Assembly (NCBI RefSeq): GCF_041886205.1
Contig: NZ_CP169029.1
Direction: 5' to 3' (one strand)
DNA: 64,000 nucleotides
Origin: Escherichia coli
GTDB taxonomy: Bacteria > Pseudomonadota > Gammaproteobacteria > Enterobacterales > Enterobacteriaceae
Part shown: piece after piece, positions 1 to 64,000 of the stretch
Numbering within the stretch: position 1 is the stretch's first letter
Layout of the letters: each line of letters starts with the position of its first letter
Notes under the pieces: generated by a model
Database searches by the model: none
Told to the model about the DNA's origin: nothing
Seen by the model: the letters and a program-made list of their open reading frames with translations, nothing else
Made by a program: the position numbers and the translations under genes

Positions 1-212
1 TCGCTGACCCACAGGCGATAGTTGATGGTATCCGCCACGCCGTAAGGCACGATGCCGAGCGCCAGCAGTAATTCCACCGGCAACCACTCCAGCGCCACAA
101 TACGATTGGGATCAATAGCCACCGCGTGGGCGGTATTAATCTGCCATAACAACGGAGAAAGCGCCATCGCCGTTAACAGTCGACGGCGCGAAATAAGAGG
201 TAAGCCGCTCAT
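1..212 (-). CDS. fhuD: Ferric hydroxamate ABC transporter periplasmic binding protein FhuD, N-terminal part (3-prime end lies beyond window start)
   Basis: Minus-strand ATG at 210-212 reads MSGLPLISRR, the FhuD N-terminus as recalled; overlaps fhuC stop (ATGA); synteny fhuA-fhuC-fhuD. Confidence 0.85.
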   Translation of the reverse strand, partial: MSGLPLISRRRLLTAMALSPLLWQINTAHAVAIDPNRIVALEWLPVELLLALGIVPYGVADTINYRLWVS

Positions 213-1009
213 CAATAAACAAAACTCACAGGTGCAGCACCCGCCGGATGCGGCAAAATACCCATCGGGATGCCATAAATCATTTCGAGGGTTTCGCCGC
301 GCATAATTTCCGCAGGCGTTCCCTGAGCAATCATTTCACCACCGCGCAGGGCGACCAGATAATCACAGTAGCGTGCCGCCATATTGATATCGTGCAGCAC
401 GGCAATGACCGTCAGGCCACGTTTCTGACTTAAACGGTGCACCAGCGCCAGCACATCAACCTGGTGGGCGATATCCAGCGCCGAAGTCGGTTCGTCGAGC
501 AACAGACAACGGCTATCCTGCGCCACCAGCATGGCGATCCACGCCCGTTGACGTTCGCCGCCAGAGAGACTATCGACCAGCCGATGCGCCAGCGGTTTTA
601 AGCCAACCAGCGAGATAGCTTCCTCGACTTTTTCGCGATCTGCCGCACCAAAGCGCCCCAGCGCGCCATGCCATGGGTAACGACCAATCGCTACCAGTTC
701 ACGCACGGTCATCCCTTCTGCCGGAGGAAGCTGCTGCGGCAAATAAGCCACTTTGCGGGCAAACGCTTTGCTGCTCCAGCTTTCCAGCGGTTGGGCATCA
801 AGAAGAATCTCCCCTTCCGACGGCGGCTGATGACGGCCAAGCATTTTGAGCAGAGTGGATTTACCAGAACCGTTGTGACCAATCAGACCGGTCACTTTCC
901 CGGCAGGAAAGGTTAACGACAGCGGATGCAAAAGCGTGCGCCCGGGCACACGAAAGGAGATATTACGCAGTGCAAAAGTGGTATCGGAATGATTCGTGTA
1001 TTCCTGCAT
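212..1009 (-). CDS. fhuC: Ferric hydroxamate ABC transporter ATP-binding protein FhuC
   Basis: ORF 212..1051 translation; start refined to the internal Met of MQEYTNHSDTTFALRN (cat at 1007-1009); Walker A GHNGSGKST and signature LSGGERQR present. Confidence 0.95.
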   Translation of the reverse strand: MQEYTNHSDTTFALRNISFRVPGRTLLHPLSLTFPAGKVTGLIGHNGSGKSTLLKMLGRHQPPSEGEILLDAQPLESWSSKAFARKVAYLPQQLPPAEGMTVRELVAIGRYPWHGALGRFGAADREKVEEAISLVGLKPLAHRLVDSLSGGERQRAWIAMLVAQDSRCLLLDEPTSALDIAHQVDVLALVHRLSQKRGLTVIAVLHDINMAARYCDYLVALRGGEMIAQGTPAEIMRGETLEMIYGIPMGILPHPAGAAPVSFVY

Positions 1010-1059
1010 AACAGCCAACTTGTGAAATGGGCACGGAAATCCGTGCCCCAAAAGAGAAA

Positions 1060-3303
1060 TTAGAAACGGAAGGTTGCGGTTGCAACGACCTGACGTTCTG
1101 CGCCCCAGAAGCAGCCATAAGTGTTAAAGCAGCTGGCGACGTATTCACGATCGAACAGGTTGTTGACATGCAGCGCCACGTTGGAGCCCGCCATGCCGAC
1201 TCGCGCCAGATCATAACGCACTAACGCATCCACGACCGTATAACTTCCCACTTTAAAGGAGTTAGCCGGATCACCATAGCTGGAGCCAGTATAACGACCA
1301 CCGGTGCCCAGCGTCAGACCTGAAAGTGGACCGTCAAAGAAGGTATAGTCAGCCCACAGCGAAGCCATGTGTTTTGGCACCTGTGCAGGCGTATTTCCTT
1401 TGTAGTTGGTGTCAGTGGTGTATTCCGCGTCGGTGTAGGTGTAAGAACCGACTACGTTAACACTCGCCGATAGTGCCGCTTTCGCTTCCAGCTCTACGCC
1501 ACGCGCACGAATCTCACCGCCTTCAACCGAGAAGAAGGAACCCTCAGGGTCCGCCATCAGGTTGTTGGTTTTAGTGAGATTATACACGGCACCAGTAACT
1601 ACAATCGGACGATCTTCCGGTACATATTTCACACCGACTTCATACTGCTTACCCTTAGACGGTGCGAAAATATTACCATCCTTCCCAACTTGCGAAGAAG
1701 GTTCAAACGATTCGCTATAGCTAAAGTAAGGTGTTACGCCATTATCAAACAGGTAGTTAACACCACCACGCCAGGTAAACTGTTTGTCATCACGTTTATC
1801 GGTCGTCCCGGCAACGCGGTTAAGAGATTCTTGATCTGCCCAGTCATAACGACCGCCCAGGGTTACCAGCACTTTATCCCACTGCGCCTGATCCTGAACA
1901 TAAACGCCCGTTTGTTTCTGTTTATTCAGAATGCGGTAAGGGCCGGAGTTTGCCGGATCTTTGGCATTGAAGTCGAAATCGGTATTCACCGGATTGTACA
2001 GATTGAGCAGTGGCACAGAGTCGTCGTAACCAAACCAGGCGTTGATGTCATTACGCATACGCATAAAGTCGACACCGGTCAACAGGGTGTGGTCGATATC
2101 GCCAGTGGCAAACTTGCTCTGCAACTGGGTATCAACGGAGAAGTTTTGCAGCTTCTCATCATCAACGACGTATTTACGTGCCAGATAATGGCCTTTATCC
2201 GCTGGCGCTAATGCCGCACACTGTTTGCTGTAAGCATTCGCCGGATCGGAGCAGACGCCGTAACCATAAACGCTGTTTTGCGAGGTTTTGTTTTCAGCAA
2301 AGCGCAGGTTCTGACGCACAGTAAAGGTGTCGTTAAATTCGTGATCGAAGCTGTAGCCGACCATCTTCTCATTACGAGAATAGGTGTTGTTCTTCGCCCC
2401 TTCATTAAAGTCTGTCGGCAGACGCTTACCGTTCGGCAGCGGCTCAACGGTTCCCTCTTTCGGCAACCAGCCGTAATAACCGGTTTCCGGCTCGTTCTGG
2501 AAGTAAGAAAGGAAGGTGAAATTGGTTTTATCATCCGGACGCCAGGTGAACGCCGGTGCAATAGCATAACGCTGCTCTTCTGACCCTTTCTGCTGGGCAT
2601 TGGCAGAACGCGCAAGACCGGTCAGGCGATAAGAGTAAACGCCGTCATCATCCAGCGCATCGCTAAAGTCAAAACCAGTCTGGAACAGGCTGTCAGTACC
2701 GGCTTTAAACTGAACTTCTTTGAGCGGTTCGGTGGTCGGACGCTTGCTGACCATATTCAACAGACCGCCAGGACTACTTTTACCGTAAAGCACGGAAACC
2801 GGGCCACGCATAATTTCAGCGCGTTCCAGCATATACGGATCAATGACCGCATCGTTATAGAAGTTGCCCTGCAACTTCAGGCCATTCAGATAGTTATTCT
2901 GGCTTTGGCCTTCTGCCGCAAAACCGCGAATGATCAGGTGGTCATAGGTGTTGGATGCGCCACGCGTACCAACAGAGACACCCGGCGTGTAGCTAAGCGC
3001 TTCTTTTACCGACTTCGGCTGATGCAGCGCCATCTCTTCGGCGGTCACAACAGAAATAGACTGTGGCACTTTTTGAATCGGCGTATCGGTTTTAGTGCCG
3101 GTAGCTGACTGTCGCGCCGCAATAGTTGCAGCAGGCCCCCATGCGCTTTCTTGCGGCGCAGGTGCAGCGGTAACGGTGATAGTGTCTTCTTTCGGTTCAA
3201 CCGCTGCCTGTGCATAAACAGACATGCCGCTAACCGCTGTGGCTACTACAACTGCGATTTTACGCAGTGAGTGTTTTGGCTGAGCAGTTTTGGAACGCGC
3301 CAT
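1060..3303 (-). CDS. fhuA: Ferrichrome outer-membrane TonB-dependent receptor FhuA
   Basis: 747-aa ORF with signal peptide, TonB box region and C-terminal beta-barrel ending ATFRF; length matches FhuA. Confidence 0.96.
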   Translation of the reverse strand: MARSKTAQPKHSLRKIAVVVATAVSGMSVYAQAAVEPKEDTITVTAAPAPQESAWGPAATIAARQSATGTKTDTPIQKVPQSISVVTAEEMALHQPKSVKEALSYTPGVSVGTRGASNTYDHLIIRGFAAEGQSQNNYLNGLKLQGNFYNDAVIDPYMLERAEIMRGPVSVLYGKSSPGGLLNMVSKRPTTEPLKEVQFKAGTDSLFQTGFDFSDALDDDGVYSYRLTGLARSANAQQKGSEEQRYAIAPAFTWRPDDKTNFTFLSYFQNEPETGYYGWLPKEGTVEPLPNGKRLPTDFNEGAKNNTYSRNEKMVGYSFDHEFNDTFTVRQNLRFAENKTSQNSVYGYGVCSDPANAYSKQCAALAPADKGHYLARKYVVDDEKLQNFSVDTQLQSKFATGDIDHTLLTGVDFMRMRNDINAWFGYDDSVPLLNLYNPVNTDFDFNAKDPANSGPYRILNKQKQTGVYVQDQAQWDKVLVTLGGRYDWADQESLNRVAGTTDKRDDKQFTWRGGVNYLFDNGVTPYFSYSESFEPSSQVGKDGNIFAPSKGKQYEVGVKYVPEDRPIVVTGAVYNLTKTNNLMADPEGSFFSVEGGEIRARGVELEAKAALSASVNVVGSYTYTDAEYTTDTNYKGNTPAQVPKHMASLWADYTFFDGPLSGLTLGTGGRYTGSSYGDPANSFKVGSYTVVDALVRYDLARVGMAGSNVALHVNNLFDREYVASCFNTYGCFWGAERQVVATATFRF

Positions 3304-3339
3304 TGGTATATCTCTGATGTAAAGTGAATGATAACGTAA

Positions 3340-3372
3340 ACGAGAATGATTATTATAAAGATAAGATAATAT
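3340..3372 (-). promoter_or_regulatory. Putative Fur box in fhuA promoter region
   Basis: Minus-strand reading contains ATAATAATCATTCTC, close to the Fur consensus GATAATGATAATCATTATC, about 40-70 bp upstream of the fhuA start. Confidence 0.5.
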
Positions 3373-3481
3373 TCGAAACGCTGGCGGGTTCGCAAGCGGT
3401 ACGCAATCTGAGCGTTCCTGAAGGGTTAATAAACAACCAGATGAAAAGAAAGGGTTAATACTTTGGGTGGGATGTTATTTT

Positions 3482-3506
3482 ACCGGATGGCAACTCGCCA
3501 TCCGGT
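3482..3506. other. Perfect 10-bp stem hairpin (accggatggc/gccatccggt) just downstream of mrcB; possible terminator but lacks a clear T-run
   Basis: Inverted repeat read directly from sequence. Confidence 0.3.
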
Positions 3507-3522
3507 ATTTCACGCTTAGACG

Positions 3523-6057
3523 TTAATTACTACCAAACATATCTTTAATCCAACCGGCTACACCGTCGCTGTCTTTCTGCTCTTGCTGAGCAGGTTGCTG
3601 TTGCGGCTGTTGCTGCGGCTGAGAAGACTGATCAAACGGATTGCTTGACGGCTGCTGCTGCATCTCACTCTGCTGGCACAGCGATTGCGGATCGCTGGTC
3701 CAGACCGGCAAGACACGCATGCCACCGCTGCAAACAAAGTTGCCGTCGTAGTCCACGCCCATATCTGCAATATCTTCTGGCGGAACAAGATTCAGCGGTG
3801 TTGGCGTCTGGTTAGCCAGATAACGCTGATAAATCGACATTGCCCCGCTGGCTCCATACAGTTTGGTCGGCTGGTTGTTATCACGGCCTACCCAGGTGAT
3901 GGTCACCGTGCTGCCGTCAATGCCCGCAAACCAGGTATCTACGTTATTGTTAGTAGTCCCTGTTTTCCCTGCCAGATGCAGGTTCGGGTATTTCGCCCCA
4001 AGCTGACGACCCGTACCGCGTTGTACCACCTGCTGCATGGTCCATAGTGTCAGATACGCCGCCTGCGCCGGAACAGCGCGTTCCGCCTGCGGGAAGCTCT
4101 GATACAGCACTTTGCCATCTTCCGCGATTACCGAACGCAGCGCAGAAAGCGGTGCACGGTTACCGCCGCTGGCGATGGTCTGGAATGCCTGCGCCACTTC
4201 GATTGGCGTTAAGTTCAACGCCCCCAGCAGCATCGCCGGAACCGGATGCAGCTGATCTTTCGGCACGCCCAGTTTGATCCAGGTCTCCGTAACCGCAGGC
4301 AGCCCCAGTGCCATCCCCAGATTTACCGTCGGCACGTTCATCGAACGGGTCAACGCATCCACCAGCATCACTCTGCCACTTTCGCTATAACGACGATCAT
4401 CGTTCTGCGGTGACCAGACCTGGCCATTCGGCTGACGCAGCGCGATTGGCGCATCCGCAATCCACGTGTTCAGGCGATAGATTTTCGGCTGGCTTAAGGC
4501 AGTCAGATAAGTCGCTGGTTTTGCAAGGGAACCAATCGAACGACGCGCCTGCATCGCACGGTTGTAGCCCGCAAACTGCGGCTCAGAACCTCCGACCATC
4601 GCACGAACTTCACCACTAAAGCGGTCGACGACCACAATCGCGGTTTCCAGATCGCTCAGCTTACGCTGTTTCTTCAGTGCCGGAATGCCTTCCACGGCGG
4701 CTTTTTCTGCCGCGTCCTGGGCCACCGAGTCAAAGGTAGTGAAGATCTTCACGCCGGACAGATCTTTTACCTTATCGCCTAATTTCTCCTGCAACTCCTG
4801 ACGCACCAGTTGCATAAAGGCTGGCTGTGGAGAGATTACCCCACCGCGCGGCTGTACGCCCAGAGGACGCGCGCTGAGCATTTCATACAGTTCACCATCG
4901 ATAATCTGCTGTTGTTGTAGCAAACGCAGCACCAGATTACGTCGCTCCAGCGCCAGTTTCGGGTTACGCCACGGGTTGTAGATGGACGCCCCTTTCACCA
5001 TGCCAACTAACAGCGCCTGCTGGTCAAGGCTCAACTCTTCTACCGGGCGACCAAAGTAGTACAGGCTCGCCAGCGGGAAGCCACGAATTTCGTTGTCGCC
5101 GCTCTGACCGAGATACACCTCATTCATATACAGCTCAAGAATGCGATCTTTGCTGTAACGCGCATCCATGATCAACGCCATATAGGCTTCGTTCGCTTTA
5201 CGCCAGTAAGAGCGCTCGCTGGAGAGGAACAGGTTTTTCACCAGCTGTTGCGTCAGCGTACTCGCACCCTGCACCGTGCGACCTGCGGTCAGGTTTGCCA
5301 GCACCGCACGTCCGATGGAGTAGAGACTGATTCCATCATGCTCGTAGAAATGGCGGTCTTCTGTCGCCAGCAAAGTATCCACCAGCAAATCCGGGAAACC
5401 ACTGCGCGGCACAAACAAACGCTGCTCACCGTTTGGTGAGGAGATCATGGTGATCAGGCGCGGATCAAGACGGAAGAAACCGAACTGACGGTTGTTCTCC
5501 ATATTGACGATCGTCGCCAGATGATCGCCATCAAAGGTCAGACGCGCGCGCACCTGTCCTTCTTTACTGTCCGGGAAATCAAACGGACGGCGAATCATCT
5601 CAATGCTGTTGGCCTGCACGGTAAATTCGCCAGGACGGGTCATTTTTGACACCTGACGATACTGGGTTGCCTCCAGCAGCTTCACCATCTCGTTCTTGCT
5701 GATGGTCATGTCTGGCTCAAGGTTGACCATTCGGCCATAAACTGCCGCAGGCAGTTGCCAGACCTTGCCATCAATACGGCTGCGAATTTTTTGATCGAGA
5801 TAAACGCCGTAAATGGCGATCAGCACGGCAAAAACGATAGCCAGTTTTAACAGCAGCCATAGCCAGCCGCGTTTGCCACGAGGCTTACGCCCTTTGCCTT
5901 TGCCCTTACCTTTGCGCGGCATCGGTTCTTCATCCTCATAGTCATCATAATCGTCGTAATCATCGTCATCTTCGTAACGACGACGGCTTACCTTTTGTTT
6001 GACCGGACGCGTCGGTTTCCCTTTGCGTCCAATTGGCTCGCGGTCATTCCCGGCCAT
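3523..6057 (-). CDS. mrcB: Penicillin-binding protein 1B (bifunctional glycosyltransferase/transpeptidase)
   Basis: ORF 3523..6072; start refined to [10 protein letters not shown] (cat at 6055-6057); acidic [15 protein letters not shown] tract then TM segment; 844 aa. Confidence 0.95.
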
Positions 6058-6152
6058 GCTTTTTCTCCGCAATATTCAGGCGCAAAAGCCCGATTTTCTG
6101 TTCTTCTGTTACAAGACAGAAGAAGATATCTCTCAAAATTTGTGCTCGATCG

Positions 6153-6239
6153 GTCCCCTCTCCCTTAAGGGAGAGGGTTAGGGTGAGGGTGAACGTGCGC
6201 GCTGATGCCCTCACCCCGGCCCTCTCCCACAGGGAGAGG
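6153..6239. repeat. GC-rich intergenic repeat with three nested hairpins (ccctctccc/gggagaggg twice, flanking gggtgaggg/ccctcaccc); boxC-like
   Basis: Inverted repeats read directly from sequence between hrpB stop and mrcB start; family name from memory. Confidence 0.5.
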
Positions 6240-6252
6240 GAGAAAACCAACC

Positions 6253-8682
6253 TTACGAATACTTTTTCGTCCGTCGCGTCGGTGCCGTGTTTGCCGGGTC
6301 GTCCGGCCAGACATGTTTGGGATAACGCCCTTTCATCTCTTTTTGCACCTCACGGTACGCTCCTTTCCAGAAGGCGCTCAAATCTCGTGTGATTTGTAAT
6401 GGCCTTTGGGCAGGGGAAAGCAACTCCAGCACCAGCGGCACGCGCCCCTGGGCGATCGTCGGATTGGTGGCCTCACCAAACATCTCCTGCATTCTCACCG
6501 CCAGCGCGGGCGGGTTATCTTCATGATAACGAATGGCGATCCGGCTTCCCGTCGGCACAGTGTAATGCGCAGGCAATTCACTATCCAGACGTTGCTGCAT
6601 TCCCCAATCAAGTAATCCGCGTAGTGCCTGATAAATGTCGAGTGATTTCAGGCCGCGTAGTGAATGCACGCCGGTCATATGTGGCAGCAGCCACGTTTCC
6701 AGCGTCGCCAACAAACTTTCATTATCAACCGCAGGCCAGTCATATTCCGGCAACCACTTTGCGGCGCATAACAAACGCAAGCGTAGCTGTTCCGCTTCCG
6801 CCGTCCAGTTGAGCACGCTTAAACCTTTATCACTAATGCCGTTAAGCATCGCCTGATGCAACTCGTCTTCTGACGGTTTCGCCAGTGGCTGCACTTTCAC
6901 CGTCAGCTGACCGATTTGCAGCCGACGCCAGGCTTTCAGCGTACCTTGCGCGTCATCCCACTCCACAGTGTCAGACTGCTGTACCAGCTGCGGGCAGCGT
7001 TGTACTAACTCATCAATATCGACCGGCAGCGCCAGTAAAATCCGCGCATCCGGCGAGGCGCTGCCCTGCAATAATAACGGTGCGATCAACCATTCGTGGC
7101 GGCTTAGCGCATCGTCGGCATCGAGCATCGCTCCCATGCCGTTTGCCAGTTGATAGCGTCCATCTTGCCCACGGCGATGAGCAATGCGATCGGCAAACGC
7201 CCCGGCAAGTAGCGGCGCGATAAGCGAACTGTCTGCCTCTCCGCCGCGTACGTTTAAGCGTTTTAACAGTTGCTGACTACGTTGCTGCCAGGCTGGTTGA
7301 TTGCGCGAAAACGCCACGCCCAGGTCACTATTGCCCATCCGTGGCGGCTCTTCGAGAATGGCGGCAATTTTTGCCGCGGTAGCAGCTTCGTCGTCGTTCT
7401 TTGCGCTAACCAGCATTGCCGCTAAACGCGGATCGTTACCCAGCGCTGCCATTTTTTGCCCCTGCGCACTAAGCCGTTCACCGTCCAGCGCCCCCAGCAT
7501 CTTTAACAGGCGTTTCGCGGCCAGTAAATTCACTGCTGGCGGTTGATCCAGCCAGCTCATCTGCGCCGGATCGCTGCATCCCCATTGCAGTAATTCCATC
7601 AGCAAACCGGAAAGATCGCTTTGTAAGATCTCCGGTTCACTTTGCGCGGCAGCGCGTTCTGCTTGTTCTTTGGCGATTAAATGCAGGCTGATACCCGGCT
7701 CCAGACGCCCGGCGCGCCCGGCACGCTGCGTCATCGACGCCTGACTGATTCGCTGAGTAATCAACCGCGTAAGCCCTGTTCGCGGATCAAAACGCGCCAC
7801 CCTTTCCTGGGCACAATCCACCACCAGACGAATACCTTCGATGGTTAAACTGGTTTCAGCAATATTGGTCGCCAGCACCACTTTGCGCATCCCTTGCGGT
7901 GCCGGAAGGATCGCTTTTCGCTGATCGTTCAGCGACAACGCGCCATACAGCGGGCAGAGCAACACATCACTGCCGATACGCGAAGCCAGTTGTTCCTGCA
8001 CACGCTGAATTTCTCCGACGCCTGGTAAAAATAACAGTAATGATCCACTTTCCTGACGCAGCATTTCAGCGGTGGCTACCGCAACGGCTTCGTCAAAACG
8101 CTGATGCGCGGGCAGCGGTAAATAACGGCGTTCAACCGGAAACGAGCGCCCTTCTGAGATGACGACGGGCGCTTCTGGTAGCATTTGTTGCAAGCGGTCG
8201 TTGTCCAGCGTAGCCGACATAATCAGCAGTTTAAGGTCATCACGCAGACCTTGTTGCACATCGAGTAACAGCGCCAACGCCAAATCCGCCTGCAAGCTAC
8301 GCTCATGAAATTCATCAAGGATCACCAATCCAACACCGCTCAACTCCGGGTCACGCTGGATCATCCGCGTCAGCACGCCTTCGGTAACTACTTCCAGGCG
8401 GGTATTCGGCCCGACGCAGTTTTGCGCACGCATCCGGTAGCCAACGGTATCGCCTGGCTTTTCGTTAAGCAGCTCCGCCAGCCGTTGCGCGACGTTACGC
8501 GCCGCCAGACGACGCGGCTCCAGCAGGATAATTTTCCCGTTAATGCCGGGATGCGCCAGCAGTTGCAGCGGCAGCCAGGTTGATTTCCCGGCCCCGGTCG
8601 GCGCACTTAATAATACCTGCGGCGCATAATCGAGAGCGGTAAGTAATTCAGGTAAGACGGCAGCAACGGGCAACGACGACAC
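6253..8682 (-). CDS. hrpB: ATP-dependent DEAH-box RNA helicase HrpB
   Basis: ORF 6253..8727; start refined to GTG at 8680-8682 giving MSSLPVAAVLPELL and 809 aa; helicase motifs APTGAGKST, DEFH, SATL. Confidence 0.92.
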   Translation of the reverse strand: MSSLPVAAVLPELLTALDYAPQVLLSAPTGAGKSTWLPLQLLAHPGINGKIILLEPRRLAARNVAQRLAELLNEKPGDTVGYRMRAQNCVGPNTRLEVVTEGVLTRMIQRDPELSGVGLVILDEFHERSLQADLALALLLDVQQGLRDDLKLLIMSATLDNDRLQQMLPEAPVVISEGRSFPVERRYLPLPAHQRFDEAVAVATAEMLRQESGSLLLFLPGVGEIQRVQEQLASRIGSDVLLCPLYGALSLNDQRKAILPAPQGMRKVVLATNIAETSLTIEGIRLVVDCAQERVARFDPRTGLTRLITQRISQASMTQRAGRAGRLEPGISLHLIAKEQAERAAAQSEPEILQSDLSGLLMELLQWGCSDPAQMSWLDQPPAVNLLAAKRLLKMLGALDGERLSAQGQKMAALGNDPRLAAMLVSAKNDDEAATAAKIAAILEEPPRMGNSDLGVAFSRNQPAWQQRSQQLLKRLNVRGGEADSSLIAPLLAGAFADRIAHRRGQDGRYQLANGMGAMLDADDALSRHEWLIAPLLLQGSASPDARILLALPVDIDELVQRCPQLVQQSDTVEWDDAQGTLKAWRRLQIGQLTVKVQPLAKPSEDELHQAMLNGISDKGLSVLNWTAEAEQLRLRLLCAAKWLPEYDWPAVDNESLLATLETWLLPHMTGVHSLRGLKSLDIYQALRGLLDWGMQQRLDSELPAHYTVPTGSRIAIRYHEDNPPALAVRMQEMFGEATNPTIAQGRVPLVLELLSPAQRPLQITRDLSAFWKGAYREVQKEMKGRYPKHVWPDDPANTAPTRRTKKYS

Positions 8683-8755
8683 AAAACGCTCCAGAGGGTT
8701 AACATTCTTCGCGCCACATTGTAGCATCGCGGTAATTCATAACCGAGTGCCTCAC

Positions 8756-10005
<1,250 letters not shown>

Positions 10006-10182
10006 TAAAGTAAGTAACTGGTTAATTTACATTCTGGTCGCGTGCGCAAATACGCTTTTCCTCACACAGTTGTCAAGTGTTACGTTTAGATAATTGCTAT
10101 CCGGAAAAGCATCTGCTATTTATAGCGGCCTCATTTTTCCCCCGAACATGGGGATCGATAGTGCGTGTTAAGGAGAAGCAAC

Positions 10183-10638
10183 ATGCAAGAAGGGCAAAAC
10201 CGTAAAACATCGTCCCTGAGTATTCTCGCCATCGCTGGGGTGGAACCATATCAGGAGAAGCCGGGCGAAGAGTATATGAATGAAGCCCAGCTGGCGCACT
10301 TCCGTCGTATTCTGGAAGCATGGCGTAATCAACTCAGGGATGAAGTCGATCGCACCGTTACACATATGCAGGATGAAGCAGCCAACTTCCCGGACCCGGT
10401 AGACCGTGCAGCCCAGGAAGAAGAGTTCAGCCTCGAACTGCGTAACCGCGATCGCGAGCGTAAGCTGATCAAAAAGATCGAGAAGACGCTGAAAAAAGTG
10501 GAAGACGAAGATTTCGGCTACTGCGAATCCTGCGGTGTTGAAATTGGTATTCGCCGTCTGGAAGCGCGCCCGACAGCCGATCTGTGCATCGACTGCAAAA
10601 CGCTGGCTGAAATTCGCGAAAAACAGATGGCTGGCTAA
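10183..10638 (+). CDS. dksA: RNA polymerase-binding transcription factor DksA
   Basis: ORF 10165..10638; start at ATG 10183 ([11 protein letters not shown]); C4 zinc finger [25 protein letters not shown]; 151 aa. Confidence 0.96.
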
Positions 10639-10666
10639 TTACAGCCGTTCCATCACGTTTACCACA

Positions 10667-10694
10667 GGCGGGAAATGCTCCCGCCTTATTTTTT
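10667..10694 (+). terminator. Rho-independent terminator of dksA (stem ggcggga/tcccgcc followed by TTATTTTTT)
   Basis: Hairpin plus T-run read from sequence immediately after dksA stop and before gluQ start. Confidence 0.8.
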
Positions 10695-10704
10695 GTTCAA
10701 AGAG

Positions 10705-11601
10705 ATGACAGACACACACTATATTGGCCGCTTCGCCCCCTCTCCTTCCGGCGAGCTTCATTTTGGTTCTCTGATTGCTGCGCTTGGCAGCTATTTGCAG
10801 GCTCGCGCCCGGCAAGGTCGCTGGCTGGTACGCATAGAAGATATCGACCCGCCTCGTGAAGTTCCCGGTGCCGCAGAAACTATCCTGCGCCAGCTGGAAC
10901 ATTACGGCCTGCACTGGGACGGCGATGTTCTCTGGCAATCGCAACGTCACCACGCCTATCGCGAAGCACTCGCCTGGTTACATGAGCAAGGACTAAGTTA
11001 TTACTGCACCTGCACGCGTGCGCGTATTCAAAGCATTGGTGGTATTTACGACGGTCATTGCCGGGAATTGCATCATGGACCAGATAACGCCGCAGTGCGT
11101 ATCCGCCAGCAGCATCCGGTCACCCAGTTTACTGACCAGCTGCGCGGCATTATTCACGCCGAAGAAAAACTGGCGAGGGAAGATTTTATTATTCATCGCC
11201 GTGATGGTTTGTTTGCCTATAACCTGGCGGTGGTGGTGGATGATCACTTCCAGGGCGTGAGCGAAATTGTCCGCGGGGCAGATTTGATCGAACCGACAGT
11301 GCGGCAAATCTCGCTGTACCAGCTTTTTGGCTGGCAAGTGCCAGATTACATTCATCTGCCGCTGGCGCTTAATCCACAAGGCGCTAAACTTTCCAAGCAG
11401 AATCATGCGCCTGCGTTGCCGAAAGGCGATCCACGCCCGGTACTAATCGCGGCACTTCAATTTCTGGGGCAGCAGGCAGAAGCACACTGGCAGGATTTCA
11501 GCGTCGAGCAAATCCTTCAGTCAGCCGTCAAAAACTGGACGCTGACCGCCGTGCCTGAGTCGGCAATTGTAAATTCAACATTCTCAAATGCGTCATGCTG
11601 A
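10705..11601 (+). CDS. gluQ: Glutamyl-Q tRNA(Asp) synthetase (truncated GluRS paralog lacking anticodon-binding domain)
   Basis: ORF 10675..11601; start refined to ATG 10705 ([22 protein letters not shown], class I HxGx-type motif); 298 aa. Confidence 0.92.
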
Positions 11602-11660
11602 GCTATGATTAGCCGCTATTTTTTTGTCCTGAATGATGTTTGACACTACCGAGGTGTACT

Positions 11661-13058
11661 ATTTTTACCCGAGTCGCTAATTTTTGCCGCAAGGTGCTAA
11701 GCCGCGAGGAAAGCGAGGCTGAACAGGCAGTCGCCCGTCCACAGGTGACGGTGATCCCGCGTGAGCAGCATGCTATTTCCCGCAAAGATATCAGTGAAAA
11801 TGCCCTGAAGGTAATGTACAGGCTCAATAAAGCGGGATACGAAGCCTGGCTGGTTGGCGGCGGCGTGCGCGACCTGTTACTTGGCAAAAAGCCGAAAGAT
11901 TTTGACGTAACCACTAACGCCACGCCTGAGCAGGTGCGCAAACTGTTCCGTAACTGCCGCCTGGTGGGTCGCCGTTTCCGTCTGGCTCATGTGATGTTTG
12001 GCCCGGAGATTATCGAAGTTGCAACCTTCCGTGGACACCACGAAGGTAACGTCAGCGACCGCACGACCTCCCAACGCGGGCAAAACGGCATGTTGCTGCG
12101 CGACAACATTTTCGGCTCCATCGAAGAAGACGCCCAGCGCCGCGATTTCACTATCAACAGCCTGTATTACAGCGTAGCGGATTTTACCGTCCGTGATTAC
12201 GTTGGCGGCATGAAGGATCTGAAGGACGGCGTTATCCGTCTGATTGGTAACCCGGAAACGCGCTACCGTGAAGATCCGGTACGTATGCTGCGCGCGGTAC
12301 GTTTTGCCGCCAAATTGGGTATGCGCATCAGCCCGGAAACCGCAGAACCGATCCCTCGCCTCGCTACCCTGCTGAACGATATCCCACCGGCACGCCTGTT
12401 TGAAGAATCGCTTAAACTGCTACAAGCGGGCTACGGTTACGAAACCTATAAGCTGTTGTGTGAATATCATCTGTTCCAGCCGCTGTTCCCGACCATTACC
12501 CGCTACTTCACGGAAAATGGCGACAGCCCGATGGAGCGGATCATTGAACAGGTGCTGAAGAATACCGATACGCGTATCCATAACGATATGCGCGTGAACC
12601 CGGCGTTCCTGTTTGCCGCCATGTTCTGGTACCCACTGCTGGAGACGGCACAGAAGATCGCCCAGGAAAGCGGCCTGACCTATCACGACGCTTTCGCGCT
12701 GGCGATGAACGACGTGCTGGACGAAGCCTGCCGTTCACTGGCAATCCCGAAACGTCTAACGACGTTAACCCGCGATATCTGGCAGTTGCAGTTGCGTATG
12801 TCCCGTCGTCAGGGTAAACGCGCATGGAAACTACTGGAGCATCCTAAGTTCCGTGCGGCTTATGACCTGTTGGCCTTGCGAGCTGAAGTTGAACGTAACG
12901 CTGAACTACAGCGTCTGGTGAAATGGTGGGGTGAGTTCCAGGTTTCCGCGCCACCAGATCAAAAAGGGATGCTTAACGAGTTGGATGAAGAGCCGTCACC
13001 GCGTCGCCGTACTCGTCGTCCACGCAAACGCGCACCGCGTCGTGAGGGTACCGCATGA
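11661..13058 (+). CDS. pcnB: Poly(A) polymerase I
   Basis: ORF 11640..13058; recalled N-terminus [13 protein letters not shown] aligns to an ATT codon at 11661-11663 (non-canonical start); 465 aa; basic C-terminus. Confidence 0.93.
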
Positions 13059-13534
13059 CAGTGGCGTATATTGCCATAGGCAGCAATCAGGCCTCTCCGC
13101 TGGAGCAGGTCAATGCTGCCCTGAAAGCATTAGGCGATATCCCTGAAAGCCACATTCTTGCCGTTTCTTCGTTTTACCGCACCCCACCGCTGGGGCCGCA
13201 AGATCAACCCGATTACTTAAACGCAGCCGTGGCGCTTGAAACTTCGCTCGCCCCGGAAGAGTTACTCAATCACACACAGCGTATTGAATTGCAGCAAGGT
13301 CGCGTCCGTAAAGCTGAACGCTGGGGACCGCGCACGCTGGATCTTGACATCATGCTGTTTGGTAATGAAGTGATAAATACCGAACGTCTGACCGTTCCGC
13401 ACTACGATATGAAAAATCGTGGCTTTATGTTATGGCCGCTGTTTGAGATTGCACCGGAGCTGGTTTTTCCTGATGGGGAGACGTTGGCGACAAGGCTCAC
13501 CAATTTGAACGCCTTATGCCCACAACGCTGGTGA
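13055..13534 (+). CDS. folK: 2-amino-4-hydroxy-6-hydroxymethyldihydropteridine pyrophosphokinase (HPPK)
   Basis: 159-aa ORF; ATG overlaps pcnB stop (ATGA at 13055-13058). Confidence 0.95.
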
Positions 13535-13938
13535 ACTTGCTATAGCAAAGAGTAAATTCATTCAGCGTTTTTATTACGTTTTTTTAATATTAATTCTTTC
13601 TCAAATCTAAGCATAATATTTAATAAAACGCATTTCATAGCTTTCGTGTTTTTGTCTGTGCGCTAACTATTCTGACAATAGATTAGTTAAAAAAGTCTTC
13701 ACCACCTTATTGATACATTGAAAGAATAACAGATTTAACAACACAGGCTTTTTAACGTCCAATTAATAAAAATATCACTCAAACAAATAACTAAATATTG
13801 CATATACACACAGTGAATATTATTTATTTTATCGAACTTCACATTCACCAGATCTATTTTTATTCCATTTGTATAAGCTTTATAATTTGCTGAGGTGACT
13901 CTTCTCACCTCTCTATTATTTTTATAAGGACATTAAAT
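13535..13938 (+). promoter_or_regulatory. About 400-bp strongly AT-rich upstream region of the yad fimbrial operon (probable nucleoid-protein-silenced promoter region)
   Basis: Conspicuously AT-rich, ORF-free sequence ending at an AAGGA Shine-Dalgarno before yadN. Confidence 0.55.
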
Positions 13939-14511
13939 ATGTTAAAGAAAAGCGCTATTGCTGCGGCATTAGTTATGTTTACCAGTTCGGCCTTCGCGCT
14001 GGATGGCGGCCAACTGGATTTCGCAGGTTTGGTAAGTGACAACACGTGTATCCTGCACGTCAACGGTGGTGCACAGGATGGACAAATTAACCTGGAAACC
14101 GCAACAACGGCTGAAGTTACAGGTGCTGGCGTAGTCAATGCAGCCAATGTCGGCGCGAAAGCTGAACCGTTCTCTATTACAGTGGATTGCTCAGCAAACA
14201 CGCCTGCCGCCGCTGAAGCCAATCTGAATATGAGCTCAGTTTTCTTCAGTAACAGCCAGGGCACCCTGAATAACGATATGTCCGTAAGCCAGGCGGCAAG
14301 CGGCGTCGCTATTGCCGTTCACTATGTACCAAGCGCCGGCACTTTCGAGCAGGTCAAAATCAATGACAGCACCGATATTAAAAACCTCACGTTAACCAAC
14401 GGTAAAGGGACCTGGAACTTCCAGGCATCTTACGTTAAGCAGGCAGCGTCGATTCCTGTCGTTGCCGGGTTTGTGAAAACCAACGCGGCTTATACGATCA
14501 CTTACCCGTAA
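13939..14511 (+). CDS. yadN: Fimbrial major subunit (chaperone-usher family)
   Basis: 190-aa ORF with signal peptide and C-terminal beta-strand TITYP; first gene of fimbrial operon. Confidence 0.8.
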   Translation: MLKKSAIAAALVMFTSSAFALDGGQLDFAGLVSDNTCILHVNGGAQDGQINLETATTAEVTGAGVVNAANVGAKAEPFSITVDCSANTPAAAEANLNMSSVFFSNSQGTLNNDMSVSQAASGVAIAVHYVPSAGTFEQVKINDSTDIKNLTLTNGKGTWNFQASYVKQAASIPVVAGFVKTNAAYTITYP

Positions 14512-14573
14512 TTCAGATACAGACCAGGCAGTCGATGTCGGGCTGCCTGTATGACTTTAATAAGGACATCATT

Positions 14574-15317
14574 ATGACCAGGACGCGTCAGTTACTCCTT
14601 GCTTCACTTTTCACCTGCGCAGGTGCATTAGCCAGCTTTTCTGCCTGTGCCGATATTGTGCTTTCCGGCACGCGTATTATTTACAACGCAAACCAGAAAG
14701 AAGTCTCCCTGCGTATGGAAAACAAAGGCAGCCGCCCGCTGCTGGTACAAACCTGGATCGATACCGGGAGTGAAAACGCGGATCCCAGCACCATCACCGT
14801 GCCTTTTACCGTCACGCCACCGGTCTCTCGTGTGGACGGTAAACGTGGGCAGACGGTGAAAATCGCCTGGAATACCAGCCAAACGTTGCCCGCCGATCGC
14901 GAAAGTGTTTTCTGGTTCAATGCGCTGGAAGTCCCCCCCAAAATGAGCGAGACCGAGGCTCAGGGGAAAAATATCCTGCAACTGGCGTTCCGCACCCGCA
15001 TCAAGCTGTTTTATCGCCCGGCTAACCTGGTCGGCAGCGCCCCGGACGCCCCCAAACAACTGACCTGGCATCTGCAATCCTCTGGCGGGAAAGTTGTGCT
15101 TCAGGCCACTAACCCAACGCCATTTCACGTCTCTTTCAGCAGCATTAGCCTGATTTCGGGCGGAAAAAAATACGCCGTCGACGCCACGATGGTCTCCCCA
15201 AAAAGCAGCGCTGACATGACAGTGAAAGGTCTGAGCACTGCATCTGCTGGTGCAACGATTGAATATACCGCCATTAATGACTTCGGCGGTGCCATTGAAG
15301 GCAAAGTGAAGCTTTGA
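14574..15317 (+). CDS. yadV: Periplasmic fimbrial chaperone (PapD-like)
   Basis: ORF 14535..15317; start placed at ATG 14574 after AAGGA (MTRTRQLLLASLF... signal peptide); chaperone motifs LLVQTWID, FWFNALEVPP. Confidence 0.82.
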   Translation: MTRTRQLLLASLFTCAGALASFSACADIVLSGTRIIYNANQKEVSLRMENKGSRPLLVQTWIDTGSENADPSTITVPFTVTPPVSRVDGKRGQTVKIAWNTSQTLPADRESVFWFNALEVPPKMSETEAQGKNILQLAFRTRIKLFYRPANLVGSAPDAPKQLTWHLQSSGGKVVLQATNPTPFHVSFSSISLISGGKKYAVDATMVSPKSSADMTVKGLSTASAGATIEYTAINDFGGAIEGKVKL

Positions 15318-15347
15318 CGCACTGACTAACTACGCAGGGATTGCACA

Positions 15348-17969
15348 ATGACGACGCCTTTCAACGGCACAAAATTTCCCCTCTCTCCACTCGCTTGTCT
15401 GGTGGCGTTCAGTCTGCTGCCCTGCGCCTACAGCGCCATGGCGGCAGAGGAAGCTGTTGAATTTGATAACACCTTCCTGATGGGGGCCGGTGCCAAAAAT
15501 ATCGACGTCAATCGCTACAGTGATGGCAACCCCGCATTGCCAGGCCGTCACGACGTAAGCGTGTTTATCAACAATAAGCCGATCAGCAATCTGTCCATGG
15601 AGTTTATTGAAATAGCGAATAGCCGTAGCGCCAAACCCTGTATCTCTGCCAGCACCCTGCTCCAGCTGCATATTCGCCTGCCGGATAATCTCGACGATAC
15701 GGCGATTTTGCAAAAGCGCGACAGTACCGCGCAGGACTGTCTTAATCTTGAGGTCGCCATTCCCCAGTCCAGCCTCACCTATAACAGTAACGATCAGCGG
15801 ATGGACATTAATGTGCCTCAGCTGTGGTTACAAAAAACTTACGCTAACTATGTGGATCCTTCCCTGTGGGACGAAGGGATCAACGCAGCCATGTTTTCTT
15901 ACACGCTGAATGGCTGGCGCAGTGAATCGCCCGATCAAACCGCAGAGAGTACCTATGCCGGGCTGATGGGCGGCTTTAATTTATGGGGATGGCATTTCCG
16001 TTCGCACGGCAACTATTCATGGGACAAAGAGAGTGGCGGCAGTTTCGAGTTCCAGGACAAGTACCTGCAACGTGATATCACCAGGCTGCGGTCACAACTG
16101 GTTGTCGGTGAAACCAACACTACGGGGGAAACCTTTGATTCCGTTCGTATTCGCGGTGTTCGTCTCTACAGCGAAAGCCGCATGCTGCCACCGACGCTCG
16201 CCTCTTACGCGCCGGTGATCCGTGGGGTCGCGAACTCCAACGCCAAAGTAACAATTACCCAGAACGGCTACAAGATTTACGAAACGACGGTGCCGCCAGG
16301 CCCCTTTGCTATCGATGATTTGTCGCCAGCCGGATTTGGTGCCGATCTCGAAGTCACGGTCACCGAGTCTGACGGCTCACAGCGAACATTCACTCAGGCC
16401 TATTCGTCGGTGATCCAGATGATGCGCCCCGGCGTGGGCAAATGGGACATCAGCGCGGGTGAAATCAAAAAAGATGAGCTGAAGGACAAGCCCAATCTGA
16501 TACAGGGAACGTACTACTACGGGTTAAGTAATACGTTTACCGGCTATACCGGCCTGCAAATGACCGATAACGGCTACTGGGCCGGATTGTTAGGCCTTGG
16601 GATGAACACCTCATTGGGGGCATTTTCTCTTGATGTGACGCAGTCGCACACCGAAATCCCCAACGACAAAACCTATGAGGGCCAGAGCTACCGTATTTCG
16701 TGGAACAAATATTTTGCACCGACCGAAACGTCACTCAACATTGCGGCCTATCGCTACTCGACAAAAAACTATCTCGGTTTGAACGACGCCCTGACGCTGA
16801 TCAACGCTGCTAACCATCCTTATGATGAAGGTTACAAGGGAATCGTCTCCTATGGGCGTATGAAAAACCAGTTCAGCGTCAGCCTCAACCAGACGTTAAA
16901 AAATAGCGAGCGGGATTATGGTTCCTTCTACTTGAACGGGACATGGACGGACTACTGGGCCACTAATGAATCACAGAGTAGTTTTGCGTTTGGTTACAGC
17001 AGCGGCTTTGACTGGGCCAGCTACAGCGTCAGCCTGCAACGTACCTATGACGAAGACAATAACAAAGATGACTCTATCTATCTCAGCCTGACCATTCCGC
17101 TGGACAAACTGTTCGGCAGCGATAGCCGCGAAGGTGGCTTTAGGACACTGAATACCAGCGTCAACAGCGATATGAAGGGCAGTTCGCAATACAACGCTAA
17201 TGCCACCGGCTACAGCCAGGACAACCGCTGGAACTACAGCGTCAACACCTCCTATAACGCATTGAAAGAGACGGAAAGCCTGAAAACCATCAGTGGTTTC
17301 ACCAGCTATGAGTCACCCTGGGACACCCTTTCCGGTTCCGTCTCCGCCAGTAGCGACCACAGTCGTCAGTATGGCGTGAGTACCGATGGCGGCTTTGTGT
17401 TACATCGCCACGGGCTTACGTTCAGTAACGACAGCTTTACCGATTCAGACACGCTGGCGCTGGTCAACGCCCCCGGCGCGAAAGGTGCGCAAATTAACTT
17501 TGGCAGCAGTACCGTGGACCGATTTGGCTACGGGGTAACCAGTGCGCTTTCTCCGTATCATGAAAACACCGTCGCCCTCAACGTGGACAACCTGGATGAA
17601 GATGTGGAACTGAAAAGCACCAGCACCGTCGCGATCCCGCGCCAGGGTGCGATTATCTTCAGCCATTTCGACACCGACACCGGGCGTTCAGCCATTCTTA
17701 ACCTGCTGCGCAGTGATAAGCAGCCCGTACCGTTTGCTTCCGATGTGACAGACAGCAGCGGGCAGTCCATCGGCACAGTTGGGCAAGGGAGCCAGGCTTT
17801 CGTTCGCGGCATTGCCGACGAAGGGGAGCTGGTGGTTTCCTGGTATGAAAAAAATAGCCAGAAACAGTGCCGCATTCACTACCAGATACCGCCCTCTCCC
17901 ACCATGACGGGCAAAACTATCGTATTAAACGCCGTGCCCTGCACCCTGCAATCACAGGAGAGGAAATGA
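15348..17969 (+). CDS. htrE: Fimbrial outer-membrane usher
   Basis: 873-aa ORF with signal peptide; position between chaperone and minor subunits. Confidence 0.88.
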   Translation: MTTPFNGTKFPLSPLACLVAFSLLPCAYSAMAAEEAVEFDNTFLMGAGAKNIDVNRYSDGNPALPGRHDVSVFINNKPISNLSMEFIEIANSRSAKPCISASTLLQLHIRLPDNLDDTAILQKRDSTAQDCLNLEVAIPQSSLTYNSNDQRMDINVPQLWLQKTYANYVDPSLWDEGINAAMFSYTLNGWRSESPDQTAESTYAGLMGGFNLWGWHFRSHGNYSWDKESGGSFEFQDKYLQRDITRLRSQLVVGETNTTGETFDSVRIRGVRLYSESRMLPPTLASYAPVIRGVANSNAKVTITQNGYKIYETTVPPGPFAIDDLSPAGFGADLEVTVTESDGSQRTFTQAYSSVIQMMRPGVGKWDISAGEIKKDELKDKPNLIQGTYYYGLSNTFTGYTGLQMTDNGYWAGLLGLGMNTSLGAFSLDVTQSHTEIPNDKTYEGQSYRISWNKYFAPTETSLNIAAYRYSTKNYLGLNDALTLINAANHPYDEGYKGIVSYGRMKNQFSVSLNQTLKNSERDYGSFYLNGTWTDYWATNESQSSFAFGYSSGFDWASYSVSLQRTYDEDNNKDDSIYLSLTIPLDKLFGSDSREGGFRTLNTSVNSDMKGSSQYNANATGYSQDNRWNYSVNTSYNALKETESLKTISGFTSYESPWDTLSGSVSASSDHSRQYGVSTDGGFVLHRHGLTFSNDSFTDSDTLALVNAPGAKGAQINFGSSTVDRFGYGVTSALSPYHENTVALNVDNLDEDVELKSTSTVAIPRQGAIIFSHFDTDTGRSAILNLLRSDKQPVPFASDVTDSSGQSIGTVGQGSQAFVRGIADEGELVVSWYEKNSQKQCRIHYQIPPSPTMTGKTIVLNAVPCTLQSQERK

Positions 17970-18538
17970 GATTCTTTTTACGGTTAACACTGTTATTAAC
18001 GACGCTGTTCAATGCATCGTGGGCATTGGCTGTCGAAATTTCGGTTAATTTTACCGCGACAATCAAAGAGACCACCTGCGCCATGACGGTGAGCGCGCTC
18101 AATGGCGCGAATATTAGCGGTGACTCGGCGTCAGAAAACTACTTTCTGGATATACCCGCAATGGGGGTTTCTGATATCACCAATAAAACGTCCAAAACCG
18201 AAGCCAGCTTTAAGTTGTTGCCGATTAACTGTAATAACTACATCTCCAGCATGTCGATGACCATTGGCGGTAAACACAGCGATTATACCGACACGCTGCT
18301 GGTGAATGAATCCTCGGTAACAGGCGGCGCAAATTATATTGGCGTGGGCTTTAAACGACTCAATGACGATGACAGCCTGCGGTTTAAGGTGGATGGAACA
18401 ACGTCAATTAACTGGACACGAAATGATATTGCCAATGGATTTGATATTACAGGGATAGTTCGCCAGACAACCTCATCTCATACCATGGAACCAGGTACAG
18501 TTCAGACAAAAGCGATATTCGTTTTTACTTATAACTAA
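17966..18538 (+). CDS. yadM: Fimbrial minor subunit
   Basis: ORF 17867..18538; start refined to ATG 17966 overlapping htrE stop (ATGA); signal peptide MRFFLRLTLLLTTLFNASWA. Confidence 0.75.
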   Translation: MRFFLRLTLLLTTLFNASWALAVEISVNFTATIKETTCAMTVSALNGANISGDSASENYFLDIPAMGVSDITNKTSKTEASFKLLPINCNNYISSMSMTIGGKHSDYTDTLLVNESSVTGGANYIGVGFKRLNDDDSLRFKVDGTTSINWTRNDIANGFDITGIVRQTTSSHTMEPGTVQTKAIFVFTYN

Positions 18539-18550
18539 CAGGGATGGTGT

Positions 18551-19147
18551 ATGAATTATCAACGCATAATTGTGGCGCTACTGTTGATCATCGGAATAAA
18601 TACGCAAAGTCTGGCCGGTTCCAGTACGTTGAACGTGACGGTGAGGACAACCGTTACCGCCAGTACCTGCACAGCAGAACTTCACAATGCGCAAGACCTG
18701 CAAGCAACAACGATTGATATTGGTGATGTCTATCTGAACGAACTTGCAAATAAGACTAAATATCAGAATTTCAGCCTGGTATTTTCAAATTGTGAAGGAT
18801 TAGCCAAAGATCAGGCGACCGTCACACTTTCGCCGCAAACAGGCTGCGATGGTGCTTCCAGTACGGGTGGCGGATTTCGCAACGCACTGGCCTCCAGCAA
18901 CAATGATGCCGCAACCGGCGTATCGATTGAAGTATGGACGACCAATCAGCCGGAAGGTCAGGGAAGTGTGCAGCTAAACTGCAAAACAAAACCGACCAGT
19001 ATTGTTGATCTGACGGGCGCGTCAGGTGTGAACGTTGTCCACTGGTGGTTAAGCTCCAGAATTGTCGTCGCCGCGGATAACACTATCGCCGATGTACGCG
19101 CGGGACAGTTCTCCACTAATGCTGTCTTTTCAGTAACCTATGAGTAA
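18551..19147 (+). CDS. yadL: Fimbrial minor subunit
   Basis: 198-aa ORF with signal peptide and pilin-like C-terminus. Confidence 0.78.
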   Translation: MNYQRIIVALLLIIGINTQSLAGSSTLNVTVRTTVTASTCTAELHNAQDLQATTIDIGDVYLNELANKTKYQNFSLVFSNCEGLAKDQATVTLSPQTGCDGASSTGGGFRNALASSNNDAATGVSIEVWTTNQPEGQGSVQLNCKTKPTSIVDLTGASGVNVVHWWLSSRIVVAADNTIADVRAGQFSTNAVFSVTYE

Positions 19148-19153
19148 ACGACG

Positions 19154-19726
19154 ATGAAATCACGCTTTCGACTGTTCGTTTCCAGCTTAGGGTTTATTTC
19201 AGCGGTCTGTATTGCCAACACCAATATTAATATGACCGCCAACGTTGTCAGCACCAGTTGCAAAGTCACGCTCGACAATAGCGGCAGCATTGATTTGGGC
19301 ACCGTAGATTACAACTATCTGAACACAAATACTGCTGTCGATCGCGTTTATACCGGTGGCCAGGCGTTCTACATTACTGTCAGCGACTGCGCGCAGGTTG
19401 CAGGGAAAAATCCTTCCCGTCTTACGGTGAGTTTTACGCCCGTCGGGGGCACCCTCGGCGCAACCAATCAACAGGTTTTCGCCAATCAGGCTGCCGATGG
19501 CGCTAAAAATGTCGGCATCGTAATTTTATCCACCCAGGATGCGCAAAGTATTTTCAATGTGCTGGACACCCACGGCCAACCGCAAAGTATTTATCCCGTG
19601 AGCGCGGATCAGTTAGTCAATGCTACTTACCATTTTTATGCACGGATGCAGAAGATCGACCTGACGCAAGCCGCGACCGGTGGTGTCGTGCGGGCCAGTG
19701 TGTTTGTCGGTGTTTATTATGAATAA
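19154..19726 (+). CDS. yadK: Fimbrial minor subunit
   Basis: 190-aa ORF with signal peptide and pilin-like C-terminus (VFVGVYYE). Confidence 0.78.
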   Translation: MKSRFRLFVSSLGFISAVCIANTNINMTANVVSTSCKVTLDNSGSIDLGTVDYNYLNTNTAVDRVYTGGQAFYITVSDCAQVAGKNPSRLTVSFTPVGGTLGATNQQVFANQAADGAKNVGIVILSTQDAQSIFNVLDTHGQPQSIYPVSADQLVNATYHFYARMQKIDLTQAATGGVVRASVFVGVYYE

Positions 19727-19752
19727 TCTTATTCGTTCTCAAGGATGATGAA

Positions 19753-20973
19753 ATGAACCGTTTTCTGTTACCTAAATGGGCCAAAATTTTACTGCTTTTA
19801 TTGCCCTTATATTCTGGTTACTTGCAAGCCGCAAATACATTGATCGTTGGCAGTAAAACAACCTCTGACGGTAGTGGTATCAATAAAAACAGAGGCCCGG
19901 CCGGCGACGGTTATTCCACAACCACCTTCACCACCGGTAACAGTCAGATTGTTATCGGCCGCGCCACTACGCTGCAATACAGTAATATCAAAATCCAGCT
20001 ACAGGCCGATACCGCAGGCAATGGTAACACGGGGGTCATTTACTGTGCACCAGGGGGGATGGGCGGACCCATTTCACTGGAAAGTCATTTTGTCGCAAGC
20101 CCCTACGTCTATAATAATCACAAGCTTTTCAAAACCAACATGCCAGGGCTGTATTTTACCATGCGCATGTATAATTTATGGTCCTATGCTCTGACGTCAT
20201 CAGAAGACTTTTATATCGGCGATACCAATCCATACTCTTTGAATCTACACTCAACGATATGCGCGAAATCTCTCGGTTGGTACCAGACCCTTGGTGGGTT
20301 AGTTGCTAGTATCGACATTGATTTTTATAACGACGCCACATTTGACCCCAACGCCAGCGGCAGTGTTGCTCTACTGAGTGATACCACCTATCACTACTCG
20401 TTGAAAAACCAGTCTCCCGGGGGGAATCTCGTTACCAAAACTATTTATCAGACCTTCAATATGGGGAATGTCACATTAACCTCTCCAACCTGTTCGTCGG
20501 CGATACTCTCCGGCAGCAGCGTCAGTAAGGGCGACACGGTAGGATTGGGCGAATACAGTTCGAAAGAGGTTATCGACGGCCTGAACGGCGTGCCTTTTTC
20601 AATTGTGCTGAAAGGGTGTTATCGGGTAACCAATATTGATGTCAAACTGACTACTGGGGCGCCTGCGGTATCGACGTCGCTATTGGGCAACTCGCTGACA
20701 ACCAATGCTGCCAGCGGCGTAGGCGTAGAAATTAAAGGCGAGTCCAACTCGCATTATCCTGAAGTGGTGCTCAAGCCAAACGACGCTTCCTCAATCTATA
20801 AAGCATATGGCGATAACCCGGAAACCTCAAACGGTATTATTGGCAGCAATGCTTCGGGTTCGCCTGCCGACCAGACGCTGAATTTTACCGCGACGCTCAA
20901 GCAGGATGGTAATCAGCAAATCCGGGGCGGAGATTTCAAAGCGACGGGAGTCTTCTCCATCACCTACCCCTGA
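19753..20973 (+). CDS. yadC: Fimbrial tip adhesin-like subunit
   Basis: 406-aa ORF with signal peptide, two-domain size typical of tip adhesins, pilin C-terminus GVFSITYP. Confidence 0.8.
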   Translation: MNRFLLPKWAKILLLLLPLYSGYLQAANTLIVGSKTTSDGSGINKNRGPAGDGYSTTTFTTGNSQIVIGRATTLQYSNIKIQLQADTAGNGNTGVIYCAPGGMGGPISLESHFVASPYVYNNHKLFKTNMPGLYFTMRMYNLWSYALTSSEDFYIGDTNPYSLNLHSTICAKSLGWYQTLGGLVASIDIDFYNDATFDPNASGSVALLSDTTYHYSLKNQSPGGNLVTKTIYQTFNMGNVTLTSPTCSSAILSGSSVSKGDTVGLGEYSSKEVIDGLNGVPFSIVLKGCYRVTNIDVKLTTGAPAVSTSLLGNSLTTNAASGVGVEIKGESNSHYPEVVLKPNDASSIYKAYGDNPETSNGIIGSNASGSPADQTLNFTATLKQDGNQQIRGGDFKATGVFSITYP

Positions 20974-20980
20974 GTAAAAT

Positions 20981-21006
20981 CCCGGCAGTTAACCCTGCCG
21001 GTTTTG
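20981..21006 (+). terminator. Rho-independent terminator of the yad fimbrial operon (ccggcag/ctgccgg then TTTTG)
   Basis: Hairpin plus T-run right after yadC stop. Confidence 0.7.
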
Positions 21007-21090
21007 ACCACAAAGGGCTAACACTCATCACTCACATCCCCTACAATGCCCTCATACTATTGATGATATTTATGGCTAACAGGGGTTATG

Positions 21091-21885
21091 ATGAAACCGA
21101 CCACCATCTCCTTATTGCAGAAGTACAAACAAGAAAAAAAACGTTTTGCGACCATCACCGCTTATGACTACAGCTTCGCGAAACTCTTTGCTGATGAAGG
21201 ACTTAACGTCATGCTGGTAGGCGACTCGCTGGGCATGACGGTTCAGGGTCACGACTCCACCCTGCCGGTGACCGTTGCCGATATCGCCTACCACACTGCC
21301 TCCGTACGTCGTGGTGCGCCAAACTGCCTGCTGTTGGCTGACCTGCCGTTTATGGCGTATGCCACGCCGGAACAAGCCTTTGAAAACGCCGCAACGGTTA
21401 TGCGTGCCGGGGCCAATATGGTCAAAATTGAGGGCGGTGAGTGGCTGGTCGAAACCGTAAAAATGCTGACCGAACGTGCCGTTCCTGTATGTGGTCACTT
21501 AGGTTTAACCCCACAGTCAGTGAATATTTTCGGTGGCTACAAAGTTCAGGGGCGCGGCGATGAAGCGGGCGATCAACTGCTCAGCGATGCATTAGCCTTA
21601 GAAGCCGCTGGGGCACAGCTGCTGGTGCTGGAATGCGTGCCGGTTGAACTGGCAAAACGTATTACCGAAGCACTGGCGATCCCGGTTATTGGCATTGGCG
21701 CAGGCAACGTCACTGACGGGCAGATCCTCGTGATGCACGACGCCTTCGGCATTACCGGCGGTCACATTCCTAAATTCGCTAAAAATTTCCTCGCCGAAAC
21801 GGGCGACATCCGCGCGGCTGTGCGGCAGTATATGGCTGAAGTGGAGTCCGGCGTTTATCCGGGCGAAGAACACAGTTTCCATTAA
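21091..21885 (+). CDS. panB: 3-methyl-2-oxobutanoate hydroxymethyltransferase
   Basis: ORF 21088..21885 (MMKPTT...); second ATG at 21091 gives the 264-aa form. Confidence 0.95.
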
Positions 21886-21896
21886 GGAGTCACGTT

Positions 21897-22748
21897 GTGT
21901 TAATTATCGAAACCCTGCCGCTGCTGCGTCAGCAAATTCGCCGCCTGCGTATGGAAGGCAAGCGCGTGGCGCTGGTGCCTACTATGGGTAATCTGCACGA
22001 TGGCCATATGAAGCTGGTCGACGAAGCCAAAGCCCGCGCCGATGTGGTCGTCGTCAGTATTTTCGTTAACCCGATGCAGTTCGACCGCCCGGAAGATCTG
22101 GCACGTTATCCACGGACCTTGCAAGAGGACTGCGAAAAGCTAAACAAACGTAAAGTGGATTTAGTTTTCACCCCTTCGGTAAAAGAGATCTACCCGAACG
22201 GTACTGAAACCCATACTTACGTTGACGTTCCCGGGCTTTCGACCATGCTGGAAGGCGCGAGCCGTCCGGGGCATTTTCGCGGCGTTTCGACTATCGTCAG
22301 CAAGCTGTTTAACCTGGTCCAGCCGGACATCGCCTGCTTCGGTGAAAAGGACTTTCAGCAACTGGCGCTAATCCGCAAAATGGTTGCCGATATGGGCTTC
22401 GATATTGAAATTGTCGGCGTCCCGATTATGCGCGCCAAAGATGGCCTTGCGCTCAGTTCCCGTAATGGTTATCTGACGGCGGAACAACGCAAAATTGCGC
22501 CCGGTCTGTACAAAGTTTTAAGTTCAATTGCCGACAAATTGCAGGCTGGCGAGCGGGATCTTGATGAAATTATTGCCATTGCAGGGCAAGAACTGAATGA
22601 AAAAGGCTTCCGCGCCGATGATATTCAGATTCGCGATGCCGACACGTTGCTGGAAGTCTCTGAAACCAGCAAACGAGCTGTAATTCTGGTAGCCGCCTGG
22701 CTTGGCGATGCCCGCCTGATCGACAACAAAATCGTCGAACTGGCGTAA
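21897..22748 (+). CDS. panC: Pantoate-beta-alanine ligase (pantothenate synthetase)
   Basis: 283-aa ORF beginning at GTG 21897 ([10 protein letters not shown]...); HDGH motif. Confidence 0.95.
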
Positions 22749-22779
22749 TGCTTTTACTCTAAATAATTCAAGTTGCAGG

Positions 22780-32270: not shown

Positions 32271-33821
32271 TTATACCGTAAACCCTAACATCATCCCCGT
32301 ATCTTCATGCTCCAGCAGATGGCAGTGCGCCATATAAGCATGTTCTTTCGGTGCATCGTGATTAAACTTCACCAGCACTTCGCTGACATTACCTTCTACC
32401 TTAACGGTATCTTTCCAGCCCGCGCGATGAGCCGCTGGCGGTTTGCCATTTTCTGACAAGATACGGAACTGCGTGCCGTGGATATGGAACGGATGCAGCA
32501 TCATGTCGCCCACGCCAGAGATAACCCAACGTTCGTATTGCCCTTTCGCCGCCGCAAACATCGGCTTGTTCATATCAAACGCCTGACCGTTGATTTTGTT
32601 GGCATGGTGGAAATCGAACTTCCCGCCGTGGTTCATATGATTCATATTGCCGTGCCCCATATGGCCCATCATCTGGCTGTGATCCATCCCGGCCATCGCC
32701 TGATCGCCATATTTCTCCATTAGCATCTGCATCCCCATCATATCGAGCATCGGGTCCATAGAGAGTTGCAGCTTGCGTACCGTCAGCCCTTCCAGCGAAG
32801 GTAACGCAGGCAGGCTACTTAATGTGTCTGGCAAAGCACCGGAGGCACTAATAGCAATCGGCTGAATCCGCATTACCGGATGAGGCTTATCAAACGGCGC
32901 AATCGCCATCCCCATCTGGCTGACCGGCAGCGTCACCAGGTCAAAGGGTTTGTTATCGTTAACCTCCACCAGCACTTCAAAACGCTCGCCCATCAGCACC
33001 GGCAGTTCGCTCACCTTCACTGGTTCAGGTAGCAGACCACCGTCGCTGGCAATCACATACAGCGGGCGATTGTCGCTGGTGGCGAAATTGAGCGAACGGG
33101 CATTACAGCCATTGAGCAAACGCAGGCGCAGCCAACCACGCGGGGCAGCGTGTTGCGGGTAGATTGCACCGTTGGTCAGCAACGTATCGCCAAACCAGCC
33201 CACGGCGGCGGTCATCACATCCAGTTGATAATCAATCTGCCCGTCGGCGCTAAATTTCTTATCCTGAACGATCACCGGAACATCATCGATACCCCACTGT
33301 TTTGGCAGCATTAATTTCAGGATCTCGTCATCTTCAATCACCACCAGCCCAGCCAGCCCCATCGCCACCTGTCGCCCGGTTTTGCCGTGCTGATGCGGAT
33401 GGAACCAGCAGGTAGCGGCAGGTTGATCAACGTTCAACGTCACCGAGCGCTTGCCACCTGGCGGAATAATTCCCTGCGGGCCGCCGTCGACTTCACCCGG
33501 TACTTCCAGCCCGTGCCAGTGCAACGTTGTCTCTTCCGTCAGTTGGTTGTAGATATCAACCGTTACCGCTTTGCCGCGCTGTAATTTCACCGCCGGCCCC
33601 AGCAGATTGCCGTTATAGCCCCAGGTAGTTGCAGTTTTCCCGCCAAAGGTGGACTGGCCTGCGCCAATAGTTAACTGAATGCGATTACGGGCATCGGTCG
33701 TGAGCAAATCAGGGATCGGTAACGTTGGGCGTTCTGCCGCAAATACTGCGCGGCTCCACAGCGGCAAAGCCGAAGCCACACCCAGCGCGACGGAATATTT
33801 TAAGAAATCACGACGTTGCAT
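32271..33821 (-). CDS. cueO: Periplasmic multicopper oxidase CueO
   Basis: ORF 32271..33860; start refined to [18 protein letters not shown] (twin-arginine signal); HCHLLEH copper site; Met-rich insert; 516 aa. Confidence 0.95.
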
Positions 33822-33860
33822 AGTTATTTCCTTATTCTTAAGCAGGCGAAACAAAATCAA

Positions 33861-33900
33861 ACGTTGAGCATAGTCCTTCCCCTTACGGGAAGGTCAAGCC
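33861..33900 (-). promoter_or_regulatory. cueO promoter with CueR operator (19-bp palindrome CCTTCCCCTTACGGGAAGG at 33875-33893) and adjacent TTGACC -35
   Basis: Perfect inverted repeat matching the recalled CueR box, between a -35-like TTGACC and a -10-like element upstream of cueO. Confidence 0.7.
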
Positions 33901-33986
33901 GCAGACACAATTTAATCGACAATAATGGTCGTCGCCTCGCTCGCAGTGTGCTAACGTTTATCTTCTTTAAGCCCCTGGTAGAAGCA

Positions 33987-34334
33987 ATGAAGACGTTTTT
34001 CAGAACAGTGTTATTCGGCAGCCTGATGGCCGTCTGCGCAAACAGTTACGCGCTCAGCGAGTCTGAAGCCGAAGATATGGCCGATTTAACGGCAGTTTTT
34101 GTCTTTCTGAAGAACGATTGTGGTTACCAGAACTTACCTAACGGGCAAATTCGTCGCGCACTGGTCTTTTTCGCTCAGCAAAACCAGTGGGACCTCAGTA
34201 ATTACGACACCTTCGACATGAAAGCCCTCGGTGAAGACAGCTACCGCGATCTCAGCGGCATTGGCATTCCCGTCGCTAAAAAATGCAAAGCCCTGGCCCG
34301 CGATTCCTTAAGCCTGCTTGCCTACGTCAAATAA
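33987..34334 (+). CDS. yacC: Small secreted protein of unknown function (YacC)
   Basis: ORF 33816..34334; start refined to ATG 33987 (MKTFFRTVLFGSLMAVCANSYA signal peptide); 115 aa. Confidence 0.85.
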   Translation: MKTFFRTVLFGSLMAVCANSYALSESEAEDMADLTAVFVFLKNDCGYQNLPNGQIRRALVFFAQQNQWDLSNYDTFDMKALGEDSYRDLSGIGIPVAKKCKALARDSLSLLAYVK

Positions 34335-34439
34335 TCCCTGATACCTTTTTGTAGAAATATTGACCGTGCATCCGCGGTCAATGTTAGCTATTATGTTGCG
34401 CCCTTTTTTTACGGGTGTTAACAAAGGAGGTATCAACCC

Positions 34440-35306
34440 ATGGCCGAAAAAAAACAGTGGCATGAAACGCTACACGACCAGTTTGGGCAGTACTTTGCGG
34501 TAGATAACGTTCTGTATCATGAAAAGACCGATCACCAGGATCTGATCATTTTTGAGAACGCTGCATTTGGTCGCGTAATGGCGCTGGATGGCGTAGTACA
34601 AACCACCGAGCGCGACGAGTTTATCTATCATGAGATGATGACCCATGTTCCGCTACTGGCCCATGGTCACGCGAAACATGTGCTGATTATCGGCGGCGGC
34701 GACGGTGCCATGCTGCGTGAAGTAACCCGACATAAAAACGTTGAGTCAATCACGATGGTGGAAATCGATGCGGGTGTCGTATCGTTCTGCCGTCAGTATC
34801 TACCCAACCATAACGCCGGTAGCTACGACGATCCGCGCTTTAAGCTGGTGATCGACGATGGCGTCAATTTCGTTAATCAAACCAGCCAGACCTTTGATGT
34901 CATTATCTCCGACTGCACCGATCCTATCGGTCCCGGCGAAAGTCTGTTCACCTCAGCATTTTATGAAGGCTGCAAACGTTGCCTGAATCCTGGCGGTATC
35001 TTCGTCGCACAAAACGGCGTCTGCTTTTTACAGCAGGAAGAGGCTATCGACAGTCATCGCAAACTCAGCCATTACTTCAGCGACGTTGGCTTTTATCAGG
35101 CGGCGATCCCGACCTATTACGGCGGTATCATGACTTTTGCATGGGCGACAGATAACGACGCCTTACGCCATCTCTCAACCGAAATTATTCAGGCGCGTTT
35201 TCTCGCTTCTGGCCTGAAATGCCGTTATTACAATCCGGCAATCCATACGGCAGCTTTTGCCTTACCTCAGTATCTGCAAGACGCACTGGCTTCACAGCCG
35301 TCCTAA
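34440..35306 (+). CDS. speE: Spermidine synthase
   Basis: 288-aa ORF; GGGDG motif. Confidence 0.95.
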
Positions 35307-35321
35307 GGAGAAGATAAGAAA

Positions 35322-36116
35322 TTGAAAAAACTGAAACTGCATGGCTTTAATAATCTGACCAAAAGTCTGAGTTTTTGTATTTACGATATCTGCTACGCCA
35401 AAACTGCCGAAGAGCGCGACGGTTATATTGCTTATATCGATGAACTCTATAATGCCAACCGTCTGACCGAAATCCTGTCAGAAACCTGTTCCATTATCGG
35501 GGCCAATATTCTTAACATCGCCCGCCAGGATTACGAACCACAGGGTGCCAGCGTCACTATTCTGGTGAGTGAAGAACCGGTTGACCCGAAACTCATCGAC
35601 AAAACAGAACACCCCGGCCCACTGCCAGAAACGGTCGTTGCCCATCTCGATAAAAGTCATATTTGCGTACATACCTACCCGGAAAGTCATCCTGAAGGCG
35701 GTTTATGTACCTTCCGCGCCGATATTGAAGTCTCTACCTGCGGCGTGATTTCTCCGCTGAAGGCGCTGAATTACCTGATCCACCAGCTTGAGTCCGATAT
35801 CGTAACCATTGATTATCGCGTGCGCGGTTTTACCCGCGACATTAACGGTATGAAGCACTTTATCGACCATGAGATTAATTCGATTCAGAACTTTATGTCT
35901 GACGATATGAAGGCGCTGTATGACATGGTGGATGTGAACGTCTATCAGGAAAATATCTTCCATACCAAGATGTTGCTTAAAGAGTTCGACCTTAAGCACT
36001 ACATGTTCCACACCAAACCGGAAGACTTAACCGACAGCGAGCGCCAGGAAATTACCGCTGCGCTGTGGAAAGAGATGCGCGAGATTTATTACGGGCGCAA
36101 TATGCCAGCTGTTTAA
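35322..36116 (+). CDS. speD: S-adenosylmethionine decarboxylase proenzyme (pyruvoyl-dependent)
   Basis: 264-aa ORF beginning at TTG 35322 ([18 protein letters not shown]); processing site Lys111-Ser112 codons at 35652-35657. Confidence 0.93.
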
Positions 36117-36130
36117 CGGCTCTGGCGGAG

Positions 36131-36166
36131 CTCCCAGGCTCCGCCAGATTTATTTACTTCTGCTGC
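36131..36166. terminator. Bidirectional terminator between convergent speD and yacL (ctggcggagc/gctccgccag), overlapping the yacL stop
   Basis: 10-bp stem hairpin followed by ATTTATTT. Confidence 0.6.
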
Positions 36167-36516
36167 ACGAAATTACGGTAAGCCGCCACGACCTGCAGAA
36201 AATCCTCAACGCCGCATAGCGACAGGCTTTCTTCGTCGTAGTAGTTCATCCCCTCTTCCATTTCATCGCCAGCGAATTCCAGTTGATTGGCGCGAACCAT
36301 CACCTCTTCACCGTCCATCCACAGAGTGTACTCATGCCCTGCCCGTTGCCAGGACCGTTCGCTACCTTTCAGTGCGTGCGCTGCTTGTTCCACTTCATCA
36401 AGCAAGGCCAGGTTTTCTTTCACCTCTTCATTAAACCAGTGCCCGACCACTTCATGCCCCATGGACATACGCACCTTTACCACTCCGGTAATATCGCGCA
36501 GAAATTCGTAATCCAT
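36154..36516 (-). CDS. yacL: UPF0231 family protein YacL
   Basis: ORF 36154..36564; start refined to [11 protein letters not shown] (cat 36514-36516); 120 aa; acidic C-terminal half. Confidence 0.85.
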
Positions 36517-36623
36517 AGTGTGTTCCTCTGCTCCCGGCAATGCGCCGAAATCGCATTGCGCCATTGATGTAATTATCGCAGCCTTACCGGAGAAAAACAG
36601 CGGAACGGCGATGGTTTAGAGAT

Positions 36624-36657
36624 AAAAAAATGCCCGGGAATCTCATTCACCGGGCAT
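36624..36657 (-). terminator. Rho-independent terminator of acnB (tgcccgg/ccgggca with T-run on minus strand)
   Basis: Hairpin followed (minus strand) by TTTTTTT, 35 bp after acnB stop. Confidence 0.75.
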
Positions 36658-36691
36658 TGTGTCGTTTATGCGCAGCGCGTGCGCTTACTTA

Positions 36692-39289
36692 TTAAACCGC
36701 AGTCTGGAAAATCACACCATCGGCTTTTTCAGTGTACTGAGAAAGCTGGTTGAAGTTCAGGTAACGGTAAGTATCAACGGCAGTTTTATCCACCTGCGCC
36801 ACGTAGGTCTGGTACTCTTCCGGCGTCGGTAGTTTGCCAATCAGCGCCGCAACAGCAGCCAGTTCCGCAGAAGCCAGGAAGACATTCGCGCCAGTCCCCA
36901 GACGGTTCGGGAAGTTACGGGTCGAGGTGGAAACCACCGTCGCGCCGTCTGCCACACGCGCCTGGTTACCCATACACAGGGAACAGCCAGGGATCTCGAT
37001 ACGCGCACCACTCTTACCGAAGACGCTGTAGTAGCCTTCTTCGGTCAACTGCGCGGCGTCCATACGGGTTGGCGGTGCTACCCACAGGCGGGTCGGCAAC
37101 TGACCTTTGTGTGCATCCAGCAGTTTACCCGCAGCACGGAAGTGACCGATGTTGGTCATGCAAGAACCGATAAACACTTCGTCGATCTTCTCACCCTGTA
37201 CCGCAGACAGCGGTCGCGCGTCATCCGGGTCGTTCGGAGCACACAGGATTGGCTCTTTAATATCCGCCAGATCGATGTCGATCACTGCCGCGTATTCCGC
37301 ATCTGCATCGGCTTCCAGCAGCTCAGGATTCGCCAGCCATTTTTCCATGCCCTGAATACGACGTTCCAGGGTACGACGATCGCCGTAACCTTCCGCGATC
37401 ATCCACTTCAGCAGGACGATGTTAGAGTTCAGGTATTCGATGATCGGTTCTTTGTTCAGCTTGATGGTACAACCGGCAGCAGAACGCTCGGCGGATGCAT
37501 CGGTCAGCTCAAAGGCCTGCTCAACTTTCAGATCCGGCAGACCTTCAATTTCGAGGATGCGGCCAGAGAAGATGTTTTTCTTGCCTTTCTTCTCAACGGT
37601 CAGCAGACCTTGTTTGATCGCATACAGCGGAATGGCGTGTACCAGATCGCGCAGGGTGATGCCCGGCTGCATTTTGCCTTTGAAGCGCACCAGAACGGAT
37701 TCCGGCATATCCAGCGGCATTACGCCAGTTGCGGCAGCAAACGCCACCAGACCAGAACCCGCCGGGAAAGAGATACCGATCGGGAAACGGGTATGGGAGT
37801 CACCACCGGTACCGACGGTATCCGGCAGCAGCATACGGTTCAGCCAGGAGTGGATTACGCCGTCCCCCGGACGCAGCGACACACCGCCACGGTTCATAAT
37901 GAAGTCCGGCAGCGTGTGGTGCGTGTTCACGTCAACTGGCTTCGGATACGCCGCGGTGTGGCAGAAAGACTGCATCACCAGGTCAGCCGAGAAGCCCAGG
38001 CACGCCAGGTCTTTCAGTTCATCACGGGTCATCGGGCCTGTGGTGTCCTGAGAGCCTACAGAAGTCATTTTCGGTTCACAGTACGCGCCCGGACGAATGC
38101 CTTTCACGCCACAGGCACGGCCTACCATTTTTTGCGCCAGCGAGAAGCCGCGATCGCTCTCAGCGACATCTTTCGCCTGACGGAACACATCACTGTGCGG
38201 CAGACCAAGTGCTTCACGCGCTTTGGTGGTCAGGCCACGCCCGATAATCAGCGGAATACGGCCGCCAGCACGCACTTCATCAATCAGCACGTCGGTTTTC
38301 AGTTCGAAGGTCGCCAGCAGTTCGCCTGTTTCGTGGTTACGCACTTCACCTTTGTACGGGTAAACGTCAATCACGTCGCCCATGTTCAGGTTAGAGACGT
38401 CGACTTCGATTGGCAGTGCACCCGCGTCTTCCATCGTGTTAAAGAAGATGGGTGCAATTTTACCGCCGAGGCACAAACCACCGCCGCGTTTGTTCGGCAC
38501 ATGTGGAATATCATCGCCCATAAACCACAGAACGGAGTTCGTGGCGGATTTACGCGATGAACCCGTACCCACAACGTCACCGACGTACGCCAGCGGGAAA
38601 CCTTTCTGTTGCAGAGCTTCAATCTGTTTGATCGGGCCAACAACACCTGGCTGGTCTGGCTCAATACCTTCACGGGCGTTTTTCAGCATCGCCAGCGCGT
38701 GCAGTGGGATATCCGGGCGCGACCACGCATCCGGTGCCGGAGAAAGGTCATCGGTGTTGGTTTCGCCAGTGACTTTGAAGACGGTAACGGTCAGTTTTTC
38801 AGCCAGCGCCGGGCGATTCAGGAACCATTCGGCATCCGCCCAGGACTGCATTACCTGCTTCGCATATTCGTTGCCTGCTTTGGCTTTCTCTTCTACGTCA
38901 TAGAAGTTATCGAACATCAGCAGTGTGTGAGAAAGTGCTTTGGCAGCGATCGGTGCCAGTTTGGCATCATCCAGCGCGTCGATCAGCGGATGAATGTTGT
39001 AACCACCCTGCATGGTACCCAGCAGTTCGATGGCTTTTTCCGGAGTCAGCAGAGGGGATTTGGCTTCGCCTTTAGCGATAGCAGCCAGGAAGCCTGCTTT
39101 GACATAGGCGGCTTCATCGACGCCAGGGGGAACACGGTTGGTTAATAGATCTAACAGGAATTCTTCTTCGCCCGCGGGCGGGTTTTTCAGCAGCTCTACA
39201 AGTGCGGCCATTTGGTTTGCATCCAGGGGTTTGGGCGCAATCCCCTCAGCGGCACGCTCAGCTACGTGCTTACGGTATTCTTCTAGCAC
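36692..39289 (-). CDS. acnB: Aconitate hydratase B (bifunctional aconitase / 2-methylisocitrate dehydratase)
   Basis: ORF 36692..39442; start refined to GTG at 39287-39289 giving [14 protein letters not shown] and 865 aa. Confidence 0.95.
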
Positions 39290-39643
39290 GACGGTTCTCC
39301 TCGCTCTCATTGTCATAGTGCGGCAGGCGATTCTCTTCACGCTCCTGTGAGACAGCAGTTTGTAGGGTAAATGCCCAGTACCGCAACGGGCAGAATAGCA
39401 GGATTTTGACGAGGTGTTAATCTGTTTACAAAAAAGCAACATAAAAAAGTGGCTGAATCGTTAAGGATGGTCTAGAGATTGTTTCCCTCCGTAAAAACTT
39501 CGTTAATTCGCATGGTGATAATCACCTTTCTCAACGAATCCCAAGATTAGTCAAAATTTAAACTACCGCCTCTTTATACTCGGATTCACAGCACCTGCGG
39601 GTGGCAGTTCGCCGACCATTGCGATTTCCTTGAGATCCGAATT

Positions 39644-41497
39644 ATGAAAATGACTTTGCCGTTTAAACCCCATGTGCTGGCGCTAATTTGCAGTGCCGGG
39701 CTTTGTGCCGCCTCTACCGGGCTATATATAAAAAGCCGCACAGTGGAAGCGCCTGTGGAACCGCAATCGACACAACTGGCTGTGTCTGACGCTGCCGCGG
39801 TTACGTTTCCTGCAACGGTTTCCGCACCTCCCGTAACACCCGCCGTCGTCAAATCCGCATTCAGCACTGCACAAATAGATCAATGGGTCGCGCCCGTCGC
39901 GCTGTATCCCGACGCCCTACTTTCGCAGGTGCTGATGGCATCAACCTATCCGACAAACGTTGCTCAAGCAGTGCAATGGTCGCACGATAATCCACTTAAA
40001 CAAGGCGATGCTGCTATTCAGGCGGTATCTGACCAGCCGTGGGACGCCAGCGTTAAATCACTGGTGGCCTTTCCACAATTGATGGCATTGATGGGCGAAA
40101 ACCCGCAATGGGTGCAAAACCTGGGCGATGCTTTTCTGGCCCAGCCGCAGGACGTGATGGACTCGGTACAGCGATTGCGGCAACTGGCGCAACAAACCGG
40201 CTCGCTGAAGTCATCAACCGAACAGAAAGTTATTACCACAACGAAGAAAGCTGTACCGGTAAAACAGACAGTCACGGCACCCGTCATACCATCCAATACA
40301 GTTTTAACTGCCAACCCCGTCATTACAGAGCCGGCAACAACCGTCATTTCCATTGAGCCCGCCAATCCTGATGTGGTCTATATTCCCAACTACAACCCAA
40401 CCGTGGTTTACGGGAACTGGGCCAATACTGCGTATCCGCCGGTTTATCTGCCACCACCAGCCGGAGAACCGTTTGTTGACAGCTTTGTACGCGGATTCGG
40501 CTATAGCATGGGCGTTGCTACCACGTACGCACTATTCAGCAGCATCGACTGGGACGACGACGATCATGACCATCATCATCATGACGATGATGATTATCAT
40601 CACCACGATGGCGGTCATCGTGACGGTAATGGCTGGCAACACAACGGCGACAACATCAATATCGACGTCAACAATTTCAACCGTATCACCGGTGAGCATC
40701 TTACTGATAAGAATATGGCATGGCGGCACAATCCAAACTACCGTAATGGTGTGCCCTATCATGATCAGGATATGGCAAAGCGGTTTCATCAAACCGATGT
40801 CAACGGCGGAATGAGCGCCACGCAATTACCTGCCCCAACGCGCGACAGCCAGCGTCAGGCGGCAGCAAATCAGTTTCAGCAACGAACACACGCCGCACCA
40901 GTCATTACACGAGATACCCAACGTCAGGCAGCGGCACAGCGGTTTAATGAAGCTGAACACTATGGGAGCTATGACGACTTCCACGACTTCAGCCGTCGCC
41001 AACCACTGACCCAGCAACAAAAGGACGCCGCTCGTCAGCGTTATCAGTCCGCCTCGCCTGAGCAGCGCCAGGCAGTTCGCGAGAGAATGCAGACTAACCC
41101 GCAGATCCAGCAGCGAAGAGAGGCAGCGCGTGAGCGCATTCAGTCCGCCTCGCCTGAGCAGCGCCAGGCGGTTCGCGAGAAAATGCAGACTAACCCGCAG
41201 AACCAGCAGCGAAGAGACGCAGCGCGTGAGCGTATTCAGTCCGCATCACCAGAGCAGCGCCAGGTGTTTAAGGAAAAAGTACAGCAGCGCCCACTGAATC
41301 AACAGCAACGTGATAACGCCCGCCAGCGTGTTCAATCGGCATCACCTGAACAACGTCAGGTTTTTCGGGAAAAAGTTCAGGAGAGCCGCCCACAACGTCT
41401 AAACGACAGTAACCATACTGTCAGGCTGAATAACGAGCAACGGTCAGCAGTACGCGAACGTCTCTCTGAGCGCGGAGCAAGGCGACTGGAAAGGTAA
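39644..41497 (+). CDS. yacH: Secreted DUF3300-like protein of unknown function with His/Asp-rich tract and C-terminal 32-aa tandem repeats
   Basis: 617-aa ORF with signal peptide; low-complexity DWDDDDHDHHHHDDDDYHHHDGGH; four SASPEQRQ-containing repeats. Confidence 0.85.
   Translation: MKMTLPFKPHVLALICSAGLCAASTGLYIKSRTVEAPVEPQSTQLAVSDAAAVTFPATVSAPPVTPAVVKSAFSTAQIDQWVAPVALYPDALLSQVLMASTYPTNVAQAVQWSHDNPLKQGDAAIQAVSDQPWDASVKSLVAFPQLMALMGENPQWVQNLGDAFLAQPQDVMDSVQRLRQLAQQTGSLKSSTEQKVITTTKKAVPVKQTVTAPVIPSNTVLTANPVITEPATTVISIEPANPDVVYIPNYNPTVVYGNWANTAYPPVYLPPPAGEPFVDSFVRGFGYSMGVATTYALFSSIDWDDDDHDHHHHDDDDYHHHDGGHRDGNGWQHNGDNINIDVNNFNRITGEHLTDKNMAWRHNPNYRNGVPYHDQDMAKRFHQTDVNGGMSATQLPAPTRDSQRQAAANQFQQRTHAAPVITRDTQRQAAAQRFNEAEHYGSYDDFHDFSRRQPLTQQQKDAARQRYQSASPEQRQAVRERMQTNPQIQQRREAARERIQSASPEQRQAVREKMQTNPQNQQRRDAARERIQSASPEQRQVFKEKVQQRPLNQQQRDNARQRVQSASPEQRQVFREKVQESRPQRLNDSNHTVRLNNEQRSAVRERLSERGARRLER
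41030..41413 (+). repeat. Four tandem about 96-bp in-frame repeats inside yacH (first two nearly identical)
   Basis: Direct DNA repeats read from sequence: ...cagtccgcctcgcctgagcagcgccagg(c/g)ggttcgcgaga(g/a)aatgcagactaacccgcag... recurring at about 41031, 41127, 41223, 41319. Confidence 0.85.
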
Positions 41498-41508
41498 ATT
41501 ACAGACGT

Positions 41509-41560
41509 AAAAAAAGCGGCGTGGTTAGCCGCTTTTTTAATTGCCGGATGTTCCGGCAAA
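41509..41560. terminator. Bidirectional terminator region between convergent yacH and lpd (agcggc/gccgct flanked by A- and T-runs, plus second hairpin tgccgg/ccggca)
   Basis: Two hairpins read from sequence; AAAAAAA-stem-loop-TTTTTT architecture. Confidence 0.8.
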
Positions 41561-41567
41561 CGAAAAA

Positions 41568-42992
41568 TTACTTCTTCTTCGCTTTCGGGTTCGGCAGGTC
41601 GGTAATGCTACCTTCGAACACTTCTGCCGCCAGGCCCACAGACTCGTGCAGAGTCGGGTGCGCGTGGATGGTCAGTGCGATGTCTTCAGCATCACAACCC
41701 ATTTCGATTGCCAGACCGATTTCACCCAGCAGCTCACCGCCGTTAGTACCGACAATCGCACCACCGATCACACGGTGAGATTCTTTGTCGAAAATCAGCT
41801 TGGTCATACCGTCTGCGCAGTCGGAAGCGATAGCACGGCCAGAAGCAGCCCACGGGAAGGTGGCGGTCTCAAAGCTGATGCCTTTCTCTTTCGCTTCTTT
41901 CTCAGTCAGACCTACCCATGCAACTTCTGGTTCGGTATAGGCGATGGACGGGATAACTTTCGGATCGAAGTAATGTTTTTTACCGGCGATAACTTCAGCG
42001 GCAACGTGACCTTCGTGAACACCTTTATGTGCCAGCATTGGCTGACCGACGATATCGCCGATAGCAAAGATGTGCGGTACGTTGGTACGCAGTTGTTTGT
42101 CAACGCGGATGAAACCACGGTCGTCAACTTCCACGCCAGCTTTGCCTGCGTCGAGGTTTTTACCGTTCGGCACACGACCAATCGCTACCAGCACGGCGTC
42201 GTAACGCTGCGGTTCAGCGGGTGCTTTTTTGCCTTCCATCGTCACATAAATGCCGTCTTCTTTCGCTTCAACGGCGGTAACTTTGGTTTCCAGCATCAGG
42301 TTGAATTTCTTGCTGATACGCTTGGTGAAGACTTTAACGATGTCTTTGTCAGCTGCCGGGATAACCTGGTCGAACATTTCAACCACGTCAATCTGTGAAC
42401 CCAGCGCGTGGTAAACGGTGCCCATTTCCAGACCGATGATACCGCCACCCATTACCAGCAGGCGTTCTGGTACTTCTTTCAGTTCCAGCGCGTCAGTGGA
42501 GTCCCAGATACGCGGATCTTCATGCGGAATAAACGGCAGTTGGATCGGGCGAGAACCCGCTGCAATGATCGCGTTGTCGAAGTTGATCACGGTTTTACCG
42601 TTCTCACCTTCAACTTCCAGGGTGTTAGCCCCGGTGAATTTACCCAGACCGTTGACCACTTTGACTTTGCGGCCTTTCGCCATACCAGCCAGACCACCGG
42701 TCAGCTGATTGATCACTTTCTCTTTCCAGGTACGAATCTTGTCGATATCGGTTTTCGGTTCGCCGAAGACGATACCATGTTCAGCCAGCGCTTTGGCTTC
42801 TTCGATAACTTTTGCTACGTGCAGCAGTGCTTTAGAAGGGATACAGCCGACGTTCAGGCAAACACCGCCAAGGGTGTTGTAACGTTCTACGATTACGGTT
42901 TCCAGACCTAAATCAGCGCAACGGAAGGCAGCGGAGTAACCTGCGGGGCCTGCCCCAAGTACCACGACCTGAGTTTTGATTTCAGTACTCAT
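41568..42992 (-). CDS. lpd: Dihydrolipoyl dehydrogenase (E3 of PDH/OGDH/GCV)
   Basis: ORF 41568..43025; start refined to MSTEIKTQVVVLGAGPAGY (cat 42990-42992); redox CLNVGC; 474 aa. Confidence 0.96.
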   Translation of the reverse strand: MSTEIKTQVVVLGAGPAGYSAAFRCADLGLETVIVERYNTLGGVCLNVGCIPSKALLHVAKVIEEAKALAEHGIVFGEPKTDIDKIRTWKEKVINQLTGGLAGMAKGRKVKVVNGLGKFTGANTLEVEGENGKTVINFDNAIIAAGSRPIQLPFIPHEDPRIWDSTDALELKEVPERLLVMGGGIIGLEMGTVYHALGSQIDVVEMFDQVIPAADKDIVKVFTKRISKKFNLMLETKVTAVEAKEDGIYVTMEGKKAPAEPQRYDAVLVAIGRVPNGKNLDAGKAGVEVDDRGFIRVDKQLRTNVPHIFAIGDIVGQPMLAHKGVHEGHVAAEVIAGKKHYFDPKVIPSIAYTEPEVAWVGLTEKEAKEKGISFETATFPWAASGRAIASDCADGMTKLIFDKESHRVIGGAIVGTNGGELLGEIGLAIEMGCDAEDIALTIHAHPTLHESVGLAAEVFEGSITDLPNPKAKKK

Positions 42993-43039
42993 CATGACCT
43001 CTATATATTTATCTCCGGCGGTCATACCCGTCGTCTTTC

Positions 43040-43135
43040 AGGCCGCAGCGGCGTTAGCTTCACGCCCTCACCCCAGTCACTTACTTATGTAAGCTCCTGG
43101 GGATTCTGGCGCTTGCTACCTTGCTGCACCCAGAA
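43040..43135. repeat. ERIC/IRU element (inverse orientation relative to the panC copy) between aceF and lpd
   Basis: CCCTCACCCCAGTCACTTACTTATGTAAGCTCCTGGGGATTC is the reverse complement of the ERIC core. Confidence 0.8.
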
Positions 43136-43316
43136 ATCCATAGGGTATGTGAAGTAATACCCTAACCACCACCGGGTCGTTCTATCCGTCGGTATTTTAC
43201 AAAATTGTTAACAATTTTTAAACAACAAACGGCAACCGATTTGTCTATTCGCTAATAACCTCAATACATTCATGAGATTACCAGAAAAAAGCCGGCCGTT
43301 TGGCCGGCTCTTTTAC

Positions 43317-45209
43317 TTACATCACCAGGCGGCGAATGTCAGACAGCGTGTTGTTAATGATGGTAATGAAACGGGCACCATCAGCACCGTCGATCACGCG
43401 GTGGTCGAAGGAGAGAGAAATCGGCAGCATCAGACGCGGCACGAACTCTTTACCATTCCACACCGGCTCCATCGCGGACTTGGAAACGCCGAGGATAGCC
43501 ACTTCCGGCGCGTTCACAATCGGCGCGAAGTGGGTAGTACCCAGGCCGCCGATGCTGGAGATGGTGAAGCAACCGCCCTGCATTTCGCCCGCAGTCAGCT
43601 TACCGTCACGCGCTTTCTTAGAAATAGTCATCAGCTCGCGAGACAGCTCGATGATGCCTTTCTTGTTGACGTCTTTGAATACCGGAACAACCAGACCGTT
43701 CGGGGTATCCACCGCCACACCGATGTTGATGTACTTCTTCAGGGTCAGACGCTGACCGTCTTCCGACAGCGAACTGTTGAAGCGAGGCATCTGCTCAAGA
43801 GCTGCAGCAACGGCTTTCATGATGAAGACAACCGGGGTTATCTTCACATCCAGCTTACGTTTCGCCGCTTCTTCGTTCTGCTGTTTACGGAACGCTTCCA
43901 GCTCGGTGATATCGGTTTTGTCGAAGTGAGTAACATGCGGGATCATCACCCAGTTACGGCTCAGGTTCGCCCCAGAGATTTTCTGGATACGGCCCAGTTC
44001 CACTTCTTCGATTTCACCAAACTTGCTAAAGTCCACCTTCGGCCACGGCAGCATGCCTGGGATACCGCCGCCAGTCGCCGCCGGAGCTGCTTCTGCACGT
44101 TTGATAGCTTCTTTCACGTAAGCCTGAACGTCTTCGCGCAGGATACGACCTTTACGGCCAGTGCCCTTCACTTTCGCCAGGTTAACGCCAAACTCGCGTG
44201 CCAGACGGCGGATCAGCGGAGTCGCGTGAACGTAAGCGTCGTTTTCAGCAAATTCAGATTTGCCTTCCGCTTTTGCAGCCGGAGCTGCTGCCGGGGCTTC
44301 AGCTTTTGCTGCCGGAGCCGGCGCTGCCGCTTCCTGTTTCGCAGGAGCTGCAGCAGGCGCTGCGCCTTCAACTTCGAAGATCATAATCAGCGAACCAGTT
44401 TTCACTTTATCGCCAACGTTGACTTTCAGTTCCTTCACGACGCCTGCAAACGGAGCCGGAACTTCCATAGACGCTTTATCGCCTTCTACGGTGATCAGTG
44501 ACTGTTCAGCGGCAACTTTGTCGCCCACTTTCACCATCACTTCGGTGACTTCAACTTCGTCACCGCCGATATCCGGAACGTTAACTTCTTTCACGCCAGC
44601 TGCTGGTGCAGGAGCCGCTGCCGGAGCCGCTTCCTGTTTAGCCGCCGGAGCTGCCGCGCCTGCTTCACCCGCGACTTCGAAGACCATAATCAGCGAGCCG
44701 GTAGACACTTTGTCACCCACGTTCACTTTGATCTCTTTCACGGTGCCAGCAAACGGAGCCGGAACTTCCATAGAAGCCTTGTCGCCTTCTACGGTGATCA
44801 GCGACTGTTCAGCTTCAACTTTATCGCCAACTTTCACCAGGATTTCGGTCACTTCAACTTCGTCGCTGCCGATATCCGGAACGTTAACGTCTTTTGCCGC
44901 TGCAGCCGCTGGTGCTGCTGCCGGAGCTGCTTCTTTCTTCTCTTCTGCCTGAGCAGGTGCAGCGTCTGCTGCACCGTCGGCGGAATCGAAAATCATAATC
45001 AGTGCGCCGGTCTGGGTTTTATCGCCAACAGAGACTTTGATCTCTTTAACAATACCCGCCTGCGGAGACGGAACTTCCATAGAGGCTTTGTCGCCTTCTA
45101 CGGTGATCAGCGACTGTTCGGCTTCAACTTTGTCGCCCACTTTGACCAGGATCTCGGTGATTTCAACTTCATCAGCCCCGATGTCCGGTACTTTGATTTC
45201 GATAGCCAT
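43317..45209 (-). CDS. aceF: Pyruvate dehydrogenase E2 (dihydrolipoamide acetyltransferase) with three lipoyl domains
   Basis: 630-aa ORF; three repeated lipoyl domains (…[10 protein letters not shown]…) separated by Ala/Pro-rich linkers; catalytic DHRxxDG. Confidence 0.96.
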
Positions 45210-45223
45210 TATTCTTTTACCTC

Positions 45224-47887
45224 TTACGCCAGACGCGGGTTAACTTTATCTGCATCGATGTTGAATTTGGCGATTGCGTCAGCAACCACTTTCTTATCGA
45301 TTTCGCCACGTTTAGCCAGTTCGCCCAGCGCCGCTACAACCACGTAGGAAGCATCAACTTCGAAGTGGTGACGCAGGTTCTCACGGCTGTCGGAACGACC
45401 GAAGCCATCAGTACCCAGTACGCGGTAGTCGTCAGCCGGTACGTAAGTACGGACCTGCTCAGCGAACAGTTTCATATAGTCGGTAGATGCCACTGCCGGA
45501 GCGTCGTTCATCACCTGAGCGATATACGGAACGCGCGGAGTTTCCAGCGGGTGCAGCATGTTCCAGCGTTCACAATCCTGACCATCACGCGCCAGCTCGG
45601 TGAAGGAGGTCACGCTATAAACGTCAGAACCTACGCCGTAATCTTTCGCCAGGATCTCTGCCGCTTCACGGACGTGACGCAGGATAGAACCGGAGCCCAG
45701 CAGCTGAACTTTACCTTTGCTACCTTCAATGGTTTCGAGTTTGTAGATACCTTTACGGATACCTTCCTCAGCACCTTCCGGCATTGCCGGCATGTGATAG
45801 TTTTCGTTCAGCGTGGTGATGTAGTAGTAAACGTTCTCTTGTTTTTCACCGTACATACGCTCCAGACCGTCATGCATGATGACAGCAACTTCGTAAGCGT
45901 AAGCCGGGTCGTAAGAGATACAGTTCGGGATAGTCAGCGACTGAATGTGGCTGTGACCATCTTCGTGCTGCAGACCTTCGCCGTTCAGGGTGGTACGACC
46001 GGAAGTACCGCCGATCAGGAAGCCACGCGCTTGCTGGTCGCCAGCCGCCCAGCACAGATCGCCAATACGCTGGAAGCCGAACATCGAGTAATAGATGTAG
46101 AACGGAATCATCGGCAGATTGTTGGTGCTGTAAGAGGTCGCCGCTGCCAGCCAGGAACAACCTGCGCCCAGCTCGTTGATCCCTTCCTGCAGAATCTGAC
46201 CTTTCTCGTCTTCTTTATAGTAAGCAACCTGCTCGCGGTCCTGCGGGGTGTACTGCTGACCGTTCGGGCTGTAAATACCAATCTGACGGAACAGACCTTC
46301 CATACCGAAAGTACGCGCTTCGTCGGCGATGATCGGTACCAGACGATCTTTGATCGACTTGTTCTTCAGCATCACGTTCAGAGCACGAACGAAAGCGATA
46401 GTGGTAGAGATCTCTTTGCTCTGCTCTTCCAACAGCGCGCCGAAGTCTTGCAGGCTCGGCAGCTCAAGCTTCTCGGTGAAGTTCGGCTGACGGCTTGGCA
46501 GATAACCGTGCAGTTTCTGACGCTGAGCGTGCAGATAGGTATGCTCTTCAGAACCTTCCGGGAAGGTGATGTACGGCAATTTTTCGATATCTGCATCAGA
46601 CACCGGCACATTGAAACGGTCGCGGATATGACGCACACCGTCCATGTTCATTTTCTTAACCTGGTGCGCGATGTTTTTACCTTCAGCCGCGTCGCCCATG
46701 CCGTAACCTTTAATGGTATGAGCAAGGATTACTGTCGCTTTGCCTTTGGTTTCCTGCGCTTTCTTGAATGCAGCGTAGATTTTCTTCGGATCGTGACCAC
46801 CACGGTTCAGTGCCCAGATCTGCTCGTCAGTCCAGTCTGCAACCAGTGCTGCGGTTTCAGGATATTTACCGAAGAAGTGTTCACGAACGTACGCACCATC
46901 TTTCGATTTGAAGGTCTGGTAGTCGCCGTCAACGGTTTCGTTCATCAGCTGGATCAGTTTACCGCTGGTATCCTTACGCAGCAGTTCATCCCAACGGCTA
47001 CCCCACATCACTTTGATCACGTTCCAGCCAGCACCTTCGAAGATGCCTTCCAGTTCGTTGATGATCTTGCCGTTACCGGTGACCGGGCCGTCAAGACGCT
47101 GCAGGTTACAGTTGATAACGAAGACCAGGTTATCCAGTTTTTCACGGGTAGCGATGGTGATCGCACCTTTGGATTCCGGTTCGTCCATTTCACCGTCACC
47201 GAGGAACGCGTAAACGGTTTGTTTAGAGGTATCTTTCAGGCCACGGTGTTCCAGATATTTCAGGAATTTAGCCTGGTAAATAGCACCAATCGGACCCAGA
47301 CCCATAGATACGGTCGGGAACTGCCAGAATTCCGGCATCAGTTTCGGGTGCGGATAGGAAGAGAGGCCATTGCCGTGAACTTCCTGACGGAAGTTATCCA
47401 GCTGCTCCTGAGTCAGACGACCTTCCAGGAAAGCACGAGCGTAAACGCCCGGGGAGATGTGGCCCTGGAAGTAAACCAGGTCGCCGCCATCCTGCTCGTT
47501 GCGTGCACGGAAGAAGTGGTTAAAGCACACATCATAAATGGTTGCGGAAGACTGGAAGGACGCCATATGGCCGCCCAGTTCGAGGTCTTTTTTCGACGCA
47601 CGCAGAACCGTCATGATGGCGTTCCAGCGGATAGCTGAACGAATACGGCGTTCCAGTTCCAGATTACCCGGATACTCCGGTTGTTCTTCAACGGGGATGG
47701 TGTTGATGTAGTTGCTGATACCGGTGCCTGCGGCTACGTTTACACCGCCTTTGCGGGCTTCAGCAAGCAGTTGGTCGATCAGATACTGAGCACGCTCAAC
47801 ACCTTCTTCACGGATGACCGATTCGATCGCCTGGAGCCAGTCGCGAGTTTCGATCGGATCCACGTCATTTGGGAAACGTTCTGACAT
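45224..47887 (-). CDS. aceE: Pyruvate dehydrogenase E1 component
   Basis: 887-aa [26 protein letters not shown]. Confidence 0.96.
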
Positions 47888-48047
47888 GGGTTATTCCTTA
47901 TCTATCTAATAACGTTGAGTTTTCTGGAACCTGTCCCATTGAACTCTCGCCGGAAAGCTCAATAAGACAGGTTCTACGTTTAGTTGCCGCGCTTTTATAT
48001 GCGCTTGATTTACAACATCTTCTGGATAATTTTTACCAGAAAAATCA

Positions 48048-48812
48048 CTAATTCTTTCGTTGCTCCAGACGACGCAGAGAACGCTCACGGCGGCTTTCTT
48101 CACGGCTTCTGTCGAGCAAAATTTCTTCGATAAAGGCCAGATGGCGATGCGATGCTTCGCGCGCTTCTTCCGGCTTACCGGCCATAATCGCTTCAAATAT
48201 GCGGGTGCGGTGACTACTCACCAGCGGCAGCATCTCGCGACGCGAATAGAGCAATTCGAAGTTCTGGCGGACATTCTGGGCCAACATCGGCTCCATACAC
48301 CTTAGCAGATGAAGCAGAACCACATTGTGGGCCGCTTCAGTGACAGCAATCTGATACTGGAGTACGGCGTTTGATTCCGCGTCCAGATCGCCAGACTGCT
48401 GCGCCAGTTCTATGGCGTGATGGAGTTCACGGATGCGTTCCTTGTCTTCATCGGTACTACGCAGCGCGGCGTAATAAGCGGCGATACCTTCCAGGGCGTG
48501 TCGTGTTTCGAGCAAGTCATACTGTGACTCAGGATGGTCGGAGAGCAGCTCCACCAGCGGATCGCTGAAGCTTTGCCATAGGCTGCTCTGGACAAAAGTG
48601 CCGCCACCCTGGCGACGAAGCAACAAGCCCTTCGCTTCGAGACGTTGAATCGCCTCACGCAAGGAGGGACGGGAGACGTCAAACTGTTTTGCCAGTTCGC
48701 GTTCCGGTGGGAGTTTTTCGCCCGGGCGGAGAGTGCCTTCGAGGATCAAAAACTCCAGTTGCTGCTCAATCACATCGGAGAGTTTTGGTTGGCGGATTTT
48801 GCTGTAGGCCAT
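48048..48812 (-). CDS. pdhR: Pyruvate dehydrogenase complex repressor (GntR family)
   Basis: ORF 48048..48845; start refined to [17 protein letters not shown] (cat 48810-48812); [28 protein letters not shown]; 254 aa. Confidence 0.94.
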
Positions 48813-48843
48813 GAGTTCCTGTCTTAAGCCACTTGCCGAAGTC

Positions 48844-48860
48844 AATTGGTCTTACCAATT
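48844..48860 (-). promoter_or_regulatory. PdhR operator (perfect palindrome AATTGGTCTTACCAATT) in pdhR promoter/leader
   Basis: Matches recalled PdhR box consensus ATTGGTnnnACCAAT; 32 bp upstream of pdhR start. Confidence 0.8.
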
Positions 48861-49352
48861 TCATGTCTGTGACGCTAAAGTAACAAAGTATTCACCTTAT
48901 GTCCATACAGGTTTTGATTGAAATCATGAAACTGTGCACATTTTAACAACTTGACATATATAACGTTTCAAAGTTGTAACTATGCACAAATGTAGACTTT
49001 ACGTAGGAAAGGAGTTTTTTAACGATTATTAAACTATAAAAATCCGAATTGAACCGATTCACTTACCAATTTTGTGATTTTTAATTCAATTAAAACGAAT
49101 TTAAATTCATTCTACATATTGAGAGGGGTTGAGGCTGAGCTTTACAAACGGTTTCTTTTTAAGCAACTCATCTTCAACCATGCATAAAGCGGGTGCATTC
49201 GCTGCCGCATACCATTATTCTTGATCTGACGGAAGTCTTTTTGTAACAATTCAAACTTCTTTGATGTAAACAAATTAATACAACAAACGGAATTGCAAAC
49301 TTACACACGCATCACTGCGTAGATCAAAAAAACAACCACCGCACGAGGTTTC

Positions 49353-50726
49353 ATGATGGAAGGTCAACAGCACGGCGAGCAGCTAAAGCGCGGCCTTAAA
49401 AACCGCCATATTCAGCTTATCGCGCTGGGTGGCGCGATAGGGACCGGGTTATTCCTGGGTAGCGCCTCCGTAATACAGTCCGCAGGGCCAGGGATTATCC
49501 TGGGTTACGCCATTGCTGGTTTTATCGCCTTTCTGATCATGCGTCAGCTGGGTGAAATGGTGGTCGAAGAACCTGTCGCAGGCTCCTTTAGCCACTTTGC
49601 TTATAAATACTGGGGCAGTTTTGCCGGTTTCGCCTCTGGCTGGAACTACTGGGTACTGTACGTTTTAGTTGCCATGGCAGAGCTGACTGCCGTGGGTAAA
49701 TACATTCAGTTCTGGTATCCGGAAATCCCAACCTGGGTTTCTGCCGCCGTATTCTTTGTGGTGATTAACGCCATCAACCTGACCAACGTTAAAGTGTTTG
49801 GCGAGATGGAGTTCTGGTTTGCCATTATCAAAGTTATTGCGGTAGTAGCGATGATCATCTTCGGCGGCTGGCTGCTGTTCAGTGGCAACGGCGGCCCGCA
49901 GGCGAGCGTTAGCAACCTGTGGGATCAAGGTGGTTTCCTGCCGCACGGCTTCACCGGACTGGTGATGATGATGGCGATTATCATGTTCTCGTTCGGTGGT
50001 CTGGAACTGGTGGGGATCACCGCAGCAGAAGCTGATAACCCGGAGCAAAGTATCCCGAAAGCAACTAACCAGGTTATCTACCGCATCCTGATTTTCTATA
50101 TTGGTTCGTTAGCCGTTCTGCTCTCACTGATGCCGTGGACCCGCGTTACCGCCGATACCAGTCCGTTTGTGCTGATCTTCCACGAGTTAGGCGATACCTT
50201 TGTGGCGAATGCGCTGAACATCGTGGTACTGACTGCGGCGCTCTCCGTGTACAACAGCTGCGTATATTGCAACAGCCGTATGCTGTTTGGTCTGGCACAA
50301 CAGGGTAATGCGCCAAAAGCGCTGGCGTCTGTCGATAAACGTGGTGTACCAGTAAATACCATTCTGGTGTCTGCACTGGTAACGGCGTTGTGCGTACTGA
50401 TTAACTACCTTGCCCCAGAGTCCGCTTTCGGACTGTTAATGGCGCTGGTGGTATCTGCACTGGTAATCAACTGGGCGATGATTAGCCTGGCGCATATGAA
50501 ATTCCGTCGCGCCAAGCAGGAACAAGGCGTGGTAACTCGCTTCCCTGCTCTGCTTTATCCGCTGGGTAACTGGATCTGCCTGCTGTTTATGGCGGCGGTA
50601 CTGGTGATTATGCTGATGACCCCAGGAATGGCGATTTCGGTATACCTGATCCCGGTATGGCTGATCGTGTTAGGTATCGGCTATCTGTTTAAAGAGAAAA
50701 CCGCCAAAGCCGTAAAAGCGCATTAA
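49353..50726 (+). CDS. aroP: Aromatic amino acid:H+ symporter (APC family)
   Basis: 457-aa ORF MMEGQQHGEQLKRGLKNRHIQLIALGGAIGTGLF. Confidence 0.95.
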   Translation: MMEGQQHGEQLKRGLKNRHIQLIALGGAIGTGLFLGSASVIQSAGPGIILGYAIAGFIAFLIMRQLGEMVVEEPVAGSFSHFAYKYWGSFAGFASGWNYWVLYVLVAMAELTAVGKYIQFWYPEIPTWVSAAVFFVVINAINLTNVKVFGEMEFWFAIIKVIAVVAMIIFGGWLLFSGNGGPQASVSNLWDQGGFLPHGFTGLVMMMAIIMFSFGGLELVGITAAEADNPEQSIPKATNQVIYRILIFYIGSLAVLLSLMPWTRVTADTSPFVLIFHELGDTFVANALNIVVLTAALSVYNSCVYCNSRMLFGLAQQGNAPKALASVDKRGVPVNTILVSALVTALCVLINYLAPESAFGLLMALVVSALVINWAMISLAHMKFRRAKQEQGVVTRFPALLYPLGNWICLLFMAAVLVIMLMTPGMAISVYLIPVWLIVLGIGYLFKEKTAKAVKAH

Positions 50727-50732
50727 TCTCTC

Positions 50733-50762
50733 TACGCCCTCACCCGTACAGGGTGAGGGCAA
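50733..50762. terminator. Bidirectional terminator hairpin between convergent aroP and ampE (gccctcaccc/gggtgagggc)
   Basis: 10-bp stem, 5-nt loop read from sequence. Confidence 0.65.
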
Positions 50763-50768
50763 TAATCT

Positions 50769-51623
50769 TTACACCAACGCCCCGTAAATCGTCAGTAGTG
50801 CAATCACCACCACGACCACGAACGAGGTTTTCTTCGCCATTGAAACCGCTGCCTTCGGCGTCTCCACCTTATCGACATGCGGTTCACGCGCCAGAGAGAA
50901 CTGCGCCAGACGCGTTAACACCTGATACTGCGAAGTATGGAAATCACCCAGCGAAGCAAACCAGGCCGGTAACGCTTTCTCACCATGACCGATCAAGGCA
51001 TATACCACACCCGCAAGACGAACCGGCACCCAATCCAGTACATGAAGCACGGCATCAATGCCGGACTGTAAACGATGATGCGGCGTCTGATATCGCGCCA
51101 GCCAGTATTGCCATGCACGCAAAAACGCATACCCCATCAGCGTAACGGGTCCCCAGGTTCCCCCCACAATCAGCCAGAACAGCGGTGCAAGATAAAAACG
51201 AAAGTTAATCCACAGCAATGCATTTTGCAGCTCACGCAAATACTCACGTTCGTCGCAGCCTGCCGGGACGCCGTGAATCATGGTGAGTTCGCCAGCCATC
51301 GTGGCACGGGCATGGCTATCATTACGTGAAGCAGCTGTCAGATAAGCATGATAATGAAGACGAACTTTACCTGCGCCAATACACAGCAAACCAATCAGCA
51401 GCCACACCAGTAGCGTGGGAACGTTGAACAATACTCCCTGCAATGCGCGTAACAGTAAAAAAGTCACGCCCATCGCAATAATGGTCATGCCTAACGTGCG
51501 CCCGAGAGAAAAATGTTTCACCCGCCGAAAGAACGCTTCAAGACGATGATCAAGCTGCCAGTGCTCGCCCAACTTAAACAGGCGCTCGAAAATTAACACC
51601 AGTAAGGTTGTAAATAGCGTCAT
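50769..51623 (-). CDS. ampE: Inner-membrane protein AmpE
   Basis: ORF 50769..51662; start refined to [15 protein letters not shown] (cat 51621-51623), overlapping ampD stop; 284 aa. Confidence 0.92.
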
Positions 51624-52171
51624 GTTGTCTCCTTGCTGACCAGCACACGAAACCGTGCCCAATCAAATGCAGGACCGGGATCGGTTTTCCGATCCGGCGC
51701 AATATCACAATGGCCCGTCATGTTATTAGCGATATCGGGATAGCGATCTATCAGTGCCCGCGTAACCGCCGCAAGCTGTTGATACTGCGCATCGGTATAC
51801 GCCAGCGTATCGGTGCCTTCAAGCTCAATCCCAATAGAAAAATCATTGCAGCGTTCGCGCCCCTGATACTGAGAGACTCCCGCATGCCATGCACGTTTAT
51901 CGAAAGGAACATACTGGACTATTTCACCATCACGGCGAATCAAACAGTGAGCGGAGACGCGCAAATGGGCGATCTCAGCAAAGAAAGGATGTGCCTGCGG
52001 ATCAATAGTTCCAGTGAATAATGCGTCGATCCACGGACCGCCAAACTCGCCTGGCGGCAGGCTAATATTGTGCACCACCAGCAGGGTGGGTGTTTCGTCA
52101 TCCGGGCGGCAATCGTAATGTGGTGAGGGAACGCGGCGCGCGCCAACCAGCCACCCCTGTTCTAACAACAT
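51620..52171 (-). CDS. ampD: 1,6-anhydro-N-acetylmuramyl-L-alanine amidase AmpD
   Basis: 183-aa [28 protein letters not shown]. Confidence 0.95.
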
Positions 52172-52198
52172 GCAGGATCTCCTTATATGTGGTGCTAA

Positions 52199-53152
<954 letters not shown>

Positions 53153-53354
53153 TTGCTGGCAGATTTATCCGCTCCATCGCGGGCGGATAATCTCCCCTTC
53201 CCCAACTTTCTTCGTAACGCCTCGCAAATTTCTTGTCTTTCGCTGCAACGAAATAAAAAACCTCGGAAGCTGCTTTCCCGTTTCGTTTTTTGCCCCTCGC
53301 TTGTGCCGATGGCGTTTGCCAAAGTAGCGCCAACCAAATCAAGGAGCGAAACAG

Positions 53355-53795
53355 ATGGACAAGCAACGCGGTTTTACACTTATCGAACTGATGGTGGTTA
53401 TTGGCATCATTGCCATTTTAAGCGCCATTGGTATTCCCGCTTATCAAAACTACCTGCGCAAAGCTGCACTCACCGACATGCTACAAACCTTTGTGCCTTA
53501 CCGTACCGCCGTAGAGTTGTGCGCGCTGGAACATGGTGGATTAGATACCTGCGACGGTGGCAGCAATGGCATTCCCTCGCCTACCACCACCCGCTATGTT
53601 TCAGCCATGAGTGTGGCAAAGGGCGTGGTGTCGCTGACCGGGCAAGAAAGTCTCAATGGGCTAAGCGTCGTCATGACGCCAGGTTGGGATAACGCAAACG
53701 GCGTCACCGGCTGGGCGCGCAACTGCAATATCCAAAGTGACAGCGCATTGCAGCAAGCCTGCGAAGATGTCTTCCGCTTTGATGACGCCAACTAA
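53355..53795 (+). CDS. ppdD: Type IV prepilin (major pilin-like protein)
   Basis: 146-aa ORF with class III leader MDKQRGFTLIELMVVIGIIAIL (G-F cleavage/methylation motif). Confidence 0.93.
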   Translation: MDKQRGFTLIELMVVIGIIAILSAIGIPAYQNYLRKAALTDMLQTFVPYRTAVELCALEHGGLDTCDGGSNGIPSPTTTRYVSAMSVAKGVVSLTGQESLNGLSVVMTPGWDNANGVTGWARNCNIQSDSALQQACEDVFRFDDAN

Positions 53796-53804
53796 GGAGC
53801 GGCA

Positions 53805-55190
53805 ATGAATATTCCACAGCTCACGGCCCTGTGCCTGCGTTATCAGGGAGTCTTGCTGGATGCCAGCGAAGAAGTGGTTCATGTTGCGGTGGTCGATGCC
53901 CCCTCACATGAGTTGCTGGACGCATTGCATTTCGCTACCACCAAACGTATTGAGATCACCTGCTGGACGCGCCAACAAATGGAAGGTCACGCCAGTCGCA
54001 CACAACAGACATTGCCCGTAGCTGTTCAGGAGAAGCATCAGCCCAAAGCAGAGTTGCTGACTCGAACGTTACAATCTGCGCTGGAACAACGCGCGTCTGA
54101 TATTCATATCGAACCAGCGGACAATGCCTACCGCATCCGCTTGCGTATCGACGGCGTATTGCATCCTTTACCGGATGTTTCACCGGATGCCGGAGTCGCA
54201 TTAACCGCCAGATTAAAAGTGCTGGGAAACCTGGATATTGCGGAACATCGCCTGCCGCAGGACGGGCAATTCACTGTCGAACTGGCAGGAAACGCCGTCT
54301 CATTTCGTATTGCGACCTTACCATGTCGGGGTGGTGAAAAGGTGGTATTAAGGTTGTTACAGCAGGTGAGCCAGGCACTGGATGTCAACACGCTTGGAAT
54401 GCAGCCGTTACAACTGGCGGACTTTGCTCATGCCTTGCAACAACCACAGGGACTGGTGCTGGTAACTGGCCCTACAGGCAGCGGCAAAACGGTCACGCTT
54501 TATAGTGCCCTGCAAACGCTGAATACCGCTGACATTAATATTTGTAGCGTCGAAGATCCGGTTGAGATCCCCATAGCCGGACTAAACCAGACGCAAATCC
54601 ATCCGCGTGCCGGACTCACCTTTCAGGGCGTGTTGCGTGCGTTATTGCGCCAGGATCCTGACGTCATCATGATCGGAGAGATCCGCGATGGCGAAACAGC
54701 AGAGATCGCTATTAAAGCGGCGCAAACTGGTCACCTGGTGTTGTCTACCCTACACACTAATTCCACCTGCGAAACGCTGGTACGTTTACAGCAAATGGGG
54801 GTCGCCCGCTGGATGCTATCATCGGCGCTTACGCTGGTAATAGCCCAGCGTCTGGTACGCAAACTTTGCCCACATTGTCGCCGGCAGCAAGGGGAGCCCA
54901 TCCACATTCCAGACAATGTATGGCCATCGCCGCTGCCCCACTGGCAGGCACCCGGTTGTATACATTGCTACCACGGTTTTTATGGTCGTACGGCCTTATT
55001 TGAAGTTCTGCCCATAACGCCGGTCATTCGTCAGCTTATTTCCGCTAATACCGACGTTGAATCGCTGGAAACGCACGCACGACAGGCGGGTATGCGTACG
55101 CTTTTTGAAAACGGCTGCCTGGCCGTAGAGCAAGGCTTAACCACCTTTGAAGAGTTAATCCGCGTACTGGGGATGCCGCATGGCGAGTAA
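53805..55190 (+). CDS. hofB: Type IV pilus assembly ATPase (GspE/PilB family)
   Basis: 461-aa ORF; Walker A GPTGSGKT; tetracysteine CPHC...CxxC motif. Confidence 0.92.
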   Translation: MNIPQLTALCLRYQGVLLDASEEVVHVAVVDAPSHELLDALHFATTKRIEITCWTRQQMEGHASRTQQTLPVAVQEKHQPKAELLTRTLQSALEQRASDIHIEPADNAYRIRLRIDGVLHPLPDVSPDAGVALTARLKVLGNLDIAEHRLPQDGQFTVELAGNAVSFRIATLPCRGGEKVVLRLLQQVSQALDVNTLGMQPLQLADFAHALQQPQGLVLVTGPTGSGKTVTLYSALQTLNTADINICSVEDPVEIPIAGLNQTQIHPRAGLTFQGVLRALLRQDPDVIMIGEIRDGETAEIAIKAAQTGHLVLSTLHTNSTCETLVRLQQMGVARWMLSSALTLVIAQRLVRKLCPHCRRQQGEPIHIPDNVWPSPLPHWQAPGCIHCYHGFYGRTALFEVLPITPVIRQLISANTDVESLETHARQAGMRTLFENGCLAVEQGLTTFEELIRVLGMPHGE

Positions 55191-56382
55191 GCAACTCTGG
55201 CGCTGGCATGGCATAACCGGCGACGGCAATGCGCAAGATGGGATGCTATGGGCAGAGAGCCGTACTTTACTGCTTATGGCACTACAGCAACAGATGGTTA
55301 CCCCACTAAGCCTGAAGCGAATCGCCATCAATTCTGCGCAGTGGCGAGGAGATAAAAGCGCGGAAGTCATTCATCAACTGGCGACGCTACTCAAAGCCGG
55401 GTTAACGCTTTCTGAAGGGCTGGCACTGCTGGCGGAACAGCATCCCAGTAAGCAATGGCAAGCGTTGCTGCAATCGCTGGCGCACGATCTCGAACAGGGC
55501 ATTGCCTTTTCCAATGCCTTATTACCCTGGTCAGAGGTATTTCCGCCGCTCTATCAGGCGATGATCCGCACGGGTGAACTGACCGGTAAGCTGGATGAAT
55601 GCTGCTTTGAACTGGCGCATCAGCAAAAAGCCCAGCGTCAGTTGACCGACAAAGTGAAATCAGCGTTGCGTTATCCCATCATCATTTTAGCGATGGCAAT
55701 CATGGTGGTTGTGGCAATGCTGCATTTTGTTCTGCCGGAGTTTGCCGCTATCTATAAGACCTTCAACACCCCACTACCGGCACTAACGCAGGGGATCATG
55801 ACGCTGGCAGACTTTAGTGGCGAATGGGGCTGGCTGCTGGTGTTGTTCGGCTTTCTGCTGGCGATAGCCAATAAGTTGCTGATGCGCCGCCCGACCTGGC
55901 TTATCGCGCGGCAGAAATTGCTGTTACGCATCCCGATTATGGGTTCACTGATGAGGGGACAAAAACTCACGCAGATCTTTACGATTCTGGCGCTGACACA
56001 AAGTGCAGGCATTACTTTTTTACAGGGCGTAGAGAGCGTCAGAGAAACAATGCGCTGCCCGTACTGGATGCAACTTCTGACACAAATCCAGCACGATATC
56101 AGTAACGGTCATCCCATCTGGCTGGCGCTAAAAAATACCGGTGAGTTTAGCCCGCTCTGTTTGCAATTAGTGAGAACAGGAGAGGCATCCGGCTCGCTGG
56201 ACCTCATGTTAGACAACCTCGCCCATCATCATCGGGATAACACAATGGCGCTGGCGGATAACCTCGCAGCCTTACTGGAACCGGCGTTGCTGATCATAAC
56301 GGGAGGAATTATCGGTACGCTGGTGGTGGCAATGTATCTGCCAATTTTCCATTTAGGCGATGCGATGAGTGGGATGGGATAA
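55180..56382 (+). CDS. hofC: Type IV pilus inner-membrane platform protein (GspF/PilC family)
   Basis: 400-aa ORF overlapping hofB end by 11 nt; polytopic. Confidence 0.9.
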   Translation: MASKQLWRWHGITGDGNAQDGMLWAESRTLLLMALQQQMVTPLSLKRIAINSAQWRGDKSAEVIHQLATLLKAGLTLSEGLALLAEQHPSKQWQALLQSLAHDLEQGIAFSNALLPWSEVFPPLYQAMIRTGELTGKLDECCFELAHQQKAQRQLTDKVKSALRYPIIILAMAIMVVVAMLHFVLPEFAAIYKTFNTPLPALTQGIMTLADFSGEWGWLLVLFGFLLAIANKLLMRRPTWLIARQKLLLRIPIMGSLMRGQKLTQIFTILALTQSAGITFLQGVESVRETMRCPYWMQLLTQIQHDISNGHPIWLALKNTGEFSPLCLQLVRTGEASGSLDLMLDNLAHHHRDNTMALADNLAALLEPALLIITGGIIGTLVVAMYLPIFHLGDAMSGMG

Positions 56383-56409
56383 CGCTGGCGTGTTGCTCCA
56401 CGCCAGCGT
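56382..56409. terminator. Bidirectional terminator hairpin between convergent hofC and guaC (acgctggcgtg/cacgccagcgt)
   Basis: 11-bp stem read from sequence. Confidence 0.65.
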
Positions 56410-56416
56410 TGGGAGA

Positions 56417-57460
56417 TTAAAGGTTGTTGAAAATGCGGTTTTCTTGTTCCAGCACACGAATAAACGTGGTGCGCTTGGTCAGCTCTTTCAGGCGTGAAGC
56501 CCCAACGTATGTACAAGCTGAACGCAGGCCGCCCAAAATATCACGCGCGGTATTTTCAACCGGGCCTCGCAGCGGCAGCTTAACGGTTTTACCTTCTGCT
56601 GCGCGATATTCCGCAACGCCGCCAACGTGACGTTTCATCGCAGACTCGGAGCTCATGCCGTAGAACAGCATAAATTTCTCGCCGTTCTCCTCAACGATGC
56701 GACCGCCGCTCTCTTCGTGGCCCGCCAGCATGCCGCCAAGCATGACGAAATCGGCACCGCCGCCAAAGGCTTTCGCCACATCGCCCGGCGTGGTGCAGCC
56801 ACCATCGCTGACGATCATTCCGCCCAGACCGTGCGCAGCATCGGCACATTCGATTACCGCAGAAAGTTGCGGATAACCGACGCCTGTTTTGACGCGAGTT
56901 GTACAAACAGAACCTGGGCCAATGCCAACTTTAACGATATCGGCACCTGAGAGGATAAGCTCCTCACACATTTCACCAGTCACTACGTTACCAGCACAAA
57001 TGGTTTTGGTCGGCCACGCTTCACGCGCTTTCGCAACGAACTGCACGAAGTGTTCGGAATAACCATTCGCCACGTCAATACAAACGAAGTTTAATGCCGG
57101 GTTCAGGTCGAGAATCTGTTTAGTTTTTTCGAAATCCGCATCAGACGTACCGGTAGAAACCATCACATGTTTCAGCACATCAGCGGAAGAATTGTTGATA
57201 AACGCTTGCCACTCTTCGACAGAATAGTGTTTATGCACAGCAGTCAAAATATCAAAAGAAGCCAGCGCAGAGGCCATAGAAAATGTGCCTACGGTGTCCA
57301 TATTTGCGGCGATAATCGGCACGCCGGACCAGCTCTGACCTGAATGTTTGAAGGTGAATTGACGTTCCAGTTCAACATCGGAACGGCTTTTAAGAGTGGA
57401 GCGTTTAGGGCGGATGAGAACGTCTTTAAAACCTAACTTCAGATCTTCTTCAATACGCAT
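56417..57460 (-). CDS. guaC: GMP reductase
   Basis: 347-aa [24 protein letters not shown]; IMPDH/GMPR TIM-barrel motifs. Confidence 0.96.
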
Positions 57461-57684
57461 GTGCGGATTCCTGGGGTTAATGGCTATAAGGGTAAGAGCG
57501 CAACTCCAGTGACGCTATCATACGCACTAATCAATGCGGCGCAAGACTGCGAAATTGTCTTTTTTTACGCTACAATCCCATAAATTTACCTGGTAAATAG
57601 TGAGCGAACGTTTCATCAATTTCGCTTTCGTGCACTCATTTTTAACGTTTTGATAATCATGATGAATTCCCGGGAATATAAATT

Positions 57685-58305
57685 ATGAGGTATATAGTTG
57701 CCTTAACGGGAGGCATTGGCAGTGGCAAGAGTACCGTTGCCAATGCGTTTGCTGATCTCGGAATTAACGTCATTGATGCCGATATTATTGCGCGTCAGGT
57801 GGTTGAACCAGGTGCACCTGCGCTACATGCCATTGCTGATCACTTTGGCGCTAACATGATTGCTGCTGATGGAACATTGCAGCGCCGGGCCTTGCGCGAG
57901 CGGATCTTCGCCAACCCGGAAGAGAAAAACTGGCTTAACGCCCTGCTGCATCCGCTGATTCAGCAAGAGACGCAACACCAGATCCAGCAAGCTACTTCCC
58001 CCTATGTACTGTGGGTTGTGCCATTGCTGGTAGAAAACTCACTGTATAAAAAAGCGAATCGAGTGCTGGTGGTGGATGTCAGCCCAGAAACGCAACTTAA
58101 GCGCACCATGCAGCGCGATGATGTAACTCGCGAGCATGTCGAACAAATCCTTGCTGCTCAGGCAACGCGCGAAGCCCGCCTTGCCGTGGCAGATGACGTC
58201 ATTGATAATAACGGCGCACCGGATGCTATCGCATCGGATGTTGCCCGCCTGCACGCACACTATTTGCAGCTTGCGTCGCAGTTTGTCTCACAGGAAAAAC
58301 CGTAA
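57685..58305 (+). CDS. coaE: Dephospho-CoA kinase
   Basis: 206-aa ORF; P-loop GGIGSGKST. Confidence 0.95.
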
Positions 58306-59048
58306 TGCAGACCCAGGTCCTTTTTGAACATCCACTAAATGAAAAAATGCGTACATGGCTGCGCATTGAGTTTTTGATTCAGCAACTCACCGTTAATTTA
58401 CCCATCGTTGACCACGCTGGCGCGCTGCATTTCTTCCGTAATGTCAGTGAATTACTGGATGTTTTCGAGCGCGGCGAAGTCCGCACTGAGCTGTTGAAAG
58501 AACTTGACCGGCAGCAACGTAAACTCCAGACCTGGATTGGCGTGCCTGGCGTGGACCAGAGCCGTATTGAAGCATTAATTCAGCAGTTAAAAGCGGCGGG
58601 GAGCGTATTAATTTCCGCGCCGCGTATCGGGCAATTTCTGCGTGAAGATCGTTTGATTGCTCTGGTGCGTCAGCGACTGAGCATCCCAGGCGGCTGTTGC
58701 AGCTTTGATTTACCTACATTGCACATTTGGCTGCATCTACCCCAGGCGCAGCGCGACAGCCAGGTAGAAACCTGGATTGCCAGCCTGAACCCGCTCACCC
58801 AGGCACTTACCATGGTGCTGGATTTAATTCGCCAGTCGGCCCCCTTCCGTAAACAAACCAGCCTGAATGGTTTTTATCAGGATAACGGTGGCGATGCCGA
58901 CTTGCTGCGCCTGAATCTGTCGCTCGATTCACAGCTTTATCCGCAAATTTCCGGACATAAGAGCCGTTTTGCCATTCGTTTTATGCCGCTGGACACTGAA
59001 AACGGACAGGTACCGGAACGTCTGGATTTCGAACTGGCCTGTTGCTAA
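58305..59048 (+). CDS. zapD: Cell division protein ZapD (FtsZ-associated)
   Basis: 247-aa ORF; ATG overlaps coaE stop (TAATG at 58303-58307). Confidence 0.92.
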
Positions 59049-59057
59049 GGAGTAAAA

Positions 59058-59255
59058 ATGTCAGAAACTATTACGGTGAATTGCCCAACCTGCGGGAAAA
59101 CGGTGGTGTGGGGTGAAATCAGCCCGTTTCGGCCATTTTGCTCCAAACGTTGTCAGCTGATCGACCTCGGAGAATGGGCTGCTGAAGAAAAACGAATCCC
59201 CAGCAGTGGCGATCTTTCCGAAAGCGATGACTGGAGCGAAGAGCCAAAGCAGTGA
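59058..59255 (+). CDS. yacG: DNA gyrase inhibitor YacG (zinc-finger protein)
   Basis: 65-aa ORF with CPTC...CSKRC zinc-binding cysteines. Confidence 0.92.
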
Positions 59256-59261
59256 CATTTG

Positions 59262-59470
<209 letters not shown>

Positions 59471-59476
<6 letters not shown>

Positions 59477-59860
59477 ACGTTTAAGCTTCGCAATTACCGG
59501 TTCATTGGCTGGCGGAAAATCATCGGCATTAAGATCGACCAGCGCCATCCACTCACCGGGTTGCCCTTCTTTACCCCACGGCTTCCCTTCCCAGCGTTCG
59601 ACCAGCCAGAACCACAGTGTTATATGCCTGTCCGGGAATTCATATTCCAGTTTTTCAAATAGCGAAAAATGTTGTGGGGTAATCCCGACTTCTTCCTGAA
59701 GTTCACGCACCACCGCCTGTTCCGGCGTTTCACCCATTTCAATTTTACCGCCGGGAAACTCCAGTTTATTCGCCATGTGCGCATCTGCTGCGCGACGCGT
59801 TATAAAGATTTCATTGTTCTCGTTGCGAATAATACCTACCGCAATTTGCAGCTTTTTCAT
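59471..59860 (-). CDS. mutT: 8-oxo-dGTP diphosphatase (Nudix)
   Basis: 129-aa ORF with Nudix box GGKIEMGETPEQAVVRELQEEVGI. Confidence 0.96.
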
Positions 59861-59879
59861 TGTCTTAAACCTATAAAAA

Positions 59880-59899
59880 AGGCGCAGAATCCTGCGCCT
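59880..59899 (-). terminator. Hairpin (aggcgcag/ctgcgcct) with T-run on minus strand between secA and mutT; putative partial terminator/attenuator
   Basis: 8-bp stem, 4-nt loop; AAAAAA on plus strand at 59875-59880. Confidence 0.55.
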
Positions 59900-59919
59900 T
59901 TTACTTCAACTGTTAGCTT

Positions 59920-62625
59920 TTATTGCAGGCGACCATGGCACTGCTTGTATTTTTTACCAGAACCGCACGGGCAAGGATCGTTACGTCCTACTTTGCGTTC
60001 ACCGGTTTGCGCCGCCAGTGCAGCTGCGGCTGCAGAGTCGTCATCCTGATGGCTAAGCTGCTGCATTTGCGCTAAACGCTCGGCTTCTATACGACGCTGT
60101 TGTTCCAGCTCCTCAACCTCTTCAGGCATACGTACCTGAACTTTGCTCAGCGTACTGATAACTTCATATTTCAACGACTCCAGCATCGCTGCAAACATGG
60201 AGAACGATTCACGTTTGTATTCCTGCTTCGGATCTTTCTGTGCGTAGCCACGCAGGTGGATACCCTGACGCAGATAGTCCATCGCTGCCAGGTGCTCTTT
60301 CCACAGGGAGTCAAGCGTTTGCAGCATGACGCCTTTCTCGAAGTGACGCATCATCTCAGCACCAACCACTTCTTCTTTACGCTGATACACTTCGATGGAC
60401 TGCGCCAGAATGCGCTCACGCAGCGTCTCTTCATGCAGTTCTGGTTCTTTATCCAGCCACTCAGCAATTGGTAAATCGAGGTCGAAATCGTTCTTCAGAC
60501 GTTCCTGCAGCCCCGGAATATCCCACATTTCTTCCAGCGACTGTGGCGGAATGTAGGCATCAATGGTCGCTTTGAACACATCTTCACGAATGCTGTTAAT
60601 GGTTTCGCTCACATCACTGACATCCAGCAGTTCGTTACGCTGGGAGTAAATGGCGCGACGCTGATCGTTAGCCACGTCATCATATTCCAGCAGTTGCTTA
60701 CGAATGTCGAAGTTACGGCTTTCAACTTTACGCTGGGCGTTGGCAATCGCTTTGGTCACCCACGGGTGTTCAATGGCTTCGCCTGGCTTCATACCCAGTT
60801 TACGCATCATGCCGGATACTCGGTCGGAAGCAAAAATACGCATCAGCGCATCTTCCATCGACAGGTAGAAACGGGAAGAACCAGCATCCCCCTGACGACC
60901 AGAACGACCGCGCAACTGGTTATCGATACGACGGGATTCGTGACGCTCGGTACCGATGATATGCAGGCCACCTGCTGCCAGTACCGCATCGTGACGTACC
61001 TGCCAGTCGGCTTTAATTTTTTCAATTTGCTCTGCGGTCGGATTTTCCAGCGCGGCAACTTCTGCCTGCCAGCTACCACCGAGCACAATATCTGTACCAC
61101 GACCCGCCATGTTGGTCGCGATAGTCACCGCAGCCGGATAACCTGCCTGAGCAACAATCGCCGCTTCGTTGGCGTGGAATTTGGCGTTCAGGACGTTGTG
61201 CTTAATACCGGCTTTGGTCAGTTCGTTTGATACCAGCTCCGATTTTTCGATGGAGATAGTACCCACCAGCACCGGTTGGCCTTTCGCAGTACGTTCTTTG
61301 ATATCTTCAATGATCGCCTGAATTTTTTCCGCTTCAGTCATGTAGACCAGGTCCGGCAGATCTTTACGAATCATTGGACGGTTGGTCGGAACAACGACGG
61401 TATCCAGCTTGTAGATGGAGCTGAATTCGAAAGCTTCGGTATCAGCAGTACCGGTCATCCCCGCCAGTTTTTCATACAGACGGAAGTAGTTCTGGAAGGT
61501 GATCGAAGCCAGCGTTTGGTTTTCGTTCTGGATCTGCACACCTTCTTTCGCTTCCACAGCCTGGTGAAGACCATCGGACCAGCGACGGCCCTGCATGGTA
61601 CGACCGGTGTGTTCGTCAACGATGATAACTTCACCATCTTTAACGATGTAGTCGACGTCACGGGTAAACAGCGCATGAGCGCGCAGCGCCGCCGTTACGT
61701 GGTGCATCAGCATGATGTTGGCCGGAGAGTACAGAGACTCCCCTTCATCCATGATGCCTTCTTTCACCAGCAGTTCTTCAATCAGCACCAGACCACGTTC
61801 GGTCAGGTTCACCTGGCGAGATTTTTCGTCCACCGAGAAGTGGCCTTCGCCCTGGAAGGTTTCGGAGTCTTCTTTTTCCTGACGGATCAGGTGCGGAATA
61901 ATTTTATTCACGCGTTTATACATTTCCGAGCTGTCTTCTGCCGGGCCAGAAATGATCAGCGGTGTACGCGCTTCATCGATCAGGATGGAGTCCACTTCGT
62001 CCACCAGCGCATAGTGCAGTTTACGCTGTACACGTTCTTCAGGACTGAACGCCATGTTGTCGCGCAGGTAGTCAAAGCCGTATTCGTTGTTCGTACCGTA
62101 AGTGATGTCAGCTGCGTAAGCTTCACGCTTCGCTGGTGCTGGCATACCCGGCAGGTTGATACCGACAGTCAGGCCAAGGAATTCAAACAGCGGACGGTTG
62201 TTTTCGGCGTCACGTTGCGCCAGGTAGTCGTTCACGGTAACTACGTGCACGCCTTTACCGGTTAGTGCGTTCAGGTAAGCAGGCAGCGTTGCGGTCAGGG
62301 TTTTACCTTCACCGGTACGCATTTCGGCGATGCAGCGTTCGTTAAGAACCATACCGCCGAGTAACTGAACGTCGAAGTGACGCATACCAAAGACGCGCTT
62401 ACTTGCCTCACGCACCACGGCGAAAGCTTCCGGGATCAGATTTTCCAGCACTTCGCCTTTTTCCAGACGTGCACGAAACTCTGCGGTTTTACCTTTCAGT
62501 TCTTCGTCGGAGAGTTTTTCCATCTCCGGTTCCATGGCATTGATGATGTTGACCACTTTGCGCATCCGGCGCAGGGTGCGATCGTTACGACTACCGAAAA
62601 CTTTAGTTAATAATTTGATTAGCAT
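59920..62625 (-). CDS. secA: Preprotein translocase ATPase SecA
   Basis: 901-aa [26 protein letters not shown]...; C-terminal zinc-binding [14 protein letters not shown]. Confidence 0.97.
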
Positions 62626-62686
62626 AATAAAATCTCAAACGCCCCGCGTTGCGGAGTTAATAAAATGAAGTAAAGGTTTATTGTTG

Positions 62687-63367
<681 letters not shown>

Positions 63368-63429
63368 TCACCTGGCCGGAGAGAGTGCCAGATTTGCCAG
63401 TCGAATTTTATACGACAGTATAAATGTCG

Positions 63430-64000
<571 letters not shown>

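Follow-up and report, generated by a model that had tools for sequence, protein, structure and literature searches.

Repeats of the ERIC family (ERIC/IRU/RU-1) are described in reviews as MITEs characterised by TA termini, terminal inverted repeats and TA duplications. Known copies are around 127 bp long, with both the ERIC1R and ERIC2 sites falling in a conserved central core; they are imperfectly palindromic, forming a long RNA hairpin, occupy transcribed intergenic sites and are present in multiple copies per genome. Long-form ERICs, with internal insertions of ~70 bp, were reportedly distinguished by Wilson and Sharp in 2006. In Yersinia, ERICs alter the stability of neighbouring mRNAs through RNase E, in a manner that depends on their orientation, according to the summaries of De Gregorio 2005 given in PMC2229807 and PMC10969869.

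The window analysed here is the whole 64,000 nt stretch of E. coli DNA, which is reversed relative to the K-12 numbering and 22 kb of which is 100% identical to E. coli strains wlxctx60 and 6EVA. On its minus strand lie aceF (43317-45209, from the gene call) and lpd (41568-42992, the translation of which starts MSTEIK), separated by a spacer of 324 bp, the same length as in K-12. An ERIC element had been noted at 43040-43135 within this spacer; the gene coordinates agree with this placement and the repeat is genuine, that range constituting the central 96 nt of a full-length copy at 43024..43148 (minus strand; 125 nt plus TA-containing ends), as delimited by alignment with RU-1, nhmmer and identity with K-12. 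The published 127 nt E. coli ERIC/RU-1 sequence (PMC2759123) is colinear with positions 43022-43150, matching at 100 of 127 sites (78.7%) with no indels, hence the element is fairly diverged from this E. coli reference. A search with nhmmer using the ERIC profile assigned it 112.8 bits, and found no third ERIC copy in the window. The ERIC2 primer site is present with one mismatch and that of ERIC1R, as its reverse complement, with two (primer sequences from PMC3696847). Aligned with its own reverse complement the element shows 75% identity, making it an imperfect palindrome; it has the termini TA-CCC...GGG-TA, with the right terminus, GGGTAT, 31 nt ahead of the lpd start codon. In its length, core, palindromic structure capable of forming a long RNA hairpin, TA termini, transcribed intergenic position and membership of a multicopy family, found by megablast at a median of five places per E. 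coli genome, it resembles known ERICs. This is, then, a full-length ERIC of the usual kind, a miniature transposable element lying within the untranslated 5' leader of lpd.

The copy in K-12 MG1655 is identical to that in the window; hence the element itself is already known, and it belongs to a well described family. The K-12 RefSeq annotation has no repeat feature in the aceF-lpd spacer, and none of the papers covered by the literature search connects an ERIC to lpd or aceF.

The first-pass annotation assigned the repeat to the leader and promoter region of lpd, of which only the former holds. The promoter scan of the spacer detected a single sigma-70-like promoter, which is specific to lpd, at 43194..43222 (minus strand), with a -35 hexamer TTTAAA, a 17 nt gap and a -10 hexamer TAAAAT; none was found within the ERIC. 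The lpd promoter is known to be ArcA-regulated and to lie 195 nt from the lpd ATG (PMC2759082), a distance that places the start site at window position 43187, seven bases past the -10 hexamer. The repeat therefore occupies positions +40 to +164 of a 195 nt leader, with both the promoter and the start site upstream of it. It also forms part of the transcript that reads through pdhR-aceEF-lpd, where it comes after the aceF intrinsic terminator, a hairpin (GAGCCGGCCaaacGGCCGGCTTTTTT) at 43282..43313 (minus strand) that the terminator scan and the sequence itself place right behind the aceF stop codon. At the other end of the leader, the lpd Shine-Dalgarno sequence AGAGG (43002-42998) and the start codon (42992-42990) together span 42990..43002 on the same strand. 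The terminus of the ERIC, GGGT-ATG-A, also creates an ATG in the lpd frame (43023-43025, minus strand), 11 codons upstream of the true start, which accounts for the call of a 485 aa lpd open reading frame. This ATG is probably unused, judging from its lack of a Shine-Dalgarno sequence and its location in the closing part of the predicted hairpin.

Folding of the leader region with the ERIC (201 nt, from 42980 to 43180) gave a minimum free energy (MFE) of -81.8 kcal/mol (z = -5.5 relative to shuffled sequences), and the base stem of the predicted hairpin forms outside the repeat. Its 5' arm, CCGGUGG, is at +13 to +19 (43169..43175, minus strand), and its 3' arm, CCGCCGG, at 43015..43021 (minus strand), closes the hairpin around the ERIC ~20 nt ahead of the Shine-Dalgarno sequence; both arms were defined from MFE folds, comparison between species and RNAalifold. 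The ERIC-free E. coli allele, folded from the O157:H7 strain SS17, has a 78 nt leader with the same base stem in the MFE fold, enclosing a loop of 31 nt. Among the Enterobacterales matches listed, each of the 84 unique ERIC-less leaders retains at least six of the seven base-stem pairs, with the stem being exactly CCGGTGG/CCGCCGG in 58 of them, whilst the length of the loop ranges from ~25 to ~170 nt. An RNAalifold consensus of seven ERIC-containing leaders, drawn from four genera, nests 36 ERIC pairs in the invariant base stem, with compensatory changes at 14 of 43 pairs. The 5' untranslated region of lpd thus has a predicted hairpin with a base stem conserved across the Enterobacterales; this, together with its repeated occupation by ERICs in one orientation, is the one mildly new result.

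As the ERIC is palindromic, it is predicted to lengthen the hairpin already there and to leave the initiation region unaffected. The unpaired probabilities of the Shine-Dalgarno sequence and AUG are 0.52 and 0.10 in the E. coli leader with the ERIC and 0.52 and 0.08 in that without it, and the first 12 nt are predicted to be equally single-stranded in both alleles, with the proviso that such thermodynamic folding takes no account of co-transcriptional and protein effects. Scanning the spacer and the ERIC-less leaders against Rfam 15 produced only sub-threshold matches of the level expected by chance, and no ERIC or lpd leader family. One of these weak matches, at 43077 to 42977 on the minus strand (window 42977-43077), is to the Shigella chromosomal sRNA CssrA, with E = 0.003 and 26 bits where the gathering score is 93; as the match covers part of the ERIC, namely its right half, the CssrA family may include ERIC-derived sequence.

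Within E. coli, 5,423 of 5,426 complete genomes carry one of two lpd leaders, with the ERIC present in 3,432 and absent from 1,991, so that the species is cleanly biallelic at this locus in the ratio 63:37. K-12 and the window strain are of the former type; O157:H7 and B2-type strains, such as the UTI89-like 'clone D i14', are of the latter. The ERIC-free loop (GGGCGUCAU...ACGUCAGACCC) resembles those of Klebsiella, Serratia and others, a likeness that identifies it as the ancestral type. However, the flanks of the two alleles differ in sequence, hence the ERIC allele did not arise by mere insertion of the repeat in the ERIC-free loop: the ancestral 31 nt loop has instead been replaced, and a target-site duplication is unreadable in E. 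coli.

Each allele also occurs in a divergent Escherichia lineage. The leader of E. albertii, including the ERIC, is identical to that in the window at 195 of 195 positions, despite 62 differences at the 475 third codon positions of lpd, whilst 'E. coli' SCPM-O-B-8794, with 61 differences at these 475 positions, has an ERIC-free leader identical to that of O157. Such base-for-base sharing of both alleles with lineages ~13% diverged at third positions of lpd points to introgression, to strong constraint or to a polymorphism of long standing. There is a local valley of low divergence around the leader, from about -700 to +400, and constraint, codon-bias effects and past recombination are inseparable as causes of the conservation of the leader. 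The high frequency of each allele in E. coli argues that neither is strongly deleterious. The pair of leaders constitutes a natural experiment on whether an ERIC changes the expression of a gene that serves three enzyme complexes.

Species-representative genomes scanned for the lpd N-terminus provided at least 120 Enterobacterales loci. The lpd promoter is recognisable in 114 of the 120 among the matches listed, and 11 of these 120 species have an ERIC in the leader loop, all of them facing the same way with respect to lpd. These are E. albertii, the divergent 'E. coli' E69, Raoultella planticola, three Serratia, three Erwinia, Yersinia aldovae and, more weakly, Pantoea sp. IMH. The insertion junctions are genus-specific. 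In Serratia, comparison of the empty site of sp. H1w with filled sites reveals a clean TA duplication, and one TA in the leader is occupied by two different ERIC subtypes. Among the matches listed, ERICs have a density of 0.44 per kb in aceF-lpd spacers and 0.11 per kb in the other non-coding DNA of the same loci, although this ratio is crude, ignoring kinship and reflecting only ~5-6 independent events, which also lie behind the orientation bias. The recurrence of same-orientation ERICs in one loop across several genera bears on the site choice, or the survival, of MITEs. A more ambitious synthesis would treat the leader as an unannotated conserved hairpin, with an apical loop in which palindromic inserts, ERICs among them, have landed repeatedly and in one orientation, the two Escherichia alleles being an old and possibly selected polymorphism that tunes Lpd relative to AceEF; taken as a whole, we regard this as improbable.

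A number of other features were observed in these spacers. Strongly self-complementary inserts of ~50-135 nt that are not matched by the ERIC profile are found in the leader loops of Pantoea (six loci), Hafnia (two), Edwardsiella (two) and three further loci, and may represent other MITE families. ERICs with the same orientation are found in the pdhR-aceE spacer, about -4960 from the lpd ATG, in Pseudescherichia vulneris, Klebsiella oxytoca and Kosakonia sp. S29, a position at which K-12 lacks one. Citrobacter sp. MGH106 and an Enterobacter MAG have a 46 nt leader (CCCGGTGGACGACGGGTATAAATTAAGAGG) without the 3' arm of the base stem. The sequence GACGACGGGTAT, right after CCCGGTG in Citrobacter sp. 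MGH106, was considered as an ERIC remnant and discarded, as the ancestral GGTGGACGATGGGCG with one SNP and a deletion explains it equally well.

The other ERIC in the window lies between panC, which ends at 22748 on the plus strand, and the convergent rpnC. Previously given as 22780-22950, its measured extent is 22753..22949 (plus strand; nhmmer and RU-1 alignment), such that it starts 5 nt past the panC stop codon. It is of the long form: folding and alignment identify a 70 nt insert of three hairpins at 22798..22867 (plus strand), between ...GAGTGA and AATCCCC, with a fold of -31.3 kcal/mol (z = -4.3), and once this is removed the remainder is 90.3% identical to RU-1. A defined internal site of insertion is a likeness to the long-form ERICs shown by this partner, not by the aceF-lpd element. 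The ERIC in the lpd leader of Serratia oryzae also has an insert, of 73 nt, at the same internal site; its hairpin layout is the same as that of the panC insert, with a different sequence and compensatory changes in hairpin 1. The panC-rpnC ERIC is absent from K-12 and present in O157:H7. Its 70 nt insert occurs once per genome in 615 of the 5,426 E. coli genomes (~11%), and the 901 bp panC region is matched at 80% coverage or more in 427 genomes.

The two copies are in opposite orientations, as the first-pass annotation had recorded, with inverted arms at 22868-22906 and 43067-43105. The latter, on the minus strand, is the conserved ERIC core and the sole stretch in which the aceF-lpd element closely matches its partner: the arms are 39 nt long with 97% complementarity, and include one perfect run of 36 nt. 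There are exactly two occurrences in the window of a 32 nt core sequence, CCCCAGGAGCTTACATAAGTAAGTGACTGGGG, one at 22871-22902 (plus strand) and the other at 43071-43102 (minus strand), against a chance expectation of none from 100 shuffles. The two copies are 75% identical over 125 aligned nt, and this only after the 70 nt insert has been removed from one of them.

The proposal that this pair could be a substrate for homologous recombination, inverting the 20 kb panC-lpd segment, draws on their inverted arrangement and on those 36 identical bases. The minimal processing segment for RecBCD-dependent recombination in E. coli was reported by Shen and Huang in 1986 to be ~23-27 bp; the perfect run is just above this, and the shared homology is at the lower limit of the length usable in this species. 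Outside the core, however, the copies are only 60-80% identical and interrupted by the 70 nt insert. A synthetic inversion junction, running from the 3' end of panC through the left half of the ERIC and the core into the right half of the copy at lpd, and on into lpd, was found in none of the 5,426 complete E. coli genomes at a coverage of 80% or more, the best match having 55% coverage and representing the panC half alone, whereas at least 60 genomes contain the 22 kb interval with both copies colinearly and with 100% coverage. The number of genomes with both repeats has this 60 as its lower bound and 615 as its upper; K-12 has only the lpd copy, O157:H7 only that at panC, and with the lpd copy in 3,432 genomes and the panC insert in ~615, most E. 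coli are unable to undergo the inversion. Its product would leave lpd behind panC, parted from its promoter, with the promoter and ArcA-regulated region facing rpnC, and should be counter-selected. Hence neither the alignment of the copies nor the search of assemblies bears out the proposal, which is already largely refuted for the population; the pair is not a practical substrate for inversion, and we consider such a role very improbable. With no demonstrable risk of rearrangement, and being of a catalogued type of repeat, the element is of little import in this respect; the useful outcome is its placement in the leader of lpd, enclosed by a conserved hairpin, together with the division of E. 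coli into two distinct leader alleles.

There remains its influence on lpd, which had been suggested to be independent of the upstream pdhR-aceEF transcript. With a probability of roughly 0.7, we favour the interpretation that the ERIC is a tolerated passenger in a loop that is structurally permissive, with an effect on lpd that is at most modest and post-transcriptional. It is transcribed both from the lpd promoter, starting at 43187, and as part of the read-through transcript, and takes the place of the apical part of the ancestral leader hairpin. The palindromic RNA would form a long hairpin stacked on the base stem CCGGUGG/CCGCCGG, so that the Shine-Dalgarno sequence, the AUG and the unpaired 5' end would be no different from those of alleles without the ERIC. 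Given this unchanged predicted accessibility, any effect would come through mRNA decay or processing, not transcription initiation or ribosome access, and would probably be small. Action on transcription at the DNA level, with the repeat serving as a roadblock, as a site for protein binding or as an internal promoter, is very improbable: the repeat is within 40 nt of the start site, and reviews record promoters or IHF sites in some bacterial MITEs, but the scan recovered only the known upstream promoter, a review table contains no DNA motif for ERIC, and the same promoter serves the 1,991 E. coli genomes without the repeat, as well as most Enterobacterales among the matches listed.

A more serious competitor, which we nonetheless think unlikely, is that the ERIC is a functional post-transcriptional module altering the stability or processing of lpd transcripts. 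This might operate through an RNase E site exposed in the 3' inverted repeat of the ERIC, or a processing point between aceF and lpd, and would tune the supply of Lpd against AceE and AceF, uncoupling lpd from aceEF, as Lpd also serves 2-oxoglutarate dehydrogenase and the glycine cleavage system. The precedent is the orientation-dependent effect, through RNase E, of the Yersinia ERICs on flanking mRNA, as recounted in the sources above. Like those of Y. enterocolitica, the aceF-lpd ERIC is co-transcribed, lies between two read-through cistrons and has a consistent orientation in independent leader insertions; however, the effect in Y. enterocolitica was described for elements adjoining stop codons at the 3' ends of genes, whereas that studied here is beyond the aceF terminator in the 5' untranslated region of the downstream gene. 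The single orientation of all 11 leader ERICs in other species, among the matches listed, and the invariant leader of E. albertii, set against 13% divergence at third positions of lpd, are hints of constraint or selection that sit less easily with a passenger, as does the coexistence of two alleles each shared with a divergent lineage. Against this, the orientation bias derives from ~5-6 independent events and the conservation may stem from the low-divergence valley or recombination. Furthermore, accessibility of the initiation region is predicted not to change, and a global map of RNase III sites (PMC5371410) includes one in the pdhR-aceE region, but not the aceF-lpd ERIC. The tolerated passenger remains our preferred account of the element.

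The same map (PMC5371410) also includes a site associated with ahpC-ahpF, at 639695, but this provides no precedent for cleavage of an ERIC by RNase III, since it falls outside the K-12 ERIC at 639512-639632. This ERIC, in the ahpC-ahpF spacer, has the opposite orientation relative to transcription, and the RNase III site is in a separate hairpin downstream.

Repeats of other types are also found in the window. Four tandem 96 nt units (41003-41386) are contained within an open reading frame adjoining lpd, in the yacH region, and three units of ~300 nt in aceF (44311-45222) correspond to its three lipoyl domains. REP-like GCCGGATGCGGCG repeats are present at 59296-59475 and 32079-32142.

Follow-up and report, generated by a model that had tools for sequence, protein, structure and literature searches.

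The 64,000-nt window analysed here comes from Escherichia coli (NCBI RefSeq assembly GCF_041886205.1, contig NZ_CP169029.1). Its minus strand carries, in order, pdhR (48048-48812), aceE (45224-47887), aceF and lpd (41568-42992). On the plus strand, opposite the spacer between pdhR and aceE, lies the antisense sRNA family tp2 of Rfam (47890-48003). The main features of aceF and its downstream edge are the following.

43317-45209, minus strand: aceF coding sequence, 630 aa plus stop; E2p, the dihydrolipoyllysine-residue acetyltransferase of the pyruvate dehydrogenase complex
44124-44231, minus strand: E3-binding (peripheral subunit binding) domain, residues 327-362, Pfam E3_binding
43323-44015, minus strand: catalytic acyltransferase domain, residues 399-629, Pfam 2-oxoacid_dh (E = 2.4e-80), with a DHRVIDG motif that fits the DHRxxDG active-site motif
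43290-43309: GC-rich, terminator-like hairpin directly past the aceF stop codon, 18 nt inside antisense ORF A (listed below)

The product of aceF matches the NCBIfam equivalog NF008814 over residues 1-630 with 1101.5 bits (cut-off 722) and TIGR01348 with 1041.6 bits (cut-off 552), and it aligns at full length, residues 1-630, with the cryo-EM structure PDB 7b9k (1323 bits). Pfam domains occur in the order Biotin_lipoyl three times, E3_binding and 2-oxoacid_dh. Together with the equivalog match, lipoyl DKA motifs, an E3-binding and a catalytic domain, and an operon position between aceE (E1p) and lpd (E3) mark the product as the long form of AceF/E2p. The matching gene is annotated as aceF in 5,424 complete E. 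coli genomes, in 5,410 of which it is 97-100% identical to the window gene at the DNA level. Strain VE-T9 provides the best match (99.9%), and RefSeq annotates its locus as pdhR, aceE, aceF, lpdA and yacH, with no feature on the strand opposite aceF. The window allele shares 98.3% DNA identity with aceF of the K-12-derived J53 strains. AceF of E. coli K-12 (PDB 7b9k, 4n72, 1qjo) is the same gene, with the same domains and the same pdhR-aceE-aceF-lpd context, and there is no architectural difference between the two. The region under study is thus the 5′ end of the E. coli aceF gene, and the triplication of lipoyl domains that it encodes is already known as textbook biochemistry.

At this 5′ end, a unit of 303-309 bp occurs three times in tandem, each copy comprising a lipoyl domain and an Ala/Pro linker, just as an earlier note on this DNA had described.

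44901-45209, minus strand: repeat unit 1, lipoyl domain 1 (codons 1-76) and linker 1 (codons 77-103); codon of lipoyl-lysine K41 at 45087-45089
44598-44900, minus strand: repeat unit 2, lipoyl domain 2 and linker 2 (codons 104-204); codon of lipoyl-lysine K144 at 44778-44780
44289-44597, minus strand: repeat unit 3, lipoyl domain 3 and the first part of linker 3 (codons 205-307); codon of lipoyl-lysine K245 at 44475-44477

Chance falls far short of explaining the repeat. At 44446-45188, Tandem Repeats Finder detects 2.4 copies with a period of 309 and 80% matches (score 892), and a separate repeat search places copies of 300 nt at 44311, 44614 and 44923, spaced 303 and 309 nt apart, with identities of 78% and 67%. 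Aligned over codons 1-103, 104-204 and 205-307, the units, which also account for the three Biotin_lipoyl domains, have a mean column identity of 84%. Among the 76-residue domain cores, DNA identity is 76% for domains 1 and 2, 75% for domains 1 and 3, and 84% for domains 2 and 3. Each of the three predicted lipoyl-lysines sits within an EGDKA motif. The three lipoyl domains of AceF have been described as 73% identical and functionally redundant (PMC8421416). Contrary to its description, this DNA is not especially rich in GC: the GC content is 53.6% in the repeat, 52.0% in the window and 55.9% in the remainder of aceF. Only the linkers reach 61-69%; the domain cores lie at 49-51%.

The strand opposite aceF contains two long open reading frames, both at the positions that the earlier note gave for them.

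43272-44501, plus strand: antisense ORF A of 409 aa, beginning with ATG; most of it faces the catalytic and E3-binding domains
44260-44952, plus strand: antisense ORF B of 230 aa, beginning with TTG; it faces lipoyl domains 3 and 2 and the linkers
44499-44501, minus strand: the sole TCA codon of aceF (Ser237); read on the other strand as TGA, it ends ORF A, and that frame has no other stop anywhere in the gene

These ORFs had been described as repetitive, rich in Ala, Gly, Ser and Thr, and generated by the GC-rich repeat. The description of their composition fits ORF B, whose translation is repetitive and contains 24% Ala, 19% Ser and 14% Thr. It does not fit ORF A, which is rich in Arg (14%) and Phe (11%). 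ORF A overlaps the repeat only in its final ~210 nt, within unit 3. The two ORFs also lie in different frames, and they are open for different reasons.

In the codon-aligned antisense frame, which is that of ORF A, stops arise solely from the sense codons TTA, CTA and TCA. The 630 codons of aceF include no TTA, no CTA and a single TCA, where 8.9 of the three together would be expected at the usage of the 32 other window genes. ORF A is open because aceF is almost devoid of these codons. Beyond the stop at Ser237 the same frame continues open for a further 281 codons, with no start codon until 45258. When aceF codons were redrawn from background usage, the frame acquired ~9 stops and remained open over 394 codons or more in 2.4% of trials, whereas shuffling the gene's own synonymous codons gave a stretch that long in 88% of trials.

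The neighbouring genes of the operon behave in the same way. The codon-aligned antisense frame contains one stop in aceF, two in aceE and two in lpd, and long ORFs in this frame lie opposite both of the latter, repeat-free genes (757 aa opposite aceE, 285 aa opposite lpd). TTA, CTA and TCA together occur twice in aceE, where 16.7 are expected, and twice in lpd, where 7.3 are expected. Per 100 codons, the values for aceF (0.16), aceE (0.23) and lpd (0.42) are the three lowest among 35 window genes, for which the median is 2.13. Since aceE and lpd carry comparable ORFs without any repeat, the repeat does not generate ORF A. Avoidance of TTA, CTA and TCA in highly expressed genes would leave the codon-aligned antisense frame open, and this is reportedly the classical explanation, attributed to Merino 1994 and Silke 1997, of the long 'shadow' ORFs that lie opposite genes with a strong codon bias. 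ORF A and its counterparts opposite aceE and lpd resemble such classical shadow ORFs in both frame and codon avoidance. ORF B differs from them, lying in another frame and being open through amino acid composition and not codon choice.

The third codon positions of ORF B coincide with those of aceF. A stop in this frame requires a sense Tyr codon preceded by one with T or C at its third position, or a His or Gln codon preceded by one with T there. Residues 1-325 of AceF contain no Tyr, no His and eight Gln. The open stretch of the frame extends over 238 codons (44236-44949), bounded by stops at Ala325-Tyr326 and, in linker 1, at Ala86-Gln87. Tyr326, the first Tyr of AceF, adjoins the E3-binding domain and gives rise to the TAA at 44233-44235 that forms the low-coordinate bound. 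Because residues 1-325 lack Tyr and His, ORF B stays open under every synonymous recoding: in 2,000 synonymous shuffles and 2,000 background-usage redraws, the frame always had at least 238 open codons, with means of 310 and 334, respectively. Across the whole gene the frame contains seven stops, where these null models give 3.6-4.0. With more stops than the null models give, nothing suggests selection holding the ORF B frame open. Indeed, neither antisense ORF is longer than the protein sequence and codon usage of aceF would predict.

We therefore consider it unlikely that the triplicated, supposedly GC-rich repeat DNA is by itself the whole cause of both ORFs. Support for this view comes from ORF B, which is internally repetitive and whose open length tracks the number of lipoyl domains, from 238 codons with three domains to 145 in the two-domain gene of E. 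coli strain DSM 103263 and 174 in strain 463, which has lost 64 residues. Loss of a domain thus shortens the stretch markedly, and in a strain that has gained three Ala residues it spans 241 codons. Further, aceF has the longest open stretch in the ORF B type of frame among the 35 window genes. Against this, a non-repetitive ORF of 916 codons at 36692-39442 is open for 220 codons in the same type of frame, the GC content of the repeat is hardly above the window mean, and most of ORF A falls outside the repeat. The immediate causes are codon avoidance for ORF A and absent Tyr and His for ORF B. What remains of the claim is that triplication adds length and repetitiveness to ORF B; it does not cause its openness. 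Domain tripling multiplies a stop-free unit, which makes ORF B repetitive and ~100 codons longer per domain.

Both antisense ORFs are thus very probably passive by-products of constraints on the sense strand, namely codon avoidance and missing Tyr and His, and not genes, and we infer that they are not expressed. Their dismissal as spurious in the earlier note agrees with the signals sought on the opposite strand, including the codon-usage scoring that it had proposed as a check. With codon log-odds derived from 32 genes of the window, those genes reach +0.25 bits per codon (sd 0.10) and their other frames -0.34. On this scale aceF scores +0.42, ORF A -0.19 and ORF B -0.42, the worst of the frames tested. 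Such scores have been argued to be poor for any antisense-embedded gene (PMC7457138). Searches of Pfam and NCBIfam with ORF A and ORF B yielded no family match, and no plus-strand promoter-like site was found in 43000-45300. ORF B contains no in-frame ATG, its starts being TTG and GTG only. No Shine-Dalgarno motif is obvious by eye upstream of either ORF. When ORF B was compared with phage records by tblastn, the sole match was the antisense strand of a Salmonella aceF, and it was set aside.

It is very improbable that the opposite strand of the repeat produces a functional non-coding antisense RNA regulating aceF. Essentially nothing at the repeat itself speaks for such an RNA, the nearest indication being the tp2 family near the start of aceE. 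The interval 43000-45400 contains no Rfam match at threshold on either strand; even with a permissive cut-off there was only noise, the best hit having 27.7 bits where the gathering score is 60. Plus-strand promoter-like sites are likewise absent.

The behaviour of the two frames across species bears on whether either of them could encode a protein. We recovered aceF from 80 species, 78 of which provided complete genes, all from Enterobacterales. Loci from E. albertii and Dickeya that might have passed for two-domain genes begin inside aceF; they were rejected as such and left out of the 78. Between the window gene and Salmonella, the translation of the ORF A frame has an identity of 0.70, compared with 0.90-0.96 for the sense frame and 0.65-0.71 for the other off-frames. 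The ORF A translation therefore diverges between species like that of non-coding frames.

The ORF B frame gives a different picture. It is open for 94-346 codons within the lipoyl region in all 78 Enterobacterales, and its translation is 80-98% conserved between species. These figures are what might be expected if ORF B, or part of it, were a real antisense overlapping gene, encoding a repetitive Ala/Ser/Thr-rich protein and tolerated through the coinciding wobble positions. However, both openness and conservation follow from the AceF sequence alone, and the number of stops in this frame within the lipoyl region ranges between zero and seven among the species. Against Salmonella, the translation of this frame has an identity of 0.87 where it is open, nearly matching AceF itself, and of 0.90 opposite the catalytic half, in which stops abound. 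Equal conservation in open and closed parts means that the conservation of ORF B is a property of the genetic code and not evidence of function. Conservation tests are nearly blind in this frame because the wobble positions coincide; purifying selection on an ORF B product could pass unseen by them.

Precedents for antisense genes have been claimed in E. coli, including pop opposite ompA, ano and laoB (PMC7103648, PMC5960689, PMC5810103). Like ORF A and ORF B, these candidates are long ORFs fully embedded antisense to an annotated gene. They rest on RNA-seq, ribosome profiling and phenotypes, whereas the sequence signals of a gene are missing at the aceF ORFs. ORF B is also without PGAP annotation. 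The accessible text and 18 supplementary files of a broad survey of embedded antisense genes in E. coli (10.1101/2020.11.18.388249) make no mention of aceF, aceE, lpdA or acetyltransferase product names, and the tags Z0125, ECs0119 and b0115 are absent from those same parts. A literature search for an aceF antisense product found nothing specific. With its seven stops where about four occur in synonymous shuffles, its lack of an ATG, a promoter-like site or an evident ribosome-binding motif, and its poor coding score, ORF B is extremely improbable as a gene.

The earlier note had also called the repeat a known hotspot for domain-number variation. All 78 complete Enterobacterales genes encode three lipoyl domains, and the range in AceF length (622-670 aa) comes from the linkers. 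For E. coli, domain number was surveyed with two 198-nt probes, each placed across a unique linker. An earlier census, which required at least 80% coverage of the 920-nt lipoyl region, had been dropped because the repeats cross-align, so that strain 463, with a 192-nt deletion, still gave 88%. Among the 5,423 E. coli genomes carrying the region, the junction between domains 1 and 2 is intact in 5,421 and that between domains 2 and 3 in 5,413. Neither probe detected a duplicated inter-domain junction in any of these genomes. Genomes with a deletion number at most about 12 of 5,423 (0.2%), which is an upper bound.

The deletions that do occur are real. Strain DSM 103263 encodes an AceF of 528 aa that lacks exactly domain 2, with the new junction in an EAAPAAAPA motif common to linkers 1 and 2, and we infer that this deletion arose by recombination between repeats. 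Strain 463 encodes an AceF of 566 aa with a 64-aa, out-of-register deletion, in which the second VGDKV of domain 2 is fused to the first VGDKV of domain 3. Smaller linker indels are also found, such as a gain of AAA in strain B2C and a loss of AAPA in strain LR-24. A different kind of change is seen in strain AB_24_S34, where a segment at nt ~137-407 of aceF is 13-14% divergent. Conversion by the gene's own domains 2 or 3 was rejected as its source, as the segment is 71-80% identical to the paralogous units versus 90% to the orthologous region of a Citrobacter species. It is more likely, on these identities, to be an import from another species.

Loss of whole domains is also known from elsewhere. 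Serratia symbiotica endosymbionts have naturally lost one or two lipoyl domains (PMC5013485), and versions of AceF with fewer domains were engineered by Guest et al. 1985, as cited in that article. These reduced proteins show whole-domain loss as in DSM 103263; the window aceF keeps the standard three. Such variants lend the notion of a hotspot some weak support, but the term overstates domain-number variation in free-living enterobacteria, in which domain number is very stable. Retention of three domains despite clear recombination between the repeats is consistent with selection for their number, which Dave et al. 1995 reportedly observed in growth experiments.

Stability in number does not mean that the units evolve independently. 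For domains 2 and 3, DNA identity is 0.846 between paralogues within a species, 0.796 between paralogues of different species and 0.811 between orthologues. At third positions, identity is 0.657 within species versus 0.557 across species. In a four-point test over 3,003 species pairs, the topology in which paralogues group by species was obtained for domains 2 and 3 in 79% of pairs, rising to 94% among the most divergent, compared with 2-3% of pairs for domains 1 and 2 or 1 and 3. The within-species excess at third positions is +0.10 for domains 2 and 3, against +0.03 to +0.04 for domain 1, taken as the baseline set by species-specific codon usage. This pattern in the aligned genes points to recurrent gene conversion that involves domains 2 and 3 but not domain 1, with copy number constant at three. 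A literature search found no report of gene conversion between lipoyl domains; we do not claim novelty for it.

The retention of three domains, the concerted evolution of domains 2 and 3, and the rare natural deletions are side results of modest value. There is the slimmest of chances that ORF B, or a smaller ORF within it, is translated at a low level, persisting across Enterobacterales as selection on AceF preserves the wobble-coincident frame for free. If so, ORF B would represent a proto-gene available ready-made, with a length set by how many lipoyl domains are present. The wider lesson concerns scans of genomes for overlapping genes. An antisense ORF of 230-409 codons can be wholly predictable from the sense gene, through either codon avoidance or missing Tyr and His, and in the wobble-coincident frame, cross-species conservation of the antisense translation is uninformative.

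Across Enterobacterales, the second and third lipoyl domains of AceF evolve in concert, and the first does not. The comparison set window 44376-44891 against aceF of 80 species (loci L002-L081). In a four-point test over 3,003 species pairs, the topology grouped by species was favoured for domains 2 and 3 in 79% of pairs, and in only 2-3% for domains 1 and 2 or 1 and 3. Third-position identity between domains 2 and 3 was likewise 0.657 within species versus 0.557 across species.

Two E. coli strains carry natural deletions within the repeat:

L082:2207-3793, two-domain aceF of DSM 103263 (NZ_CP192200.1), with the equivalent of window 44598-44900 deleted
L001:3001-4701, deletion-variant aceF of strain 463 (NZ_CP183105.1)

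As assembled, DSM 103263 encodes a natural AceF of 528 aa with two lipoyl domains, having lost exactly domain 2, with the join inside the EAAPAAAPA motif common to linkers 1 and 2. The 566-aa AceF of strain 463 has an out-of-register deletion of 64 aa that fuses two VGDKV motifs, the second one in domain 2 and the first one in domain 3, by way of the two-fold pseudo-repeat within the lipoyl domain.

The Ala/Pro linkers of aceF also differ in length among E. coli strains (loci L085 and L086), the two affected being:

Window 44892-44981, linker 1, longer by AAA in strain B2C
Window 44235-44375, linker 3, shorter by AAPA in strain LR-24

A different kind of variation is found at window ~44800-45075 (aceF nt 137-407), where identity falls to just 80-90% in 31 E. 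coli genomes. In AB_24_S34 (locus L083), this segment holds 38 differences in 270 nt, compared with about 1% in the rest of the gene. Because it is closest to a Citrobacter orthologue (90% identity), the segment in AB_24_S34 may be an imported mosaic tract.

Several RNA and protein features lie elsewhere in the window:

Window 47890-48003, plus strand, tp2 sRNA, a full-length Rfam match (103 bits; gathering score 50)
Window 59278-59471 and 59875-59944, minus strand, naRNA4 (CssrE, REP-type), matched twice, and STnc40, matched once, each reaching its Rfam gathering score
Window 39644-41497, plus strand, YacH, a DUF3300 protein

The tp2 match runs antisense to the pdhR-aceE spacer; a published RNase III cleavage site is located in this intergenic region (PMC5371410). 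Near its C-terminus, YacH has about four tandem repeats containing SASPEQRQ, and it also carries a His/Asp-rich run, DDDDHDHHHHDDDDYHHHD.

The neighbouring genes of the operon harbour long antisense frames of their own:

Window 45365-47638, plus strand, antisense ORF in aceE, 757 aa
Window 41541-42398, plus strand, antisense ORF in lpd, 285 aa

The mechanical ORF list gives lpd itself as 485 aa (41568-43025, minus strand), beginning at an in-frame ATG upstream of the annotated lpdA start (42992, 474 aa). Both antisense frames are codon-aligned with their genes, and they share a cause with ORF A, the antisense frame in aceF: all three are open because the codons TTA, CTA and TCA are nearly absent.

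Follow-up and report, generated by a model that had tools for sequence, protein, structure and literature searches.

An intact ppdD-hofB-hofC type IVa pilus operon on an Escherichia coli chromosome, with conserved blocks upstream of the pilin gene

Described systems and the identity of the locus

The competence operon of Haemophilus carries the prepilin peptidase gene pilD in cis. In Haemophilus influenzae pilABCD, as in the ppdD-hofB-hofC operon of Escherichia coli, a CRP-S promoter that requires Sxy drives the pilin, ATPase and platform genes as one transcript, and the products are used for DNA uptake (PMC1635313); in E. coli, however, the peptidase is unlinked, DNA uptake is barely detectable, and the ppdD CRP-S site is asymmetric whereas the Haemophilus sites are palindromic. 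The pilA-pilB-pilC systems of Pseudomonas, Myxococcus, Geobacter and Thermus likewise combine a class III pilin, an ATPase with PilB-type motifs and a PilC-type platform. They differ from the locus described here in that it has no adjacent pilD, an unusually conserved pilin with a second disulfide, and CRP-S/Sxy control. The ATPase, platform and (pseudo)pilin families are also homologous to GspE, GspF and GspG of type II secretion systems, with which the prepilin peptidase GspO is held in common, but ppdD-hofB-hofC comes without GspC, GspL or GspM and without an adjacent secretin, and its filament is a true pilus. For the E. coli system itself the solved pilin structure, the assembly requirements and the regulation by CRP and Sxy have already been published.

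The window analysed here, by which we mean the whole 64-kb stretch of DNA, is E. coli chromosome and is collinear with strain 6EVA across 64 kb at 99.96% identity. Window-wide annotation was transferred from 6EVA on this basis, and the annotation of the operon was taken from a RefSeq record identical across a 3.6-kb query (Table 1). The locus is almost certainly the well-studied ppdD-hofB-hofC (hcpABC) operon, which encodes the core module of the enterobacterial type IVa pilus: it has the same position, gene order, gene lengths and flanks as K-12 ppdD-hofB-hofC (b0108-b0106) and EHEC hcpABC (hemorrhagic coli pilus), and PpdD, HofB and HofC all exceed the curated cut-offs of their own NCBIfam equivalogs. 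It is intact, ordinary and already known. Eleven amino acid substitutions set it apart from K-12 (PpdD T121A; HofB H14Q, G189S, K238T and V386I; HofC R147H, S217G, V243A, V297M, Q311H and E353D); none of them removes a motif residue, with HofB V386I lying inside the second CxxC. An unusual allele, suggested by the fact that only 86 genomes match at 99% identity or more, was considered and dropped, since per-gene nucleotide identity to K-12 is an ordinary 98.7-98.9%.

Table 1. Positions of the genes and non-coding elements at the locus, numbered from the first letter of the window
Feature	Positions	Strand	Description
nadC	52259..53152	+	upstream flank, outside the operon; annotated in the identical record
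hairpin after nadC stop	53158..53196	+	likely nadC terminator remnant, without T-run in E. coli
CRP-S (Sxy-dependent CRP) site TTCTTCGTAACGCCTCGCAAAT	53208..53229	+	identity to K-12, positional conservation
block CTGCAAC	53243..53249	+	candidate -35 of a class I CRP-S promoter
block CGGAAG..TTTCCC	53264..53279	+	conserved (alignment), common to the ppdA upstream region
T-run + GCCCCTCGC	53286..53300	+	best-conserved leader/promoter block
TGcCAAAGT	53317..53325	+	extended -10-like block, candidate alternative core promoter
ppdD Shine-Dalgarno AAGGAG	53341..53346	+	read from the sequence; conserved in alignment
ppdD (hcpA)	53355..53795	+	major type IVa prepilin, 146 aa, 6-residue leader
hofB (hcpB)	53805..55190	+	PilB/GspE-family assembly ATPase, 461 aa
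hofC (hcpC)	55180..56382	+	PilC/GspF-family inner-membrane platform, 400 aa
GC-rich hairpin at convergent hofC/guaC 3' ends	56380..56411		folds; no U-tract
guaC	56417..57460	-	downstream convergent flank, outside the operon

The three genes are closely packed. A gap of 9 nt separates ppdD from hofB, with an AAGGAG Shine-Dalgarno sequence spanning the ppdD stop codon ahead of hofB, and the hofB and hofC frames overlap by 11 nt. The flanking nadC is 98.99% identical in nucleotide sequence to its K-12 counterpart; its longest ORF begins at 52217, as against the annotated start at 52259. Most of this agrees with a preliminary description of the locus. The coordinates, strand and identities that it gave for ppdD, hofB and hofC are correct to the base (ORFs, Pfam and NCBIfam), the overlap of hofB with hofC and the flanking nadC and convergent guaC were recovered, and all motifs named for its minimal type IV pilus core of prepilin, GspE-type ATPase and GspF-type platform could be located. 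Furthermore, its reading of the three frames as free of frameshifts and premature stops was borne out upon translation of the window, which gave three intact ORFs without internal stops.

The claim of a terminator shared by hofC and guaC fared less well. The 34-nt spacer between the two genes does contain a perfect GC-rich hairpin of 12-13 bp (z = -3.0 on the plus strand and -5.5 on the minus strand) that is common to both 3' ends, and its GCTGGCGC..GCGCCAGC stem is kept, with compensatory changes, in Escherichia, Citrobacter, Enterobacter, Pseudocitrobacter, Leclercia, Kluyvera and Cedecea. However, no U-tract follows the hairpin on either the plus strand (GGGAGAUUAA) or the minus strand (AUCCCAUCCC), and likewise in other genera; it was passed over by the terminator scan and does not qualify as an intrinsic bidirectional terminator. 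The conserved shared hairpin stands, while termination of hofC and guaC at this element is something that we infer from it.

Pilus assembly, unlinked partner genes and biological role

PpdD was read from the start as a class III prepilin with a G/F cleavage motif, and its N-terminus, MDKQRG/FTLIE, indeed places G at -1, F at +1 and E at +5. The leader is short and basic and is followed by a hydrophobic alpha1-N helix (MDKQRG/FTLIELMVVIGIIAIL), as in class III signal peptides. PpdD scores 268.7 bits against NF007862 (cut-off 138) and 39.9 bits against the N_methyl domain (21.2), and TIGR02532 matches as well. In its mature form it is identical at 140 of 140 residues to the EHEC pilin in the cryo-EM pilus structure PDB 6GV9. 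The enterobacterial T4aP subclass has been defined by two disulfides together with H54; PpdD has H54 and both disulfide pairs, Cys56, Cys66, Cys124 and Cys136 of the precursor corresponding to C50-C60 and C118-C130 of the mature protein.

Neither a prepilin peptidase nor a secretin is present anywhere in the 64-kb window, going by the annotation transferred from 6EVA, so that the preliminary description was right to report none in cis. Its further proposal, that function depends on unlinked genes, is supported by 6EVA, which serves as a proxy genome given its match to the window and in which the partners are encoded away from the operon. The search for these partners recovered gspO, which encodes an A24 prepilin peptidase, and an intact hofMNOPQ, and crp, gntX and dprA are present too. 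Among complete E. coli genomes hofMNOPQ occurs in 5425 of 5426, as does ppdAB-ygdB-ppdC, and the same count holds for sxy. The minor pilin gene ygdB carries an internal stop in 6EVA that is private to that genome.

Judging from published work on K-12 and EHEC, for whose genes filament assembly has been shown, processing, assembly and DNA uptake in this strain would proceed as follows. PpdD would be made as a prepilin, from which an unlinked prepilin peptidase (GspO or PppA) would cut off the 6-residue leader. HofB, a predicted hexameric Zn-binding ATPase, would then act via the polytopic HofC platform, pulling pilin from the inner membrane and polymerising the pilus. The three genes are probably translationally coupled, through the 9-nt gap with its Shine-Dalgarno sequence over the ppdD stop codon and through the 11-nt hofB/hofC overlap. 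Transcription would be shut down in ordinary culture, since the promoter would require both cAMP-CRP on its weak, asymmetric CRP-S site (53208-53229) and the co-activator Sxy/TfoX, of which scarcely any would be made. Once induced, the machine would support low-level DNA uptake and could form adhesive pili. In the published work, pili have been reconstituted from 13 genes of this system, and E. coli takes up DNA in a sxy-induced, hofQ-dependent manner, at a very low level.

The natural role of the system, be it DNA uptake, nutrition or adhesion, is debated. The main function of the same genes might be that of an adhesive or virulence pilus (hemorrhagic coli pilus, HCP), their membership of the competence regulon being secondary; we regard this as possible, if on the unlikely side. 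On minimal casein medium EHEC forms pili of PpdD, which have been reported to promote adherence and invasion and to induce cytokines (PMC2920817, PMC2649431); the pilin encoded in the window is identical to that EHEC pilin. In addition, a UPEC hofQ mutant has been published as colonising the kidney poorly, and a 2026 CRISPRi placental-barrier screen picked up ppdD and hofB. Yet the sole demonstrated regulator is the competence co-activator Sxy, and it is DNA uptake that has been demonstrated upon sxy induction, with a requirement for hofQ. Surface-exposed adhesive pilins under host or phage pressure are not known to be more conserved than their assembly proteins; PpdD, unlike them, is. The adhesive and DNA-uptake roles are not mutually exclusive.

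Selection on the operon and the family of its ATPase and platform

The operon had been called cryptic and normally silent under laboratory conditions. Its silence is well supported: all of 72 ECOR strains were negative for PpdD (PMC3330819), and a scan of the region found no consensus sigma-70 promoter. The label itself is appropriate as far as this silence goes, but not if it is taken to mean decay, since dN/dS is 0.05-0.13 and function once induced has been published. We find that the operon, silent as it is in the laboratory, is under strong purifying selection and is not decaying. It is present in 5423 of 5426 complete E. coli genomes, and comparison with E. albertii and with a divergent E. 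coli gave dN/dS values of 0.05 for ppdD, 0.07 for hofB and 0.07-0.13 for hofC. Conservation is higher in the pilin than in the proteins that assemble it. Translation of five loci revealed no internal stops in the operon ORFs, and the order ampD-nadC-ppdD-hofB-hofC-guaC-coaE is largely kept in 26 Enterobacterales loci ranging from Escherichia to Yersinia and Edwardsiella.

These observations contradict the notion of an evolutionary relic, silent, unselected and on its way to becoming a set of pseudogenes, which we consider very improbable. Absence of expression in standard culture and in the 72 ECOR strains would agree with a relic, as would the lack of a consensus sigma-70 promoter, the faster evolution of HofB and HofC relative to the flanking housekeeping genes, and the broken partner gene ygdB in the closest genome, 6EVA. 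The ygdB stop, however, is confined to that one genome, and a relic would fit neither the low dN/dS, the intact ORFs of the five loci and the largely conserved gene order, nor the near-universal presence of the operon (5423/5426), nor a regulatory region that is conserved block by block.

HofB and HofC carry the motifs and domains of a pilus motor and its platform. HofB has a Walker A motif (GPTGSGKT at 222), an Asp box (DPVE at 251), a Walker B motif (VIMIGEIRD at 287), a His box (GHLVLSTLH at 309) and a tetracysteine Zn motif (CPHC at 355 and CIHC at 385), in line with its initial reading as a GspE-type ATPase with Walker A and tetracysteine motifs. It scores 823.5 bits against NF007755 (cut-off 617), and its T2SSE domain is matched with E = 6e-147 (Pfam). 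The closest solved homologues are PilB (5ZFR, 6OLJ and 5TSG), with PilB structures at E = 6e-105. HofB is nevertheless short, at 461 aa compared with about 566-588 aa for PilB: its alignment to solved PilB begins only at about residue 75, the N-terminal region gives a weak MshEN match only, and its score against the PilB equivalog stays under the cut-off (487 vs 676). HofC consists of two T2SSF stretches (PF00482, E = 2.5e-57), the duplicated domain of the GspF-type platform for which it had been taken; it scores 663 bits against NF007861 (cut-off 401), and among solved structures Myxococcus PilC in 3JC8 is its closest homologue.

The assignment of hofB and hofC to a type II secretion system, which might be drawn from the RefSeq/PGAP product name of hofB ('type II secretion system protein GspE'), from the T2SSE and T2SSF Pfam domains common to both kinds of machine and from GspE structures scoring nearly as high as PilB structures against HofB, is scarcely credible, because HofB, HofC and PpdD stay below the GspE (TIGR02533, 457 bits vs a cut-off of 630), GspF (TIGR02120, 270 vs 424) and GspG (TIGR01710, 29 vs 89) equivalogs, the neighbours are nadC and guaC and not gspC, gspD or gspG-M, the real gsp operon is located elsewhere, the first gene encodes the pilin of a solved type IV pilus, and the published pilus reconstitution employs Hof and Ppd parts.

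The regulatory region upstream of ppdD

A CRP-S scan of the region upstream of ppdD (53160-53354), which had been put forward as a check, revealed a site at 53208-53229 that is identical to the K-12 site. Read on the minus strand (ATTTGCGAGGCGTTACGAAGAA), its promoter-proximal half T4G5C6G7A8, which is TCGCA at 53222-53226 on the plus strand, is perfect while the distal half is degenerate; this is the composition of the CRP-S regulon motif (a TGCGA C6 half-site plus a degenerate second half), and CRP-S sites of E. coli have been described as having the same asymmetry between half-sites (PMC6728893). Eleven of the 22 nt (GCCTCGCAAAT) are shared with the sxy promoter's dissected CRP-S site. Six nucleotide differences from K-12 are found in the nadC-ppdD spacer, all of them outside the CRP-S site, and the best CRP-S-like 22-mer keeps a position 141-150 nt upstream of the ATG in about 21 of the 27 Enterobacterales sequences compared. 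In K-12, CRP binds a ppdD fragment, and Sxy induces expression 90-fold, an effect abolished in crp and cyaA mutants (PMC1635313); the primers of the published K-12 EMSA fragment map to 53141-53271 of the window, enclosing the site. The TGCGA-N6-TCGCA pattern, allowing up to two mismatches, matches 30 times in the window, where chance alone would give 44.9, and the 16-mer is thus not significant. Because the pattern alone is uninformative, we accept the site only on its positional conservation and on the published binding and induction in K-12. By analogy with K-12 and EHEC, Sxy would be expected to induce the operon in this particular strain as well.

The core promoter is less clear. A sigma-70 promoter scan of 52900-56700 returned no sites (3.1 expected), so it cannot be assigned in this way; Rfam at a permissive threshold found no RNA family in the same interval, and no mapped transcription start for ppdD emerged from the literature searched. 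The hairpin that follows the nadC stop folds at -18.8 kcal/mol (z = -2.85), and in Enterobacter-like, Kluyvera and Yersinia loci an equivalent hairpin with a T-run abuts CRP-S.

Several blocks downstream of the CRP-S site are conserved in sequence and spacing. The distance from the CRP-S centre to CTGCAAC is 23.5-24.5 nt in most Enterobacteriaceae loci, in Yersinia and in Serratia plymuthica, and the block recurs at the same offset upstream of ppdA. The CGGAAG..TTTCCC block forms no stable hairpin (fold z = +0.35); a candidate weak -10, GAAGCT (53266-53271), lies within it. GGAAG..CTTCC plus T-run (53264-53292) was also considered as a 5' attenuator or as the nadC terminator and was rejected, its fold being no better than that of shuffled sequences (z = +0.35). 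The conservation of the T-run and GCCCCTCGC emerges from an alignment of 25 Enterobacterales upstream regions, and a similar TTTTTTTCTCCTCGC is found upstream of ppdA. Finally, in all 16 loci, from Escherichia to Cedecea, whose HofB is at least 59% identical to that of the window, the CRP-S centre is followed at 100.5-102.5 nt by a TGnCAnAGT-like motif; most of these 16 keep the other promoter blocks besides this spacing. In E. coli the whole stretch from CRP-S through CGGAAG recurs upstream of ppdA, an unlinked minor-pilin operon, and the geometry common to ppdD and ppdA is absent from the hofM and gntX upstream regions.

Two promoter geometries would fit the conserved blocks: with CTGCAA as the -35 element, CRP-S would be centred near -61, and with TGcCAAAGT as an extended -10 it would be centred near -113.5. 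By eye, sigma-54, sigma-32, sigma-E and sigma-28 promoters and sites for PurR, TyrR, RcsB or a second CRP gave no convincing fit to the blocks. It is conceivable, though we think it doubtful, that the four blocks at fixed spacing (CTGCAAC, CGGAAG..TTTCCC, T-run + GCCCCTCGC and TGnCAnAGT) are elements for another regulator, or for an atypical promoter layout, that works together with Sxy or downstream of it.

As the re-identification of a textbook E. coli locus, this result changes nothing by itself; the value of the locus is as a clean positive control for reading coordinates, motifs and context from raw sequence. Of interest to the specialist are the strong purifying selection on an operon that is silent in the laboratory and a pilin that is more conserved than its motor. 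Altogether, the rigidly spaced promoter blocks, some of them common to ppdA, offer targets for mutagenesis on the question of the natural switch, and, if they are indeed extra promoter elements, they could explain the lack of a known natural inducer of the E. coli competence pilus.

Gene content and identity of the ppdD-hofB-hofC operon

By megablast, window positions 53000-56600 matched 5424 of 5426 complete E. coli genomes, with at least 80% of the query covered in 5423 and several genomes 100% identical. The matched genomes are annotated nadC, ppdD, gspE (= hofB), hofC and guaC, which bears out the nadC and guaC flanks assigned in the preliminary description. The ppdD-hofB-hofC operon is an already known feature. 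Its genes share 98.7-98.9% nucleotide identity with K-12, and the amino-acid changes (one in PpdD, four in HofB, six in HofC) leave all motif residues intact. Strain 6EVA, the closest complete genome, matches the final 25 kb of the window at 100% identity and is collinear with the entire 64 kb (26 mismatches, no gaps). Annotation transferred from 6EVA places two features unrelated to the type IV pilus elsewhere in the window: a seven-gene yad-type chaperone-usher fimbrial operon in the panB-folK interval (~13939-20973, - strand), and the recombination-promoting nuclease gene rpnC between panD and panC (~23040-23936).

Features of the operon and its flanking spacers (window coordinates)
Feature	Coordinates	Strand	Remarks
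CRP-S site	53208-53229		TTCTTCGTAACGCCTCGCAAAT; four converging lines of evidence
CTGCAAC block	53243-53249		23.5-24.5 nt from CRP-S centre in 15/16 loci
CGGAAG..TTTCCC block	53264-53279		next after CTGCAA
T-run + GCCCCTCGC block	53286-53300		next after CGGAAG..TTTCCC
TGnCAnAGT-like motif	53317-53325		100.5-102.5 nt from CRP-S centre in 16/16 loci
ppdD	53355-53795	+	146 aa; ORF list
hofB	53805-55190	+	461 aa; ORF list
hofC	55180-56382	+	400 aa; ORF list
GC-rich hairpin	56380-56411	both	12-13 bp; 34-nt hofC/guaC spacer plus hofC stop codon

The coordinates first proposed for the operon agree exactly with the ORF list, where the three genes are co-directional on the + strand, and direct translation revealed no frameshift or premature stop: all three genes run from ATG to TAA without internal stops. 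An AAGGAG spans the ppdD stop codon, within the 9-nt ppdD-hofB gap, and the hofB and hofC frames overlap, as described, by 11 nt (ATGGCGAGTAA). For nadC, the longest ORF starts at 52217 and the RefSeq/K-12 annotation at 52259, the mechanical ORF list over-extending the gene by 14 codons. PpdD carries the class III prepilin leader with its G/F cleavage motif (MDKQRG/FTLIE) and matches Pfam N_methyl; HofB, a T2SSE protein (E = 6e-147), has the Walker A (GPTGSGKT at 222), Asp box (DPVE at 251), Walker B (VIMIGEIRD at 287), His box (GHLVLSTLH at 309) and two CxxC pairs (CPHC at 355, CIHC at 385) of a GspE-type ATPase with a tetracysteine motif; and HofC is a GspF-type platform protein with a duplicated T2SSF domain. 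Each product passed its own NCBIfam equivalog (PpdD 268.7 bits, cut-off 138; HofB 823.5, cut-off 617; HofC 663, cut-off 401), while matches of the three to the PilB, GspE, GspF and GspG equivalogs all fell below cut-off. The solved structures nearest HofB are the PilB assembly ATPases 5ZFR, 6OLJ and 5TSG, followed by GspE and, far behind, PilT; the nearest to HofC is Myxococcus PilC. Mature PpdD is identical at 140/140 residues to the pilin of the EHEC pilus cryo-EM structure 6GV9, and its four cysteines form two disulfides, C50-C60 and C118-C130, the defining pair of the enterobacterial T4aP subclass. Altogether, the original observation is confirmed and its interpretation supported.

Conservation of the operon and of its 3' end

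The operon is not decaying. Across 26 loci of Enterobacterales, ranging from Escherichia to Yersinia, Edwardsiella and Pantoea, the order ampD-nadC-ppdD-hofB-hofC-guaC-coaE is largely kept, and the five loci that we translated contain no internal stops. Nei-Gojobori dN/dS values against E. albertii and divergent E. coli were 0.05 for ppdD, 0.07 for hofB and 0.07-0.13 for hofC; all three genes are under purifying selection. Against Citrobacter werkmanii, identity was 92% for PpdD, 77% for HofB and 68% for HofC (flanking genes 91-94%), and across the comparison loci (L007-L035 and L065) HofC dN was 3-5 times as high as PpdD dN for most genera. The pilin is thus the best conserved of the three products, an unusual rate order for a type IV pilus; surface-exposed adhesive pilins show the opposite pattern, and the conservation of PpdD fits a rarely displayed filament. 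In Escherichia sp. ESNIH1 and Pseudescherichia vulneris (L020 and L021, match from 3501) the HofB match begins only at query residue 57-58, and therefore the short N-terminal MshEN-like region is absent or too diverged; the upstream genes nadC and ampD are missing as well from L021.

The 3' ends of hofC and guaC share a conserved structure. Folding energies of the hairpin are -28.5 kcal/mol for the + strand (z = -3.0) and -23.9 kcal/mol for the - strand (z = -5.5). Its GCTGGCGC..GCGCCAGC stem is kept, with compensatory changes (e.g. CAGGCGC/GCGCCTG) and loops that vary, in Escherichia, Citrobacter, Enterobacter, Pseudocitrobacter, Leclercia, Kluyvera and Cedecea. Of the shared terminator originally proposed, the GC-rich hairpin common to both 3' ends therefore stands; because in all seven genera both strands lack a U-tract after it, and the terminator scan did not call it, we only infer terminator action, as against stabilisation of the 3' ends or a stop that Rho assists. 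Inserts of 144-277 nt take the place of the short hairpin spacer in Yersinia nurmii (L031 ~6185-6415; a tandem heptamer array, TTTGGCG ~10x), Dickeya undicola (L024; repeated TGACTATGTTTCA units) and Tatumella morbirosei (L028).

Partner genes and published function

As first described, no prepilin peptidase or secretin lies in cis: annotation transferred from 6EVA gave no A24 peptidase or secretin across the 64-kb window. Elsewhere, 6EVA carries hofMNOPQ, gspO, crp, gntX, dprA and the minor-pilin operon ppdAB-ygdB-ppdC; hofMNOPQ, ppdAB-ygdB-ppdC and sxy were each found in 5425/5426 E. coli genomes. The 6EVA ygdB (L089 6149-6556, - strand, outside the window) is interrupted by a stop at codon 92, which appears private to 6EVA since all other records fall short of 100% identity across the operon. 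If the source of the window, which differs from 6EVA at 26 positions, had this stop, pilus priming would be impossible. Also outside the window, the 6EVA T2SS gspF (L006 8587-9784) is annotated as frameshifted, with gspO intact at that operon's end, and a degenerate type III secretion cluster (L089 ~36000-49700) has several frameshifted or stop-containing genes. Within the window, 19 kb from the pilus operon, yacC (33987-34334, +) encodes a 115-aa PulS/OutS-family pilotin-like lipoprotein (PF09691, E = 2.5e-9), an orphan with no secretin nearby.

Upon sxy induction, processed 15-kDa PpdD appears (PMC3330819) and low-level, hofQ-dependent DNA uptake occurs, and a construct with hofBC, hofMNOPQ, ppdAB-ygdB-ppdC and gspO assembles PpdD pili. 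Since the genes are nearly identical to those studied, PpdD processing, DNA uptake and pilus assembly would be expected in this strain as well. EHEC produces PpdD pili (HCP) with adhesive and inflammatory properties (PMC2920817, PMC2649431), and ppdD and hofB scored as hits in a 2026 CRISPRi placental-barrier screen.

The CRP-S site and the ppdD upstream region

The proposed laboratory silence is documented by failed earlier attempts to detect the ppdD transcript (PMC1635313) and by PpdD production in 0/72 ECOR strains (PMC3330819). A CRP-S (Sxy-dependent CRP) scan had been suggested for 53160-53354; pattern search alone was uninformative (30 matches in the window, 44.9 expected), and four lines of evidence converge on the site tabulated here. 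First, CRP shifts a K-12 ppdD upstream fragment in EMSA (PMC1635313) whose primers map to 53141-53271; this site, identical in K-12, is the sole good candidate inside. Second, its promoter-proximal half is a perfect TGCGA (- strand reading) and its distal half degenerate, an asymmetry described for E. coli CRP-S sites (PMC6728893); it shares 11/22 nt with the dissected sxy-promoter site. Third, in ~21/27 orthologous Enterobacterales sequences the top CRP-S-like 22-mer begins 141-150 nt before the ppdD ATG (~5% expected by chance for a 10-nt window), also in genera where the rest of the spacer cannot be aligned, such as Serratia, Yersinia, Edwardsiella, Brenneria and Dickeya. Fourth, K-12 ppdD is induced 90-fold by Sxy in qPCR, an effect lost without CRP or cAMP (PMC1635313). 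A sigma-70 promoter scan of the operon region found none, consistent with an activator-dependent promoter.

Conservation in the nadC-ppdD spacer extends beyond this site: in the 16 nearest loci (Escherichia to Cedecea), four rigidly spaced blocks lie in the stretch from the CRP-S site to the ppdD Shine-Dalgarno (53243-53329). The unlinked E. coli ppdA operon has an upstream region (L089 7578-7710, - strand) that aligns significantly with that of ppdD from the CRP-S site to CGGAAG.TGC (local score 37 versus 17.7 ± 2.9 for shuffled sequences, with 0/1000 shuffles reaching 37) and likewise has a T-run + CTCCTCGC block. Folding ruled out a stable hairpin at the GGAAG/CTTCC element, and Rfam gave no match in the ppdD upstream region. 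A hairpin 3' of the nadC stop codon (53158-53196) lacks a T-run in E. coli. On sequence grounds, the blocks would fit a class I promoter (-35 CTGCAA, -10 GAAGCT, start near 53279, CRP-S at ~-61), in agreement with the view of CRP-S promoters as class I (PMC6728893). They would also fit an extended -10 promoter (TGcCAAAGT, start near 53332, CRP-S at ~-113.5); our literature search found no mapped ppdD transcription start. This rigidly spaced putative promoter architecture, partly common to ppdA, is the sole loose thread of the operon that deserves specialist attention.
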